Source: Patescibacteria group bacterium
GTDB taxonomy: Bacteria; Patescibacteriota; Minisyncoccia; Phycocordibacterales; WO2-35-19
DNA length: 64,000 nucleotides
Direction: 5' to 3'
NCBI GenBank assembly: GCA_038064735.1
Contig: JBBTSI010000003.1
Coordinates: 21,154-85,153, forward strand
Positions 1-64,000 of this stretch are shown here, in pieces. Positions within the stretch are counted from its first letter, which is position 1, and each line of letters starts with the position of its first letter. Both the position numbers and the translations under genes were made by a program. The notes under the pieces were generated by a model. That model did not search any database, was not told the origin of the DNA, and was given only the letters and a program-made list of their open reading frames with translations.

Positions 1-81
1 TATGCATGTATTGGCGCTGCCATACTTCTGGGATCGAAGGTTATTGCGACAGCTATACAGGCCACTATTGAACAATTATAA
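1..81 (+). CDS. 3' end of an upstream ORF running into the window (hydrophobic C-terminus ...YACIGAAILLGSKVIATAIQATIEQL)
   Basis: Open frame from nt 1 to TAA at 79-81; hydrophobic tail only, no homology call possible. Confidence 0.25.
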   Translation, partial: YACIGAAILLGSKVIATAIQATIEQL

Positions 82-93
82 TAAAAAAACAAA

Positions 94-369
94 ATGGATT
101 TAACAGGCATAATAAATTTGTTTATAAGCTTAGGTCTCAGAATTATTCCACTTCTAGGTGCTGTGGCTTTCTTGTTTTTCGTTTGGGGTGTAGCCAGGTT
201 TATAAAAGCAGCCGGTAGTGAAAAAGAAGTCAAAGATAGTAAAAATATCATTATCTGGGGACTTATTGGTCTATTTGTTATGATGTCTGTATGGGGCATT
301 ATCTCTTTTATGCGCAGTGAATTTGATTTTGGAGATGGTAGTTTTGGTATTCCGCAAATACATTTTTAA
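94..369 (+). CDS. small two-TM membrane protein, T4SS pilin-like (VirB2/TrbC-like family expanded in CPR), paralog 1
   Basis: 91 aa with two hydrophobic helices; shares the motif FFWGVA(K/R)(Y/F)I..GSEK..KK.MIWGL.GLFVM.SVWGI with the next four ORFs. Confidence 0.5.
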   Translation: MDLTGIINLFISLGLRIIPLLGAVAFLFFVWGVARFIKAAGSEKEVKDSKNIIIWGLIGLFVMMSVWGIISFMRSEFDFGDGSFGIPQIHF

Positions 370-384
370 AATTATAAAAAAATT

Positions 385-702
385 ATGATAGCACTTATAG
401 ATTCAGCATTTGCCTTGATTAATAACATACTTATACCAATGGCTTTTGCTTTTTGTTTGTTTTATTTCTTTTGGGGTGTGGCCAAATATATAAGGACTGG
501 AGCGGGAAGCGAAAAGACAGCCGAAGAGGGCAAAAAAACGATGATTTGGGGCCTTGTTGGTATCTTTGTAGCTTTTTCGGTCTGGGGTATAATTATCTTT
601 ATAAGAAATGAATTAGGAATACCTGGTATAGATAGCATAGAAAGACCAACCAATGAGAATGTTACAACAAGTGTGCATTTTGGTAACCAAAGCAATCCTT
701 AG
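385..702 (+). CDS. T4SS pilin-like small membrane protein, paralog 2
   Basis: 105 aa; same conserved two-TM motif as 94..369; tandem paralog. Confidence 0.5.
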   Translation: MIALIDSAFALINNILIPMAFAFCLFYFFWGVAKYIRTGAGSEKTAEEGKKTMIWGLVGIFVAFSVWGIIIFIRNELGIPGIDSIERPTNENVTTSVHFGNQSNP

Positions 703-729
703 TTATTATTAATTTAGTAGTTTAAAAAC

Positions 730-1194
730 ATGTCAAATAAAATTTATAAAATCAGTTTTGCTTTCTTGATTGCGACGGCTCCTTTTTTTGCTTCTGCTCA
801 ATATCTTCACAGAACAGCTGGTCTTTTGAATGATTTTAGTGGTATTGTGTCAAATATACTTGTTCCTCTGGTTTTTACCTCAGCTCTTCTCTTCTTTTTT
901 TACGGAGTGGCCAAATATATTTGGTCTGCCGGTGATAAAGAAGAAAGCAAAAAAATAATGATTTGGGGTATAGTCGCTCTCTTTGTTATGTCTTCGGTTT
1001 GGGGTATTGTGTATTTCATAAGAGGGGAACTTGGCCTTACTGATGATTCTAATATACCTATACCAACTCTGGGAGATGCGTCTTCTGGTGGCAGTATTGT
1101 TAATAACAGCACTGATAATTCTGATTTTAATGTGAGTGAAGCAGAACAATACGCTCCTTCTACCAACCCTGGAGGTGGCGCATACCAACCGTAA
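730..1194 (+). CDS. T4SS pilin-like small membrane protein, paralog 3 (N-terminal signal-like segment, Gly/Ser/Asn-rich C-tail)
   Basis: 154 aa; conserved core FFFYGVAKYIWSAGDKEESKKIMIWGIVALFVMSSVWGI; tandem paralog. Confidence 0.5.
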   Translation: MSNKIYKISFAFLIATAPFFASAQYLHRTAGLLNDFSGIVSNILVPLVFTSALLFFFYGVAKYIWSAGDKEESKKIMIWGIVALFVMSSVWGIVYFIRGELGLTDDSNIPIPTLGDASSGGSIVNNSTDNSDFNVSEAEQYAPSTNPGGGAYQP

Positions 1195-1295
1195 TCCTGT
1201 GGATTACCTTATTGTGACTGTGTAGATATAGTTGTATTATTAAAGTATTAAAAATGGTCGTTTATTTAATTATTAATTATTAGTTATAAAAAATT

Positions 1296-1634
1296 ATGAA
1301 AAAATTAGCGTTAATTGTTGGAGCTTTGGCACTACCTTTGGTTTCTTTCGCTCAGCTAGATAATGTGAGCAGTTTAATTACCAGCATAGGTAACATTGTA
1401 AATCAAGTCATTCCTATATTGTTTGCTTTGGCTTTGCTCGGTTTCTTCTATGGTTTGGTAATGTATATCTTTGGCAAAGAAGACAACAAAGATCAAGCCA
1501 AAAAGACTATGATTTGGGGCGTAGTCGCTCTCTTCGTTATGGCTTCAGTTTGGGGTTTGGTAGCATGGCTTGGTACTGCTCTTGGTGTTGATCAAACTGG
1601 TGCAGTGGATGTTCAAAATCTTATTCCACAATAA
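1296..1634 (+). CDS. T4SS pilin-like small membrane protein, paralog 4
   Basis: 112 aa; signal peptide-like N-terminus; core GFFYGLVMYIFGKEDNKDQAKKTMIWGVVALFVMASVWGL. Confidence 0.5.
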   Translation: MKKLALIVGALALPLVSFAQLDNVSSLITSIGNIVNQVIPILFALALLGFFYGLVMYIFGKEDNKDQAKKTMIWGVVALFVMASVWGLVAWLGTALGVDQTGAVDVQNLIPQ

Positions 1635-1661
1635 TTTAGTTTTCTTTCGGGTAAAAATAAA

Positions 1662-1705
1662 AAGCGGGGTGTGAAATACACACCTTGCTTTTTATTTTAA
1701 TTTAC
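1662..1705 (+). terminator. rho-independent terminator after pilin paralog 4
   Basis: Imperfect GC stem aagcggggtgtg/cacaccttgctt followed by tttatttta. Confidence 0.4.
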
Positions 1706-1725
1706 TTGAATGCTATAATATATTT

Positions 1726-1992
1726 ATGTCCTCAGTAACTGAACTTTTAGGTAAAATAGCTGTACTTTTCATAAACCCACTTATTATATTGGGTTTTGTG
1801 TTGGCTACTATATATTTGTTTTATGCTGTTGTGCAAATGATATGGGGCGCAGATGATGGCAAGTGGGACGACAAAAAGAAAAGTGTAATGTACGCCGTCA
1901 TTGGTCTTTTTGTAATGTTTTCTGTATATGGTATTTTGGGCGTAGTACTTGAAACTTTCAATATCCCCTGTGAAGGTTTGTTTTTCTGTTAA
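1726..1992 (+). CDS. T4SS pilin-like small membrane protein, divergent paralog 5
   Basis: 88 aa; two TM helices; retains ..KKKSVMYAVIGLFVMFSVYGI.. core. Confidence 0.4.
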   Translation: MSSVTELLGKIAVLFINPLIILGFVLATIYLFYAVVQMIWGADDGKWDDKKKSVMYAVIGLFVMFSVYGILGVVLETFNIPCEGLFFC

Positions 1993-2009
1993 AAATTTTT
2001 AAATAAAAA

Positions 2010-2043
2010 AAGGAGAGGTTACGCTTGCGCGCGTCCTCTCCTT
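2010..2043 (-). terminator. rho-independent terminator for the minus-strand gene 2048..3127
   Basis: 9-bp stem aaggagagg/cctctcctt; on the minus strand it is followed by a T-run (tttttttattt). Confidence 0.45.
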
Positions 2044-2047
2044 GCTG

Positions 2048-3127
2048 TTACTCATTAAACTTCACTACTATGCCGAAGCTTTCCAATTCTCTTGATTTGA
2101 ATTGGAAAGCGCGGACACCGGAAGGAATCTTTGGTTCAGACCCTTCTTCTTTAGGGAAGTCTTCTTCTATCATACCGTTCCAACGAACGGTAAACAGTCT
2201 GGTGTTTTTCGCTCCATCGTCCAAAAAAATATTTCTGGCACCTTTTGGAACTAAGATCACCGGACCATAACGATCTACCGGAGCTTCTGCGATTCTGACA
2301 GCTTTTTCTCCCTCTCTTTCTTCCGTTTTTCGGAAATTATCGCCGAAAGCATTCAGCTTTCGGATTTGAGCCCTGATTAGATCCCTGTCATACATTTGGG
2401 GTCCGAAAGACATTGTCCCAGAAGAAGCTCTTCTAGTTTCTTGCTGACGATTACCGTACCCTAGCATAGCTAGTTTTGGCTCCCAGCAATCCTTACTTTT
2501 AGGATCTGCTTCCCAATGTTTGGTGCCGGATTCTGCATATAGAACTCTGGCGTACCCTTCATTACCAGCTTCAGTCCTGATATCAAATCCCATTTTTTTG
2601 GCACGATCTTCGTGCAGGGAAGCCATGATACCATGTTTGCCGATAGCTGATGAATTAGGATTTTTTATAAGATTTCCTTCATCATCAAACTGACGGCCAC
2701 TGCCGGGTGTCCCATTTCCTGATTCGCAACCTCCGATAACTGATAAAGCGAGGTCTACTGGTGCAGGCAGGGAAGCGATAGTTTTGTTGGCAACATCCTT
2801 TTTGCTTTTAGAGTAAAAATGATGATAAGCACCAAAGCCTATCCACAAAATCAATCCTGCCCCCAAAACAAATCCGAGTATAGGTTTGAAGAAATTCCAG
2901 GCTTCGTTTGGAACCTCTTTTTCTTTTTGTTCCTCCTTTTTTTTGGGTGTAGTAGGGGCGGCAGAAACTGTTTCCGTAGAAACTGTCTCTGCTGTCACTG
3001 GTTTGGTTTTTGGTTCTGGCACTTTCTTTTTGTTTTCGAAAAAAGAAGGAAAGAATTCGTTTCTTTTTTTAAAAAGAACAAATCCTATTAAAGCAATCAC
3101 GATAATTACTGTCCAAGTTATTCCCAT
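2048..3127 (-). CDS. membrane-anchored protein with a possible transglycosylase-like (Rpf/VirB1-like) cell-wall hydrolase domain
   Basis: N-terminal TM, Lys/Glu/Thr-rich linker, second TM, then IGGCESGNG...GRQFD...W..C resembling the transglycosylase-like CESGG core; sits beside the pilin array. Confidence 0.35.
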   Translation of the reverse strand: MGITWTVIIVIALIGFVLFKKRNEFFPSFFENKKKVPEPKTKPVTAETVSTETVSAAPTTPKKKEEQKEKEVPNEAWNFFKPILGFVLGAGLILWIGFGAYHHFYSKSKKDVANKTIASLPAPVDLALSVIGGCESGNGTPGSGRQFDDEGNLIKNPNSSAIGKHGIMASLHEDRAKKMGFDIRTEAGNEGYARVLYAESGTKHWEADPKSKDCWEPKLAMLGYGNRQQETRRASSGTMSFGPQMYDRDLIRAQIRKLNAFGDNFRKTEEREGEKAVRIAEAPVDRYGPVILVPKGARNIFLDDGAKNTRLFTVRWNGMIEEDFPKEEGSEPKIPSGVRAFQFKSRELESFGIVVKFNE

Positions 3128-3264
3128 TTCTCCTCCTAAGATTTTAAAAGTAGTTTTATGTCAATATATTGCAATTCCTTATATATTATAGCATATCCAT
3201 ATAAAAAAGCAACCCCTGATAGCAAAATCATTAAGATTTTCTAAAAGGGGTTGTAAATAGAGGA

Positions 3265-4494
3265 CTAATTTGAAGGAGATTGGGTTGGTTTAGGACTTGA
3301 AGGTACGGTATTAGTCGGTTTGAGAATTTCCGCTGCTCCAGCCAAAATCCCAGTGATGTCAGACAGGTTGCCTGGCACGAAAATCGTCTTGTCACCTTTG
3401 TTGGTTTTCATGACTTCTTTCCATGCTTCTGTCTTTACAATCAGCTCGCCTCCAGGTAAAGCTGCAGCTTTCGCCATAAGTTCCAAGGCTTTAGCTTCAC
3501 CTATACCTTCTTGCTCTAGTTTATGTCTTTTAGCGTCTGCTTGGACTATCATTACATTTGCTTCCGCTGTCCCTGCCTGCTCAGCCTTTTCACGGTCTGA
3601 TTTTGCTGTTCGGACGGTAGCAATTGCTTTTCCATCGGCAGCAGTAATTTCTGCAACGCGATTTGCTAATGCTGTATTTGCTGCGTGCGGAATCCCGATA
3701 TCTTTAATACGGACATCTTCAATATCCACACCCCATGAGTCATTCTCAGAAAGAGTTGGATTTCTTATTCTGGCATTTGGATCTACCACCAGGTCTTCTA
3801 CAGCCTCTTTCATTTTATTGCTGAGCACGTCCAGTTCTTGGCGCGCCTTGGCAAGAAAAGTTTTTCCGGCTTCTTCAGACAAAACGCTTATACACACATT
3901 TTTTATCCGTTCAAGCGCTTCATCCAGTCCGCCAACCCTTTCGAGCAAAAATCTGAGATTACTGATTTTGAATCTATAAAACAGATGCGGATCAGTAGTC
4001 ACTGCTTTAGCAAAAGGCTCGTCTTCGAAGGGCGCTTTATCATCCTTGTCTAGTTTTGATGATTTGATGTCACCCCAACTTATCCGTATTGGCTCTTCCA
4101 TTACAAACCAAGCTTCCGAATCTTTAGATTTTTCCACTGATTTTTTAGCCTTTTCGTCTAAGGTACCAAAATCTACCTGAATCGATTTTTTAGTAGCAGG
4201 GCGTACATAGTAGAAAGGCCATAAAGCGAAATGAGGTCCGGAACTCCATTCGTTAAGAAAAATTCCAAAAAATACTGGAATAGCTCTATCTGTTGGACCA
4301 ACAATCCTTACGCTCAAAATGGCGTGGCAAACCGCTACCGCTATGACAACGATATACCACTTGATTCCGCCAGGGAAGGGTTTCGCATGACCAATGATGA
4401 ACAGTGTTAAAGCGATTGCAAGATAGAGTATCGCGACAACCAAGGGTAACCATTTCGCAAACCACAAAGCAATTCGACTTGTGTTTTTTGCCAT
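3265..4494 (-). CDS. SPFH/band-7 (flotillin/HflK-like) membrane protein
   Basis: ATG at 4494 preceded by AAGGAG; two N-terminal TM helices, SPFH-like core and a coiled-coil Ala/Glu-rich C-terminal segment. Confidence 0.55.
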   Translation of the reverse strand: MAKNTSRIALWFAKWLPLVVAILYLAIALTLFIIGHAKPFPGGIKWYIVVIAVAVCHAILSVRIVGPTDRAIPVFFGIFLNEWSSGPHFALWPFYYVRPATKKSIQVDFGTLDEKAKKSVEKSKDSEAWFVMEEPIRISWGDIKSSKLDKDDKAPFEDEPFAKAVTTDPHLFYRFKISNLRFLLERVGGLDEALERIKNVCISVLSEEAGKTFLAKARQELDVLSNKMKEAVEDLVVDPNARIRNPTLSENDSWGVDIEDVRIKDIGIPHAANTALANRVAEITAADGKAIATVRTAKSDREKAEQAGTAEANVMIVQADAKRHKLEQEGIGEAKALELMAKAAALPGGELIVKTEAWKEVMKTNKGDKTIFVPGNLSDITGILAGAAEILKPTNTVPSSPKPTQSPSN

Positions 4495-4625
4495 AACTTT
4501 TCTCCTTTTTAAATTGTCAATGTTGTAAATAATTACAATTGCAAGTCCTGTTATAAGTATACCATACCTACATAAAAAATGCAAGGGGTGGAGTTGCAGA
4601 GTTTAAATTATGTGCTAAAATAAGG

Positions 4626-4984
4626 GTAGATTCTCATTCCGGACAGTAACTCCGTGAGATAGTTTATAATTATCTTACAGAGAGGAAAGTCCGAACACAC
4701 ATCCCGTAAAATTGCTTTGCAATCACGGGATAGCAGGGTAGCGGGTAACGCCCGTCTGGAGCGATCCAAGAGGTGCGAACAGTGACGCCAGAGCCGAAAG
4801 GTCGAGGGTTCCTTAGGGAATAATCTGATAGAAATATCAGGGTGCAACGACTAAATCCTTACTTGTGTGCAAGGCCGTGTCCCGAGAGCAATCGAGGGAA
4901 GTGCCGCTAGATTCCGATGGTAACATCGGAACAAGATAAATTACTGTAAATCAAACAGAATTCGGCTTACGAGAATGAGAGTCC
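4626..4984 (+). ncRNA. rnpB: RNase P RNA (bacterial type A)
   Basis: AGAGGAAAGUCCGAACAC (GGAAAGUCCGG consensus) near the 5' end and ACAGAAUUCGGCUUAC (ACAGAAcCCGGCUUA consensus) near the 3' end; P1 pairing gattctcattc/gaatgagagtc. Confidence 0.8.
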
Positions 4985-4990
4985 AAAAAT

Positions 4991-5020
4991 GCAAAATCCG
5001 CCCTTACCGGCGGATTTTGC
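4991..5020. terminator. bidirectional rho-independent terminator between rnpB and tRNA-Leu
   Basis: Perfect 12-bp hairpin gcaaaatccgcc/ggcggattttgc with T-runs on both strands. Confidence 0.55.
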
Positions 5021-5024
5021 TTTG

Positions 5025-5105
5025 TGCTGGGGAGAGGACTTGAACCTCCACTCCTTACGGAACTGGTTCCTAAAACCAGCGCGGCTACCATTACGCCACC
5101 CCAGC
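5025..5105 (-). tRNA. tRNA-Leu(UAG), type II with long variable arm
   Basis: Hand-folded cloverleaf: acceptor GCUGGGG/CCCCAGC, anticodon loop UUUAGGA, T-loop UUCAAGU. Confidence 0.75.
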
Positions 5106-5277
5106 AATTTTTTGTCGTCACAAATATTTTTTAATGCTTGTCGTCACAGATAATCTCATTTTCGTCAAAATGAAATTTCCGCGACCCCGACTCGCTTATT
5201 TTTCTTGCTAGAAAAACATCGCTACGCCTCGGACTAGGAATAAAAAATCCAAAGCAGTTTGGATTCTTTATTCCTAG

Positions 5278-5350
5278 TCCGCCCACCAGGGATCGAACCT
5301 GGGACTTTCTCCTTAAGAGGGAGTTACTCTACCAGCTGAGTTATGGGCGG
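5278..5350 (-). tRNA. tRNA-Lys(CUU)
   Basis: Hand-folded: acceptor CCGCCCA/UGGGCGG, anticodon loop CUCUUAA, T-loop UUCGAUC. Confidence 0.65.
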
Positions 5351-5363
5351 AACAAAATTCATT

Positions 5364-6098
5364 TTAATGTAAATTTGTAGGTTTGGCAACATTTTTTAAT
5401 TTGTGCCATCTTTTTTCAATTAAACTGACTTGCGGAGCGATGTCTTTAAGTACTGCTTGTGTCCAGCCGTAAACTTCATATCGGTGGTCAGTTCCTTTTG
5501 GGACTTCAACTCTCATTGTTCCATAATAGAGATTATTTTTTTTATAATTACTACTTAATGGTTTTATGTAGCTTTTGCCAAATTTTTTAACTGGAATTCC
5601 TGTTAAATCTGACCAAAATTTTTTGATTTGTTTTTCTGATTGTTGAGGGTAAATATTTAATCTGGCTGTAAGTTTGTATGGAGGTATTTTAAATATTTTT
5701 TCAACCCATTTTACCCAAAATAAAATTAAATAAGGATCAGAATTGGTCATTTGAAACATTTTGGTTTTGCTGCCCTCTGCCCAATATAATGCCGACCCAA
5801 ATAGACGATAGGTTTCTTCGGTTATTGGTTTTTTTATTTCCAGTTCTGCTTTTTCTATAATAATTGAAACTTCTTTTTCTCTCCTTTGTTTTTGGCAGTA
5901 TTCTCCAGAAGTGAGCATGTGTATTTGTTTGGTATACAATCTCTGCCTGTCTTTGGGCAACAAGGGGACACCTTTAAGCCACAAGCTAAGTGTACTTTTT
6001 GGTATTTTTAGTTTTTTAGATATTTGCCCATAACTCATTCCTTTTTTTCTTAAAACTTCTGCGGGTTCTTTTTTTAAATTTTTATTTACTTCCTCCAT
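5364..6098 (-). CDS. HTH domain + LAGLIDADG-like (single-motif) homing-endonuclease-like protein
   Basis: N-terminal MSYGQISKKLKIPKSTLSLWLKG helix-turn-helix; LFGSALYWAEGSK resembles a LAGLIDADG motif; 14 nt upstream of and co-oriented with tRNA-Lys. Confidence 0.45.
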   Translation of the reverse strand: MEEVNKNLKKEPAEVLRKKGMSYGQISKKLKIPKSTLSLWLKGVPLLPKDRQRLYTKQIHMLTSGEYCQKQRREKEVSIIIEKAELEIKKPITEETYRLFGSALYWAEGSKTKMFQMTNSDPYLILFWVKWVEKIFKIPPYKLTARLNIYPQQSEKQIKKFWSDLTGIPVKKFGKSYIKPLSSNYKKNNLYYGTMRVEVPKGTDHRYEVYGWTQAVLKDIAPQVSLIEKRWHKLKNVAKPTNLH

Positions 6099-6191
6099 AC
6101 CATAGACTATATCACATATAGTCTATGGTCTAAATAAAAAATGTGGATAAGTTTTTCAAAAAGATTTTATCAAAAAATATAAGATAGGGTT

Positions 6192-6947
6192 TTATCTGAA
6201 GTCGTCGGTGAAAAATTCGTAACCGCCGATGAGTACCGGAGTGGAGAGGAAGTACCAAATAATGACGTCGTCGAGTGGGAAAACTTTGCCGAAAATATAA
6301 GTTTTGAATAAATATTCTCCCGGCCACCACCAACTGCCAACGATGAGAGAAATGATTTCATAATAGAAAAATATTAAAGCGAAAAATAGAGTTGGCAAGA
6401 TTACTTTTTTCATAAGGGCAGGTTTGTTCCAGAAAATTATAATTGCCGGTATGAACAAAAGCGGAATGGAAATTGAAAAATAATTTAGAGTGACCAAATC
6501 TTTGTTTATGAAAAAAATCGTATAAATCGTGGCGGCGCCAAAAATATATATCGCGGTGAGCAGTTTGAGTCGCGGTGATATTTTTTTGCTTGAATCTTTG
6601 TCTACGAAATATTCATAAAAGGAGAGAACCCATAAAAAGTTTAAGAAAGCGAAAATCATATTTTCAATTGGGATAAGTCCGAATGGCCGTATGATGACCG
6701 ATTGTACGTCCCAGACGTCTGCTAAACGGGCACAAAGCTCAATAGCTGGGGCTATGATAATAGCTGTAGTTAAAGAAAAGATGAGTATTTTTAGTTTTGA
6801 TTTTTTGAGCCAGAGCCAATTGGTCAGGGCCGGTGGAACCAAAACTAAAATAATAGAGATTAAATATGTTGGTTTAAATATAAAAACAAACAATCCCGCG
6901 ACCAGAACATAACCAAGGAGTAATAATATTTTTTTATTTGAACTCAT
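6192..6947 (-). CDS. polytopic integral membrane protein, unknown function
   Basis: Start set at internal ATG (MSSNKK) because the longer ORF would overlap the tRNA-Leu 3' end; about 8 predicted TM helices. Confidence 0.5.
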
Positions 6948-6951
6948 ACTT

Positions 6952-7037
6952 TGGTGCTCGGGGCGAGACTTGAACTCGCAAGGCCTTGCGGCCAAAGGAT
7001 TTTAAGTCCTTCGTGTATACCATTCCACCACCCGAGC
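6952..7037 (-). tRNA. tRNA-Leu(UAA), CCA encoded
   Basis: Perfect cloverleaf: acceptor GCUCGGG/CCCGAGC, anticodon loop CUUAAAA, variable arm GGCCGCAAGGCC, 3' ACCA in the DNA. Confidence 0.8.
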
Positions 7038-7128
7038 AGTGATTTGTCAAGTCTATAAAATTTCTCAACAAATGAGGCCACGGTGAGAATCGCACTCACG
7101 CATATTCCTTTTGCAGAGGAACGCCTTG

Positions 7129-7863
7129 CTACTTGGCTACGTGGCCTTTATGAAAATCTATGATTTTCTTTACTGTTTTATCAATGTTTACTGGTCTGGC
7201 TTCAAAGTAATCATTGAACGTTTTGTATTTTCTCATAAAAAAAGTATTATGACTAGCTCTTTTGTACATTAGTTTGAATAGCTTTATAGAATCTTTATTA
7301 TTGAATATGAGCTGAAATGACCTGTTGCTTTTATAAATTCTCCCATTTTCAATCTTTTCGTTTGCCAATACAGTGTTCATTTTTTCCAAAAATATCTTAC
7401 TCCCGCTTGTAAAAAATGTTCTAATTCTTTTTATGATTATTTTACCAGTGTCGCTTATCGACTTTTCAAAATAAATACAACCATCACCATCAAAATATCC
7501 TCTTATAAAATGATTTAAATATTTGTTTGGAATATTAGGAAACTGCACAGTTAGAGATTTATTTGGATATAAACCATGTTTAATAAGATCATTATAAATT
7601 TTATGATTACCGATTTTCAATGTATAGAAAGTTTTACCCTTTAAGAATAACGATTTATTTTTGGTTATGTTGTGTTCCGAACCCATCATTTTTTTGATTC
7701 GTTCTGGAGAATCTTTGTCTGTACTTGTGATAGATAAATATAAAGCTCTAATATAGTCGCAATTTATTAATGTGCCGTCAGCATATACATAACCTAGTAC
7801 ATAGGCCATATTTGGAGACCATTTATTAAAAAAATTTTCGTTTAATTTATGTTTTATACCCAC
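7129..7863 (-). CDS. LAGLIDADG homing endonuclease, double-motif
   Basis: Two dodecapeptide motifs [11 protein letters not shown] and [12 protein letters not shown]; free-standing, 91 nt upstream of and co-oriented with tRNA-Leu(UAA). Confidence 0.7.
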
Positions 7864-7914
7864 CCTATAATTATAAGTGGTAATAAAGTATACTGCAAAA
7901 AGGTATGTTGATAA

Positions 7915-8253
7915 CTACTGGTGCTCGTTCAAAAGTTCATCAATCCTTTGGCGGTTGTGTTCGCCGGCGTCTATACAAAACTCTATCCTTGGAACGAAAC
8001 CAAAAGATTTTTTACTCATCACAAATTGACGGAAATCATTGCAACGCCGCTTGGCAAATTCTAAAGTGGCCTCTTCTTTTTCTATTGGTAAAACAGTGAA
8101 ATAAATAATAGCCCTTTTGCCTTTGTTGAGGATTTCAGCTTTGGTAATGGTTAAAAGGGAATCTTTGTTGGATTCCACTAAAAAGTATTCAGCTGCGAAT
8201 TTGGCCAGCAGGGAAGTTTGTTTTTCATCTTTAAATTTAATCGGAGTTTTCAT
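7915..8253 (-). CDS. rbfA: ribosome-binding factor A
   Basis: 112 aa; LLTITKAEILNKGKRAIIYFTVL matches the RbfA core; immediately downstream of infB (conserved infB-rbfA order). Confidence 0.7.
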   Translation of the reverse strand: MKTPIKFKDEKQTSLLAKFAAEYFLVESNKDSLLTITKAEILNKGKRAIIYFTVLPIEKEEATLEFAKRRCNDFRQFVMSKKSFGFVPRIEFCIDAGEHNRQRIDELLNEHQ

Positions 8254-8258
8254 TGGGT

Positions 8259-9752
8259 TTATTCTTGCCTTATCAAAGAAGTGGCTTTGAGCACATCTCC
8301 GGGTACCAAATCGATCTTGGATTCTATCATGGTGCCGAATTCCTGACCTTCTCTGGCAATATCAGCTTTCAGTTTTTGGATTTGGAGTTCTTTTATTTTG
8401 CCGGTACCAATGAAAGATTCTCTGCGGTAAATTTTGATTATGCCACCCGATTTAATTTCTCCCTCTTCGATTTTACCGCCTACAACTTGTTTGTCGCGAT
8501 TTTTGCTGAAGACTCTGATTATCTTAGCGGAGCCGGTTGTTATCTCTACAGTTTCTACCGGAGTAGCTTCTTTTATTTTTTCTTTCACATAATCAACCAG
8601 ATCGTATATAACTTGGTAATTTTTTATTTCTATACCGTCTCGCATAGCCAGTCCCGAAGCACTTTTGTCGGTGCTCACATTGAAGCCGAGTATCAAACTA
8701 TTTTTTATTTTTGCGGTTTTAATGTCGTTTTCGCTCACATCTCCGACATCTTTGGAAATTATTCTGACCGCAATTTTTTCATTACCTAGTTTTTTGAGTT
8801 CATGCTCGACTGCATCAAGTGAACCGAAAGTGTCCGCTTTGATGACCACTCCAAAAGAAATGCAATCATTTTGAAATATGTTACAAATATCATTATTTTG
8901 GTTTGTTTCGGTAGCAAATTTGATAGCCTCTTCTTTTTTGGAGAAAGTTTTGAATTCACTTCCGACTTTTGGTCCGGCACTCCAACCTACAATTTTGATT
9001 GGACTTGAAAAAGTGGCTTCAGAGATATTTTCTTCTTTGTAATTTTCTATGGCTCTTATCGGAGCATAAGCACCACTGGTCGCCACAAACATACCAGTTT
9101 TTAAATAACCATTTTTTATTATGAGATTGGCGGAAATGCCTTGTTTAGGATTGAGATCGCTTTCTATAACGAAACCTTCAGCGGGTATGGATGGGTCGCC
9201 TTCGAGTTCTTCCATATCAGACTGCAAAGCTATCATCTCTAAAAGATCAGGCACTCCAGCACCGGTTTTGGCGGAAATAGCTATAGCTGGGATGTTGCCA
9301 CCCCAACCTTCAACCAAAACTCCGTTTTCGGCTAAATTTTGTTTTACTTTATCTATATTGGCGCCAGGCCTGTCAATTTTGTTTAAAGCGATGATGAAAG
9401 GGATAGCATCTTTATTAATACAATCTAAAGCCTCAAGAGTTTGGGGTTTAACGCCATCTTCAGAAGAAACTACGAGTATAGCTATATCTGCTACTTTGGC
9501 ACCACGCGCTCTGATAGAACAAAAAGCTTCATGTCCTGGGGTGTCTAAAAAAGTTATTTTTCTTTTTTCACCGCCGGCCATTATTTCTACTTCGTAAGCA
9601 GAAATATGCTGAGTGATACCACCAGCCTCGAATTCGGTGGTGTTGGCTTTTCTTATATAATCAAGCAGAGTAGATTTGCCATGGTCAATGTGTCCCATGA
9701 TGACCACTATCGGCGGACGAACTAATTTTTTTGTTTTATTTTTTGGTGTCAT
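8259..9752 (-). CDS. infB: translation initiation factor IF-2 (short form lacking N-terminal domains)
   Basis: GHIDHGKST (G1), DTPGH (G3), NKID (G4) and the C-terminal beta-barrel domains. Confidence 0.9.
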   Translation of the reverse strand: MTPKNKTKKLVRPPIVVIMGHIDHGKSTLLDYIRKANTTEFEAGGITQHISAYEVEIMAGGEKRKITFLDTPGHEAFCSIRARGAKVADIAILVVSSEDGVKPQTLEALDCINKDAIPFIIALNKIDRPGANIDKVKQNLAENGVLVEGWGGNIPAIAISAKTGAGVPDLLEMIALQSDMEELEGDPSIPAEGFVIESDLNPKQGISANLIIKNGYLKTGMFVATSGAYAPIRAIENYKEENISEATFSSPIKIVGWSAGPKVGSEFKTFSKKEEAIKFATETNQNNDICNIFQNDCISFGVVIKADTFGSLDAVEHELKKLGNEKIAVRIISKDVGDVSENDIKTAKIKNSLILGFNVSTDKSASGLAMRDGIEIKNYQVIYDLVDYVKEKIKEATPVETVEITTGSAKIIRVFSKNRDKQVVGGKIEEGEIKSGGIIKIYRRESFIGTGKIKELQIQKLKADIAREGQEFGTMIESKIDLVPGDVLKATSLIRQE

Positions 9753-10236
9753 TTGGCTTAAGTTTATTTTCTTTGGCTTGTTTTATTGCTTTGCTTTCTT
9801 CTTCTGATAGTTGGTGTTCGCTTTGCCATCTTTGAAGTGGTTTAGCAAAAACATTAGTTCTTTCTCTGGTATGCATGGATGTGATGACGACGCCATCTCC
9901 TTCTTCATCTACTAATACCGATGAAAAACTCTGGTTGCCACCAACTCCTTCTCCTTGAAAAGGATTAAATCTGAGAGTTGAAGCGTTTACGGTTTTCTTT
10001 TTTATTCTGCTATCCAAAAATTTCATGTATTCGGTTGATTCTGCTTTGAACTTGACCAAATCTTCAATCGTTTTGGTATGCAAGTTCATGAGCCTTTCTA
10101 TATCGGGGGTGTTGGCGCTTCTAAATATCCTCCTGACTCTTAAGTGCATAACTATCGAGATTGTGAGAGTAATCAAAGAAACCGCTAAAGCAGCAAAAGG
10201 AATAAAAAAAAGAACTAAGTTCCAGTCAATTGTCAT
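9736..10236 (-). CDS. DUF4446-like membrane-anchored protein
   Basis: N-terminal TM; RFNPFQGEGVGGNQSFSSVLVDEEGDGVVITSMHTRERT resembles the DUF4446 signature (from memory). Confidence 0.4.
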   Translation of the reverse strand: MTIDWNLVLFFIPFAALAVSLITLTISIVMHLRVRRIFRSANTPDIERLMNLHTKTIEDLVKFKAESTEYMKFLDSRIKKKTVNASTLRFNPFQGEGVGGNQSFSSVLVDEEGDGVVITSMHTRERTNVFAKPLQRWQSEHQLSEEESKAIKQAKENKLKPNDTKK

Positions 10237-10275
10237 AATCGCTTATTATACACTATTTATGGTATTATCCAAAAT

Positions 10276-11544
10276 ATGAAAAATAAGGTGAAAATTAAAA
10301 AAACCCAGCCTTCGCATAAAGCTACGGCGGGCAAAGATAGGGTATTTTTGGACTATGCATCTGTGACGCCGGTTGATTTGGGTGTAGAAAAAGAAATGCA
10401 GAGGGTTCAAAAGCAATTTTGGGCAAATCCTTCATCCTTGCACAAGGAAGGGGAAGAGGCTAAAAATATTTTGGAAGAATCTAGGACAAAAATTGCCCGA
10501 ATTTTGCATTGCCGTAGTAGTGAAATATTTTTTACAAGCGGGGGTACCGAATCTTTAAATTTGGCTATTTTGGGTGTGGTCAAAAGAAGCCAAAGGGCGT
10601 CTTTACCGCATATAATAGTTTCAACAATAGAACATCCGGCTGTTTTGGAACCAATAAAAAATTTACTTAAAGAAAAAGTGATTGAAGTTTCTTTTATTAC
10701 ACCAAACGAGAAGGGAATAATTAGCCCAGAATCTGTCAAAAAAGAAATGAAAGAAAATACTGTTTTGGTCGTTGTTCAGCATGCTAATAATGAAATAGGA
10801 ACTATCCAACCAATAAGAGAAATTTCAAAAGCTATTAAAAATTTCAAAGAATCAGAAATGGCAAAATTGCAAAAAGCTGCGGATAAATCCCGCTTTTTGA
10901 ATTTTGCCATTTCTGATTCTCAGACTGCTCCATATCTGTTGGTAGATGCGTGTCAGAGTGTTTTGTATGAAGATGTTTCGTTAGAAAGACTCGGCGCTGA
11001 TATCTTAGTTTTGGATGGTATTAAAATGTATGGGCCAAGAGGTGTTGGCGTTTTAGCGGTAAAGCATGGCACCAAAATTTCTCCCATAACTTTTGGCGGG
11101 GGACAGGAGAATGGTTTCAGGCCGGGAACAGAAAATGTGATTGGAGTAGCTGGTTTCGCCAAAGCTTTGGAAATTTCTGTCAAAATGATGGAGAAAGAAT
11201 CAAAACGACTTTTGCAATTATGCGATTATGCTATTTCTAAAATTTTGGAAATACCAAATTCTTCTTTGAATGGCAATAAAGAAAATAGATTACCTAATAA
11301 TATTAATGTTTGTTTTTCCAATCAAGATTCGGAATTTTTGGTTATCAAATTGGATACTCTGGGTTTTGCTGTTTCGGCCGCTTCAGCTTGTCATACTTTG
11401 TCACTTGAAAACGGCTCTTATGTTATTGAGTCTATCGGCAAACCGGAATGTTCAGGTTCTTCTTTGCGTATCACTCTAGGTAGAGACACCAAAAAATCAG
11501 ATTTAGATAAATTTATAGTTGCTCTTAAAAAAATACTTTGTTAA
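10276..11544 (+). CDS. cysteine desulfurase (class V aminotransferase, IscS/NifS family) carrying an in-frame palindromic insertion
   Basis: FLDYASVTPVD, TSGGTESLNLAI, IEHPAVLEP and the active-site region SAASACHT; 25-aa insert KESEMAKLQKAADKSRFLNFAISDS encoded by the palindrome at 10849..10919. Confidence 0.85.
   Translation: MKNKVKIKKTQPSHKATAGKDRVFLDYASVTPVDLGVEKEMQRVQKQFWANPSSLHKEGEEAKNILEESRTKIARILHCRSSEIFFTSGGTESLNLAILGVVKRSQRASLPHIIVSTIEHPAVLEPIKNLLKEKVIEVSFITPNEKGIISPESVKKEMKENTVLVVVQHANNEIGTIQPIREISKAIKNFKESEMAKLQKAADKSRFLNFAISDSQTAPYLLVDACQSVLYEDVSLERLGADILVLDGIKMYGPRGVGVLAVKHGTKISPITFGGGQENGFRPGTENVIGVAGFAKALEISVKMMEKESKRLLQLCDYAISKILEIPNSSLNGNKENRLPNNINVCFSNQDSEFLVIKLDTLGFAVSAASACHTLSLENGSYVIESIGKPECSGSSLRITLGRDTKKSDLDKFIVALKKILC
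10849..10919. repeat. 71-nt perfect palindromic element (family 1) inserted in-frame in the cysteine desulfurase gene
   Basis: gaatcagaaatggcaaaattgcaaaaagc / 14-nt loop / gctttttgaattttgccatttctgattc; second copy at 47326..47396. Confidence 0.85.
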
Positions 11545-11554
11545 AATTAAACAA

Positions 11555-12373
11555 ATGGAAGATCTAACCAAGCATCAACTCATACTTATAGTTTTACTAA
11601 TCACTTTTGTGACTTCTATTGCCACAGGTATTATTACTTTCACCTTACTTTCTGAAGCACCGGTAGAAGTGACTCAAAATATAAATCGTGTAGTGGAAAA
11701 AACTATTGAACAAGTGGCGCCTACTGCTGTTCAGCCCCAAAAGGTAGTGACGACTGTGGTAGTCAATGAAGATGACAGAGTATTAGAAACTATCGCCAAG
11801 AATGAAAAATCAATAGTGAGACTCCGATCTCTTGCGGCTGATGGCTCCAAAATTGTTTCGGGTATGGGGGTAGTGGTTTCTGATAAAGGTGTGATCGTTG
11901 CTGATTCAAGAAGTTTCAACGGGGGTGTTCCTTCGGAAATCCTTTTTTCTGATGGTAAAACTTATCCCACCGGCAAAATTTTTACGGATAGTGCAAACGG
12001 GCTTACTTTCGTGAAAACCAGTGTTCCTCAGAATGATACTTCTCATTATGTATTTTATCCGGCAACTTTCGGTAATTCAGATGGGTTGAAAATAGGCCAG
12101 ACTTTGGTCACCATTAGTGGTTTAGAGTCAAACGCTGCTTCTATTGGTAGAGTGTTTCAGCTTAATTCTGGAGATGATAAAAAAACCGTAAATAATATTG
12201 TTTCTAATATAAAAATTTCAAAGAGCCATTTTGGCAGCCCGGCACTCAACCTTAGTGGAGAGGTGATAGGGTTGGAAGCTCCGTTTATCGAATCCGATAC
12301 TGAATATTCTTATATTCCAATAAATGTTATAAAATCGGCTATCACTAAAGCCTTAGAAGATTTATCCAAATAG
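11555..12373 (+). CDS. membrane-anchored trypsin-like (S1/HtrA-like) serine protease domain protein
   Basis: N-terminal TM; chymotrypsin-fold pattern GNSDG...SHFGSPALN..GEVIGL; start chosen at MEDLTK to avoid overlapping the upstream gene. Confidence 0.45.
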   Translation: MEDLTKHQLILIVLLITFVTSIATGIITFTLLSEAPVEVTQNINRVVEKTIEQVAPTAVQPQKVVTTVVVNEDDRVLETIAKNEKSIVRLRSLAADGSKIVSGMGVVVSDKGVIVADSRSFNGGVPSEILFSDGKTYPTGKIFTDSANGLTFVKTSVPQNDTSHYVFYPATFGNSDGLKIGQTLVTISGLESNAASIGRVFQLNSGDDKKTVNNIVSNIKISKSHFGSPALNLSGEVIGLEAPFIESDTEYSYIPINVIKSAITKALEDLSK

Positions 12374-12394
12374 CCTCATTGTTGATTTTGGGGC

Positions 12395-12422
12395 TTGATT
12401 TAAGCAGATTTTCTGCTATAAT
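12395..12422 (+). promoter_or_regulatory. sigma70-like promoter upstream of clpB
   Basis: TTGATT, 16-nt spacer, TATAAT, about 25 nt before the clpB ATG. Confidence 0.4.
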
Positions 12423-12446
12423 ATAGCAAATTAAGGGTTTTTATTT

Positions 12447-15152
12447 ATGACACCATTTAATAATTTTACAACTAAAGCTAAAGAGGCAATCAGGAAGGCT
12501 CACGAGCTGGTTATTGAACGTGGTCAGGACCATGTCGGTCCACTACATCTACTACTCGCTCTCATTGTGCAAGAAGAGAGTATGGTGGTTTCGATTTTGG
12601 ATAAAATGGGAGTGGATACCATTTTGCTCACAGACTCTCTCTTGGAAGCTATGGAAAGTGGCACATCCAGCAATACCGTGTCTCCTTCCTACCAAATTTA
12701 TCTTACTCCTGAACTGGCTCACATTATCGATCATTCTTCAAAAGTGGCAGCGGGGATGAGTGATGAATTTGTTTCCACCGAGCATTTATTTTTAGCTTGT
12801 CTTGAAGTACCGAGTGCCGCTAAAGATGTTTTGACAAGATTTAAAATTGAAAAAGAAAAAGTCTTATTTTTGATTCAGGAAATAAAACAAGGTCGCCTCA
12901 CGGACGCCAAAGGTACTCAAAAAAATAAAAATCTTATCAAGTATACTCGCTCTCTGACCAAGATGGCCCGTGAAAACAAACTTGATCCGGTTATTGGCAG
13001 AGATGAAGAAATTTCCCGCATCATCCAAATTCTTTCTCGCCGTACCAAAAATAATCCTATTCTGATAGGGGAAGCTGGGGTGGGTAAAACCGCTATTGCT
13101 GAAGGTTTAGCCATGAGAGTAGCTTCTGGGAATGCACCCGAATCTTTGAAAGACAAGGAGATAGTTTCTTTAGACTTGGGACTTTTAGTAGCAGGAACTA
13201 AATACCGTGGTGAATTTGAAGAAAGGTTAAAAAATATTATAAAAGAGATAGAAAAGTCCGATGGCAAAATAATACTTTTTATTGACGAGATTCATACTAT
13301 CATCGGTGCCGGTAGTGCTGAAGGTTCTCTTGATGCTTCCAACATGCTCAAACCACCGCTCGCGAGGGGTGAACTTAGGGCCATCGGCGCTACCACCATC
13401 AAAGAATATCAAAAACATATCGAAAAAGATCCGGCGCTTACTCGTCGTTTTCAGCCTGTGTACGTCTCTGAGCCTTCCATAGAAGATGCTATTACTATAC
13501 TTCGCGGTCTCAAGGAGAAATATGAGTTATATCATGGAGTACATATTACCGATGACGCTATCAAAGCGGCGGTCAATCTCAGTTCCCGTTATATTGCTGA
13601 TAGATTTTTGCCTGACAAAGCGGTAGATCTTATTGACGAAGCAGCTAGTCATCTTAAAATCGCGCTTGAAAATATGCCAACAGTTTTGCAAGAAACCAAC
13701 TCAAAAATAATGAAGCTGGAAATTGAAAAAGAAGCTCTCAAAAAAGAATCAGGTAAGAATGCGAAAGTTAAAAGCCGTCTACAAAATATTGAAAAAGAGA
13801 TTGCTGATTTGAAAGAGAAAACCGCCGAGATAGATTTGAAATGGAAAAATGAAAAAGAGAGTGTGGGCGAAATAAAAAGAATTAAGAAAGAACTTGAAGG
13901 TGCCAGATTGGAAGCTGAAGCGGCTGAAGCTCGGGTAGATTTAGGCAAAGCCGCTGAAGTGCGTTATGGCAAAATACCTGCTTTGGAAAAAGAATTGGAA
14001 TCCAACACTAAAAAATTGAAAAAATTGCAAAGCTCTCGAAGAATTTTGAAAGAAGAAATAACTGAAGATGATATCGCTTCAATTGTCGCCAAATGGACGG
14101 GTATTCCGGTTTCTAGGATGCTCGAAGGCGAGGCGGAAAAATTAGTCAGAATGGAAGATGATTTGAAGAAACGCATAGTCGGCCAAGATGAAGCTGTTAA
14201 GAAAATTTCTGATACTATCAAACGCTCAAGAGCTGGCATCTCTGACCCCAACAGGCCTATTGGCTCTTTCATATTCCTCGGGCCGACCGGAGTAGGTAAG
14301 ACCGAATTGACCAAAGCTTTGGCAGAATTTATGTTTAATGATGATAAAGCGCTCATCAGGGTAGATATGTCCGAATTTATGGAGAGACATTCCGTCTCCA
14401 AGCTTATCGGTGCGCCTCCGGGTTATGTCGGTTTTGATGAGGGTGGGGGACTGACTGATATGGTCAGGCATAGACCTTATTCTATTGTGCTCTTCGATGA
14501 AATTGAAAAGGCTCATCCCGAAGTTTTCAACGTGCTCCTCCAAGTTCTCGACAATGGTCGCCTGACAGACTCCAAGGGTCGCACAGTCAACTTCAAAAAT
14601 ACCATTATCATTATGACTTCAAATATTGGTGCTCAATATATAGATAAGATGGAAAAGATGGGCTTTGGTGAGAGAAGCAGTGGAGACGGAGATTATACCA
14701 ATGTGAAAGAAAAAATATTGGAAGCCATGAAAGATTTCTTCCGACCGGAATTTTTGAACCGAGTTGATGACACTATCATCTTTGATGTTTTGCCGATGGA
14801 AGCTATCCGTGAAATTGTTAAAATTCAAATTGATATGGTGCGTGAAAGATTAGTGGCCAAAGAAATTTCGCTGGAACTTACAGATGAAGTTTATGAATAC
14901 TTAGCTAAAGAAGGTTACAATCCTCAGTACGGTGCCAGACCTCTTAAGAGAGTTATTCAAAATAAAATATTAAATCAAATTGCAACCCTTATAATTTCCA
15001 AGAGTATTTTGAAGGGAGGAATAGTTTCTGTATCACTTAAAACGGGCGCGGGAGTAAATGGAGAAAGCGATCTTGTTTTTGATATAAAAAAGGGGAGAAA
15101 GGGGGCCATCATAGAAGCATCAATATTGGATACTCCTGTTAGTGTAGAATAA
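12447..15152 (+). CDS. clpB: ATP-dependent chaperone ClpB
   Basis: Clp N-domain, two AAA+ modules (GEAGVGKT, GPTGVGKT), long coiled-coil middle domain, GAPPGYVGFDEGG. Confidence 0.9.
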   Translation: MTPFNNFTTKAKEAIRKAHELVIERGQDHVGPLHLLLALIVQEESMVVSILDKMGVDTILLTDSLLEAMESGTSSNTVSPSYQIYLTPELAHIIDHSSKVAAGMSDEFVSTEHLFLACLEVPSAAKDVLTRFKIEKEKVLFLIQEIKQGRLTDAKGTQKNKNLIKYTRSLTKMARENKLDPVIGRDEEISRIIQILSRRTKNNPILIGEAGVGKTAIAEGLAMRVASGNAPESLKDKEIVSLDLGLLVAGTKYRGEFEERLKNIIKEIEKSDGKIILFIDEIHTIIGAGSAEGSLDASNMLKPPLARGELRAIGATTIKEYQKHIEKDPALTRRFQPVYVSEPSIEDAITILRGLKEKYELYHGVHITDDAIKAAVNLSSRYIADRFLPDKAVDLIDEAASHLKIALENMPTVLQETNSKIMKLEIEKEALKKESGKNAKVKSRLQNIEKEIADLKEKTAEIDLKWKNEKESVGEIKRIKKELEGARLEAEAAEARVDLGKAAEVRYGKIPALEKELESNTKKLKKLQSSRRILKEEITEDDIASIVAKWTGIPVSRMLEGEAEKLVRMEDDLKKRIVGQDEAVKKISDTIKRSRAGISDPNRPIGSFIFLGPTGVGKTELTKALAEFMFNDDKALIRVDMSEFMERHSVSKLIGAPPGYVGFDEGGGLTDMVRHRPYSIVLFDEIEKAHPEVFNVLLQVLDNGRLTDSKGRTVNFKNTIIIMTSNIGAQYIDKMEKMGFGERSSGDGDYTNVKEKILEAMKDFFRPEFLNRVDDTIIFDVLPMEAIREIVKIQIDMVRERLVAKEISLELTDEVYEYLAKEGYNPQYGARPLKRVIQNKILNQIATLIISKSILKGGIVSVSLKTGAGVNGESDLVFDIKKGRKGAIIEASILDTPVSVE

Positions 15153-15218
15153 ATTACAACACATCCTAAAAGACAGAAGGGAATCTTCTTCCTTTTTTTA
15201 ATTAATTTTTAGGTGTAA

Positions 15219-15256
15219 AAGGCGCACGGTTGCCAACAACCGTGCGCCTACTTTTG
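15219..15256. terminator. bidirectional terminator (clpB and the convergent membrane-protein gene)
   Basis: 12-bp perfect hairpin ggcgcacggttg/caaccgtgcgcc, T-runs on both strands. Confidence 0.6.
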
Positions 15257-15259
15257 TAA

Positions 15260-15763
15260 TTACCAGGCATTAAAATCGAAAAATCTGGCTAACCATTGAG
15301 CTTCTTTACATGCTGTTTTAGCTACCTTTACTTGGACGTGAAATTTTTTTGCTTCTAAGATTAGTTTTTCAACATTATCAGAAGTGGAGATTTTTTGGAT
15401 CTGTTCATCTTCTTGTTCGAAAAGGGTATCGCGTGTTTTTTTTAAAGATTTTATCTTTTCAGAAACAATTGGTTGATATACTTTCATTGCCAACCAATCT
15501 TTCTTTTTGGGTGGATAAAATCCAAATATTGGATGGAAATATTTTGCTGCTGTCTTTCGCGCAAAAATAAAATGGGTAATCCATGTTGGGTAGTCGAATG
15601 ATAATTCTGTATGCACAAAAATAATTGTAAGAAGTAATCCAGAAATAACTGTGCCAATTGCTATTTCTAGAGGACCAATAAGCAATAATACACTGACAAC
15701 TAAGAACAAAACAATCAACTGGTAAACCAATACCTTAAGACAAATCTTTGTTTTAATCGACAT
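15260..15763 (-). CDS. membrane protein, unknown function
   Basis: Start at second ATG (MSIKTK) preceded by GAGGAG; three TM helices. Confidence 0.5.
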   Translation of the reverse strand: MSIKTKICLKVLVYQLIVLFLVVSVLLLIGPLEIAIGTVISGLLLTIIFVHTELSFDYPTWITHFIFARKTAAKYFHPIFGFYPPKKKDWLAMKVYQPIVSEKIKSLKKTRDTLFEQEDEQIQKISTSDNVEKLILEAKKFHVQVKVAKTACKEAQWLARFFDFNAW

Positions 15764-15987
15764 ATTTTCTCCTCGCATACTTCTTAGGTATGCTATGGTT
15801 AGAGTTTACAAAGAAACTTATTCGAGATTCTTCATCCCAAATTCTGAATATATAATACATACTGTATCAATATTATCAAGTATTGTAACGGTTATTTATC
15901 AAACGCCTAAACGACAGATGTCGTTTAGGCGTTCTTTGATTACTAGCATAAAATGGGAATTTTTGTTAAACTTCTTTGGTTAATATT

Positions 15988-16070
15988 GCGTCGGTGGTAG
16001 AGTGGTCAATTACAACAGACTGTAAATCTGTCGGCTTCGGCCTACGCAGGTTCGAATCCTGCCCGGCGCA
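15988..16070 (+). tRNA. tRNA-Tyr(GUA), type II
   Basis: Acceptor GCGUCGG/CCGGCGC, anticodon loop CUGUAAA, long variable arm, T-loop UUCGAAU. Confidence 0.75.
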
Positions 16071-16084
16071 CAAAATAAAAAAGC

Positions 16085-16120
16085 CGGTTTGGAAAGATAA
16101 TAATCTCCAAACCAGCTCTT
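16085..16120. terminator. bidirectional terminator after tRNA-Tyr and the small minus-strand gene
   Basis: Stem ggtttgga/tccaaacc with T-runs on both strands. Confidence 0.45.
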
Positions 16121-16123
16121 TTG

Positions 16124-16378
16124 TTATTGGCAATTGGGTTTTTTAGGTTTTTCAAAAATAACCAGACCCAAAGTAACAACGAAGATTCCAGACAAAATAA
16201 AAAAGAAAGTACAAGCTATTTCTACGAAAAGCGACCCCTTCCCTTCAATTTTGTGCACGGCACCATAAACAATAAGAGCAATTCCGACGAGAAAAATTAT
16301 TGCTCCCCAAAATTTAGTCATGAAGGACTCGACTGCTTGCACTGAATTCATTGGTGGATATAGTTTTTCTTGGCTCAT
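16124..16378 (-). CDS. small two-TM membrane protein
   Basis: 84 aa, hydrophobic; no recognisable domain. Confidence 0.35.
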   Translation of the reverse strand: MSQEKLYPPMNSVQAVESFMTKFWGAIIFLVGIALIVYGAVHKIEGKGSLFVEIACTFFFILSGIFVVTLGLVIFEKPKKPNCQ

Positions 16379-16426
16379 TGTTTGTACACCTCTCTGAAAT
16401 TATGATACAAGAATTAAAACTAATTG

Positions 16427-17656
16427 TCAAAGAGACATAACTTCGTCTGTCCATTTGTAAATATTGCCAGCACCCATGAGAACAACACAAAGAAGTTTTT
16501 GTGGATTCATTTTTTGTAAAAAATTTTTAAGTTCTTGTGGATTTTCTACAGATTGGGAAGGTTTGGTTTTATTTATAGCTTCGGCGAGGACTTTATTGTT
16601 GGTGGTGCCGTCATCTGTTTCTCTGGTGATTAGGATTGGAGCAATAAAAATTTCATCGGCGATTTTTAAAGCATTCACAAAATCATCAAAAAGCAGTTTC
16701 GTTCGACTTTGTTGATGAGGTTCAAAAACACAAACTATTTTTCGGTCAGGATACTTTTCATGCAGAGTATTGAGGGAGGCTGAGATTTCGGTTGGGTGAT
16801 GAGCATAATCATCATAAAAAATATTTCCATCTTTTTCTCCCTTATATTCAAGTCGTCGCCAAGTGCCTCGAAAATCTTTTAAAAATTCTTTGGATTTTTC
16901 TTGGGGTATGCCCAACAGTTCGGCAGTTTTTATAGCCGCTTGAGCGTCCAAAATATTATGTTCTCCAGAAACAAGTAAGACAAAATCTATTTTTACTTTT
17001 TTATAATCATCTTCTTTTACCACAAACCCATCTTTCGGCACTTTTTGTTCCAATTCTTTGAAAGCACTTTTTATATCATCAAGGTCTTTATAATAATCTA
17101 AATGGTCGGCTTCAATGTTTGTAATTACCAAAATAGTAGGGGATAAGTTTAAAAAAGAGCGTTTGTATTCACAAGCTTCTACTACCAAATATTTGCTTTT
17201 GCCGGCAATAAAATTGGAGTTTTTACCGAGTATTTTTGAACCAACGATAACAGTTGGGTCCAGTCCGGCTTTTTGCATAATATGACCAATCATAGCTGTA
17301 GTGGTGGTTTTGCCATGAGTGCCGGAGATGGCGATGGTAAACATCTCCTTAGAAAGTTCACCAAGTGCTTGTGGGTAAGATACACAAAACAAACCTCTTT
17401 TTTGGGCTTCTAAAATTTCAGGATTGTCTTCCTTTATGGCGATGCTATATATTACTACTTCCACATCTTTTTCCAGATTTTCCGCTCTTTGTCCGATGAA
17501 AATTTTGATTCCCAATTTTTCCAAATCATCGGTTATTTCTGATTGATTGCTGTCTGATCCGGTGACTATTTTACCTTTTAAAGAAAGCATTCTAGCAATA
17601 GCGGAAACTCCTATGCCGCCGATACCAACGAAATGATATTTTTTTTGATTAAACAT
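16427..17656 (-). CDS. murC: UDP-N-acetylmuramate--L-alanine ligase
   Basis: HFVGIGGIGVSAIA N-terminus, GTHGKTTTT P-loop, Mur ligase middle and C-terminal domains. Confidence 0.85.
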   Translation of the reverse strand: MFNQKKYHFVGIGGIGVSAIARMLSLKGKIVTGSDSNQSEITDDLEKLGIKIFIGQRAENLEKDVEVVIYSIAIKEDNPEILEAQKRGLFCVSYPQALGELSKEMFTIAISGTHGKTTTTAMIGHIMQKAGLDPTVIVGSKILGKNSNFIAGKSKYLVVEACEYKRSFLNLSPTILVITNIEADHLDYYKDLDDIKSAFKELEQKVPKDGFVVKEDDYKKVKIDFVLLVSGEHNILDAQAAIKTAELLGIPQEKSKEFLKDFRGTWRRLEYKGEKDGNIFYDDYAHHPTEISASLNTLHEKYPDRKIVCVFEPHQQSRTKLLFDDFVNALKIADEIFIAPILITRETDDGTTNNKVLAEAINKTKPSQSVENPQELKNFLQKMNPQKLLCVVLMGAGNIYKWTDEVMSL

Positions 17657-17720
17657 GTTTATTTGAACGCTTTTCCACAGTTATATTTAATTAATATATC
17701 ACATATGATATGCTTTAGTC

Positions 17721-19238
17721 ATGGGAAAAGTGGATAATCAAATAATTATTGGCAGTTTTATAAAAAAATTAAGAGAAAAGCGTTCTCTGACTCAAGATGA
17801 GCTGACTCAAAGACTTAATACTTCTCAAAGTGCGGTGGCTCGTATTGAAAATGGTGGCCAAAATTTAACCGCTGGCGAACTTCTTAAAATCGGCGATGCT
17901 CTGGAACATAAAATAGTCTCTCTTTCCGATTCTATCGATTTCAAAATTTCCGGTGGTAAAAAACTTAAAGGAAGTATAAAGACAAACTTTTCTAAAAATG
18001 GAGCCATGGGGCTTTTGTGTGCTTCTCTTTTAAATCAAAATACAACTATTCTTCACGGTATACCGAGGATTGAAGAGGTGAGTAGAATGCTCGAAATATT
18101 TTCCGCTCTGGGAGTCAAATACAGATGGCTTAAAAAGCAGTCTTTGGAAATTAATCCTCCTAAAAATTTTAATAAAAACGGTCTGCTTCATTCTTCGGTT
18201 GCCAATGTCAGGTCAAGCCTTATGCTCATACCGGCCATGGTTCATCATTTCAAAAATTTCTCGTTGCTTCACTCTGGGGGTTGCAAGATGGGTGAGAGGA
18301 CTATATCAGCTCATCGTTTTGCTTTTGAAGATTTAGGTATTTCTATTAAAACTATGAATGATAGATACGGTATCTCTTCTGGATCTTTGAAAACAGCCGA
18401 TGTTGTCATGTATGAAGCTAGTGATACGGCTACCGAAAATGCCATAATGATAGCCGCTTTGATTCCTGGGAAAACGATAATACGATTTGCTCCGCCAAAT
18501 TATCAGGTACAGGAAGTTTGTTTTTTCTTGGAAAAATTGGGTGTAAAAATAGAAGGCATAGGTACTACTGATTTGATTGTTCATGGAATAAAAAAAATAA
18601 ACCAGAAGATTGAATATTATAATAGTGAAGACCCAATCGAATCGATGATGTTTTTGAGTGCTGCAATAGCAACAAATTCAAAACTGAAAATAGAAAGGTG
18701 CCCAATAGATTTTTTGCGTCTCGAATTAACCAAATTGAAAGCTATGGGTCTCATGTATAGTCTTTCAAAAGAATATCCAGCTCAAAATGGGAAAACTAAA
18801 CTGGTAGATATAACAGTGTTTCCTTCCAAATTAAAAGCTTTACGTGATAAAATCCATGCCCAGCCTTATCCGGGTATAAACTCAGACAATCTGCCATTTT
18901 TTGTACCAGTAGCTACCTTAGCTGAAGGGACGACCCTTATTCATGATTGGATGTGGGAGAATCGGGCTATATATTTTACTGAGCTCAATCGTTTAGGGGC
19001 TAATATTACTTTAGCCGATCCTCACCGAGTTTTTATAACTGGTCCGACCAAATTGAAACCTGCTCAAGTGGTTTGTCCGCCAGCTTTGCGCCCAGCTATG
19101 ATTATCCTTATCGCGATGCTTGCGGCTCCTGGTGTTTCTATATTGAGGAATGTTTATTCCATAAATCGTGGTTATGAAGATGTGGTTCAAAGATTGAATA
19201 GTATAGGTGCTTCAATAGAAAAAATCACAGGAGCTTGA
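17721..19238 (+). CDS. murA: XRE-family HTH domain fused to UDP-N-acetylglucosamine 1-carboxyvinyltransferase (MurA)
   Basis: Residues 1-70 have an XRE HTH (LTQDELTQRLNTSQSAVARIENG); the remainder aligns to MurA end to end, including the catalytic-loop Cys (SGGCKMGERTISAHR vs E. coli PGGCTIGARPVDLH) and C-terminal NRGYEDVVQRLNSIGASIE. Confidence 0.8.
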   Translation: MGKVDNQIIIGSFIKKLREKRSLTQDELTQRLNTSQSAVARIENGGQNLTAGELLKIGDALEHKIVSLSDSIDFKISGGKKLKGSIKTNFSKNGAMGLLCASLLNQNTTILHGIPRIEEVSRMLEIFSALGVKYRWLKKQSLEINPPKNFNKNGLLHSSVANVRSSLMLIPAMVHHFKNFSLLHSGGCKMGERTISAHRFAFEDLGISIKTMNDRYGISSGSLKTADVVMYEASDTATENAIMIAALIPGKTIIRFAPPNYQVQEVCFFLEKLGVKIEGIGTTDLIVHGIKKINQKIEYYNSEDPIESMMFLSAAIATNSKLKIERCPIDFLRLELTKLKAMGLMYSLSKEYPAQNGKTKLVDITVFPSKLKALRDKIHAQPYPGINSDNLPFFVPVATLAEGTTLIHDWMWENRAIYFTELNRLGANITLADPHRVFITGPTKLKPAQVVCPPALRPAMIILIAMLAAPGVSILRNVYSINRGYEDVVQRLNSIGASIEKITGA

Positions 19239-19280
19239 TTGTATAGCATATATGTGATAAATATAAATGCAGGGAGGGTT

Positions 19281-19448
19281 CTATGAAAACCACAAAAGAT
19301 TTTGATCTTAAGGTTATAGATTATTTTAACACTACAAAACAGCTTCATCCTGAAGTCTGTGATTTGGATTCTGGTACCATTAGTGAACTTATTGATGCCA
19401 TACCAAAAGGAAATCAAGAACTCGTTTGTTTGTTAACAGGACTTTTGT
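19281..19448 (+). CDS. small ORF (55 aa) with strong RBS, possibly the frame-shifted N-terminus of the VanX-like gene
   Basis: GGAGGG then ATG at 19281; MKTTKDFDLKVIDYFNTTKQLHPEV...; ends in a different frame 20 nt inside the VanX-like ORF. Confidence 0.3.
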
Positions 19449-20196
19449 AGAAAGGAGGTATGCAGTGATTCATGAGTTTATGAGTCGTCCTATACCGGAT
19501 CTGTCTCGTTTGCGGTCAGAAAAATCTGCATACCGAAACTATCCGATTTGTCCTATTTCTGAAAAATGTCTGAAAGTAAATAGCGGAATGTTGTGCCGAA
19601 GTTACTATTGGGATTATAAACCAAGGCCAGCTGGAGCAATAGAAGAGATTTTTTTGAGAAAGTCTTTTATTGCTAAATTAAAAGCTATTGATGAAGAACT
19701 TAATTCATTGGGGTTGAGACTTCTAATACAAGAGGGCTATAGACCACTTTTAGTTCAGCGTTTTGTTCAGGAAGTTTCTGTTTTGAAGGGTTTGAGAAAA
19801 GAAAATCCTAATCTCGGGGAAGCAGAACTTTTTGAGAAATTAAAAATGTTTGCTGCTTCAGCAGATATGGATTTACAACTTTCTCCACCACCTCATTTAA
19901 CAGGGGGTGTTGCTGATGTTAATCTAGTTTATTTGGAGACCGGGAAAGTTGTAGATATGGGTAAAAGAGGAGGTTTGTATAATACGGCTTTTCCTGATGC
20001 TTTGGAAAATTATAATTTCAAAACGATGGAACAACCAAAAAGATTCAGAAGGCTTCTTTTTTGGTTAGCTTTTGAACAAGGTATAACTACCAATCCTACG
20101 GAATGGTGGCATATTTCTTGGGGAGATCAAATGTGGGCGTGGATAACTAAATCATCATGCGCTATGTATGGTGCCGCCGATGATTTATTATCTTAA
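19426..20196 (+). CDS. D-alanyl-D-alanine dipeptidase (VanX/DdpX-like, peptidase M15D)
   Basis: GYRP, HLTGGVADVN (HxxGxAxD zinc motif) and EWWHISWGD (EWWH); start uncertain (19426 or later ATG). Confidence 0.7.
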   Translation: MFVNRTFVERRYAVIHEFMSRPIPDLSRLRSEKSAYRNYPICPISEKCLKVNSGMLCRSYYWDYKPRPAGAIEEIFLRKSFIAKLKAIDEELNSLGLRLLIQEGYRPLLVQRFVQEVSVLKGLRKENPNLGEAELFEKLKMFAASADMDLQLSPPPHLTGGVADVNLVYLETGKVVDMGKRGGLYNTAFPDALENYNFKTMEQPKRFRRLLFWLAFEQGITTNPTEWWHISWGDQMWAWITKSSCAMYGAADDLLS

Positions 20197-20199
20197 TAC

Positions 20200-20232
20200 G
20201 ACGGGTCTCAAATTTGAGACCCGTCGCTTTGT
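20200..20232 (+). terminator. rho-independent terminator after the VanX-like gene
   Basis: cgacgggtctcaaatttgagacccgtcg followed by ctttgttt. Confidence 0.55.
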
Positions 20233-20265
20233 TTGGGATATTTTTTAATGTATTATAAGAATAAA

Positions 20266-21606
20266 ATGGAACTGAAAAATAAAAAAGTATTACTTATGGG
20301 ACTGGGGATATTGGGTGGTGGGGTGGCCACTGCTCGCTGGCTTGTAGAGCAGGGGGCAATTTTGACAGTTACTGATATGAAAAATGAAGAAATTCTCAAA
20401 CCTTCTCTGGAAAAGCTGAAAGATTTGGAAGGTAAAGCAAGGTTTGTATTAGGCCGCCACGAAGAAAAAGATTTTTTAGATAACGATATTATTGTTGTTA
20501 ATCCTGATGTCCCGGCTGATAATAAATTTGTAGAATTGGCGAGAAAAGCCGGAAAACAAATTGAGAACGAGCTTACACTCTTTTTCTCTCATTTGAAGAG
20601 TAAGAATGTCGTGGCTATTACCGGCACACGGGGCAAAACTACTACTACTAATTGGACTGCTCATTTTTTAAAAATGCATAATGTCGACACTTTTTTAGTC
20701 GGCAATTCCCCGGAAAAGCCTTTTTTGCAGGAAATTAAAAATATAAATGAAAATAGTTTGGTTGTATTGGAAGTTCCTTCTTATCATTTGGAAATCGTGA
20801 ACGGAAAAAATTTTAAACCTCATGTGGCAGTTATTACCAACCTTTATCGAGATCACATCAATCGTCATAAAACTATGGAAGAATACGCTTCTGCCAAAGC
20901 CAATATATTCAAAGGCCAAAATGAAGATGATTTTTTGATTTTGAATAAAGAAAATGAATGGACAGATTTTTTCTTTGGTCTCAAACCAAAATCACAAGTG
21001 ATTTTTTATGATGTGCAGGATAATTTTTCTCCTGAAGAAACAGAGGAGTTTTTAAAAAAATGGGGCGAACATAATTTACTCAATTTATTTGCTTCTGCCT
21101 CAGCCGCTCTGGCTATGGGGGTATCTGTTGAAGAAATTAAAACTCACATCAGTACTTTGCCTCAAATAAAATTCAGACAAGAAAAGGTTTTTGAAAATGA
21201 AAATTTAGCTATTTTTAACGATACCACCGCTACTTCACCTGAAGCCTCCATGGCAGCAATGGAGAGATTTGCGACAATGAATGAAAATTTGATTTTTATC
21301 GCTGGTGGTACAGATCGTGACCTTGAATTTAAGAAATGGGCGGAAGTTGTAGAAAAAAATATAAAACCCGAACAACTTATATTATTGTCTGGTAGTGCCA
21401 CCGAAAAAATGAAAAAAGAATTAGGTTGGGATAGTTTTAATGAGTTTGAAACCCTAAAAGAGTGCTTAAATAAAGCTTTGGAAATCGCTAAAGGGCAGGA
21501 TAAATCCAATATTGTTTTTTCACCTGGAGCCAAAAGTTTTGAAAAATTCAAAAACGAATTTGATAGGGGAGAGAAATTCAATCTTTTGGTTAAAGAAACG
21601 CTTTAA
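20266..21606 (+). CDS. murD: UDP-N-acetylmuramoylalanine--D-glutamate ligase
   Basis: N-terminal Rossmann fold (KKVLLMGLGILGGGVA), GTRGKTTTT P-loop, Mur ligase domains; start at MELKNKK chosen by alignment (TTG at 20233 and ATG at 20248 are alternatives). Confidence 0.8.
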   Translation: MELKNKKVLLMGLGILGGGVATARWLVEQGAILTVTDMKNEEILKPSLEKLKDLEGKARFVLGRHEEKDFLDNDIIVVNPDVPADNKFVELARKAGKQIENELTLFFSHLKSKNVVAITGTRGKTTTTNWTAHFLKMHNVDTFLVGNSPEKPFLQEIKNINENSLVVLEVPSYHLEIVNGKNFKPHVAVITNLYRDHINRHKTMEEYASAKANIFKGQNEDDFLILNKENEWTDFFFGLKPKSQVIFYDVQDNFSPEETEEFLKKWGEHNLLNLFASASAALAMGVSVEEIKTHISTLPQIKFRQEKVFENENLAIFNDTTATSPEASMAAMERFATMNENLIFIAGGTDRDLEFKKWAEVVEKNIKPEQLILLSGSATEKMKKELGWDSFNEFETLKECLNKALEIAKGQDKSNIVFSPGAKSFEKFKNEFDRGEKFNLLVKETL

Positions 21607-21660
21607 ATAAAGCTTGGATTTAGATTGCGTCAAATTTCATTTCGTGTTACCATATACCCC

Positions 21661-21816
21661 ATGTCACAAGATCAGCTTATAAGATTGGTAAATAAGGACA
21701 CCAAGGAGGTGTATTTTACGCGCAAAAATAAGCGTAAAGTAGAGCGTAAGATAGAACTCAAAAAATACTCTAAAAAACTCCGCAAAAGGATAGTTTTCAA
21801 AGAAGCTAAAAAATAA
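21661..21816 (+). CDS. rpmG: 50S ribosomal protein L33 (non-zinc type)
   Basis: YFTRKNKRKVERKIELKKYSKKLRKRIVFKEAK matches the L33 consensus [34 protein letters not shown]; precedes tRNA-Trp. Confidence 0.7.
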   Translation: MSQDQLIRLVNKDTKEVYFTRKNKRKVERKIELKKYSKKLRKRIVFKEAKK

Positions 21817-21904
21817 GATGCTGTGCATCTTGTTTCAACTACATTCGGATAAAATAAAAATGAATTTTTACTTTACTCCTCATTTGTTGAAATAAAATCA
21901 AAAC

Positions 21905-21930
21905 TAGCCCAATTGGGCTATTTTTGTTAT
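21905..21930 (+). terminator. terminator after rpmG
   Basis: Palindrome agcccaattgggct followed by atttttgtt. Confidence 0.45.
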
Positions 21931-21942
21931 TATTCTTGAGCT

Positions 21943-22014
21943 GGGCTTATAGTTTCAATGGTAAAACATTCCTCTCCAAAAGGAAGGTTCCCCGTTCGAG
22001 TCGGGGTGAGCCCG
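21943..22014 (+). tRNA. tRNA-Trp(CCA)
   Basis: Acceptor GGGCUUA/UGAGCCC, D-stem GUUU/AAAC, anticodon loop CUCCAAA, T-arm CCCCG-UUCGAGU-CGGGG. Confidence 0.75.
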
Positions 22015-22076
22015 CAAATATATAAATAGAAAGGGCTCTGTTTTTTAAACAAAGCCCTTTACAAAACAAACCATCT

Positions 22077-22199
22077 TACTTACGATGTTTACCGAGTTTA
22101 CAGAAGCGTCGTTGGTCACGATATCTTTCGACCAATCCCTGCCACATAAGCGCAAATCTTAATGCCCCCAACATGTCGAGTTCAAGAATTGTCAGCATA
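22077..22199 (-). CDS. small basic protein (41 aa), unknown function
   Basis: AAGAGG RBS then ATG at 22199; MLTILELDMLGALRFALMWQGLVERYRDQRRFCKLGKHRK; followed by a hairpin terminator (22030..22060). Confidence 0.3.
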
Positions 22200-22279
22200 G
22201 GTACCTCTTTCTGGTTCCTGTTTTGAACAATAATTCTTCCAGATATAAATCATACATCGTTTTGGATTTTAGTCAAAGC

Positions 22280-23179
22280 TCAAAATTTTTCAGTAATTTT
22301 TTTGATTTTTGTAATTTCTTTCGGATTAAACCAATTTATTTTTTTATCCCGTTTGAACCAAGTGTTTTGACGCTTAGCATACTGCAAAGTTTCAGTCTGC
22401 ATTCTCTGAAGCATCTCAATTTTTGAAATTTTGTTTTGTAAAAATAAAGAAACTATTTTATATTCCAAACCTATTTCTGCCATTCTTTTCCAAGATAAGC
22501 CTTTTTTGTGTAAATTTTGCACTTCTTTCAGAAGTCCTTGTTTGAACCATTTTTTGATTCTTTTATTTATTTTTTCTTTCAATTCTTCATTTTCAGTTTT
22601 AATTCCTATTTTCAAGACGTTATACGTCTTGTCCCGCGAAGCTTTAGCGAAGTGGGACGGTACCTTTCCTATTGCTTCACAAATCTCAATCGCCCTTACC
22701 AACCGTCTCGGATTTTTTGCATCAATATTTTTAGCTCTGTCAGGGTCTAGATCTCGCAAAATTTTAAAAAGTTCTTCGGTTGTTTTCTTTTCTAATTTTT
22801 CTCGCAGTTTAAGATTTGGTGGCACTTCTGGTATCTGTTTATCTCCAAGTACTGCATCGATATAAAATCCTGTCCCACCACAAATAACAGGCACTTTTTT
22901 ATCGTTTAAAATTTTTTGAATTTCTGTTTCAGCAAGTTTTTTAAAGTCAGAAGCTGAAAATCTTTTTTTGGGAGAAACCACATCAAGCAAATAATGCTTT
23001 ACTCCCAACATTTCTTTTTTAGTAATCTTACCTGTACCAATATTCAGCCCTTTATAAACTTGCCTTGAGTCAGCCGAAATCACCTCACCATTAATTTTTT
23101 TGGCGAGCTTAACCGCGATATCACTCTTGCCACTAGCCGTCGGCCCTAGTACTACTATGATTTTAGGTTTCTCTGACAT
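22280..23179 (-). CDS. miaA: tRNA dimethylallyltransferase
   Basis: IIVVLGPTASGKSD P-loop, ISADSRQVYKGLNIGTGK. Confidence 0.85.
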   Translation of the reverse strand: MSEKPKIIVVLGPTASGKSDIAVKLAKKINGEVISADSRQVYKGLNIGTGKITKKEMLGVKHYLLDVVSPKKRFSASDFKKLAETEIQKILNDKKVPVICGGTGFYIDAVLGDKQIPEVPPNLKLREKLEKKTTEELFKILRDLDPDRAKNIDAKNPRRLVRAIEICEAIGKVPSHFAKASRDKTYNVLKIGIKTENEELKEKINKRIKKWFKQGLLKEVQNLHKKGLSWKRMAEIGLEYKIVSLFLQNKISKIEMLQRMQTETLQYAKRQNTWFKRDKKINWFNPKEITKIKKITEKF

Positions 23180-23417
23180 AGCTAAATCTTGGACCTTTGT
23201 AAGGGATTTCGGGTTTGTCTACTTCTTCTAGAAACATTTTGGCTGGTCTCACCCAAAGCTTATGTTCTCCGTACAAAGCCCTGTAAATTACAATAGGTTC
23301 TTGAGTTTCGGAATCAGTCGCAACCTCTTCTACTATGTATTCATTACCTTTGAAGTGTTTGTAGATACCCTTTTGTATACCTTCAATTGAAGTTTTTGTT
23401 TCTGGTGAATTTTCCAT
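23163..23417 (-). CDS. DUF1653-like small protein
   Basis: Start at MENSPETK; the longer ORF would run through the tRNA-Leu(CAA) gene. YKHFKGNEY...EPIVIYRALYGEHKLWVRP pattern. Confidence 0.45.
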   Translation of the reverse strand: MENSPETKTSIEGIQKGIYKHFKGNEYIVEEVATDSETQEPIVIYRALYGEHKLWVRPAKMFLEEVDKPEIPYKGPRFSYVRET

Positions 23418-23429
23418 ATTTTTAAAACT

Positions 23430-23510
23430 GTGCCGGGGAGAGGACTTGAACCTCCAAGCCTTGCGGCGCACGATTTTGAGTCGTGTGCGGTTACCATTTC
23501 GCCACCCCGG
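23430..23510 (-). tRNA. tRNA-Leu(CAA), type II
   Basis: Acceptor GCCGGGG/CCCCGGC, anticodon loop CUCAAAA, long variable arm, T-loop UUCAAGU. Confidence 0.75.
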
Positions 23511-23600
23511 CATTTCGAAAATATACCTATCAAATATAGCGCAAATATCCCCTAAAATCAAAACTTTGAACTTTTGTTTTTGTCTTTTGTGATGTAAAAT

Positions 23601-24581
23601 ATGATTATGCAAAATATTTCAAATTTTTATCAAAACTCAATATTTTGGGTGGAGGTGGATAAAATAAAACCAAATCCATTTCAGCCAAGACGTGAATTTG
23701 ACGAAGAGGCTTTGAAAGCTTTATCTGATTCTATTAAACAATATGGTGTGCTTCAAGCGTTAGTGGTGACTCGTAAAGAATATGAAAAAGAAGATGGAGG
23801 TTTGGCTGTGGAATACGAGCTTATTGCTGGAGAACGCAGATTGCGCGCTTCCAAATTGGCTGGGCTTTTGCAGGTGCCGGTGATTATCCGTAACGGAGAA
23901 GGAGATGACAATCGGGACGATTTGATGAAGCTTGAACTGGCTATTATTGAAAATGTGCAAAGGGAGGATTTGAATCCAGTGGAACGGGCCAAAGCTTTCA
24001 AAAAATTGGCAGATCAGTTTGGGTTTAAACATCATCAAATCGCTTTGAAAATAGGCAAGAGCCGAGTTTATGTCACCAACTCTATGCGCATTTTGGATTT
24101 GCCAGAAGAGATGCTCACCGCTCTTTCCGAAGGCAAAATTAACGAAGGCCACACCAGACCACTCCTTATGCTTATCGAAAGGCCGGAAGAACAGAAGGTG
24201 CTTTTCCAAGATATTATGATGCACAAAATGAACGTTCGCGATGCCGAACTGGCCGCGCGCAAAATTGCTATTGAAAGAGTTAGGAAATTTAACGCTTCAG
24301 TTGATCCGGAAATCTGCGCTTTGGAAGAGAAGTTTGCCGAATCTTTAGGTACTAGAGTGAGAATTGAAAAGAAAGAAAATGGCGGCAAACTCATGATTGA
24401 ATTTTTCTCTAATGATGATTTGCAAGATATTTTAAATATGCTAAATCAAAATGTTACCCCGATTGATGATAGAGCGCCGGAAGAAATAAAAAAAGATGAA
24501 AACACGCCGATTCCCGACAAAGTAGAAGCGGAGGCTAAAGAGGAGGAAGATTTGTATTCCATCAAAAATTTTAGTATCTAA
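23601..24581 (+). CDS. parB: ParB/Spo0J-family partition (ParB-like nuclease domain) protein
   Basis: ELIAGERRLRASKLAG ParB box, HTH region, acidic C-terminus; no adjacent parA. Confidence 0.7.
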   Translation: MIMQNISNFYQNSIFWVEVDKIKPNPFQPRREFDEEALKALSDSIKQYGVLQALVVTRKEYEKEDGGLAVEYELIAGERRLRASKLAGLLQVPVIIRNGEGDDNRDDLMKLELAIIENVQREDLNPVERAKAFKKLADQFGFKHHQIALKIGKSRVYVTNSMRILDLPEEMLTALSEGKINEGHTRPLLMLIERPEEQKVLFQDIMMHKMNVRDAELAARKIAIERVRKFNASVDPEICALEEKFAESLGTRVRIEKKENGGKLMIEFFSNDDLQDILNMLNQNVTPIDDRAPEEIKKDENTPIPDKVEAEAKEEEDLYSIKNFSI

Positions 24582-26041
24582 TTTTTTTCTAAAGCAGTGC
24601 GGATGTGGCGTTTGGCCATGGTGGTTTTGCAATGTTCAATCCATTTTCTATTTGGTTTTGAGCTTTTTTTGGTTTCAATTTCCACTCTGTCTCCGTTTTG
24701 TAATATGGTGAAAATAGCCACAAATTTTCCATTTACTTTTGCTCCGGATATGTGATTGCCAACATCGGAATGAATCATATAAGCGAAATCTATAACCGAT
24801 GAATCTATCGGCAAATCAATGACGTCGCCATGCGGGGTGAAAACGAAAATCCTCTCTTCCAAAATATCTTTTTTAATATCATCCAAAAATTTGTTGCCAC
24901 TGGCTTCTTGATATTTGACCAGTTCTTTAATCCAGTAAGGAATATCAATAGAATTTTGGCCTGGTAACATATTTTTTATCCAAGATAAGCTGTTTTTTCC
25001 AGCCCCAGCAGTTTTTTCTTTGTAAGAGATATGGGAAGCGATGCCAAATTCAGCTTCTTTATCGATCTCCTCAGTTCTTATTTGGACTTCAATGATGCCA
25101 CCATCTCCGGAAAAAACAGTAGTGTGAATGGAACGGTAACCGTTTGGTTTTGGGGAAGCTATATAGTCTTTGATACGGCCTGGAAGTGGTCTCCATGAAC
25201 CATGAATGATGCCTAATATTCTGTAACAATCGGAAATTTCCGGTACGGTGATCCGGAGAGCCGAAACATCATAAATATTTTCTATGTTGCCTTCGTATTT
25301 TTGTAATTTTTTGTAAAGTGAATAAAGGCTTTTGACTCGGTAATCTATCTTAAAATTTGTGACATTATTTTTTACCAATTCTTTCTTTATTTCTTTTTGA
25401 AATTTATCCAATAAGGTTTCCTGCTCTTCTTTTTTAGCTTTGAAAAGTTGTTTGATATTTTCGTATTCTTTTGGATAGACATAAATGAAAGCCGTATCCT
25501 CAAGGTCTCTTTGTAGTTTTTTGATACCGAGTCTATAAGCCAGAGGCGCAAATATTTCTAGAGTTTCTTTGGCTATGCGCGATTGTTTTTCTTTTGGGAT
25601 ATGTTCTAAAGTTTGAATATTGTGAAGACGGTCACAGAGTTTGATGATGAGGACTCTTATATCTTTTGACATTGCTCCAAAAAGTTTCCTGAGCGATTCA
25701 TTGTATCTATTTGTCCCTATATATCTGATTGTTCCGAGTTTGGTGACTCCCTCAACCAAGAAAAGAATTTCTTTACCAAATTCTTTTTCTATTTCTTCGC
25801 GAGATATGCCGACATCTTCCATACTGTCATGCAAAAATCCAGCTACTATAGTCGTCGTACTCATTCCAAGTTCGGCTATGTTTTTGGCTGTCGCAAAGAG
25901 GTGGTTGAAGTAAGGCTCACCACTGAGACGAACATGGCCTTGGTGGGCTTTTAAAGCAAAATCATAGGCTTTTTGGATGAGTTCCAAATCTTCTTTGGTC
26001 GGATCTTGCATAAGAGAGATAATTTCTTTTATATCAGGCAT
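24578..26041 (-). CDS. (p)ppGpp synthetase/hydrolase, RelA/SpoT family (short form with HD, synthetase and TGS domains)
   Basis: HD motif HDSMED; synthetase motif RIKDYIASPKPNGYRSIHTTV; TGS segment IFVFTPHGDVIDLP. Confidence 0.8.
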   Translation of the reverse strand: MPDIKEIISLMQDPTKEDLELIQKAYDFALKAHQGHVRLSGEPYFNHLFATAKNIAELGMSTTTIVAGFLHDSMEDVGISREEIEKEFGKEILFLVEGVTKLGTIRYIGTNRYNESLRKLFGAMSKDIRVLIIKLCDRLHNIQTLEHIPKEKQSRIAKETLEIFAPLAYRLGIKKLQRDLEDTAFIYVYPKEYENIKQLFKAKKEEQETLLDKFQKEIKKELVKNNVTNFKIDYRVKSLYSLYKKLQKYEGNIENIYDVSALRITVPEISDCYRILGIIHGSWRPLPGRIKDYIASPKPNGYRSIHTTVFSGDGGIIEVQIRTEEIDKEAEFGIASHISYKEKTAGAGKNSLSWIKNMLPGQNSIDIPYWIKELVKYQEASGNKFLDDIKKDILEERIFVFTPHGDVIDLPIDSSVIDFAYMIHSDVGNHISGAKVNGKFVAIFTILQNGDRVEIETKKSSKPNRKWIEHCKTTMAKRHIRTALEKN

Positions 26042-26197
26042 GTTATCATTTTAATGAAATTTAGACAAAAAGAAAGCCGAGTTAATCTCGGCTTTTGTTT
26101 TTGCGATTTTGGTAAATCGCGATTGGTACAAAGAGAATCAAAATAAAAATCCATCCGGCGACAGTTTCCATATGGCTTCTCCTTTTGAATTAATATA

Positions 26198-28393
26198 CTA
26201 TACTTTTCTTTTTCTGCCAAAGGTGCGTTTTTTCTTTTCTTCTGCCAAAATTTCTAGAGCGCGGGGCAGCTCAATAGTATAAACATCATCTGTTTTGAGC
26301 GAGCGGAAATCTTTTTGGTGGACTATGTAAGGGCCAAATCTGCCGATATTGGCACTTATCATTTCTCCAGTTATCGGGTGTTTACCTAATTCTCTAGGTA
26401 GACTCAAATATTTGATGGCTTCAGTCAGAGTGACTTCGCTTGGATTTTTTTCTTTTGGAATACTGGAACGGCGTGGTTTTTTATTTTTTTCATCTTTTAC
26501 ACCGAGTTGGACATAAGGGCCAAACCGGCCATCCATTACGAAGACTGGAAGTCCACTAGTCGGGTCTTCACCTATCGCTTCCGCCTCTTTGATTTCGGAA
26601 CCGTCAATATTTCTCATGCCTTTGCAATTTGGGAATTTTTCGCAACTCAAAAATTTACCTCCTCGTCCGAGTTTTATGATCATGCTTGCACCGCAAACTG
26701 GGCATTTGAGTTTGGGATCGGCGTCCCCAAGAGTTGTTAGTTTGGCGGTCTTTTCTTTTTCTTTGACGTCTTTGGAAAAGGGTTTGTAAAATTCCCTCAG
26801 TGTTGGCTCATACTCTCTTTCTCCATTTGCGATTTGGTCCAACTCATCTTCCATTTCGGCGGTGAAAGTGTCGCTGATATAATCTTTAAAATTATCTTCC
26901 AAAAAAGTGGAAACCACATCGCCGGTGTCAGTTGGTTTGAGAGTCCGGCCATCTTTTTCTACATAACCTCTTTCTATAATAGTGCCAATAATGGAAGCAT
27001 AAGTAGAAGGCCTACCGATACCACGTTTTTCCAACTCTTTGATGAGGCCAGCTTCGCTGTAGCGGTTTGGTGGTTCAGTTTGTTTTTCTTCATTATTTAA
27101 ATTAAGAAGAGAGAGTGGCTCTGAGGCTTTGACCCTGGGTAAAATAACATCTTCACCTTTAGCTGCTGGGTCTGCCAAAAGCCAACCTTCAGATATAACT
27201 CTTGAACCAGTAGCAGAAAAATTTGGAATGTTGCCAACGTCGGACATCGGCAAAATTTTGGTGATTATTTTGGTACGCATCATGAGAGCATCTTGCATCT
27301 GGCTAGCGATAGCTTTTTGCCAAATCAATCTATACAATTCTTTTTGATCGTCAGTGGTACCGCAATTTTCTTTATCAAAATGAGTTGGGCGGATAGCTTC
27401 ATGAGCTTCTTGAGCGTTTTTGGATTTGGTTTTATAAGTTCGAAATTGATGCAATGTGTTGCCATATTTTTTCTCCACCACACCTTTTATCTGCTCCAAA
27501 GCTACCTGAGCCATATTCAAACTATCAGTACGCATATAAGTGATGTGACCAGCTTCATAAAGTTTTTGGGCGGTCATCATGGTACGCTTCGGTGAAAAGC
27601 CTAAGCGAGTCGAAGCTGATTGCTGGAGAGTTGAAGTGGTGAAAGGTGGTTTGGGTGCTCTCTTGACTTCAGTCTCCGTCACATCTTTCACTGTCCAATG
27701 GGCATCTTTGGCGATGTTGTAAATCTCATCAGCTTCTTTTTTGGTTTTCGGTTCTTCTTCGCAAAAAGCTGTAAATTTTTCTTTTTTGCCTGTTTCCAAT
27801 TCTGCGGAAATTACGAAATAAGTCTCTGGCTTAAAAGCTCTGATCTCTCTTTCTTTTTCCATAATGATACGCAAAGCGGGGGACTGGACTCTACCAGCAG
27901 AAAGTCCGTATCGCACTTTTTTCCAAATCAAACCAGAGAGATCATAACCTACCAGTCTATCCAAAACCCTTCTGGCCTCTTGAGCCTTTCTCAAATTTTG
28001 GTCTATCTTGCGCGGATGCTTTAGCGCTTCTTCAATAGCCTCTTTGGTAATCTCATGATAAGTCACTCTTTTAATATCTTTATTTTTTTTCTTTCCGTCA
28101 GAAATTAATTCAGCCAAGTGCCAAGCGATAGCCTCACCTTCACGGTCGGGGTCGGTAGCGAGCAGTATTTCATCAGCTTTCTCTGCTAACTTTTTTATAT
28201 CAGCTACGACATGTTCTTTGCCTTTGGAAATTTCATAATGCGGAATAAAACCACCTTCTATATCAATGGCTTTTTTGTTGGATTTTGGCAAGTCGCGCAC
28301 ATGCCCGACGCTTGCCACCACTTCATATGCATCGCCAATATATTTTCCGATGGTCTTGGCTTTGGCTGGTGATTCTACAATTAATAATTTCAT
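26198..28393 (-). CDS. topA: DNA topoisomerase I
   Basis: Toprim N-terminus LLIVESPAKAKTI, DPDREGEAIAWH, topo IA core, C-terminal zinc ribbon CPVCGASM...CEKFPNC. Confidence 0.9.
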   Translation of the reverse strand: MKLLIVESPAKAKTIGKYIGDAYEVVASVGHVRDLPKSNKKAIDIEGGFIPHYEISKGKEHVVADIKKLAEKADEILLATDPDREGEAIAWHLAELISDGKKKNKDIKRVTYHEITKEAIEEALKHPRKIDQNLRKAQEARRVLDRLVGYDLSGLIWKKVRYGLSAGRVQSPALRIIMEKEREIRAFKPETYFVISAELETGKKEKFTAFCEEEPKTKKEADEIYNIAKDAHWTVKDVTETEVKRAPKPPFTTSTLQQSASTRLGFSPKRTMMTAQKLYEAGHITYMRTDSLNMAQVALEQIKGVVEKKYGNTLHQFRTYKTKSKNAQEAHEAIRPTHFDKENCGTTDDQKELYRLIWQKAIASQMQDALMMRTKIITKILPMSDVGNIPNFSATGSRVISEGWLLADPAAKGEDVILPRVKASEPLSLLNLNNEEKQTEPPNRYSEAGLIKELEKRGIGRPSTYASIIGTIIERGYVEKDGRTLKPTDTGDVVSTFLEDNFKDYISDTFTAEMEDELDQIANGEREYEPTLREFYKPFSKDVKEKEKTAKLTTLGDADPKLKCPVCGASMIIKLGRGGKFLSCEKFPNCKGMRNIDGSEIKEAEAIGEDPTSGLPVFVMDGRFGPYVQLGVKDEKNKKPRRSSIPKEKNPSEVTLTEAIKYLSLPRELGKHPITGEMISANIGRFGPYIVHQKDFRSLKTDDVYTIELPRALEILAEEKKKRTFGRKRKV

Positions 28394-28456
28394 CCCGTTA
28401 GAAGTTTATATAATTAATAATTTGTTATTTTTGATTCCCGTGACTTCTAACGGGAT
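28392..28456. repeat. inverted-repeat element ATCCCGTTAGAAGT...ACTTCTAACGGGAT abutting the topA start codon
   Basis: 14-bp perfect arms separated by 37 nt; the arm ends at the topA ATG; related copies at 29625..29694 and 42006..42085. Confidence 0.7.
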
Positions 28457-28731
28457 TCATATATAAGTACAGAATAAGTTATAAAAATAAAAAAAGCAAA
28501 AACGAGTCTGCAAATAGTCGCCAAAGCAACTGAGATGCAGACTCGCTGTTTCAGAGAGTCTTCGGTCATCACCAATCTTTCTTGCCTCCTGGAAAAACTA
28601 AAATCCAACAATCCACAAGAAAAACAAATGCTATTGTAACTATAAGCCAAAGCAAGTCTACTACTGTAGCCATAGCTTATCCTCCTCTGTCTTTAATAAT
28701 AACACAAATATAGTTATTTGTTTAATTGTGT

Positions 28732-29613
28732 TTAAGAAAGCCTTATTTCACCAAGGGTTTCGCGGATGAGACCTTTGAGTTCGAGGAGCGAGAGGAGAGT
28801 TTGGGTTTCGCCTATGGAGATTTGGTGTCTGTTTTGAGCTTGGCGAAGTATTTCATCACGAGGTAGAGGTTCTATTAAAAGTCTTATAATTAACATTTCT
28901 TTTTCCGAACAATCAAAATATTTTTCCTCATCATCCTCATCTTCACCTCCAATTTTTTCTAAATGTAACGCTTCCAAAATATCATCACTGTCGCGGATCG
29001 GTGTGGCACCAAGTCTGATAAGCATATGTGGACCAGAACTTGTGGTATTGAAAATACTGCCAGGCAGTGCGAGGACATCCCTATTGTATTCTGTAGCTAG
29101 ACGAGAGGTGATAAGGGTACCGGATTTTTTCTCGGCTTCTATCACCAATGTGGCGTGGCTCATACCGGCCATGATACGGTTTCTTTGTGGAAAGCTGTAA
29201 TGAGTGGCTTTGAATTCAGGTTCAAATTCATTCATAAGCATGCCGCCTTTTTCTACGATTTCTTGCGCAAGACGAGTATGAGATTGAGGATGTAAAACTT
29301 CGAGTGATAGGCCAGAACCGGGCACAGAAATAGTAGTCAGATTATTTTTAAGAGCGGCTCGGTGTGCAATAGAATCAATACCCAAAGCTAATCCAGAGAC
29401 AATGGTTATAGGGTAGCCGCGTAAACCTTCGATAAAAGTTTCTACTGCGTCTTTACCGTAATTTGTATATTTGCGGGCGCCGACTACGCAAAGCAATTTG
29501 TTTTTCCAATCAGGAATGGTACCTGCATAGAATAACGTTTTTGGCAGTTGTTTGATTTCTTCTAAAAGCGGCGGCCAGTTTTTGCGTTCAAGTTTTTGAA
29601 TTTTGTAACTCAT
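28732..29613 (-). CDS. dprA: DNA processing protein DprA (Smf)
   Basis: Rossmann-like DprA core LLCVVGARKYTNYG...VSGLALGIDSIAHRAAL...PQRNRIMAGMS. Confidence 0.8.
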   Translation of the reverse strand: MSYKIQKLERKNWPPLLEEIKQLPKTLFYAGTIPDWKNKLLCVVGARKYTNYGKDAVETFIEGLRGYPITIVSGLALGIDSIAHRAALKNNLTTISVPGSGLSLEVLHPQSHTRLAQEIVEKGGMLMNEFEPEFKATHYSFPQRNRIMAGMSHATLVIEAEKKSGTLITSRLATEYNRDVLALPGSIFNTTSSGPHMLIRLGATPIRDSDDILEALHLEKIGGEDEDDEEKYFDCSEKEMLIIRLLIEPLPRDEILRQAQNRHQISIGETQTLLSLLELKGLIRETLGEIRLS

Positions 29614-29624
29614 TTTTGTTGTTG

Positions 29625-29694
29625 TTAACCCCGTTAGAAGTCAGATGCAAAGCATCTGCTGAAGTTAATAACTTCAGACTTCTAACGGGGTTAA
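29625..29694. repeat. inverted-repeat element TTAACCCCGTTAGAAGTC...GACTTCTAACGGGGTTAA between divergent dprA and serS
   Basis: 18-bp perfect arms enclosing two internal hairpins (agatgc/gcatct and ctgaagtt/aacttcag). Confidence 0.7.
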
Positions 29695-29726
29695 CATTTA
29701 TTTTAACAAATGGTAGAATAAAAGAC

Positions 29727-31001
29727 ATGTTGGATATCAAATTTATAAGAGAAAATGCCGAATTGGTCGCCGATGGTGCTAAAAAAAAGCATATTGATTT
29801 TGATGTACAAAAACTCATTGAAGTTGATGATAAAAGAAAGATATTGAGTCAGAAACTTGAAGAAAAGAGAGCCAAACAAAATGAGGTTAGTATCGAAGTG
29901 GCCAAGTTGGGACAAGCCGGTAATATTGCCGAAAAAAGAAAACTCATAGAAGAAATGCAACCTCTCAAAGAGCAGATGCAAAAATTGGAAGAAGAGTTGA
30001 AAGAGGTGATGGCTGAGTGGCAAAAACTAATGGTGGCGGTGCCGAATATTCCTGATATGTCAGTACCGGATGGTGATACCGATAAAGATAATAAAGAAAT
30101 TAAAGTTTGGGGAGAAATTCCAAAATTTAGTTTTGCGCCCAAAGATCATATTGAACTTATGACAAATCTCGGGATGCTCGATCTTAATCGTGGTGCTAAA
30201 GTAGCCGGTTTTCGTGGATACTTTTTGACCGGTGATGGAGCAAGATTACAGTTTGCTCTTTGGCAATTCGTTAATGATTTTTTTAATAAAAAAGGAGGAT
30301 TTATTTCAATGATCGTACCATCGCTTGTCCGTCGAGAGCCGTTTATTGGCACAGGATATTTACCACAAGGCGAAGAGGATTTATATAAAACCCAAGATGG
30401 TGAATATCTATCGGGTACAGCTGAAGTGGCGATGATGAGTTATTTTATGGATGAGGTTTTAGACAAAAAAGATTTGCCAAAAAAAATGTTTGGATTTTCC
30501 AATGCATATCGCCGTGAAGCTGGGGCACACGGTAAAGATACAAAGGGCATCTTGCGTGTACATGAGTTTTATAAATTTGAGCAGGTGGTTTTATGCGAGG
30601 CTAGTCATGAAATCTCGGTTAAATATCATGAAGAAATTCAGGCAAATACGGAAGAAATTATGCAAGCTCTTAAGATACCATATCATGTGGTAATAAATTG
30701 TGCCGGTGATTTGGGTCTGGGCCAGGTTAAAAAATATGATATTGAAGCTTGGTTGCCTTCTGAGAATACATATCGAGAGACTGGATCAGCATCTTATTTT
30801 CATGATTTTCAGACTCGTCGTTTAAATATTCGCTATCGTGATGAAGACGGAAAAATGAAATTTGTCCATTCTTTAAACAACACCGCTCTTTCTGGCAGAC
30901 CTCTTATAATGATTGTAGAAAACAATCAGCAAGCCGATGGCTCTATCGTTATTCCTGAAGTACTCCGACCTTATATGGGAGGGAAAGAAAAAATAGGGTA
31001 A
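29727..31001 (+). CDS. serS: serine--tRNA ligase
   Basis: Start at MLDIKFIREN; N-terminal coiled coil and class II core (motif 2 FRREAG, motif 3 GSALS.R). Confidence 0.9.
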   Translation: MLDIKFIRENAELVADGAKKKHIDFDVQKLIEVDDKRKILSQKLEEKRAKQNEVSIEVAKLGQAGNIAEKRKLIEEMQPLKEQMQKLEEELKEVMAEWQKLMVAVPNIPDMSVPDGDTDKDNKEIKVWGEIPKFSFAPKDHIELMTNLGMLDLNRGAKVAGFRGYFLTGDGARLQFALWQFVNDFFNKKGGFISMIVPSLVRREPFIGTGYLPQGEEDLYKTQDGEYLSGTAEVAMMSYFMDEVLDKKDLPKKMFGFSNAYRREAGAHGKDTKGILRVHEFYKFEQVVLCEASHEISVKYHEEIQANTEEIMQALKIPYHVVINCAGDLGLGQVKKYDIEAWLPSENTYRETGSASYFHDFQTRRLNIRYRDEDGKMKFVHSLNNTALSGRPLIMIVENNQQADGSIVIPEVLRPYMGGKEKIG

Positions 31002-31843
31002 TGCAAAGCAAAAGATATAAAAAATCATCTTCTATAATAGCCAAGAGAAACAAGGTAAGGAGAGTTTTTACTTTGTCTTTGAAAATTGGTTTACCAGTTA
31101 TATTTTTAGTTGGGTTTGTTTTTGTTTTGCGGGCCGATTTTTTACAAGTGAAAAATTTTAAAGTAGTGGGTGAGGTGGGTGTGTCGGTAAAAGATGTTCA
31201 AAAATCGGCTTCAGATTTTATTTCCGGTAATAAACTTTTTGTTATACCAAAATCAAATATTTTTTTGTTAAATAAAGGAAAGATGGCGGCGGCCCTGATT
31301 GCAAACTTCAGCAGAGTTGAGGAGGTTTTTATTAACAAACAATTTTTGAGTTCAAGTATTGATATTAAAATTAAAGAAAGGCAAGCCGACTATCTGTGGT
31401 GTTCTTTAAATGAATGTTTTTTTATGACCAAAGACGGGCTAGTGTTTGAAAAGGCAGGATTTACAAAATCAGATTTTTTAACGTCTTCAGTTAGTTGGGC
31501 AGAACCTTTAAATAAATTAATTTTTGAGGGCAAATTGGAAGGGGAGCCAATCATGAAAAGTTTTGCCACTTCAGAGAGAATGCAAAATTATCTGAGAATG
31601 GTCAAAACTTTTAAAGATGCGGGTTTTGAAATTATTTCTATCAATATTGAGTCAACTGGTAAGGCGACGGCTAAATCAAACTTGGGTGATATTATATTTA
31701 ATCCAGAAGAGATAGATCTTTCTTTGATAGCCCAAAATGCTATCCTTTTGATAAATGATGCTAAAACTAAAAATCCTTCCACTAAATTCAATTATATTGA
31801 TACCCGCTTTGGCAACAAAATATTTTATAAATTAGTACAATAG
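31001..31843 (+). CDS. ftsQ: cell division protein FtsQ/DivIB-like (POTRA domain)
   Basis: N-terminal TM followed by a POTRA-like FLQVKNFKVVG...IDIKIKERQADYLWC; TAATG overlap with serS. Confidence 0.5.
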   Translation: MQSKRYKKSSSIIAKRNKVRRVFTLSLKIGLPVIFLVGFVFVLRADFLQVKNFKVVGEVGVSVKDVQKSASDFISGNKLFVIPKSNIFLLNKGKMAAALIANFSRVEEVFINKQFLSSSIDIKIKERQADYLWCSLNECFFMTKDGLVFEKAGFTKSDFLTSSVSWAEPLNKLIFEGKLEGEPIMKSFATSERMQNYLRMVKTFKDAGFEIISINIESTGKATAKSNLGDIIFNPEEIDLSLIAQNAILLINDAKTKNPSTKFNYIDTRFGNKIFYKLVQ

Positions 31844-31847
31844 ATGT

Positions 31848-32249
31848 ATGTTTGAAGTGTATGAGAGAGATTCATTTTTTTGGGCTTATGTGAAATGGCA
31901 TTATAGTCAAGGACTCAGGGAACTTTTTGGTGTAGCGCACAATTTTTTGTGGTTTGTTGGACACTTTTTTTCTTTTAGACTTTTATTCAAAACATGGTTT
32001 GCACCATGGAAAAGGTTAGGTGAAAATTATAGTGGTGGTTTTGATTTAAAGACCATTTTTTCCAGTTTAGTGGTCAATAGTTTGATGAGAATAGCAGGTT
32101 TTATTTCTAAAACTGTAATTTTGATTGTGGGTTTTATTGCTTATATTTTGGTTTCTATTTTCACTCTTTTTATTTTCATTATCTGGATTTTCCTACCTGC
32201 GATACTTTTAGGTAGTTTCGTTTTAGCGGTTACTTTTTTTCTTATATAA
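31848..32249 (+). CDS. membrane protein, unknown function
   Basis: 133 aa, hydrophobic C-terminal half. Confidence 0.4.
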   Translation: MFEVYERDSFFWAYVKWHYSQGLRELFGVAHNFLWFVGHFFSFRLLFKTWFAPWKRLGENYSGGFDLKTIFSSLVVNSLMRIAGFISKTVILIVGFIAYILVSIFTLFIFIIWIFLPAILLGSFVLAVTFFLI

Positions 32250-32259
32250 ATATAAAATC

Positions 32260-32916
32260 ATGACTTTTAAAGAACTTAAAGAAAAATCTAGACCACATTA
32301 TTATTGTCTTTTTTTGGACAACTTTTTCCCAAAGACTTTGCGGAGCATTTTGAGGGGTTTAATGGCACTTTTAGCTCTGGTTTCTTTTGCCATGTCTTTT
32401 GTAGAGTCGTTGCCTCTTTATTTTAGTCTTGCTGATGGTTTGTTTTTCTTTTTTGTTTTCTTTTATTTGGTACTGTGTTTTTTGGAATTTTTCTACAAAT
32501 CAATGAGAGGTGAAAATATTGATTATGCTCTTTCTAGTATTTTGTTTGTTACGGATGAAATTGATGTTACAAAGGCATTTTTTGAAACAAAAATAGGAAC
32601 AGAAATTTTGACAAGATCTGGTGTTTCTCCGGAATCTTTGAAAGATTTTATTTCTTCCGAAAGGATTCCTATAATGGCTTCTGTTTTAAATTTTGAAAAC
32701 AATTTTGTTGATCTGGTTATTTACACCGTTGCTTTGTACGAAGCTGATAAAAAATTTCAATTATTTCTTTCTCAGAATTCTATAGACAAAGAAAAGTTTA
32801 TAGATTCGGTAAAATGGGTGGCAGATAAAGAAGAAAAAAATCGTCACAAAGAAAGATTTTGGAGTAGAGAAAATTTGGAAGCCATACCATCTATAGTATG
32901 GCTATGTGGGTTTTAG
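32260..32916 (+). CDS. membrane protein, unknown function
   Basis: 218 aa; two TM helices in the N-terminal half. Confidence 0.4.
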   Translation: MTFKELKEKSRPHYYCLFLDNFFPKTLRSILRGLMALLALVSFAMSFVESLPLYFSLADGLFFFFVFFYLVLCFLEFFYKSMRGENIDYALSSILFVTDEIDVTKAFFETKIGTEILTRSGVSPESLKDFISSERIPIMASVLNFENNFVDLVIYTVALYEADKKFQLFLSQNSIDKEKFIDSVKWVADKEEKNRHKERFWSRENLEAIPSIVWLCGF

Positions 32917-32939
32917 CTAGAAATAAGGTAGTATGAATT

Positions 32940-33929
32940 ATGCCAAATTTTTGGGAGAAAATGAAAAAACCAATACTCTGTTTAGCTCCGATGGCTGATG
33001 TCACGGATAGCGCTTTTCGTTATGTTATTGCTAAAAATTCGAAGATTCCTTTTGTTACTTACACTGAATTTGTTTCAGCTGATGGACTTGTGCTTGCGCC
33101 GGAAAAGGGGAAAAAGAAACTTTTGAAAGATTTGGAATTCAATGATATTGAAAGGCCCATTGTAGCTCAACTTTTTTCTAGCGGGCCGGAAATGATGGAA
33201 AAGGCGGCACAGCTTGTGCTAGAGCTTGGTTTTGATGGATTAGATATCAATATGGGTTGTCCGGATAAAAGTATTGAAAAGCAGGGTGCTGGGGCGGCGC
33301 TGATGAAAAACCCAAAATTGGCTCGTGAGATAATCGTGGCTGCAAAACGAGGAGTGAAGGGAAAAATTACAGTCTCTGTTAAAACTAGAATTGGTTATAA
33401 TAAAGATGAATTGGAAACTTGGTTGCCAGAACTTTTGGCAGAAAATCCGGCAGCGATTATCATACATGCTCGCACTCGCAAAGAAATGTCTAAAGTGCCG
33501 GCAAGATGGGATAGAATCAAGAGAGCGGTTGAGATCAGAGATTTTCTAAATTCAAAAACTTTAATTATCGGTAATGGTGATGTGAAAGATATTGCTGATG
33601 CAGAAGAAAAATGTTTTGAGACGGGAGCAGACGGGGCGATGCTCGGTAGAGCGATTTTTGGTAACCCGTGGTTATTTGCAAATTATGAACCAACAAATGA
33701 AGAGCGATTAAAAGTTTTGCTGGAGCATATCAAAATTTTTGATGAAAAATTTAAGGGTATAAAAAGTTTTGCCATCATGAAAAAACATTTCAAAGAATAT
33801 TTGAAAACTCCTGAGCTCACCACTTCGCAAGAGCTTCGCGGTGCAAGTCGGGATTTAAGATTTAAACTTATGAGAACCGAGACTGCCAAAGAAGCGGAGG
33901 ATATGCTTATGGATTTTAATAGCAATTAA
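32940..33929 (+). CDS. dus: tRNA-dihydrouridine synthase
   Basis: LAPMADVTDSAFR, TIM-barrel Dus core, catalytic-Cys region NMGCPD. Confidence 0.85.
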   Translation: MPNFWEKMKKPILCLAPMADVTDSAFRYVIAKNSKIPFVTYTEFVSADGLVLAPEKGKKKLLKDLEFNDIERPIVAQLFSSGPEMMEKAAQLVLELGFDGLDINMGCPDKSIEKQGAGAALMKNPKLAREIIVAAKRGVKGKITVSVKTRIGYNKDELETWLPELLAENPAAIIIHARTRKEMSKVPARWDRIKRAVEIRDFLNSKTLIIGNGDVKDIADAEEKCFETGADGAMLGRAIFGNPWLFANYEPTNEERLKVLLEHIKIFDEKFKGIKSFAIMKKHFKEYLKTPELTTSQELRGASRDLRFKLMRTETAKEAEDMLMDFNSN

Positions 33930-34418
33930 AATCCAAACAAATCCAACAGCGTAGCCAACTAAGACATCAGAGAAATAATGTACTCCCAGATACAGTCTGC
34001 TTATTCCTACTAGAAGAATTAAAGCGACCAGCAAAATCATAAAAGGTTTTTTCAAATAATGTTTGTCGTGCTTCCAAATTATATAAAACAAAAACCCGTA
34101 TAAAGCCATAGCGCCAGTGGCGTGACCACTAGGCAAAGAAAAACCGGTTTCTGGATAAAGCATAAATTCTACAGCTGGTCGTGCCCGCTCTAAAATATGT
34201 TTTAATAAATATGTCGTTATTGTGCTTCCAGCTATGGCTATTAGAAAAGGGAAAATTCTTGATGTGTGTTTGTGAATATAAAAAGAAACAGCTGAAAGAA
34301 AAGCCACACTACTGACTATCATATAACTGCCGGAGTAAGTTATAACCAACATAACAAAAGACAGCCATTCTACCCTATGATTCACAAAAAAATTTAAAAC
34401 AATCTGGTCTATATTCAT
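33855..34418 (-). CDS. PAP2-family phosphatase (undecaprenyl-diphosphatase-like)
   Basis: PSGHA and SRLYLGVHYFSDVLVG PAP2 motifs; 6 TM helices. Confidence 0.7.
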   Translation of the reverse strand: MNIDQIVLNFFVNHRVEWLSFVMLVITYSGSYMIVSSVAFLSAVSFYIHKHTSRIFPFLIAIAGSTITTYLLKHILERARPAVEFMLYPETGFSLPSGHATGAMALYGFLFYIIWKHDKHYLKKPFMILLVALILLVGISRLYLGVHYFSDVLVGYAVGFVWILIAIKIHKHILRFFGSLGSHKFKS

Positions 34419-34446
34419 ACTCGTATTATATGATATCTTAATAGGT

Positions 34447-35190
34447 ATGGAAAAGACAATGGACGGGGTATTACGTTGTAGTCGGTATTCGTTTGGGCCG
34501 AACAGGCTACATTATTGCGGGCCGGATGCCAATAAAGAATTTAAAGAGCTTATTGAAAAAGACGGGGATGATTTTGGCCTGTCACACCTTTTAAAGCAAT
34601 TCAAAACTCTTTTTCCTTACCTTCGGAAAATTGCCGAAGTGAATAATATAAAAGATCCGTTTGATGCAAAAGTAGTTGAAGCATATTGGCTCGGCAATGA
34701 ATTTTTGGAAAATATAGAAAAAAATACTTTGTATAATTTTTTGGTTTATGATTTGAAAGTGAAAGATAAGTTGAAAAGCAGAGAATTCCATTGGTTGGAA
34801 GAAAAAATAAAACAGGGCGCCGTACCCCATCACTCTTTTCATGTTTTCAATATTTGGGGGCAGGAAGGTCACAATGACTTGTTGACTGAGCTAGATAGGA
34901 TGGATGAATGCCGGATTTCTTCAGGTGTCGTCACCTCTATAAACGGCCCAGAAATCGTAGTTTCCACCGAACCTTTGATTTACACAGCTGGCAAATTTAC
35001 TCTCGGCCAAGCGGCCCCCAAGAGCCTAACGAGGCAACTAGAGGCCGAATATGATATTGAACAGATAAAACCTGGGCAGATAGTTTCTATACATTGGAGT
35101 GTACCTTGCGAGGTTATTACTCAAAAACAGGCTGAAACACTCAGAAAGTACACTTTAAAAAATATTGCTTTTGCTAATTTAAATTTGTAA
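34447..35190 (+). CDS. hypothetical protein, translationally coupled to the hydrogenase maturation protease (possible hydrogenase accessory factor)
   Basis: 247 aa; CSRYSFGPNRLHYCGP cysteine pair; stop overlaps the start of the next gene (TAATG). Confidence 0.4.
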   Translation: MEKTMDGVLRCSRYSFGPNRLHYCGPDANKEFKELIEKDGDDFGLSHLLKQFKTLFPYLRKIAEVNNIKDPFDAKVVEAYWLGNEFLENIEKNTLYNFLVYDLKVKDKLKSREFHWLEEKIKQGAVPHHSFHVFNIWGQEGHNDLLTELDRMDECRISSGVVTSINGPEIVVSTEPLIYTAGKFTLGQAAPKSLTRQLEAEYDIEQIKPGQIVSIHWSVPCEVITQKQAETLRKYTLKNIAFANLNL

Positions 35191-35564
35191 TGAAAAAAAT
35201 CTTTGTATTTGGAAATATGGATTTGGAAATGGATAATCTGCCATTACGGATTTTGTCACAGCTTGTCAAAAAGTTTCCAGGTATTGAATTTGTAGTGAAA
35301 GACCCAAACGAAGAATGGGAAGTGCTGGAAGAATTGGTTGTCTTGGATACAGCAGTCGGTATAAAAGAAGTGACAATTTTTGATAGTTTAGAAAAGTTTT
35401 CCAAACCGCCGAGAGTAGGGATGCATGATTTTGACGCTCTAACTAATCTGCGTTTTTTGTGGAAGCTTGGTAAAATAAAAAAAATAAAAATTATTGCGGT
35501 ACCTCAAAATCTAAAAGAGGATGAAGCAGTTTTGGAAGTAAGTAAAATTTTGGAGAAAATATAA
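35190..35564 (+). CDS. [NiFe] hydrogenase maturation endopeptidase (HycI/HyaD family)
   Basis: FVFGNMDLEMDNLPLRI (GNxxxxDDGxG-like) and MHDFDALTNL (His region). Confidence 0.65.
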   Translation: MKKIFVFGNMDLEMDNLPLRILSQLVKKFPGIEFVVKDPNEEWEVLEELVVLDTAVGIKEVTIFDSLEKFSKPPRVGMHDFDALTNLRFLWKLGKIKKIKIIAVPQNLKEDEAVLEVSKILEKI

Positions 35565-35577
35565 AAAGTTTGGGCGC

Positions 35578-35603
35578 CATCTTGCGACAGCGCCCTGTTT
35601 CAG
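35578..35603. terminator. bidirectional terminator
   Basis: gggcgc/gcgccc stem with T-rich flanks on both strands. Confidence 0.4.
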
Positions 35604-36040
35604 TCCTCATCTTTTTCCACAATAATTGAGTTGTGGATAAAGACTAAATCTTCTTTTCTTAAAATCAGTTTGTAAGGATTGATGGCGTTTTCGGCTTCAC
35701 CATCGCTGATCACTTTCACTATTCCATTATCGTCTATCATACAAACGATGGCATGTTTTACAGGAGTTGGGCCATCATGATTGTAACGCCAATAATTGAT
35801 GACTGACTCTCTAGAGAAATTATCCTTACGTTTAAATTCTAGACAGAAACGTTTGTAGTCTGTTACCGCATTCGGAAAACATTTTTCGAGTAGCAAAATC
35901 GGGGGTACATCATTTTCTTCGATGATCACTTCCATTCTTTCATAGGAACATTTATCAATTTTCCCTGCTTTCATTTTTTCTTCGGCACATGGCCTGAAAG
36001 CATAACGCAAAAAGATTTGCGGACCTGACAATAATTTCAT
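35600..36040 (-). CDS. hypothetical protein downstream of the hydrogenase large subunit
   Basis: 146 aa, Cys-containing, no recognisable domain. Confidence 0.35.
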   Translation of the reverse strand: MKLLSGPQIFLRYAFRPCAEEKMKAGKIDKCSYERMEVIIEENDVPPILLLEKCFPNAVTDYKRFCLEFKRKDNFSRESVINYWRYNHDGPTPVKHAIVCMIDDNGIVKVISDGEAENAINPYKLILRKEDLVFIHNSIIVEKDED

Positions 36041-36081
36041 AAAAAGAGCTCCTTTCTCCTTTTTCTATTATAACATTATTT

Positions 36082-37395
36082 TTATAACCATTCAACTTTG
36101 AGGAAGTGCGCGGCGCAAGACATACAAGGGTCATAAGCGCGGATAAGTTTTTCTATTTCAAAGACAATCTTGTCTTTGTCCAGCTGAGCTTCAGCGGAGT
36201 TGGACTGGTCCAAAAGATTTTGAACTAAGACAGCTACGTCACGCTCGATATTTATTTGATTTTGACCTGTCGGCACTATCACTTCGCCACCAGAGACTTT
36301 GCCATCTTCTCCTATGATTATTTTATGATAAAGAGTACCTCTAGGCGCTTCGATGACTCCAATGCCTACTGCTCCGGATTTTGCTTCAGCTTTGATTAAA
36401 GGCTCAGGAGTAAATTTGTTGTTTGAAAGTATATCTATGGATTCGTCTACACAATGCAACGTTTCAATCGCTTGAGCCAAGTTGTTATAAAAAATATCTG
36501 TGGAAGGGAAAAGATTCAAAACTTCAGATGCAGATTCTTTAGTCTTTGGATGGAGTTTATCTTTGGCTAAGTTGATGCGAGCCAAAGCACCAACCATATA
36601 ACCTTCACCTTCATAAGTGTAACCAACTGCCTGTGAATAAGGGATTACGGTCTTTTCAAGATGGTCGCGGAAATCTTTTTCTTCTATTTTTTGACCATCA
36701 CTTGCTCCAATAACACCTTGTATGTATCCGAAAGAATTTTCTGGTACTAATGCTATATATTTGGTTTTGCGATCAAAATGAAATGGTGCGTTTTTGAAAA
36801 CTTCTATAAGTCGCAATACTCCGGACCTGACGTTTTGAAGTTTTTGGATAGCTTCAGCAATACCAGCTTCATCGGGGAATTTGAGGAAACCGCCTATGAC
36901 TGGGTAAGTAGCGTGGACACTTCGGCCCGCGATGAGTGTAGCCAAAAAATTGCCGGCAGACTTTACCTCAAAACCGTCGTGCAAAAGTTGGTGCTGGTAC
37001 GGATCACTTTCATCAAAATCTAAAAACGCATCTTTGTTGAAAATATCCGGCATAGAAAATAGATACAAATGCAAAGCGTGGTCGCGAATCATAAGACCAT
37101 TCATCACAAGAGTTCGCAAAAGTTTGGTTTGTTCTGTTGGCTTTATGTCCAGAGCATTTTCAGAAGCTTCAATACTGCACATTATGTGAGAATTGGAACA
37201 GGTACCGCAGATACGGGCGAGATGTTGGGGGATAGCAACCAAGTCTTTGCCTTTCATGGCTTCGGTGAAAAAGCGTTTGTATTCGTCGGTAGCAAATTTT
37301 ATATCGGTGACTTTGCCGTCTTCTACTTTGAGCTTGAGCGAAGCATTACCTTCTATCTTGGTGATGTGCTCCATTGATAAATCAAAACTATGCAT
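36082..37395 (-). CDS. [NiFe] hydrogenase large (alpha) subunit, cytoplasmic group 3-like
   Basis: N-terminal RICGTCSNSH (RxCGxCxxxH) and C-terminal DPCMSCAAH (DPCxxCxxH) nickel-binding motifs. Confidence 0.85.
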   Translation of the reverse strand: MHSFDLSMEHITKIEGNASLKLKVEDGKVTDIKFATDEYKRFFTEAMKGKDLVAIPQHLARICGTCSNSHIMCSIEASENALDIKPTEQTKLLRTLVMNGLMIRDHALHLYLFSMPDIFNKDAFLDFDESDPYQHQLLHDGFEVKSAGNFLATLIAGRSVHATYPVIGGFLKFPDEAGIAEAIQKLQNVRSGVLRLIEVFKNAPFHFDRKTKYIALVPENSFGYIQGVIGASDGQKIEEKDFRDHLEKTVIPYSQAVGYTYEGEGYMVGALARINLAKDKLHPKTKESASEVLNLFPSTDIFYNNLAQAIETLHCVDESIDILSNNKFTPEPLIKAEAKSGAVGIGVIEAPRGTLYHKIIIGEDGKVSGGEVIVPTGQNQINIERDVAVLVQNLLDQSNSAEAQLDKDKIVFEIEKLIRAYDPCMSCAAHFLKVEWL

Positions 37396-37876
37396 GTTGT
37401 TTGAATTCAGCTACTAATAAATTTACTTTTTCTAAGAAATTTTCTGGACTCATCGGACAACCAGGGATTTCTACGTCAACTTTGACTACTTCAGAAACTC
37501 TTTTGACTTTAGGGAAAGCACCAAATTTCATAACTAGGAAATCTATATTGGCGTGCTGTTCTTCGGTGAAATTGTTGCGGTTGCCGGCGGGGATGCCTAT
37601 CACAGCGCAAGAGCCGACGGTGACCAGTTTTTTGGAACGACTGCGGATATCTTTTATTTCTGCTTCTTGTTTTTCGGAAGCGACCGCGCCCTCAATGAAA
37701 GCTATATCAAATTCGTCAAAAATGTTGTTTTTCTTCAAAACTCTGACATGACGGAAATCAAATATCTTTTTCCATTCCTGCCAATGGTTATTTAAAACTT
37801 CGGTCATCACTACTGTATTATCTTCACAACAACTGTATGAAAACCACCCTATTTTTATTTTTTTAAATTCTTCCAT
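37388..37876 (-). CDS. [NiFe] hydrogenase small (delta) subunit
   Basis: SYSCCED, GSCAVIG and PGCPMSP cysteine motifs of the short Fe-S small subunit. Confidence 0.8.
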   Translation of the reverse strand: MEEFKKIKIGWFSYSCCEDNTVVMTEVLNNHWQEWKKIFDFRHVRVLKKNNIFDEFDIAFIEGAVASEKQEAEIKDIRSRSKKLVTVGSCAVIGIPAGNRNNFTEEQHANIDFLVMKFGAFPKVKRVSEVVKVDVEIPGCPMSPENFLEKVNLLVAEFKQHA

Positions 37877-37900
37877 ATTTTTATTGTATCACGATTAAAT

Positions 37901-38554
37901 TTAATCAAAAGTGTCAAAGATGCCCTTTGACACTATCCTTTTGTAAAGTTTTGTGTTTTCATTTATAAAATTTTTTGTGTTGCCAAATATTTCAGTTAAG
38001 AATTGTTTATGAATTATTTTATTTTTTCTATTGCTTATAAAATCAACATAGCTACTCCATTTGTATTTTTCAGGTTTATCGATAAAACCATCTTTAATTG
38101 GATTCATATGTATATAAGAAGAAATCAGCATAAGTTGCGGATTTGTTTCGATTTGGACAGATTTAAATTGATCTTGGAAAACATGGCCAACTCTTTTGTA
38201 TTTAAGATTTATGTATTTTGCAAAACTGGTAAATACTCTGGACATAAGTTTTGAAATTGATTCATCACCGCACTGCTCTATCAATAGGTGAATATGGTTT
38301 GGCATTAAACAAAAAGCATGAAGTTTAAAATTTTCTGGTTTTAAACTAGTGATCCTTATCCTTGATTTAGGGGATTTGGTTATTTCGCATTCATTCAAAT
38401 CTTTAATATCAAATCCAAGACCTAATCCTAATCTAAAAAGAAAAGTTCTGTAATCTTGTTCATCTCTGAATATTATTTCTTTATTATCACCACGATTATA
38501 GATGTGGTGAATAGAATCTTTGGTGAAATTTTTATAATCTCTATTTCTTCCCAT
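37901..38554 (-). CDS. Y1 HUH transposase, IS200/RAYT-like
   Basis: HUH motif CLMPNHIHLLIE and catalytic-Tyr region SSYIHMNPIKDG; start at ATG 38554 (MGRNRD) with TGTGGTATAAT 7 nt upstream. Confidence 0.7.
   Translation of the reverse strand: MGRNRDYKNFTKDSIHHIYNRGDNKEIIFRDEQDYRTFLFRLGLGLGFDIKDLNECEITKSPKSRIRITSLKPENFKLHAFCLMPNHIHLLIEQCGDESISKLMSRVFTSFAKYINLKYKRVGHVFQDQFKSVQIETNPQLMLISSYIHMNPIKDGFIDKPEKYKWSSYVDFISNRKNKIIHKQFLTEIFGNTKNFINENTKLYKRIVSKGIFDTFD
37911..37933. repeat. 23-nt perfect palindrome GTGTCAAAGATGCCCTTTGACAC (REP-like), copy a
   Basis: Within the 3' codons of the transposase gene and 35 nt upstream of the hydrogenase small-subunit ATG. Confidence 0.8.
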
Positions 38555-38577
38555 ATTAAAATTATACCACAAGTAAA

Positions 38578-38600
38578 ATGTCAAAGGGCATCTTTGACAT
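38578..38600. repeat. 23-nt perfect palindrome ATGTCAAAGGGCATCTTTGACAT (REP-like), copy b, centre inverted
   Basis: Between the hypothetical gene stop and the transposase start. Confidence 0.8.
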
Positions 38601-38611
38601 GTCGAAGAGTT

Positions 38612-39634
38612 CTAAGACTCAGAAGATTTGTTTTCGGTGTTTGTGTTTGGTTCAGTTTCAGTTTTTTCTTTTTCAAGGTTTTCGTGAAGCTCTTTGCCCG
38701 CTTCTTCTCCGATTTCTTTTAAATCATTTACATACCCAAGAGCTCTTTTTCTTTGTTCTGGGTGTTTGACTATGCTTCCGATCATTTTATCTTTCAAATA
38801 TCTTTTTTGGTCTTCTGTTTGTGTACTTGTTTCTACAGTTATATCTGAATAATGTTTACTGGTAGGTAGTCTGCTTTTTATTGTGGAAATTTTCTTATTA
38901 TCTGGATGTTCCTTTGTTCCAATCAAAATTTCTTTTATAGCTTGTTGAAAACCGTAAATTTTAGGATTTTTATCTTTTAATATTCTTGAAAGAAATCTCA
39001 TTGTGTTTTGAAGACTGTTGCTACATGAAAGATAAACATCATCAATTTTACTCACATGTTTTCCATTAAATTCAAAAAATCGTTTTTTAAAAGTAGCTTC
39101 TTCTTTTTCGTTTGGCCAACGTACATTGTCTGCAATGCTACCCTCATCAAATACCATTATTACTGGATTATCCTTATCAATTCTTTGTCCAATATAATCA
39201 AGAGCTTCTGGGATATCTCGTGCTTCTTGTTTAAGAATTTCTTTTAGATTTTGGTCTTTTGTCTTTTTGATTTCTGTTTTATTAACGGGTTCATAATTTG
39301 TCCACCATAGACGATGATTTTTAGGAACTATTCTGTAAAATCTAGGGTTTTCTTCTTCGGTGTAAGCATTTTTCCAAGTTTCCTTTAAAACATAACCATA
39401 AGGAATGGCACCAGTTTCGGTTAAAAAAATATAATCTGGTTGTATTTCATCGTGCCATTGTTTTACAACTCTTTCCGCCCAATTTTTTATTTTTTCAATT
39501 TGTTCTGGAGCAAGTTGTTCTTTCCACCCTTTTTCTATATCCATTTCTGGCACTTTCTTTTCTTCAGAAATTTTGTTTTCTGAATTTTCAGGGGAGATAT
39601 CTGGTATTTTTGGTTCATTTTGAAAACCTTCCAT
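38612..39634 (-). CDS. hypothetical protein (acidic, Lys/Glu-rich termini)
   Basis: 340 aa, no recognisable domain; bracketed by REP-like palindromes. Confidence 0.5.
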   Translation of the reverse strand: MEGFQNEPKIPDISPENSENKISEEKKVPEMDIEKGWKEQLAPEQIEKIKNWAERVVKQWHDEIQPDYIFLTETGAIPYGYVLKETWKNAYTEEENPRFYRIVPKNHRLWWTNYEPVNKTEIKKTKDQNLKEILKQEARDIPEALDYIGQRIDKDNPVIMVFDEGSIADNVRWPNEKEEATFKKRFFEFNGKHVSKIDDVYLSCSNSLQNTMRFLSRILKDKNPKIYGFQQAIKEILIGTKEHPDNKKISTIKSRLPTSKHYSDITVETSTQTEDQKRYLKDKMIGSIVKHPEQRKRALGYVNDLKEIGEEAGKELHENLEKEKTETEPNTNTENKSSES

Positions 39635-39672
39635 AAATATATATTAACACAAGTATTCCATTATCTTAACAA

Positions 39673-39695
39673 ATGTCAAAGATGCCCTTTGACAT
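39673..39695. repeat. 23-nt perfect palindrome ATGTCAAAGATGCCCTTTGACAT (REP-like), copy c
   Basis: 38 nt upstream of the 38612..39634 gene start. Confidence 0.8.
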
Positions 39696-39746
39696 GGTAT
39701 TGGGGATTAGGAGAGATTATTTAATAGAAGATGATATAATAAATCT

Positions 39747-41219
39747 ATGTCGGAGAATTTAAATAATGAAATATTTACCATAGGCATCGGTGGGGCGGCT
39801 GGAGAGGGTGTCAAATATGTAGGCAATAACATCGGATTACTTTTACGTGATTTGGGTTTTCAAATTTATCTATCATTGGATTATCCATCACTCATTCGGG
39901 GTGGGCACAATTTCGTCAGATTGAGTGCTAGTGTGGATAAGATTTGGAATGATCACGCCAAGTTGGATATTTTGATATGTTTAAATGAAAAAACTGCGGA
40001 AATTCATAAAAGTGAGCTCAAAGAAGGTGCATGGGTACTCGAGGGTTTAAATAATGAAGAAATTTTGGGTAAAGTCAGAGAATTTTTGAGTACCAAAGGA
40101 TTAGCCGACTTCGCTTCAGGCTCCGTCGCGCCGAAGGGTGAACTAATTGATGGTAATACCGCTTTTGCCAAAGGTTTGCAGATGGCAGGTTTGGATTTTT
40201 ATTTTGCTTATCCTATGACACCATCGACTTCTATTTTGCATTATCTCGCCAGCAAGCAAACTAAAGAAGGACTTAAGGTTATTCAGCCAGAAAATGAAAT
40301 CGCTGTCATCAATATGGCGCTCGGTAGTGTTTATACTGGCAAAAGAGTGGCAGTAGGGACGGCGACTGGCGGTTTTGCTTTGATGCAGGAAGCTTTTAGT
40401 TTCAGTGGTATGGCTGAACTTCCACTTGTGTTAGCTGTGGTGCAAAGGCAAGGGCCAGCGACTGGTGTACCGACGAGAAGTTCCCAATCAGATTTGCGTT
40501 TTGTGATCCATGCTGGTCATGGAGAATTTCCAAGAATTGTTTTAGCACCAGGAGATCCAGAGGAATGTTTTAAAGCAGGAATAGAAGCAATGGATTTAGC
40601 TTGGAAATTTAAATCACCAGTTATTGTTTTGCTTGATAAAGCTTTGTCGGAACACATAATGACTGTGGACATTGAAAGATTGACCCAGCTTTCGCTAAAA
40701 GCTACGGCGGGCGAAGAAAATGCAAATATAATTTTTCCTGGTACTCCAGAAAAGGTAGTAAAAGTTACTAGTTATGAACACGATGAAGAAGGTATCACTG
40801 TTGATAAACCCGAAGATGTTAAGACAGCGATGGATAGGAGGTTTGCTAAGGGAGAGAAGATCAAGGAAGAAATGAATAACAGAGAAACTATCAAAATATA
40901 TGGAGATACGTCAAGCAAAAATACAATTGTGTTTTTTGGTTCTAGCAAGAGTCCGATACTTGAAGCGGCGAAACTTTTAGAAAAAAATATTAAATTGGTT
41001 CAAATTTTGTGGCTTGAACCGTTTGATTCAGAGAAACTTAAGAAAGAATTTGAGGGAATGAATAAAATAATTTGTGTGGAGGCCAATCACAGTGGGCAAT
41101 TAGCAAGTTTAATCAGAGAGAGGACAGGTATTGAAGTTACTGATAAAATTTTGAGATATGATTCATTACCATTTGAACCGGAAGAACTCGCTCTGCAAAT
41201 TAATTCAATTTTAAAATAA
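39747..41219 (+). CDS. korA: 2-oxoacid:ferredoxin oxidoreductase, fused gamma+alpha subunit
   Basis: N-terminal gamma-like GGAAGEGVKYVGNNIG and a POR/KOR alpha core. Confidence 0.8.
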   Translation: MSENLNNEIFTIGIGGAAGEGVKYVGNNIGLLLRDLGFQIYLSLDYPSLIRGGHNFVRLSASVDKIWNDHAKLDILICLNEKTAEIHKSELKEGAWVLEGLNNEEILGKVREFLSTKGLADFASGSVAPKGELIDGNTAFAKGLQMAGLDFYFAYPMTPSTSILHYLASKQTKEGLKVIQPENEIAVINMALGSVYTGKRVAVGTATGGFALMQEAFSFSGMAELPLVLAVVQRQGPATGVPTRSSQSDLRFVIHAGHGEFPRIVLAPGDPEECFKAGIEAMDLAWKFKSPVIVLLDKALSEHIMTVDIERLTQLSLKATAGEENANIIFPGTPEKVVKVTSYEHDEEGITVDKPEDVKTAMDRRFAKGEKIKEEMNNRETIKIYGDTSSKNTIVFFGSSKSPILEAAKLLEKNIKLVQILWLEPFDSEKLKKEFEGMNKIICVEANHSGQLASLIRERTGIEVTDKILRYDSLPFEPEELALQINSILK

Positions 41220-41220
41220 A

Positions 41221-42015
41221 ATGGCAGAATTAAATTTATCTACAAAAGCAAAAATAACATGGTGTCCAGGGTGTCCAAACTCGCAGATTTTGGTGGCTTT
41301 CAGAAAAGCCGTGACTGAGATGGTAGAGAATGGTTCACTCAAGATTGAAAATTTGGTGGCTTTTGCTGGTATTGGATGTCACGGTAAAATTTCTGATTAT
41401 ATAAATGTCAACACTTTCACTTCACTTCACGGCAGACTTATCCCAGCTATGACAGGTAGCAAATGCGCTAATCCAAATCTTAATGTTATAGGTTTTTCTG
41501 GTGATGGTGATTCTTTGGATGAAGGTATAGAGCACCTCATTCATGCTGCTAAAAGGAATTCGGATATAACTTTGTTTATGCATGACAACAGAGTTTTTGC
41601 TTTGACGACCGGCCAGTTTGATGCTCTCAGTCCCAAAGGTTTTAAAGGTAAATCTTCTCCGTTTGGTAGTATTGAAGAACCATTAAATCCACTTTTACTT
41701 TTGCTTTCTGCTGGGGCTACTTTTATTGCTAGGACTTATGCTGGTGATATTGCCGGTACTAAAAAAATAATGCAGGCCGCTATGAACCACAAAGGTTTTG
41801 CTTTTGTCGACATTATCCAACCTTGTATCACTTTTTTTGATACTCGTGATTATTTTAAAGATAAGATTTATTGGATGGATGAAGGTTTACCCAAAAATGA
41901 TTTGAAATTTTCTATAGAAAAAGTTTCTGAAAATCAAAATGAAAAAGTACCTTTAGGAATATTTTATCAAGTCGAAAGATCAACTTTTGAAGAAGAATTA
42001 TATAAATCCCGTTAG
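41221..42015 (+). CDS. korB: 2-oxoacid:ferredoxin oxidoreductase beta subunit (TPP-binding)
   Basis: CPGCPN, GIGCHGK and GDGDSLDEG (TPP/Mg motif). Confidence 0.8.
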   Translation: MAELNLSTKAKITWCPGCPNSQILVAFRKAVTEMVENGSLKIENLVAFAGIGCHGKISDYINVNTFTSLHGRLIPAMTGSKCANPNLNVIGFSGDGDSLDEGIEHLIHAAKRNSDITLFMHDNRVFALTTGQFDALSPKGFKGKSSPFGSIEEPLNPLLLLLSAGATFIARTYAGDIAGTKKIMQAAMNHKGFAFVDIIQPCITFFDTRDYFKDKIYWMDEGLPKNDLKFSIEKVSENQNEKVPLGIFYQVERSTFEEELYKSR

Positions 42016-42085
42016 AAATACCAAATTATGTTCATTATGCAAAAAAATTATTGTCGATTATTAAAAGTTAGATTTCTAACGGGAT
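42006..42085. repeat. inverted-repeat element ATCCCGTTAGAAAT...ATTTCTAACGGGAT between korB and the acd gene
   Basis: 14-bp perfect arms, 52-nt spacer; left arm contains the korB stop codon; right arm ends 7 nt before the next ATG. Confidence 0.7.
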
Positions 42086-42092
42086 AAATAAT

Positions 42093-44147
42093 ATGAATTT
42101 AGAAAATTTTTTTAATCCAAAATCAGTAGCGGTTATTGGTGCTTCATCTGACACTAAAAAAGTGGGTTTTGCTCTAATTTCAAATCTTTTGAAAAATAAT
42201 CCGCCAACTGATGGAAGAAAAATTTTCCCTGTTACTCTCTCAGAAAAAGAAATTTTAGGTATGGAGACTTTCTCTTCTATTTTAAATATTCCAGATCAGG
42301 TTGATTTGGCGATAATAGCTGTAAGAGCTGATATAGTACCCAATATTTTAGTCGAATGTAGTGAAAAACATGTTTCTAATGCAATAATAATTTCTTCTGG
42401 CTTTAAAGAAATGGGGATTAAAGGTAAAGAACTCGAAAACGAAATTTCAAAAATAGCTAAAGAAAAAAATATCACTCTTTTGGGACCAAACTGTCTCGGT
42501 GTTATCGATACGAAAAAAAATTTGAATGCTTCTTTCGGTGGTCGGCAACCGCTTCCAGGTAGTATTGCTTTCTTATCCCAATCCGGTGCGCTCGGTACTG
42601 CTCTTATAGATTGGTCTATAGATGAAGGTATCGGTTTTTCCAAAATCATAAGTTTGGGTAACGAAGCACAGCTTACCGAAATCGATTTTTTGGAATTTTT
42701 AGAAAATGATCCTGAAACTTCTGCAATTTTGATGTATTTGGAAAATATAAATGATGGACCGAAATTTTTGGAAACTGTAAAAAGAATTACCTTGAAGAAG
42801 CCTGTGGTTATAATAAAAGCAGGTATGGGTAATCATGGAAATTTGGCTGTCATGTCTCACACTGGAGCTTTGGCACCGCAACCTGCAGTGTTCATTTCTG
42901 CTTGTCGACAAGCGGGTGCTACTACTGTGTCATCAGTGCGGGGATTTTTTAATATTATTAAAATATTGTCTCAAATAGGATTTAAAAAAGATCCTATTCA
43001 ACATTTGATTATTTTGACAAATGGTGGTGGACCGTCTGTCGTTGCTGCTGATCTTATCGACCGTTCTCGTTCTCTATCTCTCGCAGTTTTTTCTGAAAAT
43101 ATTAAAGAGGAATTGCGCGCTACTTTACCTAAAATGGCTGCTATCGGGAATCCAGTTGATATTATAGGTGACGCTCTTGCAGACCGATATGACAAAGCCC
43201 TCGAAATTTTATGCAAAGCGGAAGATTGTGATGCAATCATGGTGATACTTACTCCTCAAATGATGACAGAAGCAGCAGAGACTGCGAAAGTACTTGCTAA
43301 GTATAAAGATAAAAAAATAATATTTCCGGTTTTTATAGGCGGAGAGGGGATACAAGCTGGACGCAATGAACTCATAAAATCTGGTTTGGTTCACTTTGTT
43401 TTCCCTAGAGATGTTATCGATAGTTTAGATTATTTGGCTCAAAGTTCTCCTAAACGCAAACCCAATTCCGGTCACCATAGCTTTGGACATCATGGTGAAC
43501 TTATGACTTCGGTAAGAAATGGAGAGATGATGGAATTTAAATCAACACTAGAATTACTTTCTCAATACAATATTTCTATTGAAGGCCGATTTTTAACTAG
43601 AAAAGAAGATTTAGGAAATGCTTTAAATTCACTCGGTAGCGGTCCTTATACAATGAAAGCGATTTCCAAAGAAGCGGTTCATAAAACCGAAACAGGAGCA
43701 GTTAAATTAAATATTTTAAGTGTAGATGAAGCCAACTGGATATGGGAAGATATGTGGACGAAAATTCCAAAAGTGGAGGGTATTATTGTTCAGAAAATGG
43801 AAAAAGGTAGGGAAATAATAATCGGTATGAAAAGAGACAACACTTTTGGTCCGACGATACTTTTTGGTTTGGGTGGGATTTTTGCCGAAGCAATAAAGGA
43901 TACAGTGCTACGTGTTGCCCCAATTGGAAAAATTGAGGCTCTAGAAATGATGCAAGAAATAAAGGGTATCAAAATTTTGCAAGGTCTGCGTGGCCAACCA
44001 CCAGTAAACTTTGAAATGCTGGCCGATATTCTCGTAAATCTCTCTAAACTTTCTCTTGATCATCCGGAAATAAAAGAAATTGACTTTAACCCTGTTATGG
44101 CTACTGAAAATTCCGCCATCATTGTGGATGTGAGGATAATGATTTGA
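42093..44147 (+). CDS. acetyl-CoA synthetase (ADP-forming), fused alpha-beta (NDP-forming acyl-CoA synthetase)
   Basis: CoA-binding N-terminus KSVAVIGAS, succinyl-CoA-synthetase-like flavodoxin domain, ATP-grasp C-terminal half. Confidence 0.8.
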   Translation: MNLENFFNPKSVAVIGASSDTKKVGFALISNLLKNNPPTDGRKIFPVTLSEKEILGMETFSSILNIPDQVDLAIIAVRADIVPNILVECSEKHVSNAIIISSGFKEMGIKGKELENEISKIAKEKNITLLGPNCLGVIDTKKNLNASFGGRQPLPGSIAFLSQSGALGTALIDWSIDEGIGFSKIISLGNEAQLTEIDFLEFLENDPETSAILMYLENINDGPKFLETVKRITLKKPVVIIKAGMGNHGNLAVMSHTGALAPQPAVFISACRQAGATTVSSVRGFFNIIKILSQIGFKKDPIQHLIILTNGGGPSVVAADLIDRSRSLSLAVFSENIKEELRATLPKMAAIGNPVDIIGDALADRYDKALEILCKAEDCDAIMVILTPQMMTEAAETAKVLAKYKDKKIIFPVFIGGEGIQAGRNELIKSGLVHFVFPRDVIDSLDYLAQSSPKRKPNSGHHSFGHHGELMTSVRNGEMMEFKSTLELLSQYNISIEGRFLTRKEDLGNALNSLGSGPYTMKAISKEAVHKTETGAVKLNILSVDEANWIWEDMWTKIPKVEGIIVQKMEKGREIIIGMKRDNTFGPTILFGLGGIFAEAIKDTVLRVAPIGKIEALEMMQEIKGIKILQGLRGQPPVNFEMLADILVNLSKLSLDHPEIKEIDFNPVMATENSAIIVDVRIMI

Positions 44148-45417
44148 GGTCGAAGTTGGGGTCACTAAGCTCTGATTCATGGCCGGAGACTTTAAAATTT
44201 GATTCTATAAGTTTATTTATGGTAGCCATATCTTTGGAACGGTTAATGAAAGTGGCGCCAATGATTTCATCTTTTTCATCAACGATAATGCGAGCGAAAG
44301 AATTTATTTCCGGAGAACCACGTTTAATTATTTTATATTCCGGTTTGACACGCACATCTCCAGACATGGCAATATTTAAACCAAAACCAATCGCAGTATA
44401 AAAAGAAACCATTTTGAATGGTTTGCGATTGCCGAGCATATTATTTGCTACAGTGCGGCCTTGCATTTGAGCGTTGACCCAGTTGCCGAGCTGGACTTTT
44501 TCACCAAGTATGAGGTCAGTGAATTCGGCGACGTCGCCAGCAGTATAAATATCTGGGATATTAGTCTCTAAATATTCATTGGCCAAAATACCTTTGTTGG
44601 TTTCTATACCAGCTTCTTTGATCCAATCTAGGTTGCAAATGAGTCCTATGCCGATGATTGCCAGCTGACAGTCTATTTTTGCTTGCCCCGCCGTAGCTTC
44701 ATGCGAAGGCTGGGTGCCTTTTACAATTACTCCTTCTATTCTTTCATTGCCCAAAATTTCAGAAACTTCTGCTTCGCGTAAAATTTTTACTCCCTCTTTC
44801 TCTAAAGCATTTTCAATCATTTTGGCGGACTCAATATCTAAAAGCGGATACCAAAAATATGGTTCGCGCATCACCATAGTCACTTCTAAACCTGCCAATT
44901 TCATCATCTCGCACATTTCAAAACCGACGAAACCAGAACCTACTGCGATAGCTTGTTTGGAAGTTTTGATATTTTCTATAAGTTCGTTGACTTGGCTTAG
45001 ATCGCGGACATAACAGATGCCTTTTTTATCTGCTCCAGTGATAGGCCACTGTCTAGCTTCTCCACCAGTGGCCAGAAGCAGTTTTTCATATTGCAAAATT
45101 TTGCCTGTCCCAACCGAAGCGTCGGGGCCGCCTGAAAGTGTGACGGACTTTGATTTTGTATCAAGTTTGGTTGCGAGTACTCCTTCAATAAAATCAATCT
45201 TATTTTCTGTGTACCACTCTTTTTGTCTAAGCCAAACACTATCAAAAGGAATTTTACCTAAAAAGAAATTGGGTTTGGAGAGCATAATACGCGAATAATA
45301 ACGCGGTTCGTCAGAGACGATAGCGATACTACCTTCTTTGTCAGTTTGACGCAAAGTTTCAGCTGTCGTAGTACCAGCTGCCCCTCCACCAATGATTAAA
45401 TATTTGTATGGTTGCAT
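44119..45417 (-). CDS. FAD-dependent pyridine nucleotide-disulfide oxidoreductase (ferredoxin/rubredoxin-NAD(P)+ reductase or NADH oxidase-like)
   Basis: IIGGGAAG FAD and AVGSGFVGFE NAD(P) dinucleotide-binding motifs. Confidence 0.7.
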   Translation of the reverse strand: MQPYKYLIIGGGAAGTTTAETLRQTDKEGSIAIVSDEPRYYSRIMLSKPNFFLGKIPFDSVWLRQKEWYTENKIDFIEGVLATKLDTKSKSVTLSGGPDASVGTGKILQYEKLLLATGGEARQWPITGADKKGICYVRDLSQVNELIENIKTSKQAIAVGSGFVGFEMCEMMKLAGLEVTMVMREPYFWYPLLDIESAKMIENALEKEGVKILREAEVSEILGNERIEGVIVKGTQPSHEATAGQAKIDCQLAIIGIGLICNLDWIKEAGIETNKGILANEYLETNIPDIYTAGDVAEFTDLILGEKVQLGNWVNAQMQGRTVANNMLGNRKPFKMVSFYTAIGFGLNIAMSGDVRVKPEYKIIKRGSPEINSFARIIVDEKDEIIGATFINRSKDMATINKLIESNFKVSGHESELSDPNFDLKSLSSHPQ

Positions 45418-45425
45418 TTTAACCT

Positions 45426-45461
45426 CACCCCCAGCCCCTCTCCTAGAAGCAGGAGAGGGGA
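45426..45461 (-). promoter_or_regulatory. intercistronic hairpin between the ferredoxin and oxidoreductase genes
   Basis: 10-bp perfect stem cccctctcct/aggagagggg, loop agaagc; no T-run; an RBS-like GGGGTGAGG follows before the ATG. Confidence 0.35.
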
Positions 45462-45479
45462 GAAGGAAAAAACTAACTA

Positions 45480-45749
45480 CTACTTAGGGAATACTTGCTT
45501 GCCTTCTTTATCAAACAAAAGTATAGCTTTGGTAGGGCAGGATTCTGCTGACATAAGTAGAGTAGCGTCATCGGCTGCGTTGGCTCCGGCTCCTGCACTT
45601 ACAACCACTGCTTTATTTTCATTATCAAGTTCCCAAGTCTCTCCTGAGACGGCGATGCAGGAAGCGGCGCCGATGCAGAGGTCGCGGTCAACCACTATCT
45701 TGCTAATATTGGAACCTTCTTTGTTACGAGCGTATTCTTGTGTTGCCAT
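45480..45749 (-). CDS. ferredoxin (single [4Fe-4S]/[3Fe-4S] cluster type)
   Basis: CIGAASCIAV...ESCP cysteine pattern. Confidence 0.7.
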   Translation of the reverse strand: MATQEYARNKEGSNISKIVVDRDLCIGAASCIAVSGETWELDNENKAVVVSAGAGANAADDATLLMSAESCPTKAILLFDKEGKQVFPK

Positions 45750-45758
45750 TTTTTTAAT

Positions 45759-45980
45759 TTAATTTTCAATAATAATATTTTTAATTTCGGGAACTTCTTC
45801 TTTGATCATACTGCCGAGCATACCGTCATAAGTCTCATTGGCGAGTTCGCAACCGACGCATGCTCCGGTCACTTTAATTTTAACAATTCCGTCAGTAATA
45901 TCCAAGAGCGTCACATCCCCACCATGCATTTGTATATAAGGTCGTATTTTCTCAATTATTTTTTCAATCTTTTCTTGCAT
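45759..45980 (-). CDS. NifU-like C-terminal domain (Nfu) Fe-S carrier protein
   Basis: HGGDVTLLDITDGIVKIKVTGACVGC matches the Nfu CxxC motif region. Confidence 0.7.
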   Translation of the reverse strand: MQEKIEKIIEKIRPYIQMHGGDVTLLDITDGIVKIKVTGACVGCELANETYDGMLGSMIKEEVPEIKNIIIEN

Positions 45981-45988
45981 TTTATTTA

Positions 45989-46687
45989 TTATATACCAGG
46001 ACCAAAATATTTTTCACGATAGAAGCGGATGAGTTGTTCGACTTTGGGGACGAGGTCGGGGTGGCCGACGGCGACTTTGGTGCGTTTTTGGACATCGACT
46101 AAAGTGACAGCGCCTTCGAGGACGGCTTCTTCAATATCAGCTTCAGTGGTTTTGGTATCTGGGTCTAAAATTTGTTGACCATCGGTGACGATTCTTTTAA
46201 GCTGGCCGGTTTTTTTGAACCAATCATTGAGTGCGGCGCGGAGCGCTTTGTCGCCGAGGACCGAGCAATGGATTTTCCTATCTGGCAGACTGCCCAATCT
46301 TTTTATAATATCTTGCGGTCTGATTTGCAAAGCTTTGTCGATCTTCATACCACCCCCGCCCGAACGACTGTTCAGTCGGGCAGGTTTCTCGCCAATCATC
46401 ACAGAAAGCATCGAAGTGGTGGCGATAGCCGAAGCACAACCGAAAGTGCGCCATTTCATTTCTTTTATTCTATCCGTTTTCTTATCAATTTTAAGCCAAA
46501 TGCGCATCACATCTCCGCAAGCCGGTGAGCCGACGATACCCGAAGCATCATATTTGGCCTCTTTCGGATCTTCTAGAAGCAAGTTTCTGGGTTTGAAGAA
46601 GTGCTCTTTCACTTCTTTGGTGTAAACCCAAGAATTGCCAGTAAACTTATTAACCACGTCAGGTTTATTTTTTTTCATATAATTCAA
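45989..46687 (-). CDS. IscU/NifU-N-like Fe-S cluster scaffold with N- and C-terminal extensions
   Basis: Three scaffold cysteines: SPACGDV, RTFGCASAIA, HCSVLGD. Confidence 0.65.
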   Translation of the reverse strand: MNYMKKNKPDVVNKFTGNSWVYTKEVKEHFFKPRNLLLEDPKEAKYDASGIVGSPACGDVMRIWLKIDKKTDRIKEMKWRTFGCASAIATTSMLSVMIGEKPARLNSRSGGGGMKIDKALQIRPQDIIKRLGSLPDRKIHCSVLGDKALRAALNDWFKKTGQLKRIVTDGQQILDPDTKTTEADIEEAVLEGAVTLVDVQKRTKVAVGHPDLVPKVEQLIRFYREKYFGPGI

Positions 46688-47915
46688 AAGGGGAAATTTG
46701 TCTTAACCTCTTCACAACTTCCGGCAAATGCTTTAGCACATATTTAACATCTTCAGATGTGCTGTATTTACCCAAAGTGAAGCGCAGACTACCATGAATA
46801 TATTCGTATGGGTTGCCAAGTGCAGAAAGAATATAAGATGGCTCCAAACTTTGGGAATTGCAGGCACTACCGGTGGAGACCATTATACCAAGCTCGTCCA
46901 GATATAAAAGCAGAGCCTCGCCTTCCACATCCAAAATAGAAATATTGAGGAAATTTGGTAAGCGTTTGGCTGGGTGGCCATTCAAAATAACTTTGGGAAT
47001 AATTTTAAAAATACCTTTTTCTAAAGTGTCGCGAAGTTTTTTGATACGAGCGGTTTCTGTTTTTCTTTTTTTAGTGACTAACTCTAGTGCCTTGACGAAG
47101 CCAACAATGCCAGCGACATTTTCGGTACCACTACGCAATCTTTGCTGACCACCACCATAAATAATAGGGGAAATTTGGGTGCCCTTTTTCACATACAAAC
47201 CGCCGACACCTTTGGGTCCGTAAATTTTGTGAGAAGAAATAGTCATTAAATCTGCGCCAAGTTTCTCTACATCCAAATCCAAAAATTTTGCTGATTGGCT
47301 TGCGTCGGTATGAAGGTGGGGGAAAGAATCTGAAAAAGCAAAATTGCAAAAAGCTGCGGATAAATCCCGCTTTTTGAATTTTGCTTTTTCAGATTCTTTG
47401 AATTCCTTAATTATTTTCGAAATCTCTGCAATCGGTTGAATGGTGCCAGTCTCACTATCAGCCATAGTGATGGAAATTAAAATAGTTTTTGCATCCAATT
47501 CTTTTTTTAATACTTCCAAATCTACTAAGCCGTTTTTCAAAACCGGCAACCTTACAATTTTAAAATTATCCTTTTCTAAAGCATCGCAAGTTTTCAAAAC
47601 CGCTTTGTGTTCAATTTGGGTAGTTATGATTTTGCCCCCTTTTTCTTTATTAGCTTTGGCAACGCCAAGTATAGCCAGATTATCCGCTTCAGTAGCCGAA
47701 CCAGTAAATACAAATTCATCGGGTCGGCAATTTAAAATTTTGGCGATGGTTTTAGTTGATTTAGTGATAGCAAATTTAGATTTTTGGCCCAATCTATACA
47801 GACTCCCAGGATTACCAAAATCTTCCTTAAAATAAGGGAGCATCGCAGAGACGACCTGTTTGTCTACAGGAGTAGTCGCGGCATAATCAAAATACCTCTG
47901 CTTTTTCATGAGCAT
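46665..47915 (-). CDS. cysteine desulfurase (IscS/NifS family) carrying an in-frame palindromic insertion
   Basis: FDYAATTPVD, TGSATEADNLAI, SSHKIYGPKGVG (PLP Lys), STGSACNS (catalytic Cys); insert KESEKAKFKKRDLSAAFCNFAFSDS encoded by the palindrome at 47326..47396. Confidence 0.85.
   Translation of the reverse strand: MLMKKQRYFDYAATTPVDKQVVSAMLPYFKEDFGNPGSLYRLGQKSKFAITKSTKTIAKILNCRPDEFVFTGSATEADNLAILGVAKANKEKGGKIITTQIEHKAVLKTCDALEKDNFKIVRLPVLKNGLVDLEVLKKELDAKTILISITMADSETGTIQPIAEISKIIKEFKESEKAKFKKRDLSAAFCNFAFSDSFPHLHTDASQSAKFLDLDVEKLGADLMTISSHKIYGPKGVGGLYVKKGTQISPIIYGGGQQRLRSGTENVAGIVGFVKALELVTKKRKTETARIKKLRDTLEKGIFKIIPKVILNGHPAKRLPNFLNISILDVEGEALLLYLDELGIMVSTGSACNSQSLEPSYILSALGNPYEYIHGSLRFTLGKYSTSEDVKYVLKHLPEVVKRLRQISPFELYEKK
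47326..47396. repeat. 71-nt perfect palindromic element (family 1), second copy, in-frame in the second cysteine desulfurase
   Basis: Central 44 nt identical to the copy at 10849..10919; outer stem differs at 3 positions per arm, all compensatory. Confidence 0.85.
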
Positions 47916-48148
47916 ACTTTATCATAAAAAATGAGAAGCGGGTTGTTTTAAGCCAAAAGTTTATAAACCAAAAATGCTGGCCAAACTATAGCTTTAAGTA
48001 AACCTACCGCTCCAGCCCAAAAACCATCAGCGTGTTGGATGAAATACACCGCAGCGCCGATAAATCCTAGGCCATATACTGCTCCATTTGAACCTTTACA
48101 CATACTTTAATTATAACAAAGATACTTAAATTTTTAAATATTATCAGA

Positions 48149-48598
48149 TTATCTCTCGAGCCTTTTTCTTAGTTCATCTATGACCGCTTTCTCCCAATAT
48201 TTCATGGAAAACCAACCAATAAGTGGCCGTGCAACTATACGGAGCCAGAGTTTATGGATGGCGACTTGATAAGTATAATTGATGATGGTTCCTTCAGGAT
48301 CTTCAGATAGCAAAAATTCTTCGTGGCCGGAAGTTCCAAATTTAGGGCTTTCATTATCTGAAATAAACCCTTTTCCGGGGAGGATTTGATATTTCATTTT
48401 CACTGGAAACTTTTGGCCAAATGATTTCACGCTTGCATCCATTTCTAAATTATTTCCTTCGCGTTTAACGACTCGTATAGATTCCGCGACTTTCGGAAAA
48501 TATTCAGGCCATTTTTCAAAGTCAGTCATTATGTTAAATACATCCATTAGAGGAGCTTTGATAAGCCACTTGGCCTGGAGAGTGATGTTGTCTTTCAT
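48149..48598 (-). CDS. SRPBCC (START/polyketide cyclase-like) family protein
   Basis: Start at ATG MKDNITLQ with TGTGGTATAAT 6 nt upstream (possible leaderless transcript); Bet v1-like fold pattern. Confidence 0.5.
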   Translation of the reverse strand: MKDNITLQAKWLIKAPLMDVFNIMTDFEKWPEYFPKVAESIRVVKREGNNLEMDASVKSFGQKFPVKMKYQILPGKGFISDNESPKFGTSGHEEFLLSEDPEGTIINYTYQVAIHKLWLRIVARPLIGWFSMKYWEKAVIDELRKRLER

Positions 48599-48851
48599 AT
48601 AAAAATTATACCACACAACTTTGCTCCACTTGGTAGAGGATGTTATTGTATCCCGCCGTAGCTCTATAAGAGCGAAGGAGGAGAAATTGTTTTGAAAATT
48701 TTAAATAAAAAGCCACCGCTTGGTCGGTGGCATCGCAAATTGGTTATTGGGAGAAATGAATAAAAAAGAAAGGATATTTTTACATAATCAAGAACGGCTC
48801 AACGATATTTATCGTTGAGCCGTTCCACATGTTTACCAAATAATCACTAAG

Positions 48852-49158
48852 CTCCGCGGGTTGGATTCGAACCAACGACCAATCGCTTACATAGAATCTC
48901 CTATTACTAGAAGTATGGACTATATCATCCCCATGTCTTTTGATTTAGGGGCGAGGGGCTTCGAACGTGAAATAAACACGTCCTACTCCATAAAGGATAG
49001 TCTCTACACCTTCCCTGACTTTTGTCTGGGCTTGGCTCGGGATTGCCCGCTTTTTAAAGCTTGGGTTTCCCCGAATTCACCTCGTTTTTCATCCAAAATT
49101 TCTTTTGGAAGCTGCATTATAAATACAGGCGACTGCGCTACCGCTGCGCCACCGCGGA
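48852..49158 (-). tRNA. tRNA-Asn(GUU) interrupted by a 235-nt group I intron in the anticodon loop
   Basis: Exons: 5' UCCGCGGUGGCGCAGCGGUAGCGCAGUCGCCUGU (49158..49125), 3' UAAGCGAUUGGUCGUUGGUUCGAAUCCAACCCGCGGAG (48889..48852). Spliced anticodon loop CUGUUAA, U1-A72 and G73 as in E. coli tRNA-Asn. Confidence 0.7.
48890..49124 (-). mobile_element. group I intron, subgroup IC3-like (Azoarcus/Anabaena tRNA-intron type)
   Basis: P7 strands AGACUA / UAGUC; near-identical matches to the Azoarcus core: CGAGCCAAGC, GAAGGUGUAGAGACUA, GUGAAUUCGGGGAAACC. 5' splice site after U (U.G with IGS GCAG); last intron nt G. Confidence 0.75.
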
Positions 49159-49167
49159 GCTTAATGA

Positions 49168-49461
49168 TTATTTATTTTTCAAGTTACAAATCTCTTTCGG
49201 GATTTTTGTGATCTCATCATGGACTTCCATATGACAATTCGCACAAAGCAACACACATTTGTCTATTTCTTTGCGAAGCCTTTCCCACGAACGTGTTAAA
49301 CCCTTAGAAGACATATCGAAGTCTTTGTTTTTAGGATTTACATGGTGGAAACTCAATGCTCGTGAGCATTTATTGTAACCACATATCGCGCATTTGTTGC
49401 CTTTATAAGATCTAGCCATTTCACGCAGTTTTATTCTTCTGCGTTTAACAGCCATAACCAT
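49168..49461 (-). CDS. HNH endonuclease
   Basis: CAICGY...HHVNP...CANCHMEVH (HNH zinc-finger nuclease motif); stop codon 9 nt upstream of the intron-bearing tRNA-Asn; start uncertain (49461 or upstream 49548). Confidence 0.65.
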   Translation of the reverse strand: MVMAVKRRRIKLREMARSYKGNKCAICGYNKCSRALSFHHVNPKNKDFDMSSKGLTRSWERLRKEIDKCVLLCANCHMEVHDEITKIPKEICNLKNK

Positions 49462-49611
49462 ATACTTTGCTCGATCGGCATAAGTCCTTGTCTCTTTTCT
49501 TATTTTGGTATACACAACATAAGTATACCACATAAATTTAAAGAACATTGCTATTGTAGCAAAAATCTATACGGTTGCAATAACGAAAATATATTTGGTA
49601 TACTTATATGT

Positions 49612-50049
49612 ATGTTATACAAAGATTATTTAAAAACATTTACTGGCTGTCCATTTTGTGGACATGTAGATGATAGATTTATAAAAGAAGAAGATGAAGC
49701 TTTTTTGACGTATTCTATTGCTCCTTATCACAAACATCATATGCTGGTGATACCAAAGCGTCACGTGGCAAAATATGAAGATTTGAATGAACAAGAAGTA
49801 AGAGCGATGGAAAAACTTTTGCTAAGCGGAATCAAAACTATAAAAGCTTTGGGATATGAAAATTACACTATTTTGCTACGAAATGGAGAAGATGCGGGCA
49901 AAAGCGTAGAACACTTGCATTATCATATTGTTCCGACAGTTATTGTTGGAGATCTTGATCATAAAGGGGAAGAAAGAAGAGTAATGACTAAAGAAGAAAT
50001 TGAAGAATTTTTTGAAGATTTCAAAAAAGTGGAAGTTTCTAATGGGTAA
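49612..50049 (+). CDS. HIT-family (histidine triad) hydrolase
   Basis: VEHLHYHIVP histidine triad; N-terminal CPFCGH zinc-binding-like pair. Confidence 0.7.
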   Translation: MLYKDYLKTFTGCPFCGHVDDRFIKEEDEAFLTYSIAPYHKHHMLVIPKRHVAKYEDLNEQEVRAMEKLLLSGIKTIKALGYENYTILLRNGEDAGKSVEHLHYHIVPTVIVGDLDHKGEERRVMTKEEIEEFFEDFKKVEVSNG

Positions 50050-50092
50050 ATGTTTTTCAAATGGCAGTGTAACTTTATGGTAGAATTATATT

Positions 50093-50950
50093 ATGATTCC
50101 CAAACAGTATAAACACGAAAAAATAGTCACTATTATTGTGGCAATATTGGCGGTTTTGGGCTTATTTGTGGCCGGATATTTTTACCAACTTACATATAAA
50201 GGGATTTTGCAAAATATCGCCGATTCGGAAACAGTTATCGTTGGTTTTGAAAATATAAATGCGAACCTTCGAAATTCACTCGGTACAGAACGCTACATAA
50301 ACAGCACTTTTTCCGGGCAAATAAATCAAATAGCTAATACCGTCGGCAAACTTGATCAACTTTCCAAGACCGATAAAGAGCTTCTGCAAAAATATTCTAA
50401 GGTTTACTTTTTAAATGAAAATTATATACCGGAAGATTTGACCAACATTCCATCTAATTATGTTTACGAGAAAGATAAAGAAATAAAATTTCACACTAAA
50501 GCTTTTCCTTTTTTACAAGATATGATAAATGCGGCCACTCGAAGCGGTATTAATTTGGAGATAATTTCCGGTTTTAGATCATTTAGCGACCAAAGCAGTT
50601 TAAAGAATGCTTACACCTTCACCTATGGGACTGGCGCCAACAAATTTTCAGCCGACCAAGGATATTCCGAACACCAATTGGGTACAACTATTGATTTTAC
50701 TACTCCTGATTTAGGTTCAGGTTATACTGATTTTGAAAAAGCAGCCGCTTATGATTGGCTTTTAAGTAACGCTTTTAAATATGGCTTTGTCATATCTTAT
50801 CTCAAAGGCAATGCTTATTATCAGTTTGAACCTTGGCATTGGCGTTTTGTAGGCAGAAGTTTGGCAAATATGCTTCGTCAAGAAAATAAGAATTTTTATG
50901 ATATTCCACAACGCACCATAGATGCATATCTTATAAATATTTTTGATTAA
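50093..50950 (+). CDS. membrane-anchored D-alanyl-D-alanine carboxypeptidase (VanY-like, peptidase M15B)
   Basis: SGFRSFSDQ, SEHQLGTTIDF and EPWHWRFVG (VanY zinc-ligand motifs); N-terminal TM. Confidence 0.7.
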   Translation: MIPKQYKHEKIVTIIVAILAVLGLFVAGYFYQLTYKGILQNIADSETVIVGFENINANLRNSLGTERYINSTFSGQINQIANTVGKLDQLSKTDKELLQKYSKVYFLNENYIPEDLTNIPSNYVYEKDKEIKFHTKAFPFLQDMINAATRSGINLEIISGFRSFSDQSSLKNAYTFTYGTGANKFSADQGYSEHQLGTTIDFTTPDLGSGYTDFEKAAAYDWLLSNAFKYGFVISYLKGNAYYQFEPWHWRFVGRSLANMLRQENKNFYDIPQRTIDAYLINIFD

Positions 50951-50978
50951 TAATTATTAAAAAATTAAAATAAAAAGT

Positions 50979-51344
50979 ATGAAGATAAACACAAAGGCCA
51001 CAGGTATTACTCTTACTCCTTCCATTTCAGATTATATAGAAAAGAAAGTTCAAATGCTGGAAAAGTTTTTACAAGGAGCTCAAGAAGTTTTGGTCAATGT
51101 GGAAGTAGGTAAGACTACTAAGCATCATAAATCAGGTGACGTTTTTATGGCGGAAATCCAAATTATTGCCGGGGGGCAGACTTATTATGCTAAAGAAGAG
51201 ACCAATGATTTATATGCGGCGATTGATGAAGTCAAAGATGAAATCGCTTACAAACTTTCTGGTGAAAAGAAAAAAACTCTGCATCTCTTAAGACGTGGTG
51301 GAGCTAAGATAAAAAATCTAATGAAGGGTTTTGGTAAAAAATAA
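50979..51344 (+). CDS. hpf: ribosome hibernation promoting factor (RaiA/HPF, S30AE family)
   Basis: 121 aa; beta-alpha-beta-beta-beta-alpha pattern with DLYAAIDEVKDEIAYKL. Confidence 0.65.
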   Translation: MKINTKATGITLTPSISDYIEKKVQMLEKFLQGAQEVLVNVEVGKTTKHHKSGDVFMAEIQIIAGGQTYYAKEETNDLYAAIDEVKDEIAYKLSGEKKKTLHLLRRGGAKIKNLMKGFGKK

Positions 51345-51355
51345 AAATAGTTAAC

Positions 51356-52330
51356 CTATCTTTGTCCTCGTAGAAAATCTTCAAAAGACATTTCATTTTT
51401 ACCTTCAGGTTTAACTTTCAAAATTTTTAGCTTGTTATCTTCAATCATGGCGTCAGTTATGATGATACGTTTATTGTTTAGGAAAAAGTAAGCAGTGGGC
51501 CATTCTTCAAACGCTTTTATTTTGAGCAAATTTTCATGAGCGTTTTTTTCTAAGTTTTCCAAATCTATTTTGAGTTCACCGTCTTCTTTTTTTATTTTTT
51601 GGCAATATGTCGCTTCTGTTTCTCTTTGCATAATTGGATCAATGGCACCGATGAGCCATTCAGGTAAAATGTGAGCAAAAAGTCTTGCTCCTTCTATGGC
51701 CAAATGTTTTTCTAATTCTTTGCGACCAAGTGGCCAGAGAGTTCTTGAAGTTGCAAGTTCAGAAATGCCTTGCGAGGCTGACTGAGCTGAGCACGAGGAA
51801 TTTTCTAGCAAGAAAATATCCGTGCATTTATGGGCTTGCGACGGAAAGAACTCGATTTTTCTTTGCACTACTATTGCTCCCGTATCCATACCTTCATCAA
51901 TTTTCATAATACTCACACCCACTTCTTGAGCATCTTCTAAAATCTGGCTTTGAATAGGAGAAGCTCCGCGGTATTTTGGAAGTAGAGAAGGATGAATGTT
52001 CAAAGTTTTGTGTTTTGGAATCTCAAAAACTTCAGGCGGAATTATTTTGCCGTAGGAGGCGACTAAGAAAAGCTCTGAGCTGAGAGCTTTGAGTTGAGAG
52101 ATTAAGTTCGGATTATTTTTGAGAGAGGCGGGTTCAATAACTTCAATATTATTTTCTTTAGCCCAAATTTTTACTGGAGTAGGAGTGAGCACTAGTTTTC
52201 GCCCTTTAGGTTTGTCTGGAGTAGTGATAATCAGAGAAGGTAAAATATTATGGATTTTTAATTCATCCAAAACATAAACACTAAATTCAGATGAGCCAAA
52301 AAACACCCAATTTATTTTTTTTGTAATCAT
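51356..52330 (-). CDS. fmt: methionyl-tRNA formyltransferase, carrying an in-frame palindromic insertion (family 2)
   Basis: Formyltransferase N-domain HPSLLPKYRGASPIQ; def-fmt order; insert ...KCTDIFLLENSSCSAQSASQGISEL... Confidence 0.85.
   Translation of the reverse strand: MITKKINWVFFGSSEFSVYVLDELKIHNILPSLIITTPDKPKGRKLVLTPTPVKIWAKENNIEVIEPASLKNNPNLISQLKALSSELFLVASYGKIIPPEVFEIPKHKTLNIHPSLLPKYRGASPIQSQILEDAQEVGVSIMKIDEGMDTGAIVVQRKIEFFPSQAHKCTDIFLLENSSCSAQSASQGISELATSRTLWPLGRKELEKHLAIEGARLFAHILPEWLIGAIDPIMQRETEATYCQKIKKEDGELKIDLENLEKNAHENLLKIKAFEEWPTAYFFLNNKRIIITDAMIEDNKLKILKVKPEGKNEMSFEDFLRGQR
51759..51832. repeat. ~70-nt palindromic element (family 2) inserted in-frame in fmt
   Basis: Core CACGGATATTTTCTTGCTAGAAAATTCCTCGTGCTCAGCTCAGTCAGCCTCGCAAGGCATTTCTGAA (coding sense); second copy at 61506..61578. 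Confidence 0.8.
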
Positions 52331-52890
52331 TTTTTTTCTGGCACCATTTCTTTTAAACCAGTAGCTTTATCGGTAAAAAGAACTCCGTCCAAATGATCGG
52401 TCTCGTGTTGGAAAGCTTGAGAGAGAAGGCCGGTGCCACCCATAGTGAAGGGTTTACCATTTTCATCGTAGGCTTTGACTAGGGTTTTTTCTGCTCTTTC
52501 TACTTTGCCATAGAGCCAGCGTACCGAAAGACAACCTTCTTCCATCGGCATTTTTTTCTTAGAAGTTTTTAATATTTGAGGGTTAATAAAAACCATATCT
52601 TTGTAACCCACTTGTTCTTCTGCAAAAGTTTCCAATTTTTCTCTTTTGGAAGCGGTGCTTTTCATTTTTTCTTCTGCCATTATTTCAAATATTTTTTTAG
52701 AAACTACAAAAATGCGCAAATTTTCTCCGATTTGCGGGGCAGCGATAGCGACGCCATCATCTTGACTGTCCAAAGCTTTTATCATTCTTCTTATAATGGT
52801 TTCTATCTTCCGGCTCCCAATTTCTTCAATAGGGACTTCTTTAGCTATTTTTCTTAATATTTTATTGTCTTTTTGTACGATTTCGTTCAT
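52327..52890 (-). CDS. def: peptide deformylase
   Basis: GVAIAAPQIG, EGCLS and HETDHLDG metal-binding motifs. Confidence 0.9.
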   Translation of the reverse strand: MNEIVQKDNKILRKIAKEVPIEEIGSRKIETIIRRMIKALDSQDDGVAIAAPQIGENLRIFVVSKKIFEIMAEEKMKSTASKREKLETFAEEQVGYKDMVFINPQILKTSKKKMPMEEGCLSVRWLYGKVERAEKTLVKAYDENGKPFTMGGTGLLSQAFQHETDHLDGVLFTDKATGLKEMVPEKK

Positions 52891-52931
52891 ATCCTCATTC
52901 TACCACGAAAATTTCATCCCGTCCTATGGGT

Positions 52932-54836
52932 TTAGAGTAGATTATCCGGATCAACTTTAACATCAAAATGAGGGGGCAAGGATTTCAAAATTGAGAGCAG
53001 GGAAGAGTCAGGCCAATCTTTCCTTGGAAGTTTAATGACAGCGTTTACAGCTGCTTGTTCACCTCTTTTTTCGTGAGTGGAGGGGAAAACAGTGGCTCCT
53101 TTATCTGTGAGAATATTTTTTAAATTTTCTGCTTCCCTGTTGACGAAATTTTTGGTACCTCGTACCGTGATTTTTATGAAAATACCAAATGGCGGATAAC
53201 CTAAAACTTGTCGGTCTTCAATTTCTTTTTTATAAAATTCCACTAAGTTTCCAGTGATGCCAAATTCTACAGTGGAATCTTCCGGATTTCTGGTTTGAAT
53301 TATAAAATTTTCTTTGGCAATACTTTTAGTTTGTAAAATCAAACGGAATATTTTTTCTCGAATGCGGAAATCGGGGATGGAAAACAGAGAATCAAAAGAA
53401 CATATAGCGGAACTACCAACTTTTTTATATAAGTAAGGAAAAGCCATTTCGGTGCCCAAAAGTATACTACCTTTGTTTTCGTAAAAACTTTTAGAAACAC
53501 TTGTTGCTTGGACACTGGTTTCCGTAGCATCTTTATGAATTTCAAAAAGATTTATATTAGGGATTTCTTTTCTTATCTCTTCCGCTACTCGGTCAATGCC
53601 GGCGCCAAAAGCTGCCAATTTCCAACTGCCACAATTTTGGCAGATTTCAGCTGCATCACGAGTCTCACCACATTGATGACATTTGAAAGCTCCACCTGTT
53701 TTGGTTTTGTACAAAATCACTGGTGCAAAACAATTAGAACACTTGACTTGTTCACCGCAATCTCGGCACACAGTAACAGAAGAAATGCCTTTTCTAGCGG
53801 CAAAAATAAACATGTTGGAACTTTTTTCAATTACTTCTTTTATGAGTTTCAAAAGTTCCGGAGAAATGGTTTTAAATTCTCCTCCTTTTTCTTTCTTGGT
53901 GTTTTCTTTTAAGTTCACTACTGAAGTTTTAATTTCGCTAGGTAACCGCCATTTTACGTTTTCAAATTCCGAAATTTCTCCTTGTTTGTATCTGTACAAA
54001 GTTTCTGTCCGGAGGAAAGAATCACCGATAACCAAACGGATGTTGTTTGCTTTTGTTAAAGCTTCCATGAAAAATCTTAAATCTATGAAAGGTTTAGCTA
54101 GAGTTTTCCAACCACCTTCATTTTCTTTGTCCATAATGATGGTACCAAAATCATTCCTTGGTAAAAATAACCACTGAGAAGTGCTAATAATAAATACAGG
54201 ATGCTCTGTTTGGCAGGCTTTTTTCCATTCTTTAACCAAATCTTTTTTATTCATTTCATTATGAAAGACGCAAACGAATGATTCTATACCACGCTCCAAT
54301 TTATCTTTAGCTCGCCTCACATCTTCATTTTGGGGTAAGCACAAAAAAACGGATTTCTTTTTAGCAAATTCTTCTCTGACGAGCAGTCGATAAAGATCCA
54401 TCCTTTCTTCATTTGGAGCTTGTAGGATAGAGACTTCATTTTTTGTACCGGAAGTATTTTTTGGAAGTTGCTTTTTAGATGATATTTTCGATATGGTTTC
54501 CGGATTTTCCAAAACGAAAGAGGGAATTAAGTGAGGAAGTATATTACCCAAATTAGCCGAAAAGTATTTAGCCGTCACTTTAACTGCTTCCAAAAATTCT
54601 TTTTGCAAAAAAGGTTTTGATGTAAAAGCGGAAATTTTTTTTAATTGAAAATTTGCTGATTTTATTTCCGTTTTCATTTCGGTCACATCTCGACTTTTTG
54701 TGACCAAGGCCGGTACGCTTTTGTTTCTTATATTTATTTTGATGAGAGAGCCGGGCTCTAAATATTTTGGCCCAAAATAAGATAGGGACTCTTTATTCAG
54801 ACCTTTTGAAAATGGTAAACAATCTATTATGAACAT
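52932..54836 (-). CDS. priA: primosomal protein N' (PriA)-like replication restart protein
   Basis: Cys-rich zinc ribbon CRDCGEQVKCSNC...CHQCGE...CQNCGS typical of the PriA helicase C-lobe; Walker motifs degenerate. Confidence 0.55.
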   Translation of the reverse strand: MFIIDCLPFSKGLNKESLSYFGPKYLEPGSLIKINIRNKSVPALVTKSRDVTEMKTEIKSANFQLKKISAFTSKPFLQKEFLEAVKVTAKYFSANLGNILPHLIPSFVLENPETISKISSKKQLPKNTSGTKNEVSILQAPNEERMDLYRLLVREEFAKKKSVFLCLPQNEDVRRAKDKLERGIESFVCVFHNEMNKKDLVKEWKKACQTEHPVFIISTSQWLFLPRNDFGTIIMDKENEGGWKTLAKPFIDLRFFMEALTKANNIRLVIGDSFLRTETLYRYKQGEISEFENVKWRLPSEIKTSVVNLKENTKKEKGGEFKTISPELLKLIKEVIEKSSNMFIFAARKGISSVTVCRDCGEQVKCSNCFAPVILYKTKTGGAFKCHQCGETRDAAEICQNCGSWKLAAFGAGIDRVAEEIRKEIPNINLFEIHKDATETSVQATSVSKSFYENKGSILLGTEMAFPYLYKKVGSSAICSFDSLFSIPDFRIREKIFRLILQTKSIAKENFIIQTRNPEDSTVEFGITGNLVEFYKKEIEDRQVLGYPPFGIFIKITVRGTKNFVNREAENLKNILTDKGATVFPSTHEKRGEQAAVNAVIKLPRKDWPDSSLLSILKSLPPHFDVKVDPDNLL

Positions 54837-54902
54837 AGAAGAATTGTGGCAGAGATTTGGGTAAAGCTCAATATTGCTCTAGAGAGGAGTTACTTGTAGT
54901 AT

Positions 54903-55922
54903 TTGAGTATGACTTTTTTATCTAAAAAACTCGGCATTGATTTGGGTACAGTCAATACTCTGGTTTTTGTGCCTGGCAAAGGTGTGGTACTCAACGAACC
55001 GTCAGTAGTCGCGATACTTTTGGAAAATAAAAGAATTTTGGCAGTGGGCAATGAGGCCAAAGAAATGATCGGTAGGACTCCGGAAGCGATAATGGCTTAC
55101 AGACCAATGAAAGACGGAGTTATCGCTGATTATAAAGTGACCGAAGCCATGCTCTCTTATTATATGAAAAAAGCTTTGGGGGGATGGAGTTTCGTTAAAC
55201 CTGAGGTTTTGATTTCGGTGCCGGCCGGCATCACCTCTACTGAAAGGCGGGCAGTGATAGAAGCAGCTATTAAATCTGGGGCTAGAAGTGCTTATGTGAT
55301 TAAGGAACCGATCTTGGCCGCTATCGGAGCCGGTGTTCCTATTTATGAAGCTCGAGGTCACATTATTATGGATATCGGTGGGGGTACGACCGATGTAGCT
55401 GTGATTTCTCTTGGGGGCATCGTCGCTTCTACATCTGTCAAATGTGCTGGTAACAAAATCGATGAGAGTATAGCTGATTACATCAAAAAAACTTTCAACT
55501 TGGCTATTGGAGACAAAACTGCCGAAGATATAAAAATAAAAGTAGGTTCAGCATTACCGATAGACGAAGAGCTTTCTGTGATGATAAAAGGCCGTGACCT
55601 GATTTCGGGACTGCCGAGATCGGTAGAAATAAAAACTAACGAAATTGTAAAAGCGATTTCTCGCGAGCTCAGAGAAATAATAAAAGCGGTTAAAGATGTC
55701 TTACAGGAAACCCCACCAGAACTTGCGGCCGATATTATAGATTATGGCATTATTATGACTGGTGGTACTTCATCTTTGCGAAATCTCCAAGAACTTATTT
55801 TCAGAAGGGTCGGAGTGAAAACTACTCTTGCCGAAGATCCGCTTTATTGTGTGGCCAAAGGTACCGGTATCGCACTAGAACATTTGGACGCTTACAAGAG
55901 GATGGTGGTTGGTAAAAAATAG
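54903..55922 (+). CDS. mreB: rod shape-determining protein MreB
   Basis: GIDLGTVNTLVFV, EPSVVA, actin-fold ATPase motifs. Confidence 0.85.
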   Translation: MSMTFLSKKLGIDLGTVNTLVFVPGKGVVLNEPSVVAILLENKRILAVGNEAKEMIGRTPEAIMAYRPMKDGVIADYKVTEAMLSYYMKKALGGWSFVKPEVLISVPAGITSTERRAVIEAAIKSGARSAYVIKEPILAAIGAGVPIYEARGHIIMDIGGGTTDVAVISLGGIVASTSVKCAGNKIDESIADYIKKTFNLAIGDKTAEDIKIKVGSALPIDEELSVMIKGRDLISGLPRSVEIKTNEIVKAISRELREIIKAVKDVLQETPPELAADIIDYGIIMTGGTSSLRNLQELIFRRVGVKTTLAEDPLYCVAKGTGIALEHLDAYKRMVVGKK

Positions 55923-55963
55923 TTCGACAAGCTCACTATAAATAATTAGAGACAAAAATAAAA

Positions 55964-56647
55964 ATGGACCAAAATAAAGAATTGCATCATGCGAGCGTTG
56001 TTATAGGAGATGATTGCCGTAGTTTTGTTTTGGAAATTTTGATCAATAGATTGAATTTTAATACAAAAGCCAATCCAGATTTTTTGCTTATAGAAAATCA
56101 AAGTTTTGGCATTGATGAAGTACGTAATCTCGAAAGATGGGCCATAGGTAAACCACTTGTCGGTGATGTCAAAGCTTCTTTAATAATAGTTAATTCCATC
56201 ACTTTTGAAGCTCAAAACGCTTTACTCAAAATTTTAGAAGAACCACCTTTGGGAACATATTTTTTTATAAATCTTCAAAGTCTGGGTGGATTACTTCCAA
56301 CTTTTCTTTCGAGAGTTAGAATTTTGTTTTTGAGGTCAGACCTTGAAAAAAAGTCCCAAAGGTCTGACCTCGGGGACGGCAATGCAAAAAAATTTTTACT
56401 TTCCCAAATTAAAGAAAAATTTTCTATGATACGTTCTCTTTCAAAAAAAGAAGACCCTACTTCGCTAAAGCTTCGAGGGGCAAGTAAAAATGAAATGAAA
56501 GAATTAATTAAAAATTTAGAGGAGATTGCTTACAAAAATAATTTTAAAGCTCAAGACTTAAAAAACATATTAATTGCTAAAACCTTCGCTTCTGTTAGGG
56601 GTTCTTCTCCCAAAATGCTTCTGGAGTGGCTTTCATGTGTGTTATAA
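55964..56647 (+). CDS. holB: DNA polymerase III delta-prime-like subunit (degenerate AAA+)
   Basis: AQNALLKILEEPP signature box; no intact Walker A. Confidence 0.6.
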   Translation: MDQNKELHHASVVIGDDCRSFVLEILINRLNFNTKANPDFLLIENQSFGIDEVRNLERWAIGKPLVGDVKASLIIVNSITFEAQNALLKILEEPPLGTYFFINLQSLGGLLPTFLSRVRILFLRSDLEKKSQRSDLGDGNAKKFLLSQIKEKFSMIRSLSKKEDPTSLKLRGASKNEMKELIKNLEEIAYKNNFKAQDLKNILIAKTFASVRGSSPKMLLEWLSCVL

Positions 56648-56665
56648 TTTTATCCACATAAATCT

Positions 56666-58489
56666 ATGGAAAAACACCCCCTTCACCTCAAAATCCCAGA
56701 ACTGCAAAAGTCAGAAGAAGTAGAATTAGCTGTAGAAAAACAGGAACGTCTAACTGAGGAAAAAATACCCAACAATCCCAACGAAAGAATAGAAGCATAC
56801 ATGGATCGTTTGGAAAACATCTTCCTCAACCCCAACGAACGGGTAAGAGAAAGGAACCTGGAGATGGTCAAAAACAAGATATACGATAACCTCCTCATCA
56901 AGAAAGAAAACTTCCCTGAGTCATACTTCGAACTCCAAAAAAGAGTAGCTAGAGAACAAGGTCACGGTGATATAGAAATCACTCCGGAAATGCGTGACCA
57001 AATGATGAATGTAGCTATCGAAGACCAAAAACATTCTCTAGACCAATGGACAGACTACCTCACATCAGAAGATGCTGTCTATCCGGCTTGGTTTAAATAC
57101 TACGCTTGGAGCCAAGTCATTAAGTTATCTCAATTTGATAAAGAAAGAGGTGAATTCAAAAAACGCACTGACTCTACCGTCGCTCCATACCCCGATATAT
57201 ACCGCGAACCCCTAGCTGAACTCTGCGACCTTTACGAAAAAGTTAAGGAAGATAACAAGGCTCTCAAAGATGATGAAGTCAAAAGACTCTTTTCTGAAAG
57301 ATTTCCTTCTGCTTACGCCGAACTCATTCAAAAATCCCTCGCTTCTCAAATTGAAAATCAAGAAGAAATCAAAGGAGAATGGATAAAGTATGAACAAGGT
57401 GATATGAGACAAGCCGAGAAACTCTACGAATCTCTGGAAGGCAAAGGCACTGGTTGGTGTACTGCAGGCAAGTCAACCGCTAAAACTCAAGTTGAACAAG
57501 GAGATTTTTATGTATATTACACTAACGATTCAGAAGATAAACCCACTCAACCCAGATTAGCTATCCGTATGAACGGTCAAAACAAAATTGGTGAAATTCG
57601 AGGTATTTTACCTCATCAAAACGTTGAATCTATGATGCAAGATGTATTAGACAGAAAACTCAACACCTTTGGTGACGCTGGTGATATCTACAGAGAAAAA
57701 AGCTATGATATGCAACGTCTCACTAAGATTGAGGAAAAGACCAAATCAAACCAAGAACTTTCAAAAGAAGACCTCATCTTTCTCTACGAAATCAACAGAA
57801 AGATTGAAGGGTTTGGGTATGACAAAGATCCGAGAATTGAGGAGATTAGAGGAGAGAGGAATATAAAAGAAGACGCGCCAATCATACTTGAATGCAAACC
57901 TGAAGAAATCGCTACCAATGAAAGTGAAATAACAGAAAACACCAAAGCCTACATTGGCAAACTTTTTCCCAACATATTTAAAACCAACATTAACCCAGAT
58001 AATATTTATACTTCTTTTCCTGAAGGCAAAATTCAAAAATATGAGACTCAGATTGGAGGAAAAACTAAAGATGAATTAATGCTAGAAATGCAAGAAAAAA
58101 ATATCAATATTTCAGATTATGCTAAGGATATGTTAAACAGCCAAGATTTTACTACTCAAACAAATCAAGAAAACCTCAATCTCGTCAGACTAACTGTCAA
58201 AGACTTGGGATTCCCAAATGGCACTACTACAGATGAAATTTACAAGAAAGCCGAAGAATTCGGTTTAGAACTCTGTCCCGCTGAAGTCGGCCCATCCCTC
58301 AGACTCTCATATTTAGGGAAAGATTATATGGTTATCGCTATGAAGCAAATCACAGACCGCGACGGCCGCCTGAGAGTGTTTGACCTCTACTGGTATGGCG
58401 GCAAGCTCGTACTGAGCACGTTTTACGCTAAGCCTTCGAATAGGTGGGATGACTACCACAAGTTCATTTTTCGTTCCCGCAAGTCTTAG
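56666..58489 (+). CDS. DGR target (variable) protein, 607 aa, C-terminal C-type-lectin/FGE-like variable region
   Basis: C-terminal 44 codons form the variable repeat (VR), homologous to the downstream template repeat with adenine-specific differences; the rest has no recognisable domain. Confidence 0.75.
   Translation: MEKHPLHLKIPELQKSEEVELAVEKQERLTEEKIPNNPNERIEAYMDRLENIFLNPNERVRERNLEMVKNKIYDNLLIKKENFPESYFELQKRVAREQGHGDIEITPEMRDQMMNVAIEDQKHSLDQWTDYLTSEDAVYPAWFKYYAWSQVIKLSQFDKERGEFKKRTDSTVAPYPDIYREPLAELCDLYEKVKEDNKALKDDEVKRLFSERFPSAYAELIQKSLASQIENQEEIKGEWIKYEQGDMRQAEKLYESLEGKGTGWCTAGKSTAKTQVEQGDFYVYYTNDSEDKPTQPRLAIRMNGQNKIGEIRGILPHQNVESMMQDVLDRKLNTFGDAGDIYREKSYDMQRLTKIEEKTKSNQELSKEDLIFLYEINRKIEGFGYDKDPRIEEIRGERNIKEDAPIILECKPEEIATNESEITENTKAYIGKLFPNIFKTNINPDNIYTSFPEGKIQKYETQIGGKTKDELMLEMQEKNINISDYAKDMLNSQDFTTQTNQENLNLVRLTVKDLGFPNGTTTDEIYKKAEEFGLELCPAEVGPSLRLSYLGKDYMVIAMKQITDRDGRLRVFDLYWYGGKLVLSTFYAKPSNRWDDYHKFIFRSRKS
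58353..58485 (+). repeat. DGR variable repeat (VR)
   Basis: 133-nt alignment to the TR; 18 mismatches, 17 at positions where the TR has A. Confidence 0.8.
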
Positions 58490-58827
58490 AGATTTGGATA
58501 CTTAGTTTCTTAATTCCAATTTTCCTTATTTAGATTTTTTGAAATTTTGATACTTTGGTTTTTATTTTTTTAAAATTCTGTATACTAAATTCAGATTGGT
58601 TATTTTGGACGGTCACGGCTTTCCAAAACCTTTCCGATACAAATAAATTGAGATTATAAACGGCCACGGCTTTTTATAGAGTAATTTATTTTGTATTCTA
58701 AAAAGAAATATACTTGGTATATGGTGCTGTGTGATTTGAGATCATGCATAAAATTAAACTCAAGTTTTTGTTTTTCATTAAATAATCACAAGAGAAGAAC
58801 GGTGTAATAGATGGCGCTGTATACAAA

Positions 58828-58960
58828 CAGACCGCGACGGCAACCTGAAAGTGTTTAACCTCAACTGGAATGGCGACAAGCTCAAACTGAACACGAACAA
58901 CGCTAAGCCTTCGAATAGGTGGAATGACAACAACAAGTTCATTTTTCGTTCCCGAAAGTC
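58828..58960 (+). repeat. DGR template repeat (TR)
   Basis: Rich in AAC/AAT codons in the VR reading frame (N L K V F N L N W N G D K L K L N T N N ...); non-coding copy 340 nt downstream of the VR. Confidence 0.8.
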
Positions 58961-58981
58961 ACTTCTTTTCCTTGCTGGATT

Positions 58982-59383
58982 TTATCTCGCAAGGTTTTTC
59001 TTTTCCGGATTTTCTAAATTTTTCCTCCAACCACCAAACATTTTACCGATTTCTTTCAATTTTTCTCCAATTTCTGCGTATTGTTTATGAGAAATTAGTT
59101 TACCTTCCCAAGTTATATGAATCAAAAATTTGATGGCGTCCAAATCTAAAATACACTGGTTTATCCTTTCTATTTTCTTATCTTTTTCGATAAAATAGGC
59201 TATATATGAAAGTTCCAGCAAATCCAAAAATTTATTCTCAATGCGAGCACCAATGCTGTGGCGTTGGCCTTTAGGCACATGATCAAGAATACTTACCCAA
59301 AGCAAATATGCCTCTTTGATGCGTTGAAGTATCGAGGCGTTAACGAGAGAGAGAGAGAGAGAGAGAGTAGAAAATTGCGCCAT
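58982..59383 (-). CDS. avd: Avd-like accessory protein (four-helix-bundle, 23S rRNA IVS-protein family)
   Basis: 133 aa; pattern ...HVPKGQRHSIGARIENKFLDLLELSYIAYF...YAEIGEKLKEIGKMFGGWRK typical of the TIGR02436/Avd family; N-terminus LSLSLSLS encoded by a (GA)n repeat. Confidence 0.6.
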   Translation of the reverse strand: MAQFSTLSLSLSLVNASILQRIKEAYLLWVSILDHVPKGQRHSIGARIENKFLDLLELSYIAYFIEKDKKIERINQCILDLDAIKFLIHITWEGKLISHKQYAEIGEKLKEIGKMFGGWRKNLENPEKKNLAR

Positions 59384-60367
59384 AAATATAACGATACCAT
59401 ATCAGTAGAAAATTTGCTCCACTCTTGGCAGGAATTTTTGTGTGGCAAGAAAAAACGCAAAGATGTAGCCGAATTTTTATTAAATTTTTCTGATAATATT
59501 TTTGATTTGCGTCAAGAACTCAAAAACAAAACTTACAAACACGGTGGATATCATGCTTTCAAAATAAATGACCCAAAACCAAGGAGTATTCATAAAGCTA
59601 GTGTCAGAGACAGACTTTTACACCATGTAATTTATAATGCTCTGTATCCGTATTTTGACCGGAAATTTATTTTTGATTCGTATTCTTGTAGGTTTGGGAA
59701 GGGGACACATAAGGCTATAAATCGTTTCAGAGAATTTGGCCGCAAAGTCTCAACAAATCATACTAAAACCTGTTGGGTATTGAAGTGTGATATCAGGAAG
59801 TTTTTTGCTAGTATTAATCATAATCTTTTGAAAGATATTCTTGATAAAAATATCAAAGACCCAGACATTTTTTGGCTACTTAATCAGGTTATAGATAGCT
59901 TTAATACAGAAAACAAAGTTGATGTCGGTTTGCCTCTCGGTAACCTTACAAGTCAGATTTTTGTAAACATTTATATGGACAAATTTGATCAGTTTATGAA
60001 AAGAGAAATCAAAGCCAAATATTATATAAGATACGCAGATGATTTTGTGATTTTAAGCGAAAACAAAAATTATCTTTTAAAACTTATACCTAAAATCGCT
60101 AGTTTTTTAGAAGAAAAATTAAAATTAGAATTGCACCCAAACAAACTTTTTGTTAAAACCTTATCTTCAGGGATTGATTTTCTGGGCTGGGTGCATTTTC
60201 CTAAGTATAGAGTTTTGAGAACTAGCACCAAAAATAGAATGTTTAGAAGACTAGCAGGGGAATTTAAAAAAGAAACAGGGGCTTCGTATTCAGGACTATT
60301 GAGTCATGGGAACGGGTTTAAGTTGGGGGAGAGAATTAAGTTGTTGCAAAAGCAAAATTTGGTATAA
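59258..60367 (+). CDS. DGR reverse transcriptase
   Basis: RT motifs: SYSCRFGKGTHKA, LKCDIRKFFASINH, GLPLGNLTSQIFVNIYM (DGR-specific SQ motif 4), YIRYADDFVIL (motif 5). True start uncertain; the listed ORF start overlaps avd in antisense. Confidence 0.8.
   Translation: MALAFRHMIKNTYPKQICLFDALKYRGVNERERERESRKLRHKYNDTISVENLLHSWQEFLCGKKKRKDVAEFLLNFSDNIFDLRQELKNKTYKHGGYHAFKINDPKPRSIHKASVRDRLLHHVIYNALYPYFDRKFIFDSYSCRFGKGTHKAINRFREFGRKVSTNHTKTCWVLKCDIRKFFASINHNLLKDILDKNIKDPDIFWLLNQVIDSFNTENKVDVGLPLGNLTSQIFVNIYMDKFDQFMKREIKAKYYIRYADDFVILSENKNYLLKLIPKIASFLEEKLKLELHPNKLFVKTLSSGIDFLGWVHFPKYRVLRTSTKNRMFRRLAGEFKKETGASYSGLLSHGNGFKLGERIKLLQKQNLV
59345..59365. repeat. (GA)10 dinucleotide microsatellite
   Basis: gagagagagagagagagagag inside the avd 5' coding region and the RT upstream frame. 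Confidence 0.9.
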
Positions 60368-60376
60368 TGGGGACTT

Positions 60377-60679
60377 ATGGCAAATCTAGATGTAGAAAAA
60401 ATAATAAAAAGGGTCCAAAACGAGTCTGATAAAAAGATGAAAGAGTATATGGAACGATACGTTGGATCCCTACAGGAACATACTAATGACAGATTTAAAA
60501 TTATTAAAGAGGGGATGGATGGTATAAATCAAAGATTAGATTCTCATACAGAAATGATAAGTTCTCTTGCGGAAGATATAACAGAAATAAAAAATGGTAT
60601 GAGGCAAAAAGTTGAACGCTATGAATTTGAAGCGCTTACAAAAAGAGTTTCTGTTGTTGAAAGAAAAATCACACACTAA
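60377..60679 (+). CDS. hypothetical coiled-coil protein downstream of the DGR RT
   Basis: 100 aa, charged, helical heptad pattern; no domain. Confidence 0.4.
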   Translation: MANLDVEKIIKRVQNESDKKMKEYMERYVGSLQEHTNDRFKIIKEGMDGINQRLDSHTEMISSLAEDITEIKNGMRQKVERYEFEALTKRVSVVERKITH

Positions 60680-60696
60680 ATTTAAAAAATATATTT

Positions 60697-61245
60697 ATGT
60701 TTGATTTTTCAGAATTAAAAACAAAAAGCAAAGAAGTGGAAAATTGGCTGTCCAAAGAGCTTTCAGTTATCCGTACTGGCAGAGCCAATTCTTCTATTCT
60801 TGATTTCGTCCAAGTTGAAGCTTACGGTTCAAAAATGTCCATCAAAGAATTGGCCAATATTACTGTAGAAGATGCCAAGACAGTGAGGATAGAGCCTTGG
60901 GATATGACAGTCGGCAAAAGTATTGAAAAGGCGATCAGCACTTCAAATCTTGGACTTTCAGTTGCAGCTTTTGATAAAGGTTTGCGTATTATTTTTCCAG
61001 AACTTACAGCTGAAAGAAGAGAGCAGTTCGTCAAAGTAGCCAAAGGACAACTTGAAGAAGCTAAAATGTCTTTGCGAAGTTTGCGTGATAAAACCGGTAA
61101 AGCTATTGAAGAAAAAGAAAAAGCTGGTGGTATGGGTGAAGATGACAAATTCAGATTAAAAGAAGAGATGCAAAAGATTATAGATGCAAGTGTTAGTATG
61201 TTAGAACAAATGGCTGAGAAAAAAGAGAAAGAAATAAAGAGTTAA
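60697..61245 (+). CDS. frr: ribosome recycling factor
   Basis: LSVIRTGRANSSILD...FPELTAERREQFVKVAK... RRF signature. Confidence 0.85.
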   Translation: MFDFSELKTKSKEVENWLSKELSVIRTGRANSSILDFVQVEAYGSKMSIKELANITVEDAKTVRIEPWDMTVGKSIEKAISTSNLGLSVAAFDKGLRIIFPELTAERREQFVKVAKGQLEEAKMSLRSLRDKTGKAIEEKEKAGGMGEDDKFRLKEEMQKIIDASVSMLEQMAEKKEKEIKS

Positions 61246-61250
61246 AATAA

Positions 61251-62444
61251 ATGACAATTATAATCTTTCTAATTATCTTGGGAGTACTCGTGTTTGTTCA
61301 TGAGCTTGGGCATTTTTTGTTTGCTAAAGGTGCTGGAGTCAGAGTGGATGAATTTGGTTTTGGTTATCCACCGAGAGCTTTGAAATTGGGCAAAAAGTGG
61401 GGAACTTTATTTTCTTTAAATTGGATTCCTTTTGGTGGTTTCGTTAAAATTTTCGGTGAAAATTATGATGAGGAGGAAGATGAAAGTTTTCCTTCACCCC
61501 AAGATCAGAAATCCACGGATATTTTTCTGCTGAAAAATTCCTCGTGCTCGGCTCAGTCAGCCTCGCAAGGGATTTCTGATTCTCGGGGTTCGAAAAACCT
61601 ACCATTTACAAAAGTTTCTAAAAAATGGCAGGCATCTATACTTTTTGCCGGCATCTTTTTTAATATTCTTTTTGCTTGGTTTTTGTTTAGTGTTGGGTTT
61701 TTGATTGGTGTACCTTCTCCGGTAGATAATGATTTTGGTGCGGAAGTTAAAAATCCAATCTTAACGGTAGTTGGACTGGTCCCAGAATTTCCCGCTCAAA
61801 AAGCAGGATTAAAAACAGGTGATAAAGTTTTGAATATATCTTTAAATAATGGAAAAGTTTTGCAAAACCCAACTTCAGAAAATGTTTCCGATTTTATAAA
61901 TCAATCTTCCGGTCAAATTAATGTGCAAATCGATAGGGGGGCAAAAATTTTGGATTTCAAAATCACACCGGAAACTAATACAACTTCAAACAAAAAAATA
62001 ATAGGCATAGAAATGGACACGATAGGCACATTAAAACTTCCTATACACAAAGCTATTTATGAAGGAGGCAGGACCACGATAAGACTTTCTTATCTGACAG
62101 TTGAGAGTATTGCCGGTTTGATAAAAGGTGTACTCACAGGTAAAGCCAATATTTCTGAAGTGACCGGTCCGGTTGGCATCGTGGGTTTGGTGGGGGATGC
62201 ATCAAGGCTCGGCTTCTCGTATCTCCTTACTTTTACCGCTCTAATTTCCATAAATCTTGCTGTAGTGAACTTGGTGCCATTCCCAGCTCTTGATGGTGGG
62301 CGCATTCTTTTTGTAGCTATTGAAGGCATCACCCGCCGAAAAATAAATCCAAAAGTAGCCAATACTTTGAACACTGTCGGTTTCACTCTTCTCATCATTG
62401 TCATGCTCATCGTCACTTATCGTGATATTCTTAAACTTTTCTAA
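61251..62444 (+). CDS. rseP: RIP metalloprotease RseP (site-2 protease, M50 family), carrying an in-frame palindromic insertion (family 2)
   Basis: HELGHF zinc motif, PDZ domain, C-terminal LDGG; insert ...KSTDIFLLKNSSCSAQSASQGISDS... Confidence 0.8.
   Translation: MTIIIFLIILGVLVFVHELGHFLFAKGAGVRVDEFGFGYPPRALKLGKKWGTLFSLNWIPFGGFVKIFGENYDEEEDESFPSPQDQKSTDIFLLKNSSCSAQSASQGISDSRGSKNLPFTKVSKKWQASILFAGIFFNILFAWFLFSVGFLIGVPSPVDNDFGAEVKNPILTVVGLVPEFPAQKAGLKTGDKVLNISLNNGKVLQNPTSENVSDFINQSSGQINVQIDRGAKILDFKITPETNTTSNKKIIGIEMDTIGTLKLPIHKAIYEGGRTTIRLSYLTVESIAGLIKGVLTGKANISEVTGPVGIVGLVGDASRLGFSYLLTFTALISINLAVVNLVPFPALDGGRILFVAIEGITRRKINPKVANTLNTVGFTLLIIVMLIVTYRDILKLF
61506..61578. repeat. ~70-nt palindromic element (family 2) inserted in-frame in rseP
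   Basis: cagaaatccacgg...caagggatttctg; differs from the fmt copy at 6 positions including a compensatory g/c swap in the terminal stem. Confidence 0.8.
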
Positions 62445-62490
62445 GATATTTTATTTTGCTCAAAAACAGGGTTTGAGGTATTATTAAAAT

Positions 62491-63720
62491 ATGAGACAAT
62501 CACAACTTTTTACAAAGACTAGGCGTGAAGCGCCGTCTGATGAGACCTCTAAAAACGCAGAGCTTCTGATACGCGGTGGTTATATTCATAAAGAAATGGC
62601 GGGAGTTTATTCATACTTGCCACTTGGTTTGAATGTGATAAAAAAAATTGAAAATATAATTAGAGAAGAAATGAACGTTATTGGAGGTATAGAAATGAAA
62701 ACATCAATACTCCAAAATAAAGAAGTGTGGGAAAAGTCAAATAGATGGGATGATAGTGTAGTAGACAATTGGTTTAAAACTAAATTAAAAAATGGTGCAG
62801 ATGTTGGATTATCTTGGACTAATGAAGAAAGCTATACCAATGTGTTGAAACAATATATAAATTCCTATAAAGATTTACCCGTGTATCCATATGATTTTAA
62901 AGAGATTTTCAGAAATGAAGCCAGAAGTAAATCTGGCATTATGAGAGGCAGAGAGTTTTATTGGAAAGCTTTGTATTCGTTTTCTAGAGATGAAGCTGAA
63001 CACAATGTTTTTTATGAAAAGGCAAAAATAGCATATCAAAATATTTTTGAAAGAGTGGGTGTTGGTAGCTCAACCTACATAACTTTTTCGTCCGGGGGCA
63101 CTTTTTCTAAATTTTCTCACGAATTTCAGACTATTACCGAGGCGGGCGAAGATACTATTTATGTTGATGAAAAAAATAAAATAGCTGTGAATAGAGAAGT
63201 TTATACTGATGAAGTTATTGAAAGTTTGAATTTGAAAAAAGATGAGCTTGTGGAGAAAAAAGCTATTGAAGTTGGAAACATATTTACCCTTGGAACTAAA
63301 TTTTCAGAACCTTTTGATCTGAAATACAAAAATGAAAAAGGAGAATTTGAAATGGTCTTCATGGGTTGTTACGGTATTGGTTTGGGAAGACTTATGGGAA
63401 CTGTGGTGGAATTTCTTTCCGATGACAAAGGCATCATTTGGCCAGAGAGTGTTGCGCCGTTTAAATACAGTTTGATTGAAATTCCTTCAGAAAAACCAGA
63501 AGTGAAAGAAATGGCGGAAAAAATTTATAAAAAATTTGGTGAAAATAATGTTTTATATGATGACAGGAATGCTAGGGCTGGAGAGAAGTTTGCAGATGCA
63601 GATTTGCTTGGTATGCCTTATCAAATTATTGTTAGTGAAAAAAATGTAGCAATCGGAAAATTGGAATTAAAAAATAGAAAAACCGGAGAGGTAAAAATGG
63701 TCACAGAAGACGAACTCTAA
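62491..63720 (+). CDS. proS: proline--tRNA ligase (bacterial type lacking the INS editing domain)
   Basis: N-terminus MRQSQLFTKTRREAPSDE almost identical to E. coli ProRS; class II motif 2 MRGREFYWKALYSF, motif 3 GCYGIGLGRL. Confidence 0.85.
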   Translation: MRQSQLFTKTRREAPSDETSKNAELLIRGGYIHKEMAGVYSYLPLGLNVIKKIENIIREEMNVIGGIEMKTSILQNKEVWEKSNRWDDSVVDNWFKTKLKNGADVGLSWTNEESYTNVLKQYINSYKDLPVYPYDFKEIFRNEARSKSGIMRGREFYWKALYSFSRDEAEHNVFYEKAKIAYQNIFERVGVGSSTYITFSSGGTFSKFSHEFQTITEAGEDTIYVDEKNKIAVNREVYTDEVIESLNLKKDELVEKKAIEVGNIFTLGTKFSEPFDLKYKNEKGEFEMVFMGCYGIGLGRLMGTVVEFLSDDKGIIWPESVAPFKYSLIEIPSEKPEVKEMAEKIYKKFGENNVLYDDRNARAGEKFADADLLGMPYQIIVSEKNVAIGKLELKNRKTGEVKMVTEDEL

Positions 63721-63732
63721 AATTTGTGCTAA

Positions 63733-64000
<268 letters not shown>

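Follow-up and report, generated by a model that had tools for sequence, protein, structure and literature searches.

A near-perfect palindrome of 75-77 nt, here called the family-1 element, stands in frame in two paralogous cysteine desulfurase genes, one of them iscS, in a Patescibacteria MAG from groundwater (Hainich H43). Both copies occupy the same homologous position, which codes for a variable surface loop; the arms of the hairpin have changed in compensated pairs, and the inner segment of the iscS copy is exactly reverse-complemented relative to the gene. It is proposed, with moderate confidence, that the element is a neutral or selfish in-frame coding palindrome, akin to RPE, that has been remodelled by template switching; it is probably not a regulatory device.

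The Element and Its Host Genes

The two copies were found in a window of 64,000 nt (the term window designates the whole stretch of DNA that was analysed), and the features discussed here are listed in Table 1. The original prediction had placed a second copy of family-1 in iscS at 47326-47396, and an element is present there, with boundaries that lie within 3 nt of those positions. The surroundings had been described as an isc-nfu-fdx operon, a description borne out by the order of the genes, which code for Aminotran_5, NifU_N, NifU and 4Fe-4S ferredoxin domains and then for a Pyr_redox_2 reductase; a GC-rich hairpin is also found in the spacer between the ferredoxin and the reductase genes. 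The iscS product shows the marks of group I enzymes, HTDASQ, SSHKIYGPKG (with the PLP lysine) and TGSACNS (with the catalytic cysteine), is matched by IscS structures in the PDB (E = 1e-104) and retains the invariant residues H103, D204, Q207, H229, K230 and C352.

Table 1. Positions in the window of the family-1 copies, of the parts of copy 2 and of the genes discussed in the text.
Feature	Position	Strand	Description
Family-1 motif			GCGGATAAATCCCGC
Family-1 element, copy 1	10846-10920		In frame in the paralogous cysteine desulfurase gene, 10276-11544(+); predicted peptide MAKLQKAADKSRFLNFAISDSQTAPY
Family-1 element, copy 2	47323-47399		Near-perfect palindrome in iscS, predicted to be translated from the minus strand as KESEKAKFKKRDLSAAFCNFAFSDSF; predicted peptide KAKFKKRDLSAAFCNFAFSDSFPHLH
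Copy 2, left arm (outer and inner)	47323-47345		23 nt; AAAGAATCTGAAAAAGCAAAATT and complement
Copy 2, unpaired G	47346
Copy 2, inner stem	47347-47354 paired with 47369-47376		8 bp; CAAAAAGC / GCTTTTTG
Copy 2, loop	47355-47368		14 nt; TGCGGATAAATCCC
Copy 2, right arm	47377-47399
Copy 2, inner segment	47346-47376		31 nt; unpaired G, 8-bp inner stem and 14-nt loop; the only part with a distinguishable orientation
iscS	46665-47915	-	IscS-type (group I) cysteine desulfurase, 416 aa; first gene of the operon; Pfam Aminotran_5, E = 1e-70
NifU_N scaffold gene	45989-46687	-	Pfam
NifU C-terminal domain gene	45759-45980	-	Pfam
4Fe-4S ferredoxin gene	45480-45749	-	Pfam
Pyr_redox_2 reductase gene	44119-45417	-	Last gene of the iscS operon
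Paralogous cysteine desulfurase gene	10276-11544	+	422 aa; 43% identical to the iscS product; adjoins DUF4446 and IF-2 genes; synteny with L088
Y1_Tnp (IS200-like / RAYT-like) transposase gene	37901-38584	-	Perfect GTCAAAGATGCCCTTTGAC hairpins on its flanks

An arm scan of the iscS copy returned two arms of 29 nt each (47323-47351 and 47371-47399), 93% complementary and separated by 19 nt. This copy is 92% identical to that of the paralog across 75 nt, and a central 31-mer, GCAAAAAGCTGCGGATAAATCCCGCTTTTTG, has exactly two occurrences in the window and none in 100 shuffles. RNA folded from either strand reaches -42 to -45 kcal/mol (z = -7.9 to -8.9), and none of 200 shuffles folds as well. The signature of a MITE, composed of terminal inverted repeats and a target-site duplication, is absent: the flanks of the five copies available as DNA carry no direct duplication and the whole element is one palindrome.

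On the plus strand both window copies have the same orientation, and it is the genes that are inverted; because these lie on opposite strands, one of the copies has the inner part of the element turned round with respect to its gene. The iscS gene translates the element as KESEKAKFKKRDLSAAFCNFAFSDS, exactly the peptide that had been quoted when this copy was predicted to be read on the strand opposite to the first, and the paralogous gene translates it as KESEMAKLQKAADKSRFLNFAISDS. The near-mirror character attributed to these peptides is also found, as the self-complementary arms give flanking peptides common to both orientations (KESE.AK ... NFA.SDS) and only the centre differs (LQKAADKSRFL versus FKKRDLSAAFC). 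The five copies read as DNA all keep the frame and contain no stop, and the element is probably translated. The original prediction had further held that translation is tolerated both ways because the element is its own reverse complement apart from a 14-nt loop. Both frames are in fact open, but the asymmetric part is larger than the loop, extending over 47346-47376 and including the unpaired G, and about 10% of random palindromes of the same composition are equally open in both used frames, so that two open frames are weak evidence of design.

A Variable Surface Loop as Insertion Site

Both copies are inserted at the same homologous codon position of the two paralogs, between the helix ...IAEISKIIKEF and the strand ...HTDASQ, and in both proteins the Pfam Aminotran_5 match is interrupted at the insert (at profile position 167 in the case of iscS). 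In the alignment with the solved Archaeoglobus IscS2 (4eb5/4r5f), residues 170-200 of the query face residues 165-169 of the chain, that is, 31 residues take the place of 5, and the iscS element lies between a helix that ends near residue 169 and the strand HLHTDASQ. An AF2 model (mean pLDDT 83.7) predicts that the helix is prolonged to residue 183 and that residues 184-199 form a low-confidence coil.

The length of this loop can be followed through the spacing between the QPI and HTD motifs. It is 14 residues in cysteine desulfurases of many other phyla (among the matches listed, mostly distant homologs, which were used only as controls for this canonical spacing), 19-22 residues in seven baseline Paceibacteria loci, which contain no hairpin there (z ~0), and 32-63 residues in nine loci read as DNA, all of which contain hairpins (z -2.8 to -10.6; called by arm scan in L088 and L089). 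Shorter inserts, in L084 and L086, are low-complexity direct repeats and not hairpins. When 120 orthologs per paralog were aligned, about half had extra sequence at the loop, and baseline-length loops were common in both paralog families. Many of the inserts in relatives are unrelated to family-1, and several peptide families at the loop look like translated palindromes (PPQPLPxGEGRRGG, ELRIKNxELSKK...HDSYFIxHNS), several of them being common to both paralogs. Older inserts have decayed, and in these the antisense strand gives a better fold than the mRNA does. The family-1 loop is the main indel site of these proteins and not the sole one: a second homologous indel loop is found at residue 92 of the iscS product and 107 of the paralog, a third at residue 350 of the paralog, and the peptide family QGSPLKNFAPKGDPL is present at all three. 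Most in-gene hairpins of the loci that were read fall in cysteine desulfurase genes, around which these loci were picked. The loop is a structurally permissive, surface-located hot spot for indels.

It is very improbable that the 25 inserted residues were kept as a useful new surface of the enzyme, for example as an arm for docking of a partner. Their in-frame retention in orthologs of both paralogs and the predicted prolongation of the helix by their first part would fit such a role; nevertheless, the two orientations give different central peptides, residues 184-199 are modelled as low-confidence coil, close relatives differ widely at this site in both the length and the sequence of the loop, and conservation is seen at the level of nucleotides and not of the peptide.

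Family-1 in Relatives and in Other Assemblies

Family-1 is found at the same site, and in frame, in four other metagenomes. L088 and L089 (read as DNA) contain orthologs of the paralogous gene, and L001 (DNA) and P0008 (peptide) orthologs of iscS. In L001 a complete copy lies beside a degenerate half-copy, suggesting repeated arrival of the element at this place.

Two near-identical repeats of 75 nt in a metagenome assembly could in principle result from a collapsed or chimeric repeat, and evidence for such an artefact had been named by the original prediction as what would refute it. It is effectively refuted: a separate assembly (L002, from ENA, 21,245 nt) is 99.86% identical to the window and carries an identical element, both desulfurase proteins are on record from three contigs, the four other metagenomes have the same element at the same site, and in the window itself neither frame is broken and the sequence on either side of the insert can be aligned with solved structures.

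An Invariant Core, Compensated Arms and an Inverted Spacer

The central 39 nt of the element are identical in all five DNA copies, which come from four genomes, and between the two window copies identity extends over 47 nt; orientation aside, the inner 31 nt are the same in all five. DNA identity between the host genes is only 72-75%, identity drops to background right at the edges of the element, and the codons of conserved residues agree in 83-90% of cases within it versus 54-57% outside. Every pair of copies differs at 5-7 positions, with the window pair no closer than pairs taken across genomes. Concerted evolution within the genome was rejected on account of this last result, and a recent recombination tract carrying the flanks along was rejected because of the background identity at the edges.

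Changes in the arms are compensated. Copies 1 and 2 differ at three positions per arm, each matched by a change in the opposite arm, and among all copies 10 of the 31 stem pairs are altered on both sides, with 97.3% of cells still pairing (one G-U and four unpaired cells), which none of 500 shuffles matches. The outer-arm variants remain complementary (GAATC/GATTC versus GAGTC/GACTC; CAGAAATGG/CCATTTCTG versus CTGAAAAAG/CTTTTTCAG), and L001 has the outer-arm pair CTCGGGGAA/TTCCCCGAG. Conversion between arms does not by itself slow divergence and leaves the invariant core unexplained; this core reflects either a recent and oddly site-specific spread or selection on the nucleotides.

Relative to the gene, the inner 31 nt are the exact reverse complement only in the iscS copy of the window, as compared with L001, L088, L089 and copy 1. 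Because the iscS orthologs (P0004/L001 and P0008) have the other orientation, the window copy is best read as one with a flipped spacer; the same pattern would also result if the element had been inserted independently and the other way round. A chromosomal inversion between the two copies was also considered and rejected, as it would yield chimeric genes and leave the loop unflipped relative to the gene.

The palindrome may also have arisen on the spot, by fold-back or template-switch duplication of the native lysine-rich helix sequence, followed by ectopic conversion to the paralog and with no mobile element involved, an origin regarded as rather unlikely. The left arm codes for a native-like extension of the helix (KESEKAK, compared with RASKKIK in the hairpin-free ortholog P0009), no copies were found anywhere else, the outer arms vary with their context yet remain complementary, and the common plus-strand orientation of the window copies is what direct-register conversion between palindromes would be expected to give. 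Conversion is, however, hard to reconcile with paralogs that are about 52% identical in DNA and have no long identical stretch in their flanks, or with copies that are no more alike within the genome than across genomes. The nested half-copy of L001 points to repeated arrival, other hairpin families are found at several unrelated places, and the invariant core with its sharp edges would be left unexplained.

The invariant core could instead be a nucleotide signal that couples both desulfurase genes to one regulator or to mRNA processing, acting as a double-stranded operator or as an RNA or DNA hairpin. This possibility, considered improbable, draws on the identity of the 39-47 nt core and of its codons in so diverged a background, on the restriction of the element to genes of Fe-S cluster assembly and on the inner hairpin, since GCGGGATTTATCCGC followed by AGCTTTTTGC fits a terminator-like consensus (stem and T-run) on the sense strand of iscS, in the middle of the ORF. 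The region contains three such sites versus 2.7 expected, so that these matches are no commoner than in shuffles; moreover, close orthologs are hairpin-free or have unrelated sequence at the site, and no further copy of the motif lies near promoters in the window. The flipped copy would show the complementary loop in the mRNA, which speaks against a role that is specific for the RNA sequence in both genes at once and leaves a double-stranded DNA role unaffected. In Rfam 15 no family reached its gathering score, the only matches being to generic long hairpins (miRNA precursors) with at most 33 bits versus gathering scores of 47-249, and a known RNA family was thus rejected as an identity for the element. 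The role in RNA processing or transcription pausing that the original prediction had raised is likewise unsupported: orthologs with baseline loops are hairpin-free (seven read as DNA, z ~0), older inserts fold better in antisense, and Rfam gives no match.

Copies Elsewhere and a Candidate Enzyme

All family-1 copies that were found lie in cysteine desulfurase genes, and a scan of the 64-kb window revealed no further copy, remnant or promoter-near motif. The exact core (AAGCTNCGGATAAATCCCGCTT) had no match in a set of 185,579 species genomes, in JGI metagenomes or in viral contigs, a search that divergent copies would escape, and the arm-gap-arm pattern had none in metagenome contigs. Since a dispersed selfish element should leave further copies, their lack counts against the selfish reading. 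So do the identical, sharp-edged core in five copies whose host genes have diverged, the lack of a target-site duplication or terminal signature, and an excess of hairpins in cysteine desulfurase genes greater than simple tolerance predicts, though the loci were chosen around them. A neutral or selfish nature is favoured, on the other side, by the decay of older inserts, by the hairpin-free close orthologs and by the existence of other in-frame repeats in unrelated genes.

Several other repeats were noticed in this genome. A short in-frame repeat at 56332-56371, in a holB-like gene, matches an intergenic hairpin in L087, and the holB-type hairpin had no match in viral contigs. Repeats that code for TQPSHKATAGK are found in frame in three genes. 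Another family of in-frame inserts of these desulfurase genes resembles a doublet of a motif like the hairpin that flanks the RAYT-like gene (L087:3256-3312; window 10589-10607).

The Y1_Tnp gene (Table 1) codes for a candidate hairpin-acting enzyme, whose action on family-1 is putative; of the four matches to GTCAAAGATGCCCTTTGAC in the window none lies at family-1, and the cores of the two hairpins are unrelated. A palindrome mobilised in trans, for example by a Y1/RAYT-type transposase like this one, might home repeatedly on one loop-coding site of cysteine desulfurase genes. Such homing is a minor possibility, and it would account for the sharply bounded invariant core, for the use of one codon position by both paralogs and by several genomes, and for the second, nested copy of L001. 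If it were true, Patescibacteria would own REPIN-like and other hairpin families that make protein length variation by in-frame insertion.

Comparison with Known Systems

RPE (Ogata et al. 2000, 2002), according to the passages that PMC10969869 devotes to them, are repeats of about 100-150 bp with dozens of copies in unrelated genes and spacers. Family-1 resembles them in being a hairpin repeat that lies in frame in protein genes and is probably read as an extra peptide at a position compatible with the fold, in belonging to a reduced-genome, symbiont-like lineage and in losing its repeat identity with time, as is stated for RPE in part of the discussion of PMC6649704. Unlike RPE, it measures 75-77 bp, about half their length, has two copies in 64 kb, is confined to one homologous loop of two paralogs with none found elsewhere, is present in both orientations at the same site and belongs to a host of another phylum; its sequence is taken to be unrelated to theirs. 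By analogy, family-1 may be called RPE-like in its action, and it is probably not a member of an RPE family.

REPs are by definition extragenic and of high copy number. Family-1 recalls REP/REPIN sequences with their RAYT in that these are short hairpins or inverted doublets and in that a Y1_Tnp gene with perfect hairpins on its two sides lies in the window; unlike them, it shares no sequence with the RAYT-flanking hairpins, and both of the two copies seen are intragenic. The MITEs that lie within genes (ERIC, Correia, QMITE; PMC10969869) are also small non-autonomous repeats for which in-frame fusions are possible, but in family-1 neither terminal inverted repeats with a target-site duplication nor a related IS was seen.

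Short inverted repeats of coding genes that were remodelled by template switching (Abraham and Hazkani-Covo 2021, PMC8604942; Monttinen and Loytynoja 2022, PMC8794818) show a likeness in their changes: the arms are kept and the spacer is exactly reverse-complemented between relatives, and several simultaneous compensated changes, stem extension and amino-acid replacements are found. The inverted coding spacers reported there are a few bases long, whereas the segment whose inversion can be told apart here has 31 nt and belongs to an inserted repeat, not to native sequence. In the coding palindromes of Nematomorpha mitochondria (PMC6649704), long near-perfect inverted repeats likewise lie in translated genes, conversion or template switching has been proposed, and they are maybe parasitic; both of their arms encode conserved parts of the proteins, whereas family-1 adds sequence to a variable loop. 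Translational bypass elements (T4 gene 60 and the byps of Magnusiomyces mitochondria, to the extent that they are cited in PMC6649704) are hairpin inserts in coding sequence as well. They disrupt the frame and the ribosome passes over them, unlike the five family-1 copies, which are all in frame and stop-free.

Proposed Origin and Remodelling

In the neutral or selfish reading that is preferred here, 75-77 bp of hairpin DNA would have entered the frame of a permissive surface loop in an IscS-type cysteine desulfurase and would be read as a dispensable, probably disordered extension of the protein, both paralogs having been reached either by mobile hairpin insertion or by ectopic conversion. 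Such an insert could survive given a length divisible by three, a used frame free of stops and a loop that tolerates added residues, and extra hairpin DNA is known to persist in genes when in frame, stop-free and tolerated by a loop, as in RPE (PMC10969869). During replication, template switching between the arms would copy a change onto the opposite arm, giving compensatory pairs, and could draw native sequence from the flanks into the arms. It could also invert the spacer with no change of length or frame, which would account for the flipped inner 31 nt in the iscS gene of the window; since inversion preserves both, the gene would survive provided that the flipped segment contains no stop. 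Template switching is known to homogenize arms, lengthen stems and invert spacers within coding genes (PMC8604942, PMC8794818), and the same process has been proposed for other coding palindromes (PMC6649704).

Significance

No description of coding palindromes in Patescibacteria was found in a literature search. Protein-coding palindromes have been described as a peculiarity of Rickettsia. The same kind of palindrome is now seen in Patescibacteria, a lineage with reduced genomes, and within an essential enzyme of Fe-S cluster formation. The present case adds a single loop colonised repeatedly by different hairpin families in two paralogs, an in-place flip of the spacer that offers a clean view of probable template switching in a coding region, and short in-frame repeats related to the hairpins that flank a RAYT-like gene. 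In practice, inserts of this type split domain matches, and they could be taken for regulatory RNAs or for assembly errors. For the biology of these organisms, the finding bears on how bacteria with small genomes gain variation in the length of their proteins.

Repeats read in frame within genes

Three unrelated genes carry the non-palindromic repeat ACCCAGCCTTCGCATAAAGCTACGGCGGGC (about 35 nt) in frame and in sense; no copies are expected by chance, and the repeat is read as TQPSHKATAGK, TQLSLKATAGE and TQPSHEATAGQ. A 40-nt palindrome with arms GAGGTCAGACCTT...AAGGTCTGACCTC lies inside a DNA_pol3_delta2 (holB-like) gene and is read in frame as RSDLEKKSQRSDL. Its arms recur in another genome, in the intergenic spacer between ferredoxin and reductase (L087:5321-5365), and similar peptides (PKSQ[KR]SD[LF]) are found, in other genomes, in a loop of the paralogous desulfurase (a second cysteine desulfurase). 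A 74-nt coding segment is present four times between 229 and 1561, in copies 68-81% identical.

Repeats and other elements in the window
Feature	Position	Strand
Small tandem genes with 74-nt segment copies	94-369, 385-702, 730-1194, 1296-1634	
ACCCAGCCTTCGCATAAAGCTACGGCGGGC repeat copies	10310-10332, 40690-40712, 44686-44708	+, +, -
REP-like hairpin	10589-10607	
Long hairpins, mainly intergenic	28392-28456, 29623-29696, 41982-42109	
Y1_Tnp gene (IS200-like/RAYT-like)	37901-38584	
Hairpin GTCAAAGATGCCCTTTGAC (three perfect copies, one inverted)	37913-37931, 38580-38598, 39675-39693	
GC-rich spacer hairpin	45430-45460	
Apparent tRNA gene	~48853-49165	-
Group I intron	48897-49134	
HNH endonuclease ORF	49168-49548	-
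Palindrome in holB-like gene	56332-56371	
holB-like gene	55964-56647	+

Candidate mobile elements

A group I intron, which matches RF00028 at 67 bits, splits the apparent tRNA gene, in which a T arm and two matching acceptor-stem halves can be made out by eye, and the HNH endonuclease ORF is located immediately upstream; neither ARAGORN nor the Rfam tRNA model called a tRNA there. In one relative, a NifU_N scaffold gene (L085:5148-6986) contains a LAGLIDADG_3 Pfam match, which may represent a homing endonuclease or an intein-like element.

The Y1_Tnp gene and the GTCAAAGATGCCCTTTGAC hairpins flanking it look like a REP/RAYT arrangement. The REP-like hairpin of the paralogous desulfurase differs from this flanking motif at 3 of 19 positions and is read in frame as KRSQRASLP, at the second indel hot spot (a homologous loop at residue 92 of IscS and 107 of the paralog). 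In L087 iscS, the same motif forms a REPIN-like inverted doublet with 20-bp perfect arms (L087:3256-3312), read in frame as SQRASFGTGAFQRRPLAS, a peptide frequent in orthologs.

Other hairpins

The three long hairpins have the motif CCCGTTAGAA / TTCTAACGGG in common. The GC-rich hairpin in the ferredoxin-reductase intergenic spacer (CCCCTCTCCT-N6-AGGAGAGGGG) is conserved at the orthologous spacer of another genome (L083:5596-5627), whose iscS contains in-frame GC-rich hairpins similar in kind. In-frame hairpins of this type would account for the PLPxGEGRRG-type peptides of other orthologs.

What the first reader, a model, noticed from the sequence alone, without database searches (positions are those of the whole stretch)
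48841..49170. Group I (IC3-like) intron in tRNA-Asn(GUU) with an extended inverted-repeat pre-tRNA stem
The tRNA halves lie 235 nt apart. The intervening sequence carries P7 strands (AGACUA/UAGUC) and long exact matches to the Azoarcus/Anabaena tRNA intron core (CGAGCCAAGC; GAAGGUGUAGAGACUA; GUGAAUUCGGGGAAACC). Splicing after U35 (U.G pair with IGS GCAG) and after the terminal G rebuilds the anticodon loop CUGUUAA of tRNA-Asn. The 19 nt flanking the gene, taatcactaagctccgcgg / ccgcggagcttaatgatta, form an inverted repeat that extends the acceptor stem. tRNA-Leu(UAA), tRNA-fMet, tRNA-Ile and tRNA-Arg are the usual hosts, so Asn would be an uncommon one.
Basis: partly seen in the sequence, partly recalled or inferred. 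Interest (0 to 1): 0.65.

Follow-up and report, generated by a model that had tools for sequence, protein, structure and literature searches.

The report
Intron-split tRNA-Asn inside a conserved helix
A bacterial asparagine tRNA gene is interrupted by a self-splicing group I intron, which is a known class, but it is also enclosed by a conserved 23-base-pair helix formed by its flanks and sits beside a homing-endonuclease gene that is normally inside the intron; both features appear to be undescribed.

Summary
On the minus strand, a canonical tRNA-Asn(GUU) gene is split between positions 35 and 36 by a 235-nt group I intron (Rfam RF00028, 67 bits, gathering score 50). The gene content and relatives indicate a Patescibacteria-type chromosome.

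This intron class is already published: a 2020 tFind preprint catalogued it, and Nakagawa et al. (mSystems 2026) showed in vitro splicing. So "uncommon host" is out of date. The "IC3-like" label is not supported. The intron has P7.1/P7.2 hairpins, and the published classification of this class is IA.

The flanking inverted repeat is real and longer than reported: 16 bp beyond the acceptor stem, 23 bp in total.

New here: this leader-trailer helix recurs in about 10% of intron-bearing tRNA-Asn genes. It covaries strongly across 57 loci (covariation 0.592 against 0.170 in shuffles). It ends sharply at 14-15 bp, and ordinary tRNAs lack it.

The upstream HNH gene is homologous to HNH genes that lie inside the P1 loop of related introns. 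HNH genes lying outside the intron are enriched in helix-bearing loci.

I infer an rRNA-like processing and clamp stem that blocks RNase P until a dsRNA nuclease such as RNase III cuts it. That step is untested.

The parts
49168..49548 (-). HNH homing-endonuclease gene (126 aa) lying outside the intron. Its stop codon TAA (49170..49168) lies inside the 5' strand of the helix.
   Evidence: Pfam HNH PF01844, 22.1 bits against a cutoff of 21.4. PHROG HNH endonuclease families, down to E 4.7e-28. All motif residues are intact, and it is homologous (E 4e-51) to ORFs inside tRNA-Asn introns of other loci.
49159..49174 (-). 5' leader strand of the leader-trailer helix (positions -1 to -16: UAAAUAAUCAUUAAGC).
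   Evidence: Pairs with 48852..48837. The helix covaries across 57 loci. It is 88-94% identical in the orthologous loci L133 and L188.
49125..49158 (-). tRNA-Asn 5' exon (positions 1-35, ending CUGU).
   Evidence: ARAGORN calls the spliced product tRNA-Asn(gtt).
48890..49124 (-). Group I intron, 235 nt, with P1-P9 plus P7.1/P7.2, a GAAA loop on P2, a GUAA loop on P9, and a terminal G at 48890.
   Evidence: RF00028, 67 bits. Every helix was verified as canonical pairs.
48961..48997 (-). 37-nt insert between the P7 5' strand and P3', forming P7.1 (3 bp) and P7.2 (7 bp).
   Evidence: It appears as an insertion relative to the Rfam model. It folds into two hairpins, dG -11.1 kcal/mol. The long P7-to-J8/7 spacing is typical of the tRNA-Asn intron family: median 70 nt, against 37 nt in tRNA-Asp introns.
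48852..48889 (-). tRNA-Asn 3' exon (positions 36-73; UAA..., T arm, acceptor 3' strand, G73). No CCA is encoded.
48837..48852 (-). 3' strand of the helix: G73 plus a 15-nt trailer (GCUUAGUGAUUAUUUG).
48791..48826 (-). Strong hairpin (16-bp stem) 10 nt after the helix, followed by UUGAUUAU. Possibly the terminator of the HNH-tRNA transcript.
   Evidence: RNAfold gives -27 to -28.7 kcal/mol, and the hairpin is conserved in orthologue L133. The consensus terminator scan did not call it.
49553..49580 (-). Promoter-like site (TTGCAA, 16-nt spacer, TACAAT, with TG) just upstream of the HNH ORF. No promoter-like site lies between HNH and the tRNA.
   Evidence: Consensus scan only. The number of sites is no greater than in shuffles, so this is weak evidence.

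Best explanation
**Shown.** This is a tRNA-Asn(GUU) gene of a Patescibacteria-type bacterium, and no second copy is detected in the window. It is interrupted between nucleotides 35 and 36 by an ORF-less self-splicing group I intron of the IA-like type (with P7.1/P7.2). This class is already described for Patescibacteria. The gene is enclosed by a leader-trailer helix. Sixteen leader nucleotides pair with G73 and the following 15 trailer nucleotides, stacking on the acceptor stem to give 23 bp. The helix is conserved by compensatory change in a subclass of these genes. Immediately upstream lies an intact HNH homing-endonuclease gene, with its stop codon inside the helix. In relatives the homologous gene sits in the intron's P1 loop.

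**Inferred mechanism.**
1. HNH and the tRNA are transcribed together.
2. The intron folds and splices using exogenous G, the U35.G pair in P1, and the terminal G.
3. The helix forms when the trailer is transcribed. It clamps the two exon halves, which lie 235-600 nt apart, and buries the RNase P site (-1/+1) and the 3' processing site (after G73) in continuous duplex. Direct end-processing is therefore disfavoured.
4. A dsRNA endonuclease, most likely RNase III, cuts the roughly two-turn helix. This frees the pre-tRNA from the HNH mRNA.
5. RNase P, 3' trimming and CCA addition then finish the tRNA.

This is how rRNA leader-trailer stems work. The HNH gene outside the intron probably still targets intron-less tRNA-Asn alleles. 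If so, it would be carried along with the intron by co-conversion (collaborative homing).
For: **Intron and tRNA**
- RF00028 at 67 bits.
- Spliced product is tRNA-Asn.
- All core helices are canonical.
- The class is published, with in vitro splicing of two members (PMC13011429).

**The helix is a selected structure**
- Alignment A2 holds 57 loci chosen only for G-2 C-1.
- 87.3% of cells are paired, against 63.3 +/- 1.0 in shuffles (0 of 500 reach it).
- Covariation is 0.592, against 0.170 +/- 0.012 in shuffles; slid registers give at most 0.149.
- 14 of 16 extension pairs change on both sides.
- Pairing is 0.80-0.98 at positions 4-14 and drops to background by positions 16-17.
- G.U outnumbers A.C by 41 to 16, consistent with selection on the tRNA-sense RNA.
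- A syntenic sublineage of 10 loci shows clean compensatory changes.
- In the orthologues L133 and L188 the helix strands are 88-94% identical, while the intron is 44-48% and the HNH gene 56-58% identical.

**Specificity**
- 49 ordinary tRNAs pair at 5.1 +/- 1.8 of 13 positions, against 10.8 in the helix class.

**Block to RNase P**
- Stem-less relatives carry A-2 U-1 in 60 of 84 loci. That is the optimal leader for E. coli RNase P.
- Helix loci carry paired G-2 C-1.
- Two or more leader/3'-end pairs extending the acceptor stem already lower kcat/Km of E. coli RNase P (PMC9433436).

**RNase III availability**
- CPR bacteria are reported to retain rnc (PMC12641178).

**HNH**
- Homology and the permuted gene order relative to L110 are shown.
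- HNH outside the intron occurs in 15 of 48 helix loci, against 1 of 68 stem-less loci (p = 4e-6).
Against: - There is no expression or cleavage data. RNase III cleavage, co-transcription and the order of events are all inferred.
- No RNase III signature was found within the 64-kb window, though this says little about the whole genome.
- About 90% of intron-bearing tRNA-Asn genes lack the helix. The two introns shown to splice in vitro were transcribed without flanks. So the helix is not needed for catalysis in general.
- Four loci have the neighbouring HNH on the opposite strand. Co-transcription therefore cannot be the general reason for the helix.
- About half of helix loci have no HNH at all.
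- The helix class is not a clean clade in intron-core clustering.
- The metagenome sample was pre-selected for G-2 C-1, which fixes 2 of the 16 pairs.
- The depletion of encoded CCA could be a lineage effect: 6 of the 7 other tRNAs in the window also lack CCA.
- One uninterrupted tRNA-Met (L132) has a 10-bp helix, so the element is not strictly tied to introns.
Confidence: 0.6

Rival explanations
1. The helix is purely an exon clamp or folding aid for splicing. It holds the short 5' exon and the 3' exon together across the long intron, so that P1 and P10 form and the 5' exon is not lost after the first step. It is later melted or degraded non-specifically, with no dedicated dsRNA cleavage.
For: - The helix encloses genes whose acceptor-stem strands lie 190-630 nt apart.
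- It is essentially restricted to intron-bearing tRNA-Asn in my samples.
- From established knowledge, exon pairing in the anticodon stem is needed for splicing of the Anabaena pre-tRNA intron (Zaug et al. 1993; not re-read here).
Against: - About 90% of homologous introns manage without the helix.
- Flank-less constructs splice in vitro.
- A -36 kcal/mol duplex that buries both processing sites still has to be removed somehow (PMC9433436).
- The sharp, uniform end at 14-15 bp looks like a measured length and not a case of more pairing being better.
- An intron-less tRNA-Met carries a similar helix.
Confidence: 0.2
2. The helix serves the neighbouring selfish gene, not the tRNA. It could act as a 3' or 5' structural cap that stabilises or insulates the endonuclease mRNA. 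It could also couple endonuclease translation to tRNA folding, because the stop codon lies within the helix.
For: - Endonuclease genes outside the intron are strongly enriched beside helix-bearing tRNAs: 15 of 48 against 1 of 68.
- In six loci and in the window, the HNH stop codon ends 9-13 nt before the tRNA, inside the 5' strand.
- TAA or TGA occurs at positions -12..-10 in 20 of 49 helix loci, against 8 of 68 stem-less loci.
Against: - 24 of 35 short-intron helix loci with at least 500 nt of flank on each side have no HNH.
- In four loci the HNH is on the opposite strand.
- In ten loci the upstream ORF ends 22-38 nt away, outside the helix.
- The helix register is fixed to the tRNA ends, not to the ORF.
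Confidence: 0.1
3. The repeat is a DNA-level feature. It could be the terminal inverted repeats or a recombination scar of a mobile tRNA/endonuclease cassette, or a by-product of homing repair, with no RNA function.
For: - The distribution across Patescibacteria is patchy, and helix loci are intermixed with stem-less loci in intron clusters.
- The helix is associated with homing-endonuclease genes.
- WIN and L133 share exons and flanks but have very different introns.
Against: - Protein-bound terminal repeats conserve sequence. Here the sequence varies freely while pairing is kept, with all four Watson-Crick pair types at most positions.
- G.U is tolerated far more than A.C on the tRNA-sense strand, 41 to 16.
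- The repeat always abuts tRNA positions 1 and 73 exactly and has a uniform length.
- The arms are 300-700 bp apart, too far for DNA cruciform extrusion.
Confidence: 0.07
4. The locus is a decaying pseudogene, and a separate intron-less tRNA-Asn elsewhere in the genome does the work. The flank pairing would then be coincidental.
For: - Only 64 kb of the genome is visible.
- Decayed relatives exist, for example L132 with a 55-nt insert and several broken HNH copies.
Against: - The cloverleaf is perfect, with G73 and the GUU anticodon.
- The ribozyme core is intact with all pairings.
- There is no other tRNA-Asn in the window, and none near any of the related loci.
- The published survey found that intron-bearing and intron-less copies with the same anticodon rarely coexist in one genome (PMC13011429).
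- The helix statistics exclude coincidence.
Confidence: 0.03

Closest known systems
[quoted passage not shown]
   Same: Same host tRNA and same insertion site. The same U(-1) and terminal G. The same P7.1-containing IA-type architecture and the same associated HNH (PF01844) endonuclease family. The host is Patescibacteria-type.
   Different: In the published cases the HNH gene is inside the intron (4 introns). Here it lies outside the tRNA, 9 nt upstream. The paper does not mention any flanking or acceptor-extending helix, and its splicing constructs began at tRNA nucleotide 1. This exact locus was not found in the held part of its tables.
Azoarcus tRNA-Ile and cyanobacterial tRNA-Leu IC3 introns
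   Same: A small bacterial tRNA anticodon-loop ribozyme. Core strings are near-identical around P6 and P7 (from my memory of the Azoarcus sequence). GNRA tetraloops sit on P2 and P9.
   Different: A different host tRNA and a different insertion site (35/36). There is an extra P7.1/P7.2 insert of 37 nt. The published subgroup assignment for this class is IA. No leader-trailer helix is known to me for those genes.
Leader-trailer (processing) helices of bacterial rRNA operons, cut by RNase III
   Same: Long-range pairing of the 5' leader with the 3' trailer encloses a large structured RNA. The duplex is about two helical turns. It is conserved by covariation and not by sequence. It buries the mature ends.
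   Different: It encloses a tRNA and not 16S or 23S rRNA. It stacks directly on the acceptor stem. Cleavage by RNase III is not shown here.
Free-standing homing endonucleases acting with ORF-less introns (collaborative homing; T4 mobE next to the nrdB intron, PMC2790892; review PMC3984707)
   Same: [quoted passage not shown] Homologous endonucleases are intron-encoded elsewhere.
   Different: The host is a cellular tRNA gene of a bacterium and not a phage protein gene. The endonuclease occupies at least four positions among relatives: P1 loop, upstream on the same strand, upstream on the opposite strand, and downstream. Target-site specificity is untested.
Leader/3'-end pairing as an RNase P anti-determinant in E. 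coli pre-tRNAs (PMC9433436)
   Same: Pairing of leader nucleotides with the 3' end extends the acceptor stem and must be unwound before cleavage.
   Different: In E. coli this involves 2-3 pairs with RCCA. Here it is a continuous 15-16 bp extension and no CCA is encoded.

Membership tests
Group I intron (Rfam RF00028) | Covariance-model score at or above the curated gathering score | tested here: met
   67.0 bits against 50, E 8e-15, full-length model match 1-253.
Group I intron (Rfam RF00028) | [quoted passage not shown] | tested here: met
   Exon CUGU pairs with intron G10 C11 A12 G13. The intron ends ...CUAUG.
Group I intron (Rfam RF00028) | Conserved core helices P3-P9, including P7 with a bulged A and the G-binding G-C pair | tested here: met
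   All helices were listed as canonical pairs: P7 G121-C208, bulged A122, then G123-A127 with U203-C207.
Group I intron (Rfam RF00028) | Self-splicing activity | not testable with these tools
   Shown in vitro for two other members of the class (PMC13011429), not for this locus.
   A 37-nt insert at that position folds into hairpins of 3 bp and 7 bp.
   Subgroup models are not in Rfam. The published result for the class is that 25 of 28 introns at 35/36 are IA and no Patescibacteria tRNA intron is IC.
Subgroup IA | P7.1/P7.2 peripheral hairpins between P7 and P3' | tested here: met
   The P7-to-J8/7 spacing has a median of 70 nt across 68 tRNA-Asn introns. The authors also draw a P7.1 helix.
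Patescibacteria tRNA 35/36 intron class | Insertion between nucleotides 35 and 36 of tRNA-Asn(GUU), restoring CUGUUAA | tested here: met
   (ARAGORN on the spliced sequence).
Patescibacteria tRNA 35/36 intron class | Host is a member of Patescibacteria | tested here: inconclusive
   No rRNA or taxonomy label is available. The gene content and the best protein matches (MreB 75-77%, PriA 40%, NifS 70%) are to Patescibacteria MAG loci.
Functional bacterial tRNA gene | Canonical cloverleaf: 7-bp acceptor stem, D arm, anticodon arm, T arm with a GTTCGAATC loop, and discriminator G73 | tested here: met
   ARAGORN structure of the spliced sequence. CCA is not encoded, as for 6 of the 7 other tRNAs in the window.
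rRNA-type leader-trailer processing stem (RNase III substrate) | Leader and trailer pair to enclose the mature RNA, and the pairing is maintained by covariation | tested here: met
   covariation 0.592 against 0.170, with 14 of 16 pairs changing on both sides.
rRNA-type leader-trailer processing stem (RNase III substrate) | Continuous duplex of about two helical turns (at least 20 bp) | tested here: met
   23 bp in the window. The family consensus is 7 + 14-15 bp.
rRNA-type leader-trailer processing stem (RNase III substrate) | Cleavage by RNase III in vivo or in vitro | not testable with these tools
   No rnc signature in the 64-kb window. CPR bacteria are reported to retain rnc (PMC12641178).
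HNH homing endonuclease | HNH catalytic motif with zinc-binding CxxC pairs | tested here: met
   PF01844, 22.1 bits against a cutoff of 21.4. PHROG HNH families, E 4.7e-28. Motif residues are aligned and intact.
HNH homing endonuclease | Site-specific cleavage of the intron-less or endonuclease-less allele, and gene conversion | not testable with these tools
   Inferred only from homology to intron-encoded copies.

The most novel reading that the evidence does not exclude
A subset of Patescibacteria matures its intron-containing tRNA-Asn by an rRNA-like route. A conserved leader-trailer helix of about 22 bp makes the precursor refractory to RNase P and RNase Z. A dsRNA endonuclease (RNase III) must then act first, possibly enforcing splicing before end-processing. 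The same helix-flanked tRNA locus also acts as a landing pad where a homing-endonuclease gene hops between the intron's P1 loop and either flank. This would give natural intermediates of the "endonuclease invades intron" pathway in a cellular tRNA gene.
Probability: 0.3. Interest if true: 0.7.

Novelty: new variant of a known kind. Interest (0 to 1): 0.55.

Why it matters
The intron itself adds only one more member to a class published in 2020-2026.

The leader-trailer helix would matter for three reasons.

1. As far as my literature searches show, it would be the first conserved rRNA-style processing stem around a bacterial tRNA. It would imply a tRNA maturation route in which RNase P cannot act first. 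That is directly testable with flanked and unflanked transcripts, using RNase III and RNase P.
2. The published splicing assays of this intron class left out the flanks. Any effect of the helix on splicing or on the order of events is therefore unexplored.
3. The same endonuclease family occurs inside the intron, upstream and downstream of the tRNA. This gives a rare natural series for studying how free-standing endonucleases and ORF-less introns become composite mobile elements.

There is also a practical point. These genes are missed or mis-called by tRNA finders, which affects completeness estimates for CPR genomes.

Tried and rejected
- **Phage origin.** A distant blastn of the locus against 50,697 phage records gave only 20-25% coverage hits to intron-core-like, unannotated stretches in Klebsiella jumbo phages and one Rhizobium phage. 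The window's genes are cellular.
- **Helix as a general tRNA feature of this genome or lineage.** Rejected: no more than 1 bp in the correct register in the window's other 7 tRNAs, and 48 of 49 ordinary tRNAs on related contigs and this window show none.
- **Helix class as a single clade.** Intron-core clustering mixes helix-bearing and stem-less loci. The alignment is crude, so this is not decisive either way.
- **Helix as an intrinsic terminator.** The arms are at least 300 nt apart and there is no consistent U-tract. The scan's only terminator-like hit inside the tRNA is an artefact of the D and anticodon arms.
- **Exon or intron relics upstream of the window's HNH gene**, as a trace of a duplication. 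blastn against L110, L012, L034 and L037 found none.
- **My guess that the conserved 225-aa neighbour in ten helix loci is a LAGLIDADG endonuclease.** Pfam, PHROGs and PDB profile searches recognise only its N-terminal HTH.
- **RNase III signature motif in the window.** None found; uninformative for a 64-kb slice.
- **Ungapped codon comparison of the HNH orthologues.** It failed because of indels, and I ignored it.
- **Window sequence in the paper's supplementary tables.** No match in the held, truncated text.
- **Not carried out.** I did not build a covariance model for the whole precursor, because about 340 columns would probably exceed the calibration limit.
Full report
**1. What is in the sequence**

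The feature lies on the minus strand. Rfam's group I intron model matches 49134..48897 at 67.0 bits (gathering score 50, E 8e-15) over the full model.

Reading the minus strand and parsing it gives three pieces:
- a 34-nt 5' exon, 49158..49125 (UCCGCGG UG GCGC AGCGGUA GCGC A GUCGC CUGU);
- a 235-nt intron, 49124..48890, ending in G;
- a 38-nt 3' exon, 48889..48852 (UAA GCGAU UGGUC GUUGG UUCGAAU CCAAC CCGCGGA G).

Joining the exons gives a sequence that ARAGORN calls tRNA-Asn(gtt), with a perfect cloverleaf and discriminator G73. ARAGORN's standard run on the unspliced window finds seven other tRNAs and no tRNA-Asn. CCA is not encoded; the same is true of six of the seven other tRNAs in the window.

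P1 pairs exon C32-U33-G34-U35 with intron G13-A12-C11-G10, with the U35.G10 wobble at the splice site.

All core helices are canonical pairs:
- P2, 7 bp with a GAAA loop;
- P3, P4, P5, P6 and P6a;
- P7, with bulged A122 and the G123-C207 pair;
- P8;
- P9, 6 bp with a GUAA loop.

**2. Genomic setting**

The window encodes housekeeping genes of a cell: 2-oxoacid:ferredoxin oxidoreductase, ADP-forming acetyl-CoA synthetase, NifS/NifU, Fmt, Def, PriA and MreB. GC content is about 37%. The best protein matches among the fetched named loci are Patescibacteria MAGs. The locus has no substantial match in phage genomes. I treat the host as a Patescibacterium (CPR), inferred from similarity and not from a marker gene.

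**3. The intron class is already known**

[quoted passage not shown] The paper reports the following:
- Group I introns sit at position 35/36 of tRNA-Asn(GUU) (15 genes) and tRNA-Asp(GUC) in complete Patescibacteria genomes.
- Two of them self-splice precisely in vitro.
- 25 of 28 introns at position 35/36 are subgroup IA, and no Patescibacteria tRNA intron is IC.
- Four tRNA-Asn introns carry HNH (PF01844) endonuclease genes.

According to that paper, the intron type was first catalogued by the 2020 tFind preprint.

My own scan of species-representative genomes used the conserved J8/7-P7 core, the G|UAA junction and the T-loop. Of those loci, 83 parse as tRNA-Asn (68) or tRNA-Asp (15) interrupted at 35/36, mostly in Patescibacteria MAGs.

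The "IC3-like" label is not supported either. The Rfam alignment shows a 37-nt insertion between the P7 5' strand and P3'. This insertion folds into two hairpins, P7.1 (3 bp) and P7.2 (7 bp), with dG -11.1 kcal/mol. Hairpins at that position are the feature that defines IA (classification criteria as summarised in PMC3984707). The long P7-to-J8/7 spacing is typical of the Asn family: median 70 nt, against 37 nt in Asp introns.

The core strings and the L2 and L9 tetraloops do resemble Azoarcus. I can say that only from memory of the Azoarcus sequence. Only 18% of family members share those strings.

**4. The flanking helix: real, longer than reported, and conserved by covariation**

In the window, leader positions -1 to -16 (49159..49174) pair with G73 and the following 15 trailer nucleotides (48852..48837). 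There are 14 Watson-Crick and 2 G.U pairs, stacked on the 7-bp acceptor stem. The total is 23 bp, with duplex dG -36.1 kcal/mol. In the correct register, none of the other seven tRNAs in the window extends by more than 1 bp.

*Frequency in the species sample.* This sample was unbiased with respect to the flanks.
- Six of 62 intron-bearing tRNA-Asn genes pair at 10 or more of the 13 scored positions. These are the window, L034, L037, L051 and L109, plus L090 as a borderline case.
- None of the 15 tRNA-Asp genes does.
- The stem-less majority averages 4.5 +/- 1.5 paired positions.
- The stem-less majority has A-2 U-1 in 60 of 84 loci.

*A larger sample.* I used the one metagenome scan on interrupted tRNA-Asn 5' halves preceded by G-2 C-1. 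This fixes only the first two pairs of any extension. Of 56 distinct parsed loci, 48 pair at 10 or more of 13 positions, and their stem sequences are very different from one another.

*Formal test.* On a gap-free alignment of these loci plus the window (A2, 57 sequences), the count of structure pairs gives:

| Measure | Observed | Shuffled | Slid registers |
|---|---|---|---|
| Cells paired | 87.3% | 63.3 +/- 1.0% (0 of 500 reach it) | 38-45% |
| Covariation score | 0.592 | 0.170 +/- 0.012 (0 of 500 reach it) | at most 0.149 |

Fourteen of the 16 extension pairs change on both sides.

*Other properties of the helix.*
- Pairing is 0.80-0.98 at positions 4-14, 0.57 at position 15, and at background from positions 16-17. 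The helix therefore has a defined length of about 21-22 bp including the acceptor stem.
- G.U exceeds A.C by 41 to 16 outside two special columns, as expected for selection on the tRNA-sense RNA.
- Recurrent details: Y-6 pairs with G78 (U.G in 27 loci, C-G in 18), U-5 pairs with A77 in 41 of 57 loci, and position 3 is weak, with 35% of loci unpaired there.
- Ten loci share the same upstream gene and so form a syntenic lineage. They show clean compensatory exchanges at positions 4-12.
- The loci L133 and L188 are orthologous to the window locus; their neighbours are 61-76% identical at the protein level. In these loci the two helix strands are 88-94% identical. The intron is only 44-48% identical, and the HNH gene 56-58%.
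- Forty-nine ordinary tRNAs on the same contigs and in the window average 5.1 +/- 1.8 paired positions. The single exception is a tRNA-Met in L132.
- Encoded CCA is nearly absent in the helix class: 2 of 54, against 26 of 68 (p = 2.6e-6). This could partly be a lineage effect.

*Prior description.* The mSystems paper contains no occurrence of "acceptor", "inverted repeat", "leader" or "RNase P". Its splicing templates began at tRNA nucleotide 1. Two further full-text searches found no description of such a helix around bacterial tRNAs.

**5. The neighbouring HNH gene**

The ORF 49548..49168 (126 aa) ends with its TAA inside the leader strand. It matches Pfam HNH (22.1 bits, cutoff 21.4) and PHROG HNH-endonuclease families (E 4.7e-28). 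All motif residues are present.

It is homologous, down to E 4e-51, to ORFs that lie inside the tRNA-Asn introns of about 18 species-sample loci.

Nucleotide comparison with the closest of these (L110) shows the same three blocks in a different order:
- L110: 5' exon, then HNH in the P1 loop, then IGS-core-3' exon.
- Window: HNH, then 5' exon, then a minimal P1 loop followed by IGS-core-3' exon.

Several intronic copies are decayed: L037, L118, L006 and L064.

Among 65 parsed helix-class metagenome loci, the HNH position is as follows:
- intronic in 14;
- just upstream in 14, of which 10 are on the same strand (in six, the stop codon ends 9-13 nt before the tRNA, as in the window) and 4 are on the opposite strand;
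- downstream of, or overlapping, the tRNA's end in 3-4;
- absent from 24 of the 35 short-intron loci that have enough flanking sequence to judge.

An HNH gene outside the intron occurs in 15 of 48 helix loci, against 1 of 68 stem-less loci (p = 4e-6).

This layout matches the published concept of free-standing endonucleases that cooperate with ORF-less introns. Examples are collaborative homing, endonuclease-gene invasion, and T4 mobE (PMC3984707, PMC2790892). The cleavage specificity of this HNH is untested.

**6. How it most likely works**

*Shown:* the anatomy of the intron, the tRNA, the helix and the HNH gene; selection for pairing; specificity to this gene class.

*Inferred:*
- HNH and the tRNA are co-transcribed. 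The only promoter-like sites lie upstream of HNH. None lies between HNH and the tRNA, and the site count is no greater than in shuffles. A strong hairpin follows the trailer at 48826..48791 and is conserved in L133.
- The intron splices by the standard two-step mechanism.
- The helix can form only once the trailer has been transcribed. It then ties the exon halves together and buries the -1/+1 site and the site after G73 in continuous duplex.
- In E. coli, as few as two leader/3'-end pairs extending the acceptor stem lower RNase P efficiency, and A-2 U-1 is the optimal leader (PMC9433436). Stem-less relatives carry that optimal leader, and helix loci carry the opposite.
- A duplex of about two turns is the classic substrate length for RNase III (established knowledge). 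CPR genomes are reported to retain rnc (PMC12641178).

I therefore favour an rRNA-like processing and clamp stem that is cut by a dsRNA endonuclease before RNase P, 3' trimming and CCA addition.

My confidence, by level of claim:
- about 0.9 that the helix is a selected RNA structure;
- about 0.4-0.5 that RNase III is the enzyme;
- 0.6 for the package as worded in the best explanation.

The rivals are scored in their own section: a pure splicing clamp, a service to the endonuclease mRNA, DNA-level repeats, and a pseudogene.

**7. Caveats**

- No expression data exist for this locus.
- About 90% of related introns lack the helix.
- Flank-less constructs splice in vitro.
- Some neighbouring HNH genes are on the opposite strand.
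- The helix class is not a clean clade in a crude clustering.
- The metagenome sample is enriched by design.
- No rnc signature lies within the 64-kb window.
- One intron-less tRNA-Met also has a 10-bp helix.

**8. Verdict**

The intron-in-tRNA-Asn part is correct but already known, so this locus is a new member of a published class. The IC3 label should be replaced by IA-like. It is a conserved, covarying leader-trailer helix, coupled statistically with homing-endonuclease genes that sit outside the intron. I could find no earlier description of either feature.

Noticed in passing
L121, L144, L145, L161, L167, L177, L181, L200, L204, L223 (ORF ending 22-38 nt upstream of the tRNA-Asn; for example L144:4233-4913:+): Ten helix-bearing metagenome loci share a same-strand protein of about 225 aa immediately upstream of the tRNA. 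It has an N-terminal HTH plus an unassigned C-terminal domain of about 130 aa with the motif RDKFIAGVAMYFAEGDK...SFSNSDP. To my eye the motif resembles LAGLIDADG. Pfam, PHROGs and PDB profile searches recognise only the HTH. It may be a second endonuclease family beside these tRNAs.
   Followed up: partly
L132 (Ga0214206_1003601), minus strand, oriented positions about 419-800: A tRNA-Asn-like gene has only a 55-nt insert at 35/36 with no terminal G, which is too short for a group I intron. It still has 9 of 10 flank pairs. It is followed by an uninterrupted tRNA-Met(CAT) with its own 10-bp leader-trailer helix, and then tRNA-Gly.
   Followed up: partly
window 48890-49124 and 49168-49548, compared with L133 and L188: The window and L133 have identical tRNA exons, helix strands that are 88-94% identical, and a conserved downstream hairpin. 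Their introns are only 48% identical and differ in length (235 against 204 nt), and their HNH genes are 56% identical. This suggests replacement or very fast evolution of the intron and endonuclease within a conserved locus.
   Followed up: partly
window 48791-48826 (-): A very stable 16-bp hairpin (about -27 kcal/mol) lies 10 nt after the helix and is conserved in orthologue L133. The consensus terminator scan does not call it. A second terminator-like hairpin with a T-run lies at 48731..48712 (-).
   Followed up: partly
Klebsiella phages Muenster (MT708547.1:302879-302994), KP13-7, RCIP0023, phiKp_21; Rhizobium phage RHph_N3_13 (MN988507.1:37548-37632): Unannotated stretches in these phage genomes are 73-75% identical to the P3-P6 core of this intron. 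They are probably unannotated group I introns.
   Followed up: no
window tRNAs at 5024-5105, 5277-5350, 7074-7146, 15988-16071, 21943-22015, 23430-23511: Six of the seven ordinary tRNA genes in the window encode only C74 after the discriminator and no CCA. Only tRNA-Leu(UAA) at 6952-7037 encodes CCA. This organism must therefore rely on a CCA-adding enzyme.
   Followed up: no
tRNA-Asp(GUC) loci, for example L007, L021, L022, L032, L050: tRNA-Asp introns at 35/36 have a short P7-to-J8/7 spacing (median 37 nt), so they lack the P7.1/P7.2 insert that is typical of the tRNA-Asn introns. None of the 15 has a leader-trailer helix.
   Followed up: partly
window 48861-49211 (+): A 116-aa ORF on the plus strand overlaps the tRNA and intron on the opposite strand. 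It is a mechanical ORF and almost certainly not a gene.
   Followed up: no

Follow-up and report, generated by a model that had tools for sequence, protein, structure and literature searches.

Rickettsia palindromic elements (RPEs) are palindromic repeats of 100-150 bp that occur in many copies, in-frame in unrelated housekeeping genes as well as in spacers of small, reduced genomes, where each family carries a conserved encoded peptide, the inserts are compatible with the fold of the host protein, and no transposase or mechanism is known, according to the original descriptions (Ogata et al., 2000, Science 290:347; Ogata et al., 2002, Genome Res 12:808) as summarised in PMC10969869. In-frame intragenic MITEs have also been described, such as ERIC/IRU, Coxiella QMITE1, and the Anabaena MITEs, and the defining traits of MITEs are terminal inverted repeats that are conserved and match a parent IS, together with target-site duplications (PMC10969869, PMC5896051). 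The REP/BIME repeats handled by RAYT (Y1 HUH) enzymes are structure-defined palindromes thought to be processed as folded single strands. REPs are 20-40 nt long and extragenic; integron attC sites are imperfect palindromes whose ends carry the R''/R' core sites RYYYAAC ... GTTRRRY; and yeast mitochondrial genes contain GC-cluster or 'byp' hairpin elements. Coding palindromes are also present in the mitochondrial genes of Nematomorpha (PMC6649704).

In the window, i.e., the whole 64,000-nt stretch of Patescibacteria DNA analysed here, a palindromic element was identified in two genes, fmt (51356-52330, minus strand; methionyl-tRNA formyltransferase, 324 aa, Pfam Formyl_trans_N/C) and rseP (61251-62444, plus strand; site-2 protease, 397 aa, Pfam Peptidase_M50 and PDZ), each copy lying inside a long ORF, as claimed by an earlier note on this DNA. 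A repeat search of the window paired the arms 51759-51838 and 61500-61579 (80 nt, 88% complementary), which represent the same sequence on opposite strands, with 88% identity over 80 nt between the fmt and rseP copies. The window contains exactly two copies of the 20-nt core GCTCAGTCAGCCTCGCAAGG, where 100 shuffles gave an expectation of 0.00, so that a chance origin is not expected. The earlier note had also described an element of about 70 nt, which agrees with the shared part (about 66 nt) and not with the whole element of about 115 nt, since this part is enclosed in each copy by a palindrome of 113-115 nt. The outer arms of the fmt copy differ in sequence from those of the rseP copy, yet they are complementary within each copy. 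Other details reported for this pair were confirmed: the translations give the same peptide in both hosts, TDIFLL(E/K)NSSCSAQSASQGIS, the closing stem presents a G/C swap (AAATGC..GCATTT versus AAATCC..GGATTT, pair 34:92), and the inner ATTTTT/AAAAAT hairpin is present.

The complete element in fmt spans 51739..51853 (minus strand, 115 nt, Fmt codons E160-L198), as delimited by inverted-repeat arms at 51739-51768 and 51824-51853 and by the outermost enclosing pair obtained by folding, and was matched by the covariance model at 51734-51858 (116 bits). In sense orientation, the 5' arm of its long stem P1 (GAGTTCTTTCCGTCGCAAGCCCATAAATGC, 51824..51853, minus strand), unlike that of the rseP copy in sequence, pairs with the 3' arm (GCATTTCTGAACTTGCAACTTCAAGAACTC, 51739..51768, minus strand), both arms being defined by inverted repeats, folding, and alignment. 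Hairpin A (GGATA-TTTTCT-TGCT-AGAAAA-TTCC, 51797..51821, minus strand) corresponds to columns 38-62 of the RNAalifold consensus, and hairpin B (TGC-TC-AGCT-CAGTC-AGCC-TC-GCA, 51771..51793, minus strand, columns 66-88) holds the 20-nt core and has one A.C mismatch (G to A, column 71). The element in rseP extends over 61486..61598 (plus strand, 113 nt, RseP codons S79-N116), based on the arms 61486-61514 and 61570-61598 and on folding, with a covariance model match at 61480-61604 (124.6 bits). Its P1 arms, defined on the same three grounds, are GTTTTCCTTCACCCCAAGATCAGAAATCC (5' arm, 61486..61514, plus strand) and GGATTTCTGATTCTCGGGGTTCGAAAAAC (3' arm, 61570..61598, plus strand), and hairpins A (GGATA-TTTTTC-TGCT-GAAAAA-TTCC, 61517..61541, plus strand) and B (TGC-TC-GGCT-CAGTC-AGCC-TC-GCA, 61545..61567, plus strand) were located by folding and by the consensus alignment.

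In the fold, a long stem, interrupted by a conserved internal loop, leads to a three-way junction from which the two hairpins arise. Hairpin loops and junction bases show almost no variation, although the exact 20-mer used to find the copies exaggerates how invariant the core looks beside the variable arms. Fold z-scores ranged from -2.4 to -6.3, and the full palindrome, determined by folding, measured 111-141 nt across copies. The nucleic acid holds this defined fold while the stem sequences change. Indeed, over 34 pairs in 23 distinct copies, 91.3% were paired, versus 72.9% in shuffled (a value reached by 0/500 shuffles) and 34-51% in slid alignments, and 143 double-change cells were counted versus 47 expected, figures that, like the strand comparison below, come from related copies and thus from non-independent events. 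In the stem of hairpin A, six of the ten pairs displayed double changes in 4-10 of the 23 sequences, and 99.6% of the cells were paired. Compensated differences were found in all three helices among four orthologous rseP copies, and more distant relatives keep the architecture with a different sequence. Moreover, the strand antisense to the host gene was the more stable one in 23/23 copies, under both RNA and DNA parameters; mismatches in genic copies comprised 20 A.C versus 3 G.U pairs, and, in the unpaired internal loops, the sense strand was rich in pyrimidines and the antisense strand read GA/GA.

The wider search for the core proposed by the earlier note yielded at least 22 further places beyond the window, in Patescibacteria MAGs and metagenomes. 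GTDB genomes contributed 8 loci and metagenomes 15, among them one GC-rich chance match (L010) and one duplicate (L019, of L004). In total, 24 DNA copies sharing this core were examined (window and fetched loci), distributed over at least 10 host genes and 8 intergenic sites, the latter in several Patescibacteria genomes. The unrelated genes carrying the element in-frame, at least 10, were dus, rnhB, comEC, trmH, uvrB, uvrC, tsaD, ksgA, fmt, and rseP. Further peptide-bearing copies were retrieved by an exhaustive protein profile search, which added folD and more ksgA and dus copies; the 45-residue insert gave no matches when used as the query of a word-indexed protein search. Searches of viral contigs with the core produced no match, and no real match to the element appeared among phage and plasmid records, where a 27-nt match in a Streptococcus phage tail gene (E = 8e-3) was treated as chance. 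The comparison with orthologues identified Fmt and RseP homologues without the insert and, since many of them lack it, the element is an insertion, present in multiple copies in unrelated genes and spacers, which bears out the earlier claim of insertion as opposed to shared ancestry. Furthermore, inner arm sequences are common to different hosts (fmt/ksgA/folD, comEC/uvrB, trmH/tsaD, and rseP/dus), and such arm subfamilies, judged from sequence, are counted in favour of mobility of the whole unit. We infer mobility from distribution, since a linked mobilising enzyme, target-site duplications, and conserved termini were all missing from the copies inspected.

In genes, the copies always encode CTDIFLLENSSCSAQSASQGI in frame, and all of them read as CTDIFLL..SQG in host ORFs of 149-726 aa. 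The core can be read through in only two of its six frames. When all 125 nt are considered, sense-frame stops were found in 0/15 genic copies versus 7/8 intergenic copies (Fisher p about 3e-5). Genic copies are stop-free in one and the same frame, preserve the frame of the host, and are placed at permissive loops. They also share a single orientation, which a pure peptide filter does not explain: the antisense frame is likewise stop-free in about half of them, and hydrophobicity was ruled out as the cause, the antisense peptide being no more hydrophobic than the sense peptide (GRAVY -0.56 and -0.44, respectively). The peptide variants CSPQSGSQG, CSLQSSSQG, and CSTQSVSQG fit compensated changes in the stem of hairpin B, and the nucleotide changes behind CSPQSGSQG and CSLQSSSQG were confirmed.

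Regarding the host proteins, the earlier note had suggested the inter-domain linker as the site of the Fmt insert, which was contradicted by Pfam, the structural model, and PDB mapping: the insert (about residues 161-198) forms a loop within the Formyl_trans_N domain, where it follows strand 152-159 and precedes helix 203-226 in the model, and stands in place of residues 160-171 of PDB 4iqf. The AlphaFold2 model of Fmt built with 120 homologues had a mean pLDDT of 88.5, and the sole segment below 50 (residues 164-196) was the insert, the remainder being confidently modelled; a model with 19 sequences only (mean pLDDT 57, residues 92-200 all low) was set aside. In this model, the encoded residues, about 38, leave the confidently predicted fold of Fmt as an unstructured loop. 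An identical Fmt (P0001) is recorded in NCBI from a Patescibacteria MAG, and 37/120 close orthologues display in alignment a short canonical stretch of 29 residues at this site.

The suggested periplasmic position of the RseP insert (about residues 79-116) did not hold either, since mapping onto Aquifex RseP places it between residues 79 and 81, in the segment from the edge strand of the membrane-reentrant beta-sheet to TM2, a region that is cytoplasmic (PMC9401612). RseP residues 81-121 have no counterpart in the Aquifex protein, and in some aligned orthologues the loop shrinks to 4 residues; an identical RseP (P0145) is also present in the database. As the orthologues show, the loops bearing the inserts are dispensable and hypervariable. 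In other orthologues, many other, unrelated palindrome-encoded inserts were observed in the same Fmt and RseP loops. Remnants were detected as well: one Fmt orthologue (P0030) keeps the arms and nothing else of the element, one RseP orthologue (P0186) keeps the right arm alone, and several RseP orthologues retain a drifted ...YSAQSTSQGIVQSF. In a syntenic relative (L024), fmt bears the element and rseP does not, which also speaks for insertion. The arms-only orthologues (L024 rseP, P0030, and P0186) at first resembled empty sites, but their asymmetric junctions suit deletion derivatives better.

RPEs are the closest known kind, as in-frame MITE-like repeats. Like them, the element is a dispersed repeat of roughly 100-150 bp in unrelated genes and spacers, a palindrome forming a stable hairpin, and an in-frame insert, read in a single frame with the host ORF continuing, for which insert-free orthologues and a fold-tolerant site are indicated by alignments, PDB mapping, and AlphaFold2; a conserved encoded peptide, the lack of a known transposase or mechanism, and a small, reduced host genome complete the resemblance. 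The membership is one of kind, not of homology to a described family (RPE-1 to RPE-10), and Rfam gave no match. Unlike RPEs, the element belongs to another phylum, Patescibacteria, is centred on a three-way junction with two hairpins, and has outer arms that are highly variable between copies and still paired, with pairing upheld by compensated changes even at orthologous sites; the same protein loops are here hotspots for many different palindrome families.

The other systems resemble the element in part. As in MITEs, it is small, encodes no transposase, forms hairpins, and can be fused in-frame to host ORFs; in contrast to MITEs, its termini are the least conserved part (the outermost 7-18 bp vary between copies, even inside one arm subfamily), so that no conserved terminal inverted repeats are common to the copies and a parent IS, and inspection of the palindrome borders in 23 copies revealed no target-site duplications. 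Neither a conserved target motif nor a hammerhead core was found by inspection. Compared with REPs, the element is longer (about 115 nt), mostly intragenic, and not a short palindrome flanking a RAYT gene, and the hairpin of the RAYT-like gene in the window differs from it. The Nematomorpha and yeast mitochondrial palindromes are likewise long inverted repeats in coding genes, translated or tolerated, with both arms coding, but they are organellar, perfect and locus-specific or ribosome-bypassed, and do not constitute a dispersed family with a shared core. Ends such as GTTTTCC...GAAAAAC, by inspection, match neither attC motif in either orientation. Finally, Rfam 15, self-cleaving ribozymes included, had no curated covariance model that matched over the element: scans of both loci and strands were negative at gathering thresholds and also at E <= 10.

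Considering these data, we find it quite likely that the copies belong to a single family of selfish palindromic repeats, small (about 115 nt) and non-autonomous, spreading within and between genomes of Patescibacteria (Paceibacteria/Zambryskibacteria-like). Selfish DNA with a predicted translated passenger peptide is proposed because a hairpin repeat is inserted in-frame in many unrelated genes. Genic copies would survive only where the element lands, or is filtered by selection, in a stop-free frame at permissive surface loops, and the predicted passenger peptide would itself be functionless. A machinery that mobilises or copies the folded single strand may recognise the element by its conserved junction and loops. 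The recognised strand is probably the antisense one with respect to the host gene, since it folds better in every copy. Complementarity of the arms could be upheld by the need for recognition or by templated (quasi-palindrome) correction during replication, and palindromes are able to retain symmetry by templated correction without selection (quasi-palindrome mutagenesis). Deletion and drift erode the copies with time, and extra loop residues stay behind in the host proteins. The outermost stem might also be a copy of target sequence, or the core might insert at the tip of a pre-existing hairpin, either of which would explain differing outer stems on shared inner arms.

A reading that we regard as rather unlikely is that of a new structure-defined class of elements, in which the folded antisense strand would be the active entity (as ssDNA for an HUH-type or other enzyme, or as antisense RNA), the junction would be selected at each locus, as suggested by the compensated changes at orthologous rseP sites, and the element would preferentially enter or replace earlier palindromes at the same loops; if so, the insert loops would drive variation in protein length throughout the candidate phyla radiation. 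The compensated pairing at orthologous sites fits a selected function at least as well as pure selfishness, and the element might therefore be a functional structured nucleic acid (an mRNA cis element, an antisense small RNA, or a folded ssDNA recombinase/HUH site), with the three-way junction selected at each locus and the peptide as the price of genic residence. In favour of such a function are the strong covariation in all three helices, the scarcely varying loops and junction bases, the compensated changes that four genomes show at one orthologous rseP site, the better folding of the antisense strand in 23/23 copies with its GA/GA-type internal loops, the architecture preserved by distant relatives despite sequence change, and the co-orientation of 6/8 intergenic copies with a neighbouring gene. 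Nevertheless, we consider it unlikely, as Rfam was empty even at E <= 10, genomic context and association with promoters or terminators were inconsistent across copies, the hosts have no functional relation, many orthologues lack the element, copies decay by deletion, and the templated correction mentioned above could maintain the symmetry of a palindrome without selection.

A functional peptide, (C)TDIFLLENSSCSAQSASQGIS, acting as a binding or localisation tag and spread by recombination with incidental palindromy, would account for the common frame of every genic copy and for good peptide conservation. However, the replacement of AQSA by PQSG, LQSS, VQST, or RQSR tracks stem-compensating changes, indicating that pairing and not residues is conserved; the same sequence occurs between genes, where its arms contain stop codons, the model shows the insert as disordered, and many orthologues do not carry it, so that this explanation is already largely refuted and very improbable. 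The window derives from a metagenome-assembled genome, which leaves a negligible probability to an assembly or binning artefact or to chance low-complexity similarity, given that the element is found in independent assemblies from different studies and sites, with host reading frames left intact, a chance expectation of zero, and identical Fmt and RseP proteins on 3-4 contigs.

The genomes of Patescibacteria are among the smallest and most streamlined in bacteria; nonetheless, essential genes (fmt, rseP, dus, uvrB/C, tsaD, ksgA, and others) would bear selfish palindromes that are predicted to be translated. Our literature search found no description of such elements in Patescibacteria, and a family of selfish repeats would extend to a second, unrelated reduced-genome lineage a phenomenon once called unique to Rickettsia, and would explain many odd low-complexity 'insertions' in the predicted proteins of these MAGs. 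Moreover, the sharp fold and the strand asymmetry may offer a handle on the mechanism that moves or maintains these elements.

Two genes of the window were considered as sources of a mobiliser. A RAYT-like Y1 transposase is encoded at 37901-38584, with its own inverted hairpins (TGTCAAAGATGCCCTTTGACA) on the flanks, and was rejected because these hairpins have no sequence relation to the element and no linkage was observed. A DGR reverse transcriptase adjoins rseP; it was discarded for this role, being absent from syntenic relatives that still bear the element.

The observation that a repeat occurs twice in the window, once in fmt and once in rseP, was confirmed, with both copies present as the earlier note had placed them (51759-51832 and 61506-61578). 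The longest inverted pair recovered by a repeat search of the window was 51759-51838/61500-61579 (80 nt, 88%), and the core GCTCAGTCAGCCTCGCAAGG has exactly two matches there, against 0.00 expected from shuffles. The host ORFs match Formyl_trans_N/C (fmt, 51356-52330, minus strand) and Peptidase_M50 with a PDZ domain (rseP, 61251-62444, plus strand). For both, identical proteins have been deposited as Fmt and RseP from a "Patescibacteria group bacterium" MAG (243,564-bp contig), and the closest named relatives belong to Candidatus Zambryskibacteria and Paceibacterota. As had been claimed, the two copies translate to the same peptide, TDIFLL(E/K)NSSCSAQSASQGIS.

The length of ~70 nt first attributed to the element was revised. 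The shared ~66 nt are real, but folding showed them to be merely the centre of a longer palindrome, whose flanks differ between the two copies yet pair together within each (51739-51768 with 51824-51853 in fmt; 61486-61514 with 61570-61598 in rseP). In host-gene sense, the long stem comprises an outer part of 7-18 bp (P1a), inside which lies a small internal loop, pyrimidine-rich on that strand, and a further 18-20 bp (P1b and P1c) ending ...AAATGC/GCATTT...; a three-way junction bears hairpins A (GGATA-TTTTC-TTGCTA-GAAAA-TTCC) and B (TGC-TC-GGCT-CAGTC-AGCC-TC-GCA). No Rfam family matched the element on either strand, even at E <= 10.

Structure is conserved in this element, and sequence is not. 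An ungapped alignment of 23 distinct copies, biased towards an invariant core by their retrieval with an exact 20-mer, gave 34 pairs in RNAalifold, with double changes at 24 of them. Paired cells reached 91.3% versus 72.9% in shuffled alignments (a level attained in 0/500 shuffles), and fell to 34-51% when partners were slid by 1-3 columns; double-change cells numbered 143 against 47 expected, these cells not being independent events because the copies are mutually related. Hairpin A occurs in six or more compensated forms, and at the DNA level the hairpin B stem GGCT/AGCC becomes GCCT/AGGC, GCTT/AAGC or GGTT/AACC in other genomes; the peptide variants CSPQSGSQG, CSLQSSSQG, CSTQSVSQG and CSRQSRSQG are consistent with such stem swaps. 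Compensated changes were found in all three helices among four orthologous rseP copies (the window and the related loci L025, L026 and L027, which share the synteny frr-rseP-proS), including a T:A to A:T change at the base of hairpin B.

Insertion rather than shared ancestry, as the earlier note had argued, is supported by orthologues that lack the insert and by the syntenic locus L024, which carries the element in fmt and none in rseP. Where the window Fmt has 64 residues, 37 of the 120 closest Fmt orthologues have a canonical stretch of 29 (MDTGPIVIQKK.E.ENWP.GRKELEK.LA); the same element is present in the Fmt of L024 (P0003), and other orthologues bear quite different palindrome-encoded inserts at this point, e.g., SPLTPLLD.GEGKH...LPSPDQGEGGRRPGGV. 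Across 120 RseP orthologues, the number of residues separating GGFVKIFGENYEE from FTQVSKKWQ varies from 4 (P0166) to over 50, and many different repeat-like peptides occur there; nine of the proteins bear variants of the element family. One Fmt (P0030) retains only the arms, one RseP (P0186) only the right arm, and several RseP orthologues a drifted ...YSAQSTSQGIVQSF; these are probably deletion derivatives. As a separate observation, many unrelated palindrome-encoded inserts occupy the Fmt and RseP loops of different orthologues (P0002-P0264), such as SPLTPLL..GEG..RRPGGV, SLRSQDATHISLQEHS, EQKHTVPALGHKDKALGTVVFVP and FSEKF...FSEKFF, and the ksgA gene of locus L023 is host to two superfamily elements; L023 8536-8660 and L006 6305-6431 belong to the same observation.

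Neither protein site proved to be where it had been proposed, in the Fmt inter-domain linker and the RseP periplasmic region. In Fmt, residues 6-161 correspond to 5-159 of PDB 4iqf and residues 210-286 to its 172-243, and therefore the insert replaces a 12-residue loop; the Pfam N-domain match ends at profile position 160 of 181, and in an AlphaFold2 model (120 homologues, mean pLDDT 88.5) the sole segment below 50 is 164-196, lying after strand 152-159 and before helix 203-226. Together, these results place the site in a loop within the catalytic N-terminal domain, and the linker presumably lies further downstream, as in the E. coli structure. RseP residues 81-121 map between positions 79 and 81 of the Aquifex protein, directly after the GG(F/Y)VK edge strand and acidic tail and ahead of TM2; since the region after the edge strand is cytoplasmic in the E. 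coli structure (PMC9401612), the site is not periplasmic.

The exact 20-mer matched species-representative genomes at eight loci, every one in a Patescibacteria MAG (one named Zambryskibacteria), and metagenomes at 15, with no match in viral contigs. Of the metagenome loci, L019 is a duplicate of one from the genomes and two others are truncated; one metagenome match, L010, was rejected as a GC-rich chance match. Reading of the host ORFs placed the element in frame in tRNA-dihydrouridine synthase (same site, three genomes), TrmH/SpoU methyltransferase (three genomes), RNase HII, ComEC, UvrB, UvrC, TsaD, KsgA/RsmA, Fmt and RseP. When the two window peptides were used for an exhaustive profile search, FolD and extra KsgA, Dus and RseP cases came up, as did numerous short ORFs, which are probably intergenic copies; at the DNA level there are eight intergenic copies. 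A covariance model built from the 23 copies found only the two known copies within the window, and four weaker relatives at other loci, with the architecture kept and the sequence different.

Of six possible frames only two stay open across the core, and every genic copy uses one and the same. Over the full 125 nt this sense frame is stop-free in 15/15 genic copies, versus stops in 7/8 intergenic ones (Fisher p ~3e-5, our own calculation); the arms are thus not intrinsically open, and genic copies must have come through a translation filter. About half of the genic copies are stop-free in the antisense frame too, and the peptide of that frame does not exceed the sense peptide in hydrophobicity (GRAVY -0.56 vs. 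-0.44), so the peptide alone does not explain the complete orientation bias. The strand antisense to the host folds more stably in 23/23 copies (mean -52.3 vs. -42.3 kcal/mol with RNA parameters, -30.6 vs. -27.2 with DNA parameters), a gap arising mostly in the arms. Genic-copy arms hold 20 A.C mismatches, which are G.U on the antisense strand, versus 3 G.U, and the conserved internal loops are GA/GA-like on the antisense strand; these features suggest the antisense strand as the relevant form or, alternatively, selection for weaker mRNA structure, the data being compatible with either reading.

Inner arm sequences define subfamilies that cross host genes (fmt, ksgA and folD; comEC and uvrB; trmH of L014 and tsaD; rseP of the window and dus of L005), as would be expected if the entire ~100-nt unit were transposed or copied. 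The outermost stem differs even within a subfamily and is still perfectly paired, and in TrmH one site is occupied by two different arm subfamilies. This variation may be due to fast symmetric evolution (templated correction), to conversion among the copies, or to the element having entered hairpins that were already there. No target-site duplication or target motif was visible at the element copies.

In behaviour, the element resembles the Rickettsia palindromic elements (RPEs), ~150-bp palindromic repeats lying in frame in unrelated genes, with a conserved peptide per family and a mechanism that is not known (PMC10969869). Its variable termini and the absence of a target duplication set it apart from classical MITEs, and it likewise falls outside the definitions of REP elements and attC sites. 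Beyond the described RPE features are a three-way-junction fold maintained by compensated changes, orthologous sites included, a strand that consistently folds better, and particular protein loops that are hotspots for many palindrome families. Our literature search found nothing on palindromic or in-frame elements in CPR, Patescibacteria or Parcubacteria, and papers citing the RPE work concern Rickettsia, Coxiella, pneumococcus, Mollicutes and nematomorph mitochondria. The element belongs to a known kind, the in-frame palindromic selfish repeats, of which it forms a new family in a new phylum.

Other features were seen in the window. A RAYT-like Y1 transposase (37901-38584; 42 bits vs. Pfam Y1_Tnp, and 67.9 bits vs. 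NCBIfam REP_Tyr_transpos, below the model cut-off of 80) has its own flanking hairpins, unrelated to the element, and is only a candidate. This IS200-type gene lies between inverted copies of the hairpin TGTCAAAGATGCCCTTTGACA, with a third copy 1 kb off (window 37901-38599 and 39674-39694), a REPtron-looking arrangement. A diversity-generating retroelement (56666-60367) comprises a bAvd-like ORF (58982-59383, minus), a reverse transcriptase (59258-60367, plus) and a 134-nt repeat pair (87% identity), of which 58352-58485, 3'-terminal in ORF 56666-58489, is the likely variable repeat and 58827-58960 the likely template repeat; the syntenic loci L024, L026 and L027 lack the whole cassette between holB and frr. 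A group I intron (48897-49134, minus; Rfam, 67 bits) adjoins a small HNH endonuclease ORF (49168-49548, minus), together spanning 48897-49548, and tRNA genes at 5024-7146 are interspersed with a LAGLIDADG-type homing endonuclease ORF (7129-7863) and a helix-turn-helix ORF (5364-6098), both on the minus strand.

Further palindromes were also noted. A "first" in-frame family (10846-10920 and 47323-47399, 92% identity) lies in ORFs 10276-11544 (plus) and 46665-47915 (minus) in opposite reading orientations, its arms encoding the same peptide KESE.AK...NFA.SDS both ways; the outer stem of this family (ATCAGAAATGGC) is similar to P1c in the fmt/rseP element. Palindromes with arms CCCGTTAGAA/TTCTAACGGG occur at the start of ORF 29616-31001 (29623-29696) and in the spacer ahead of ORF 42093-44147 (41982-42109). 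Short GC-rich quasi-palindromes repeated within ORFs of this AT-rich genome (10303-10337, 40683-40717, 44682-44715, 22628-22656 and 56456-56484), encoding, e.g., QPSHKATAGK and TSLKLRGAS, are probably further intragenic repeat families.
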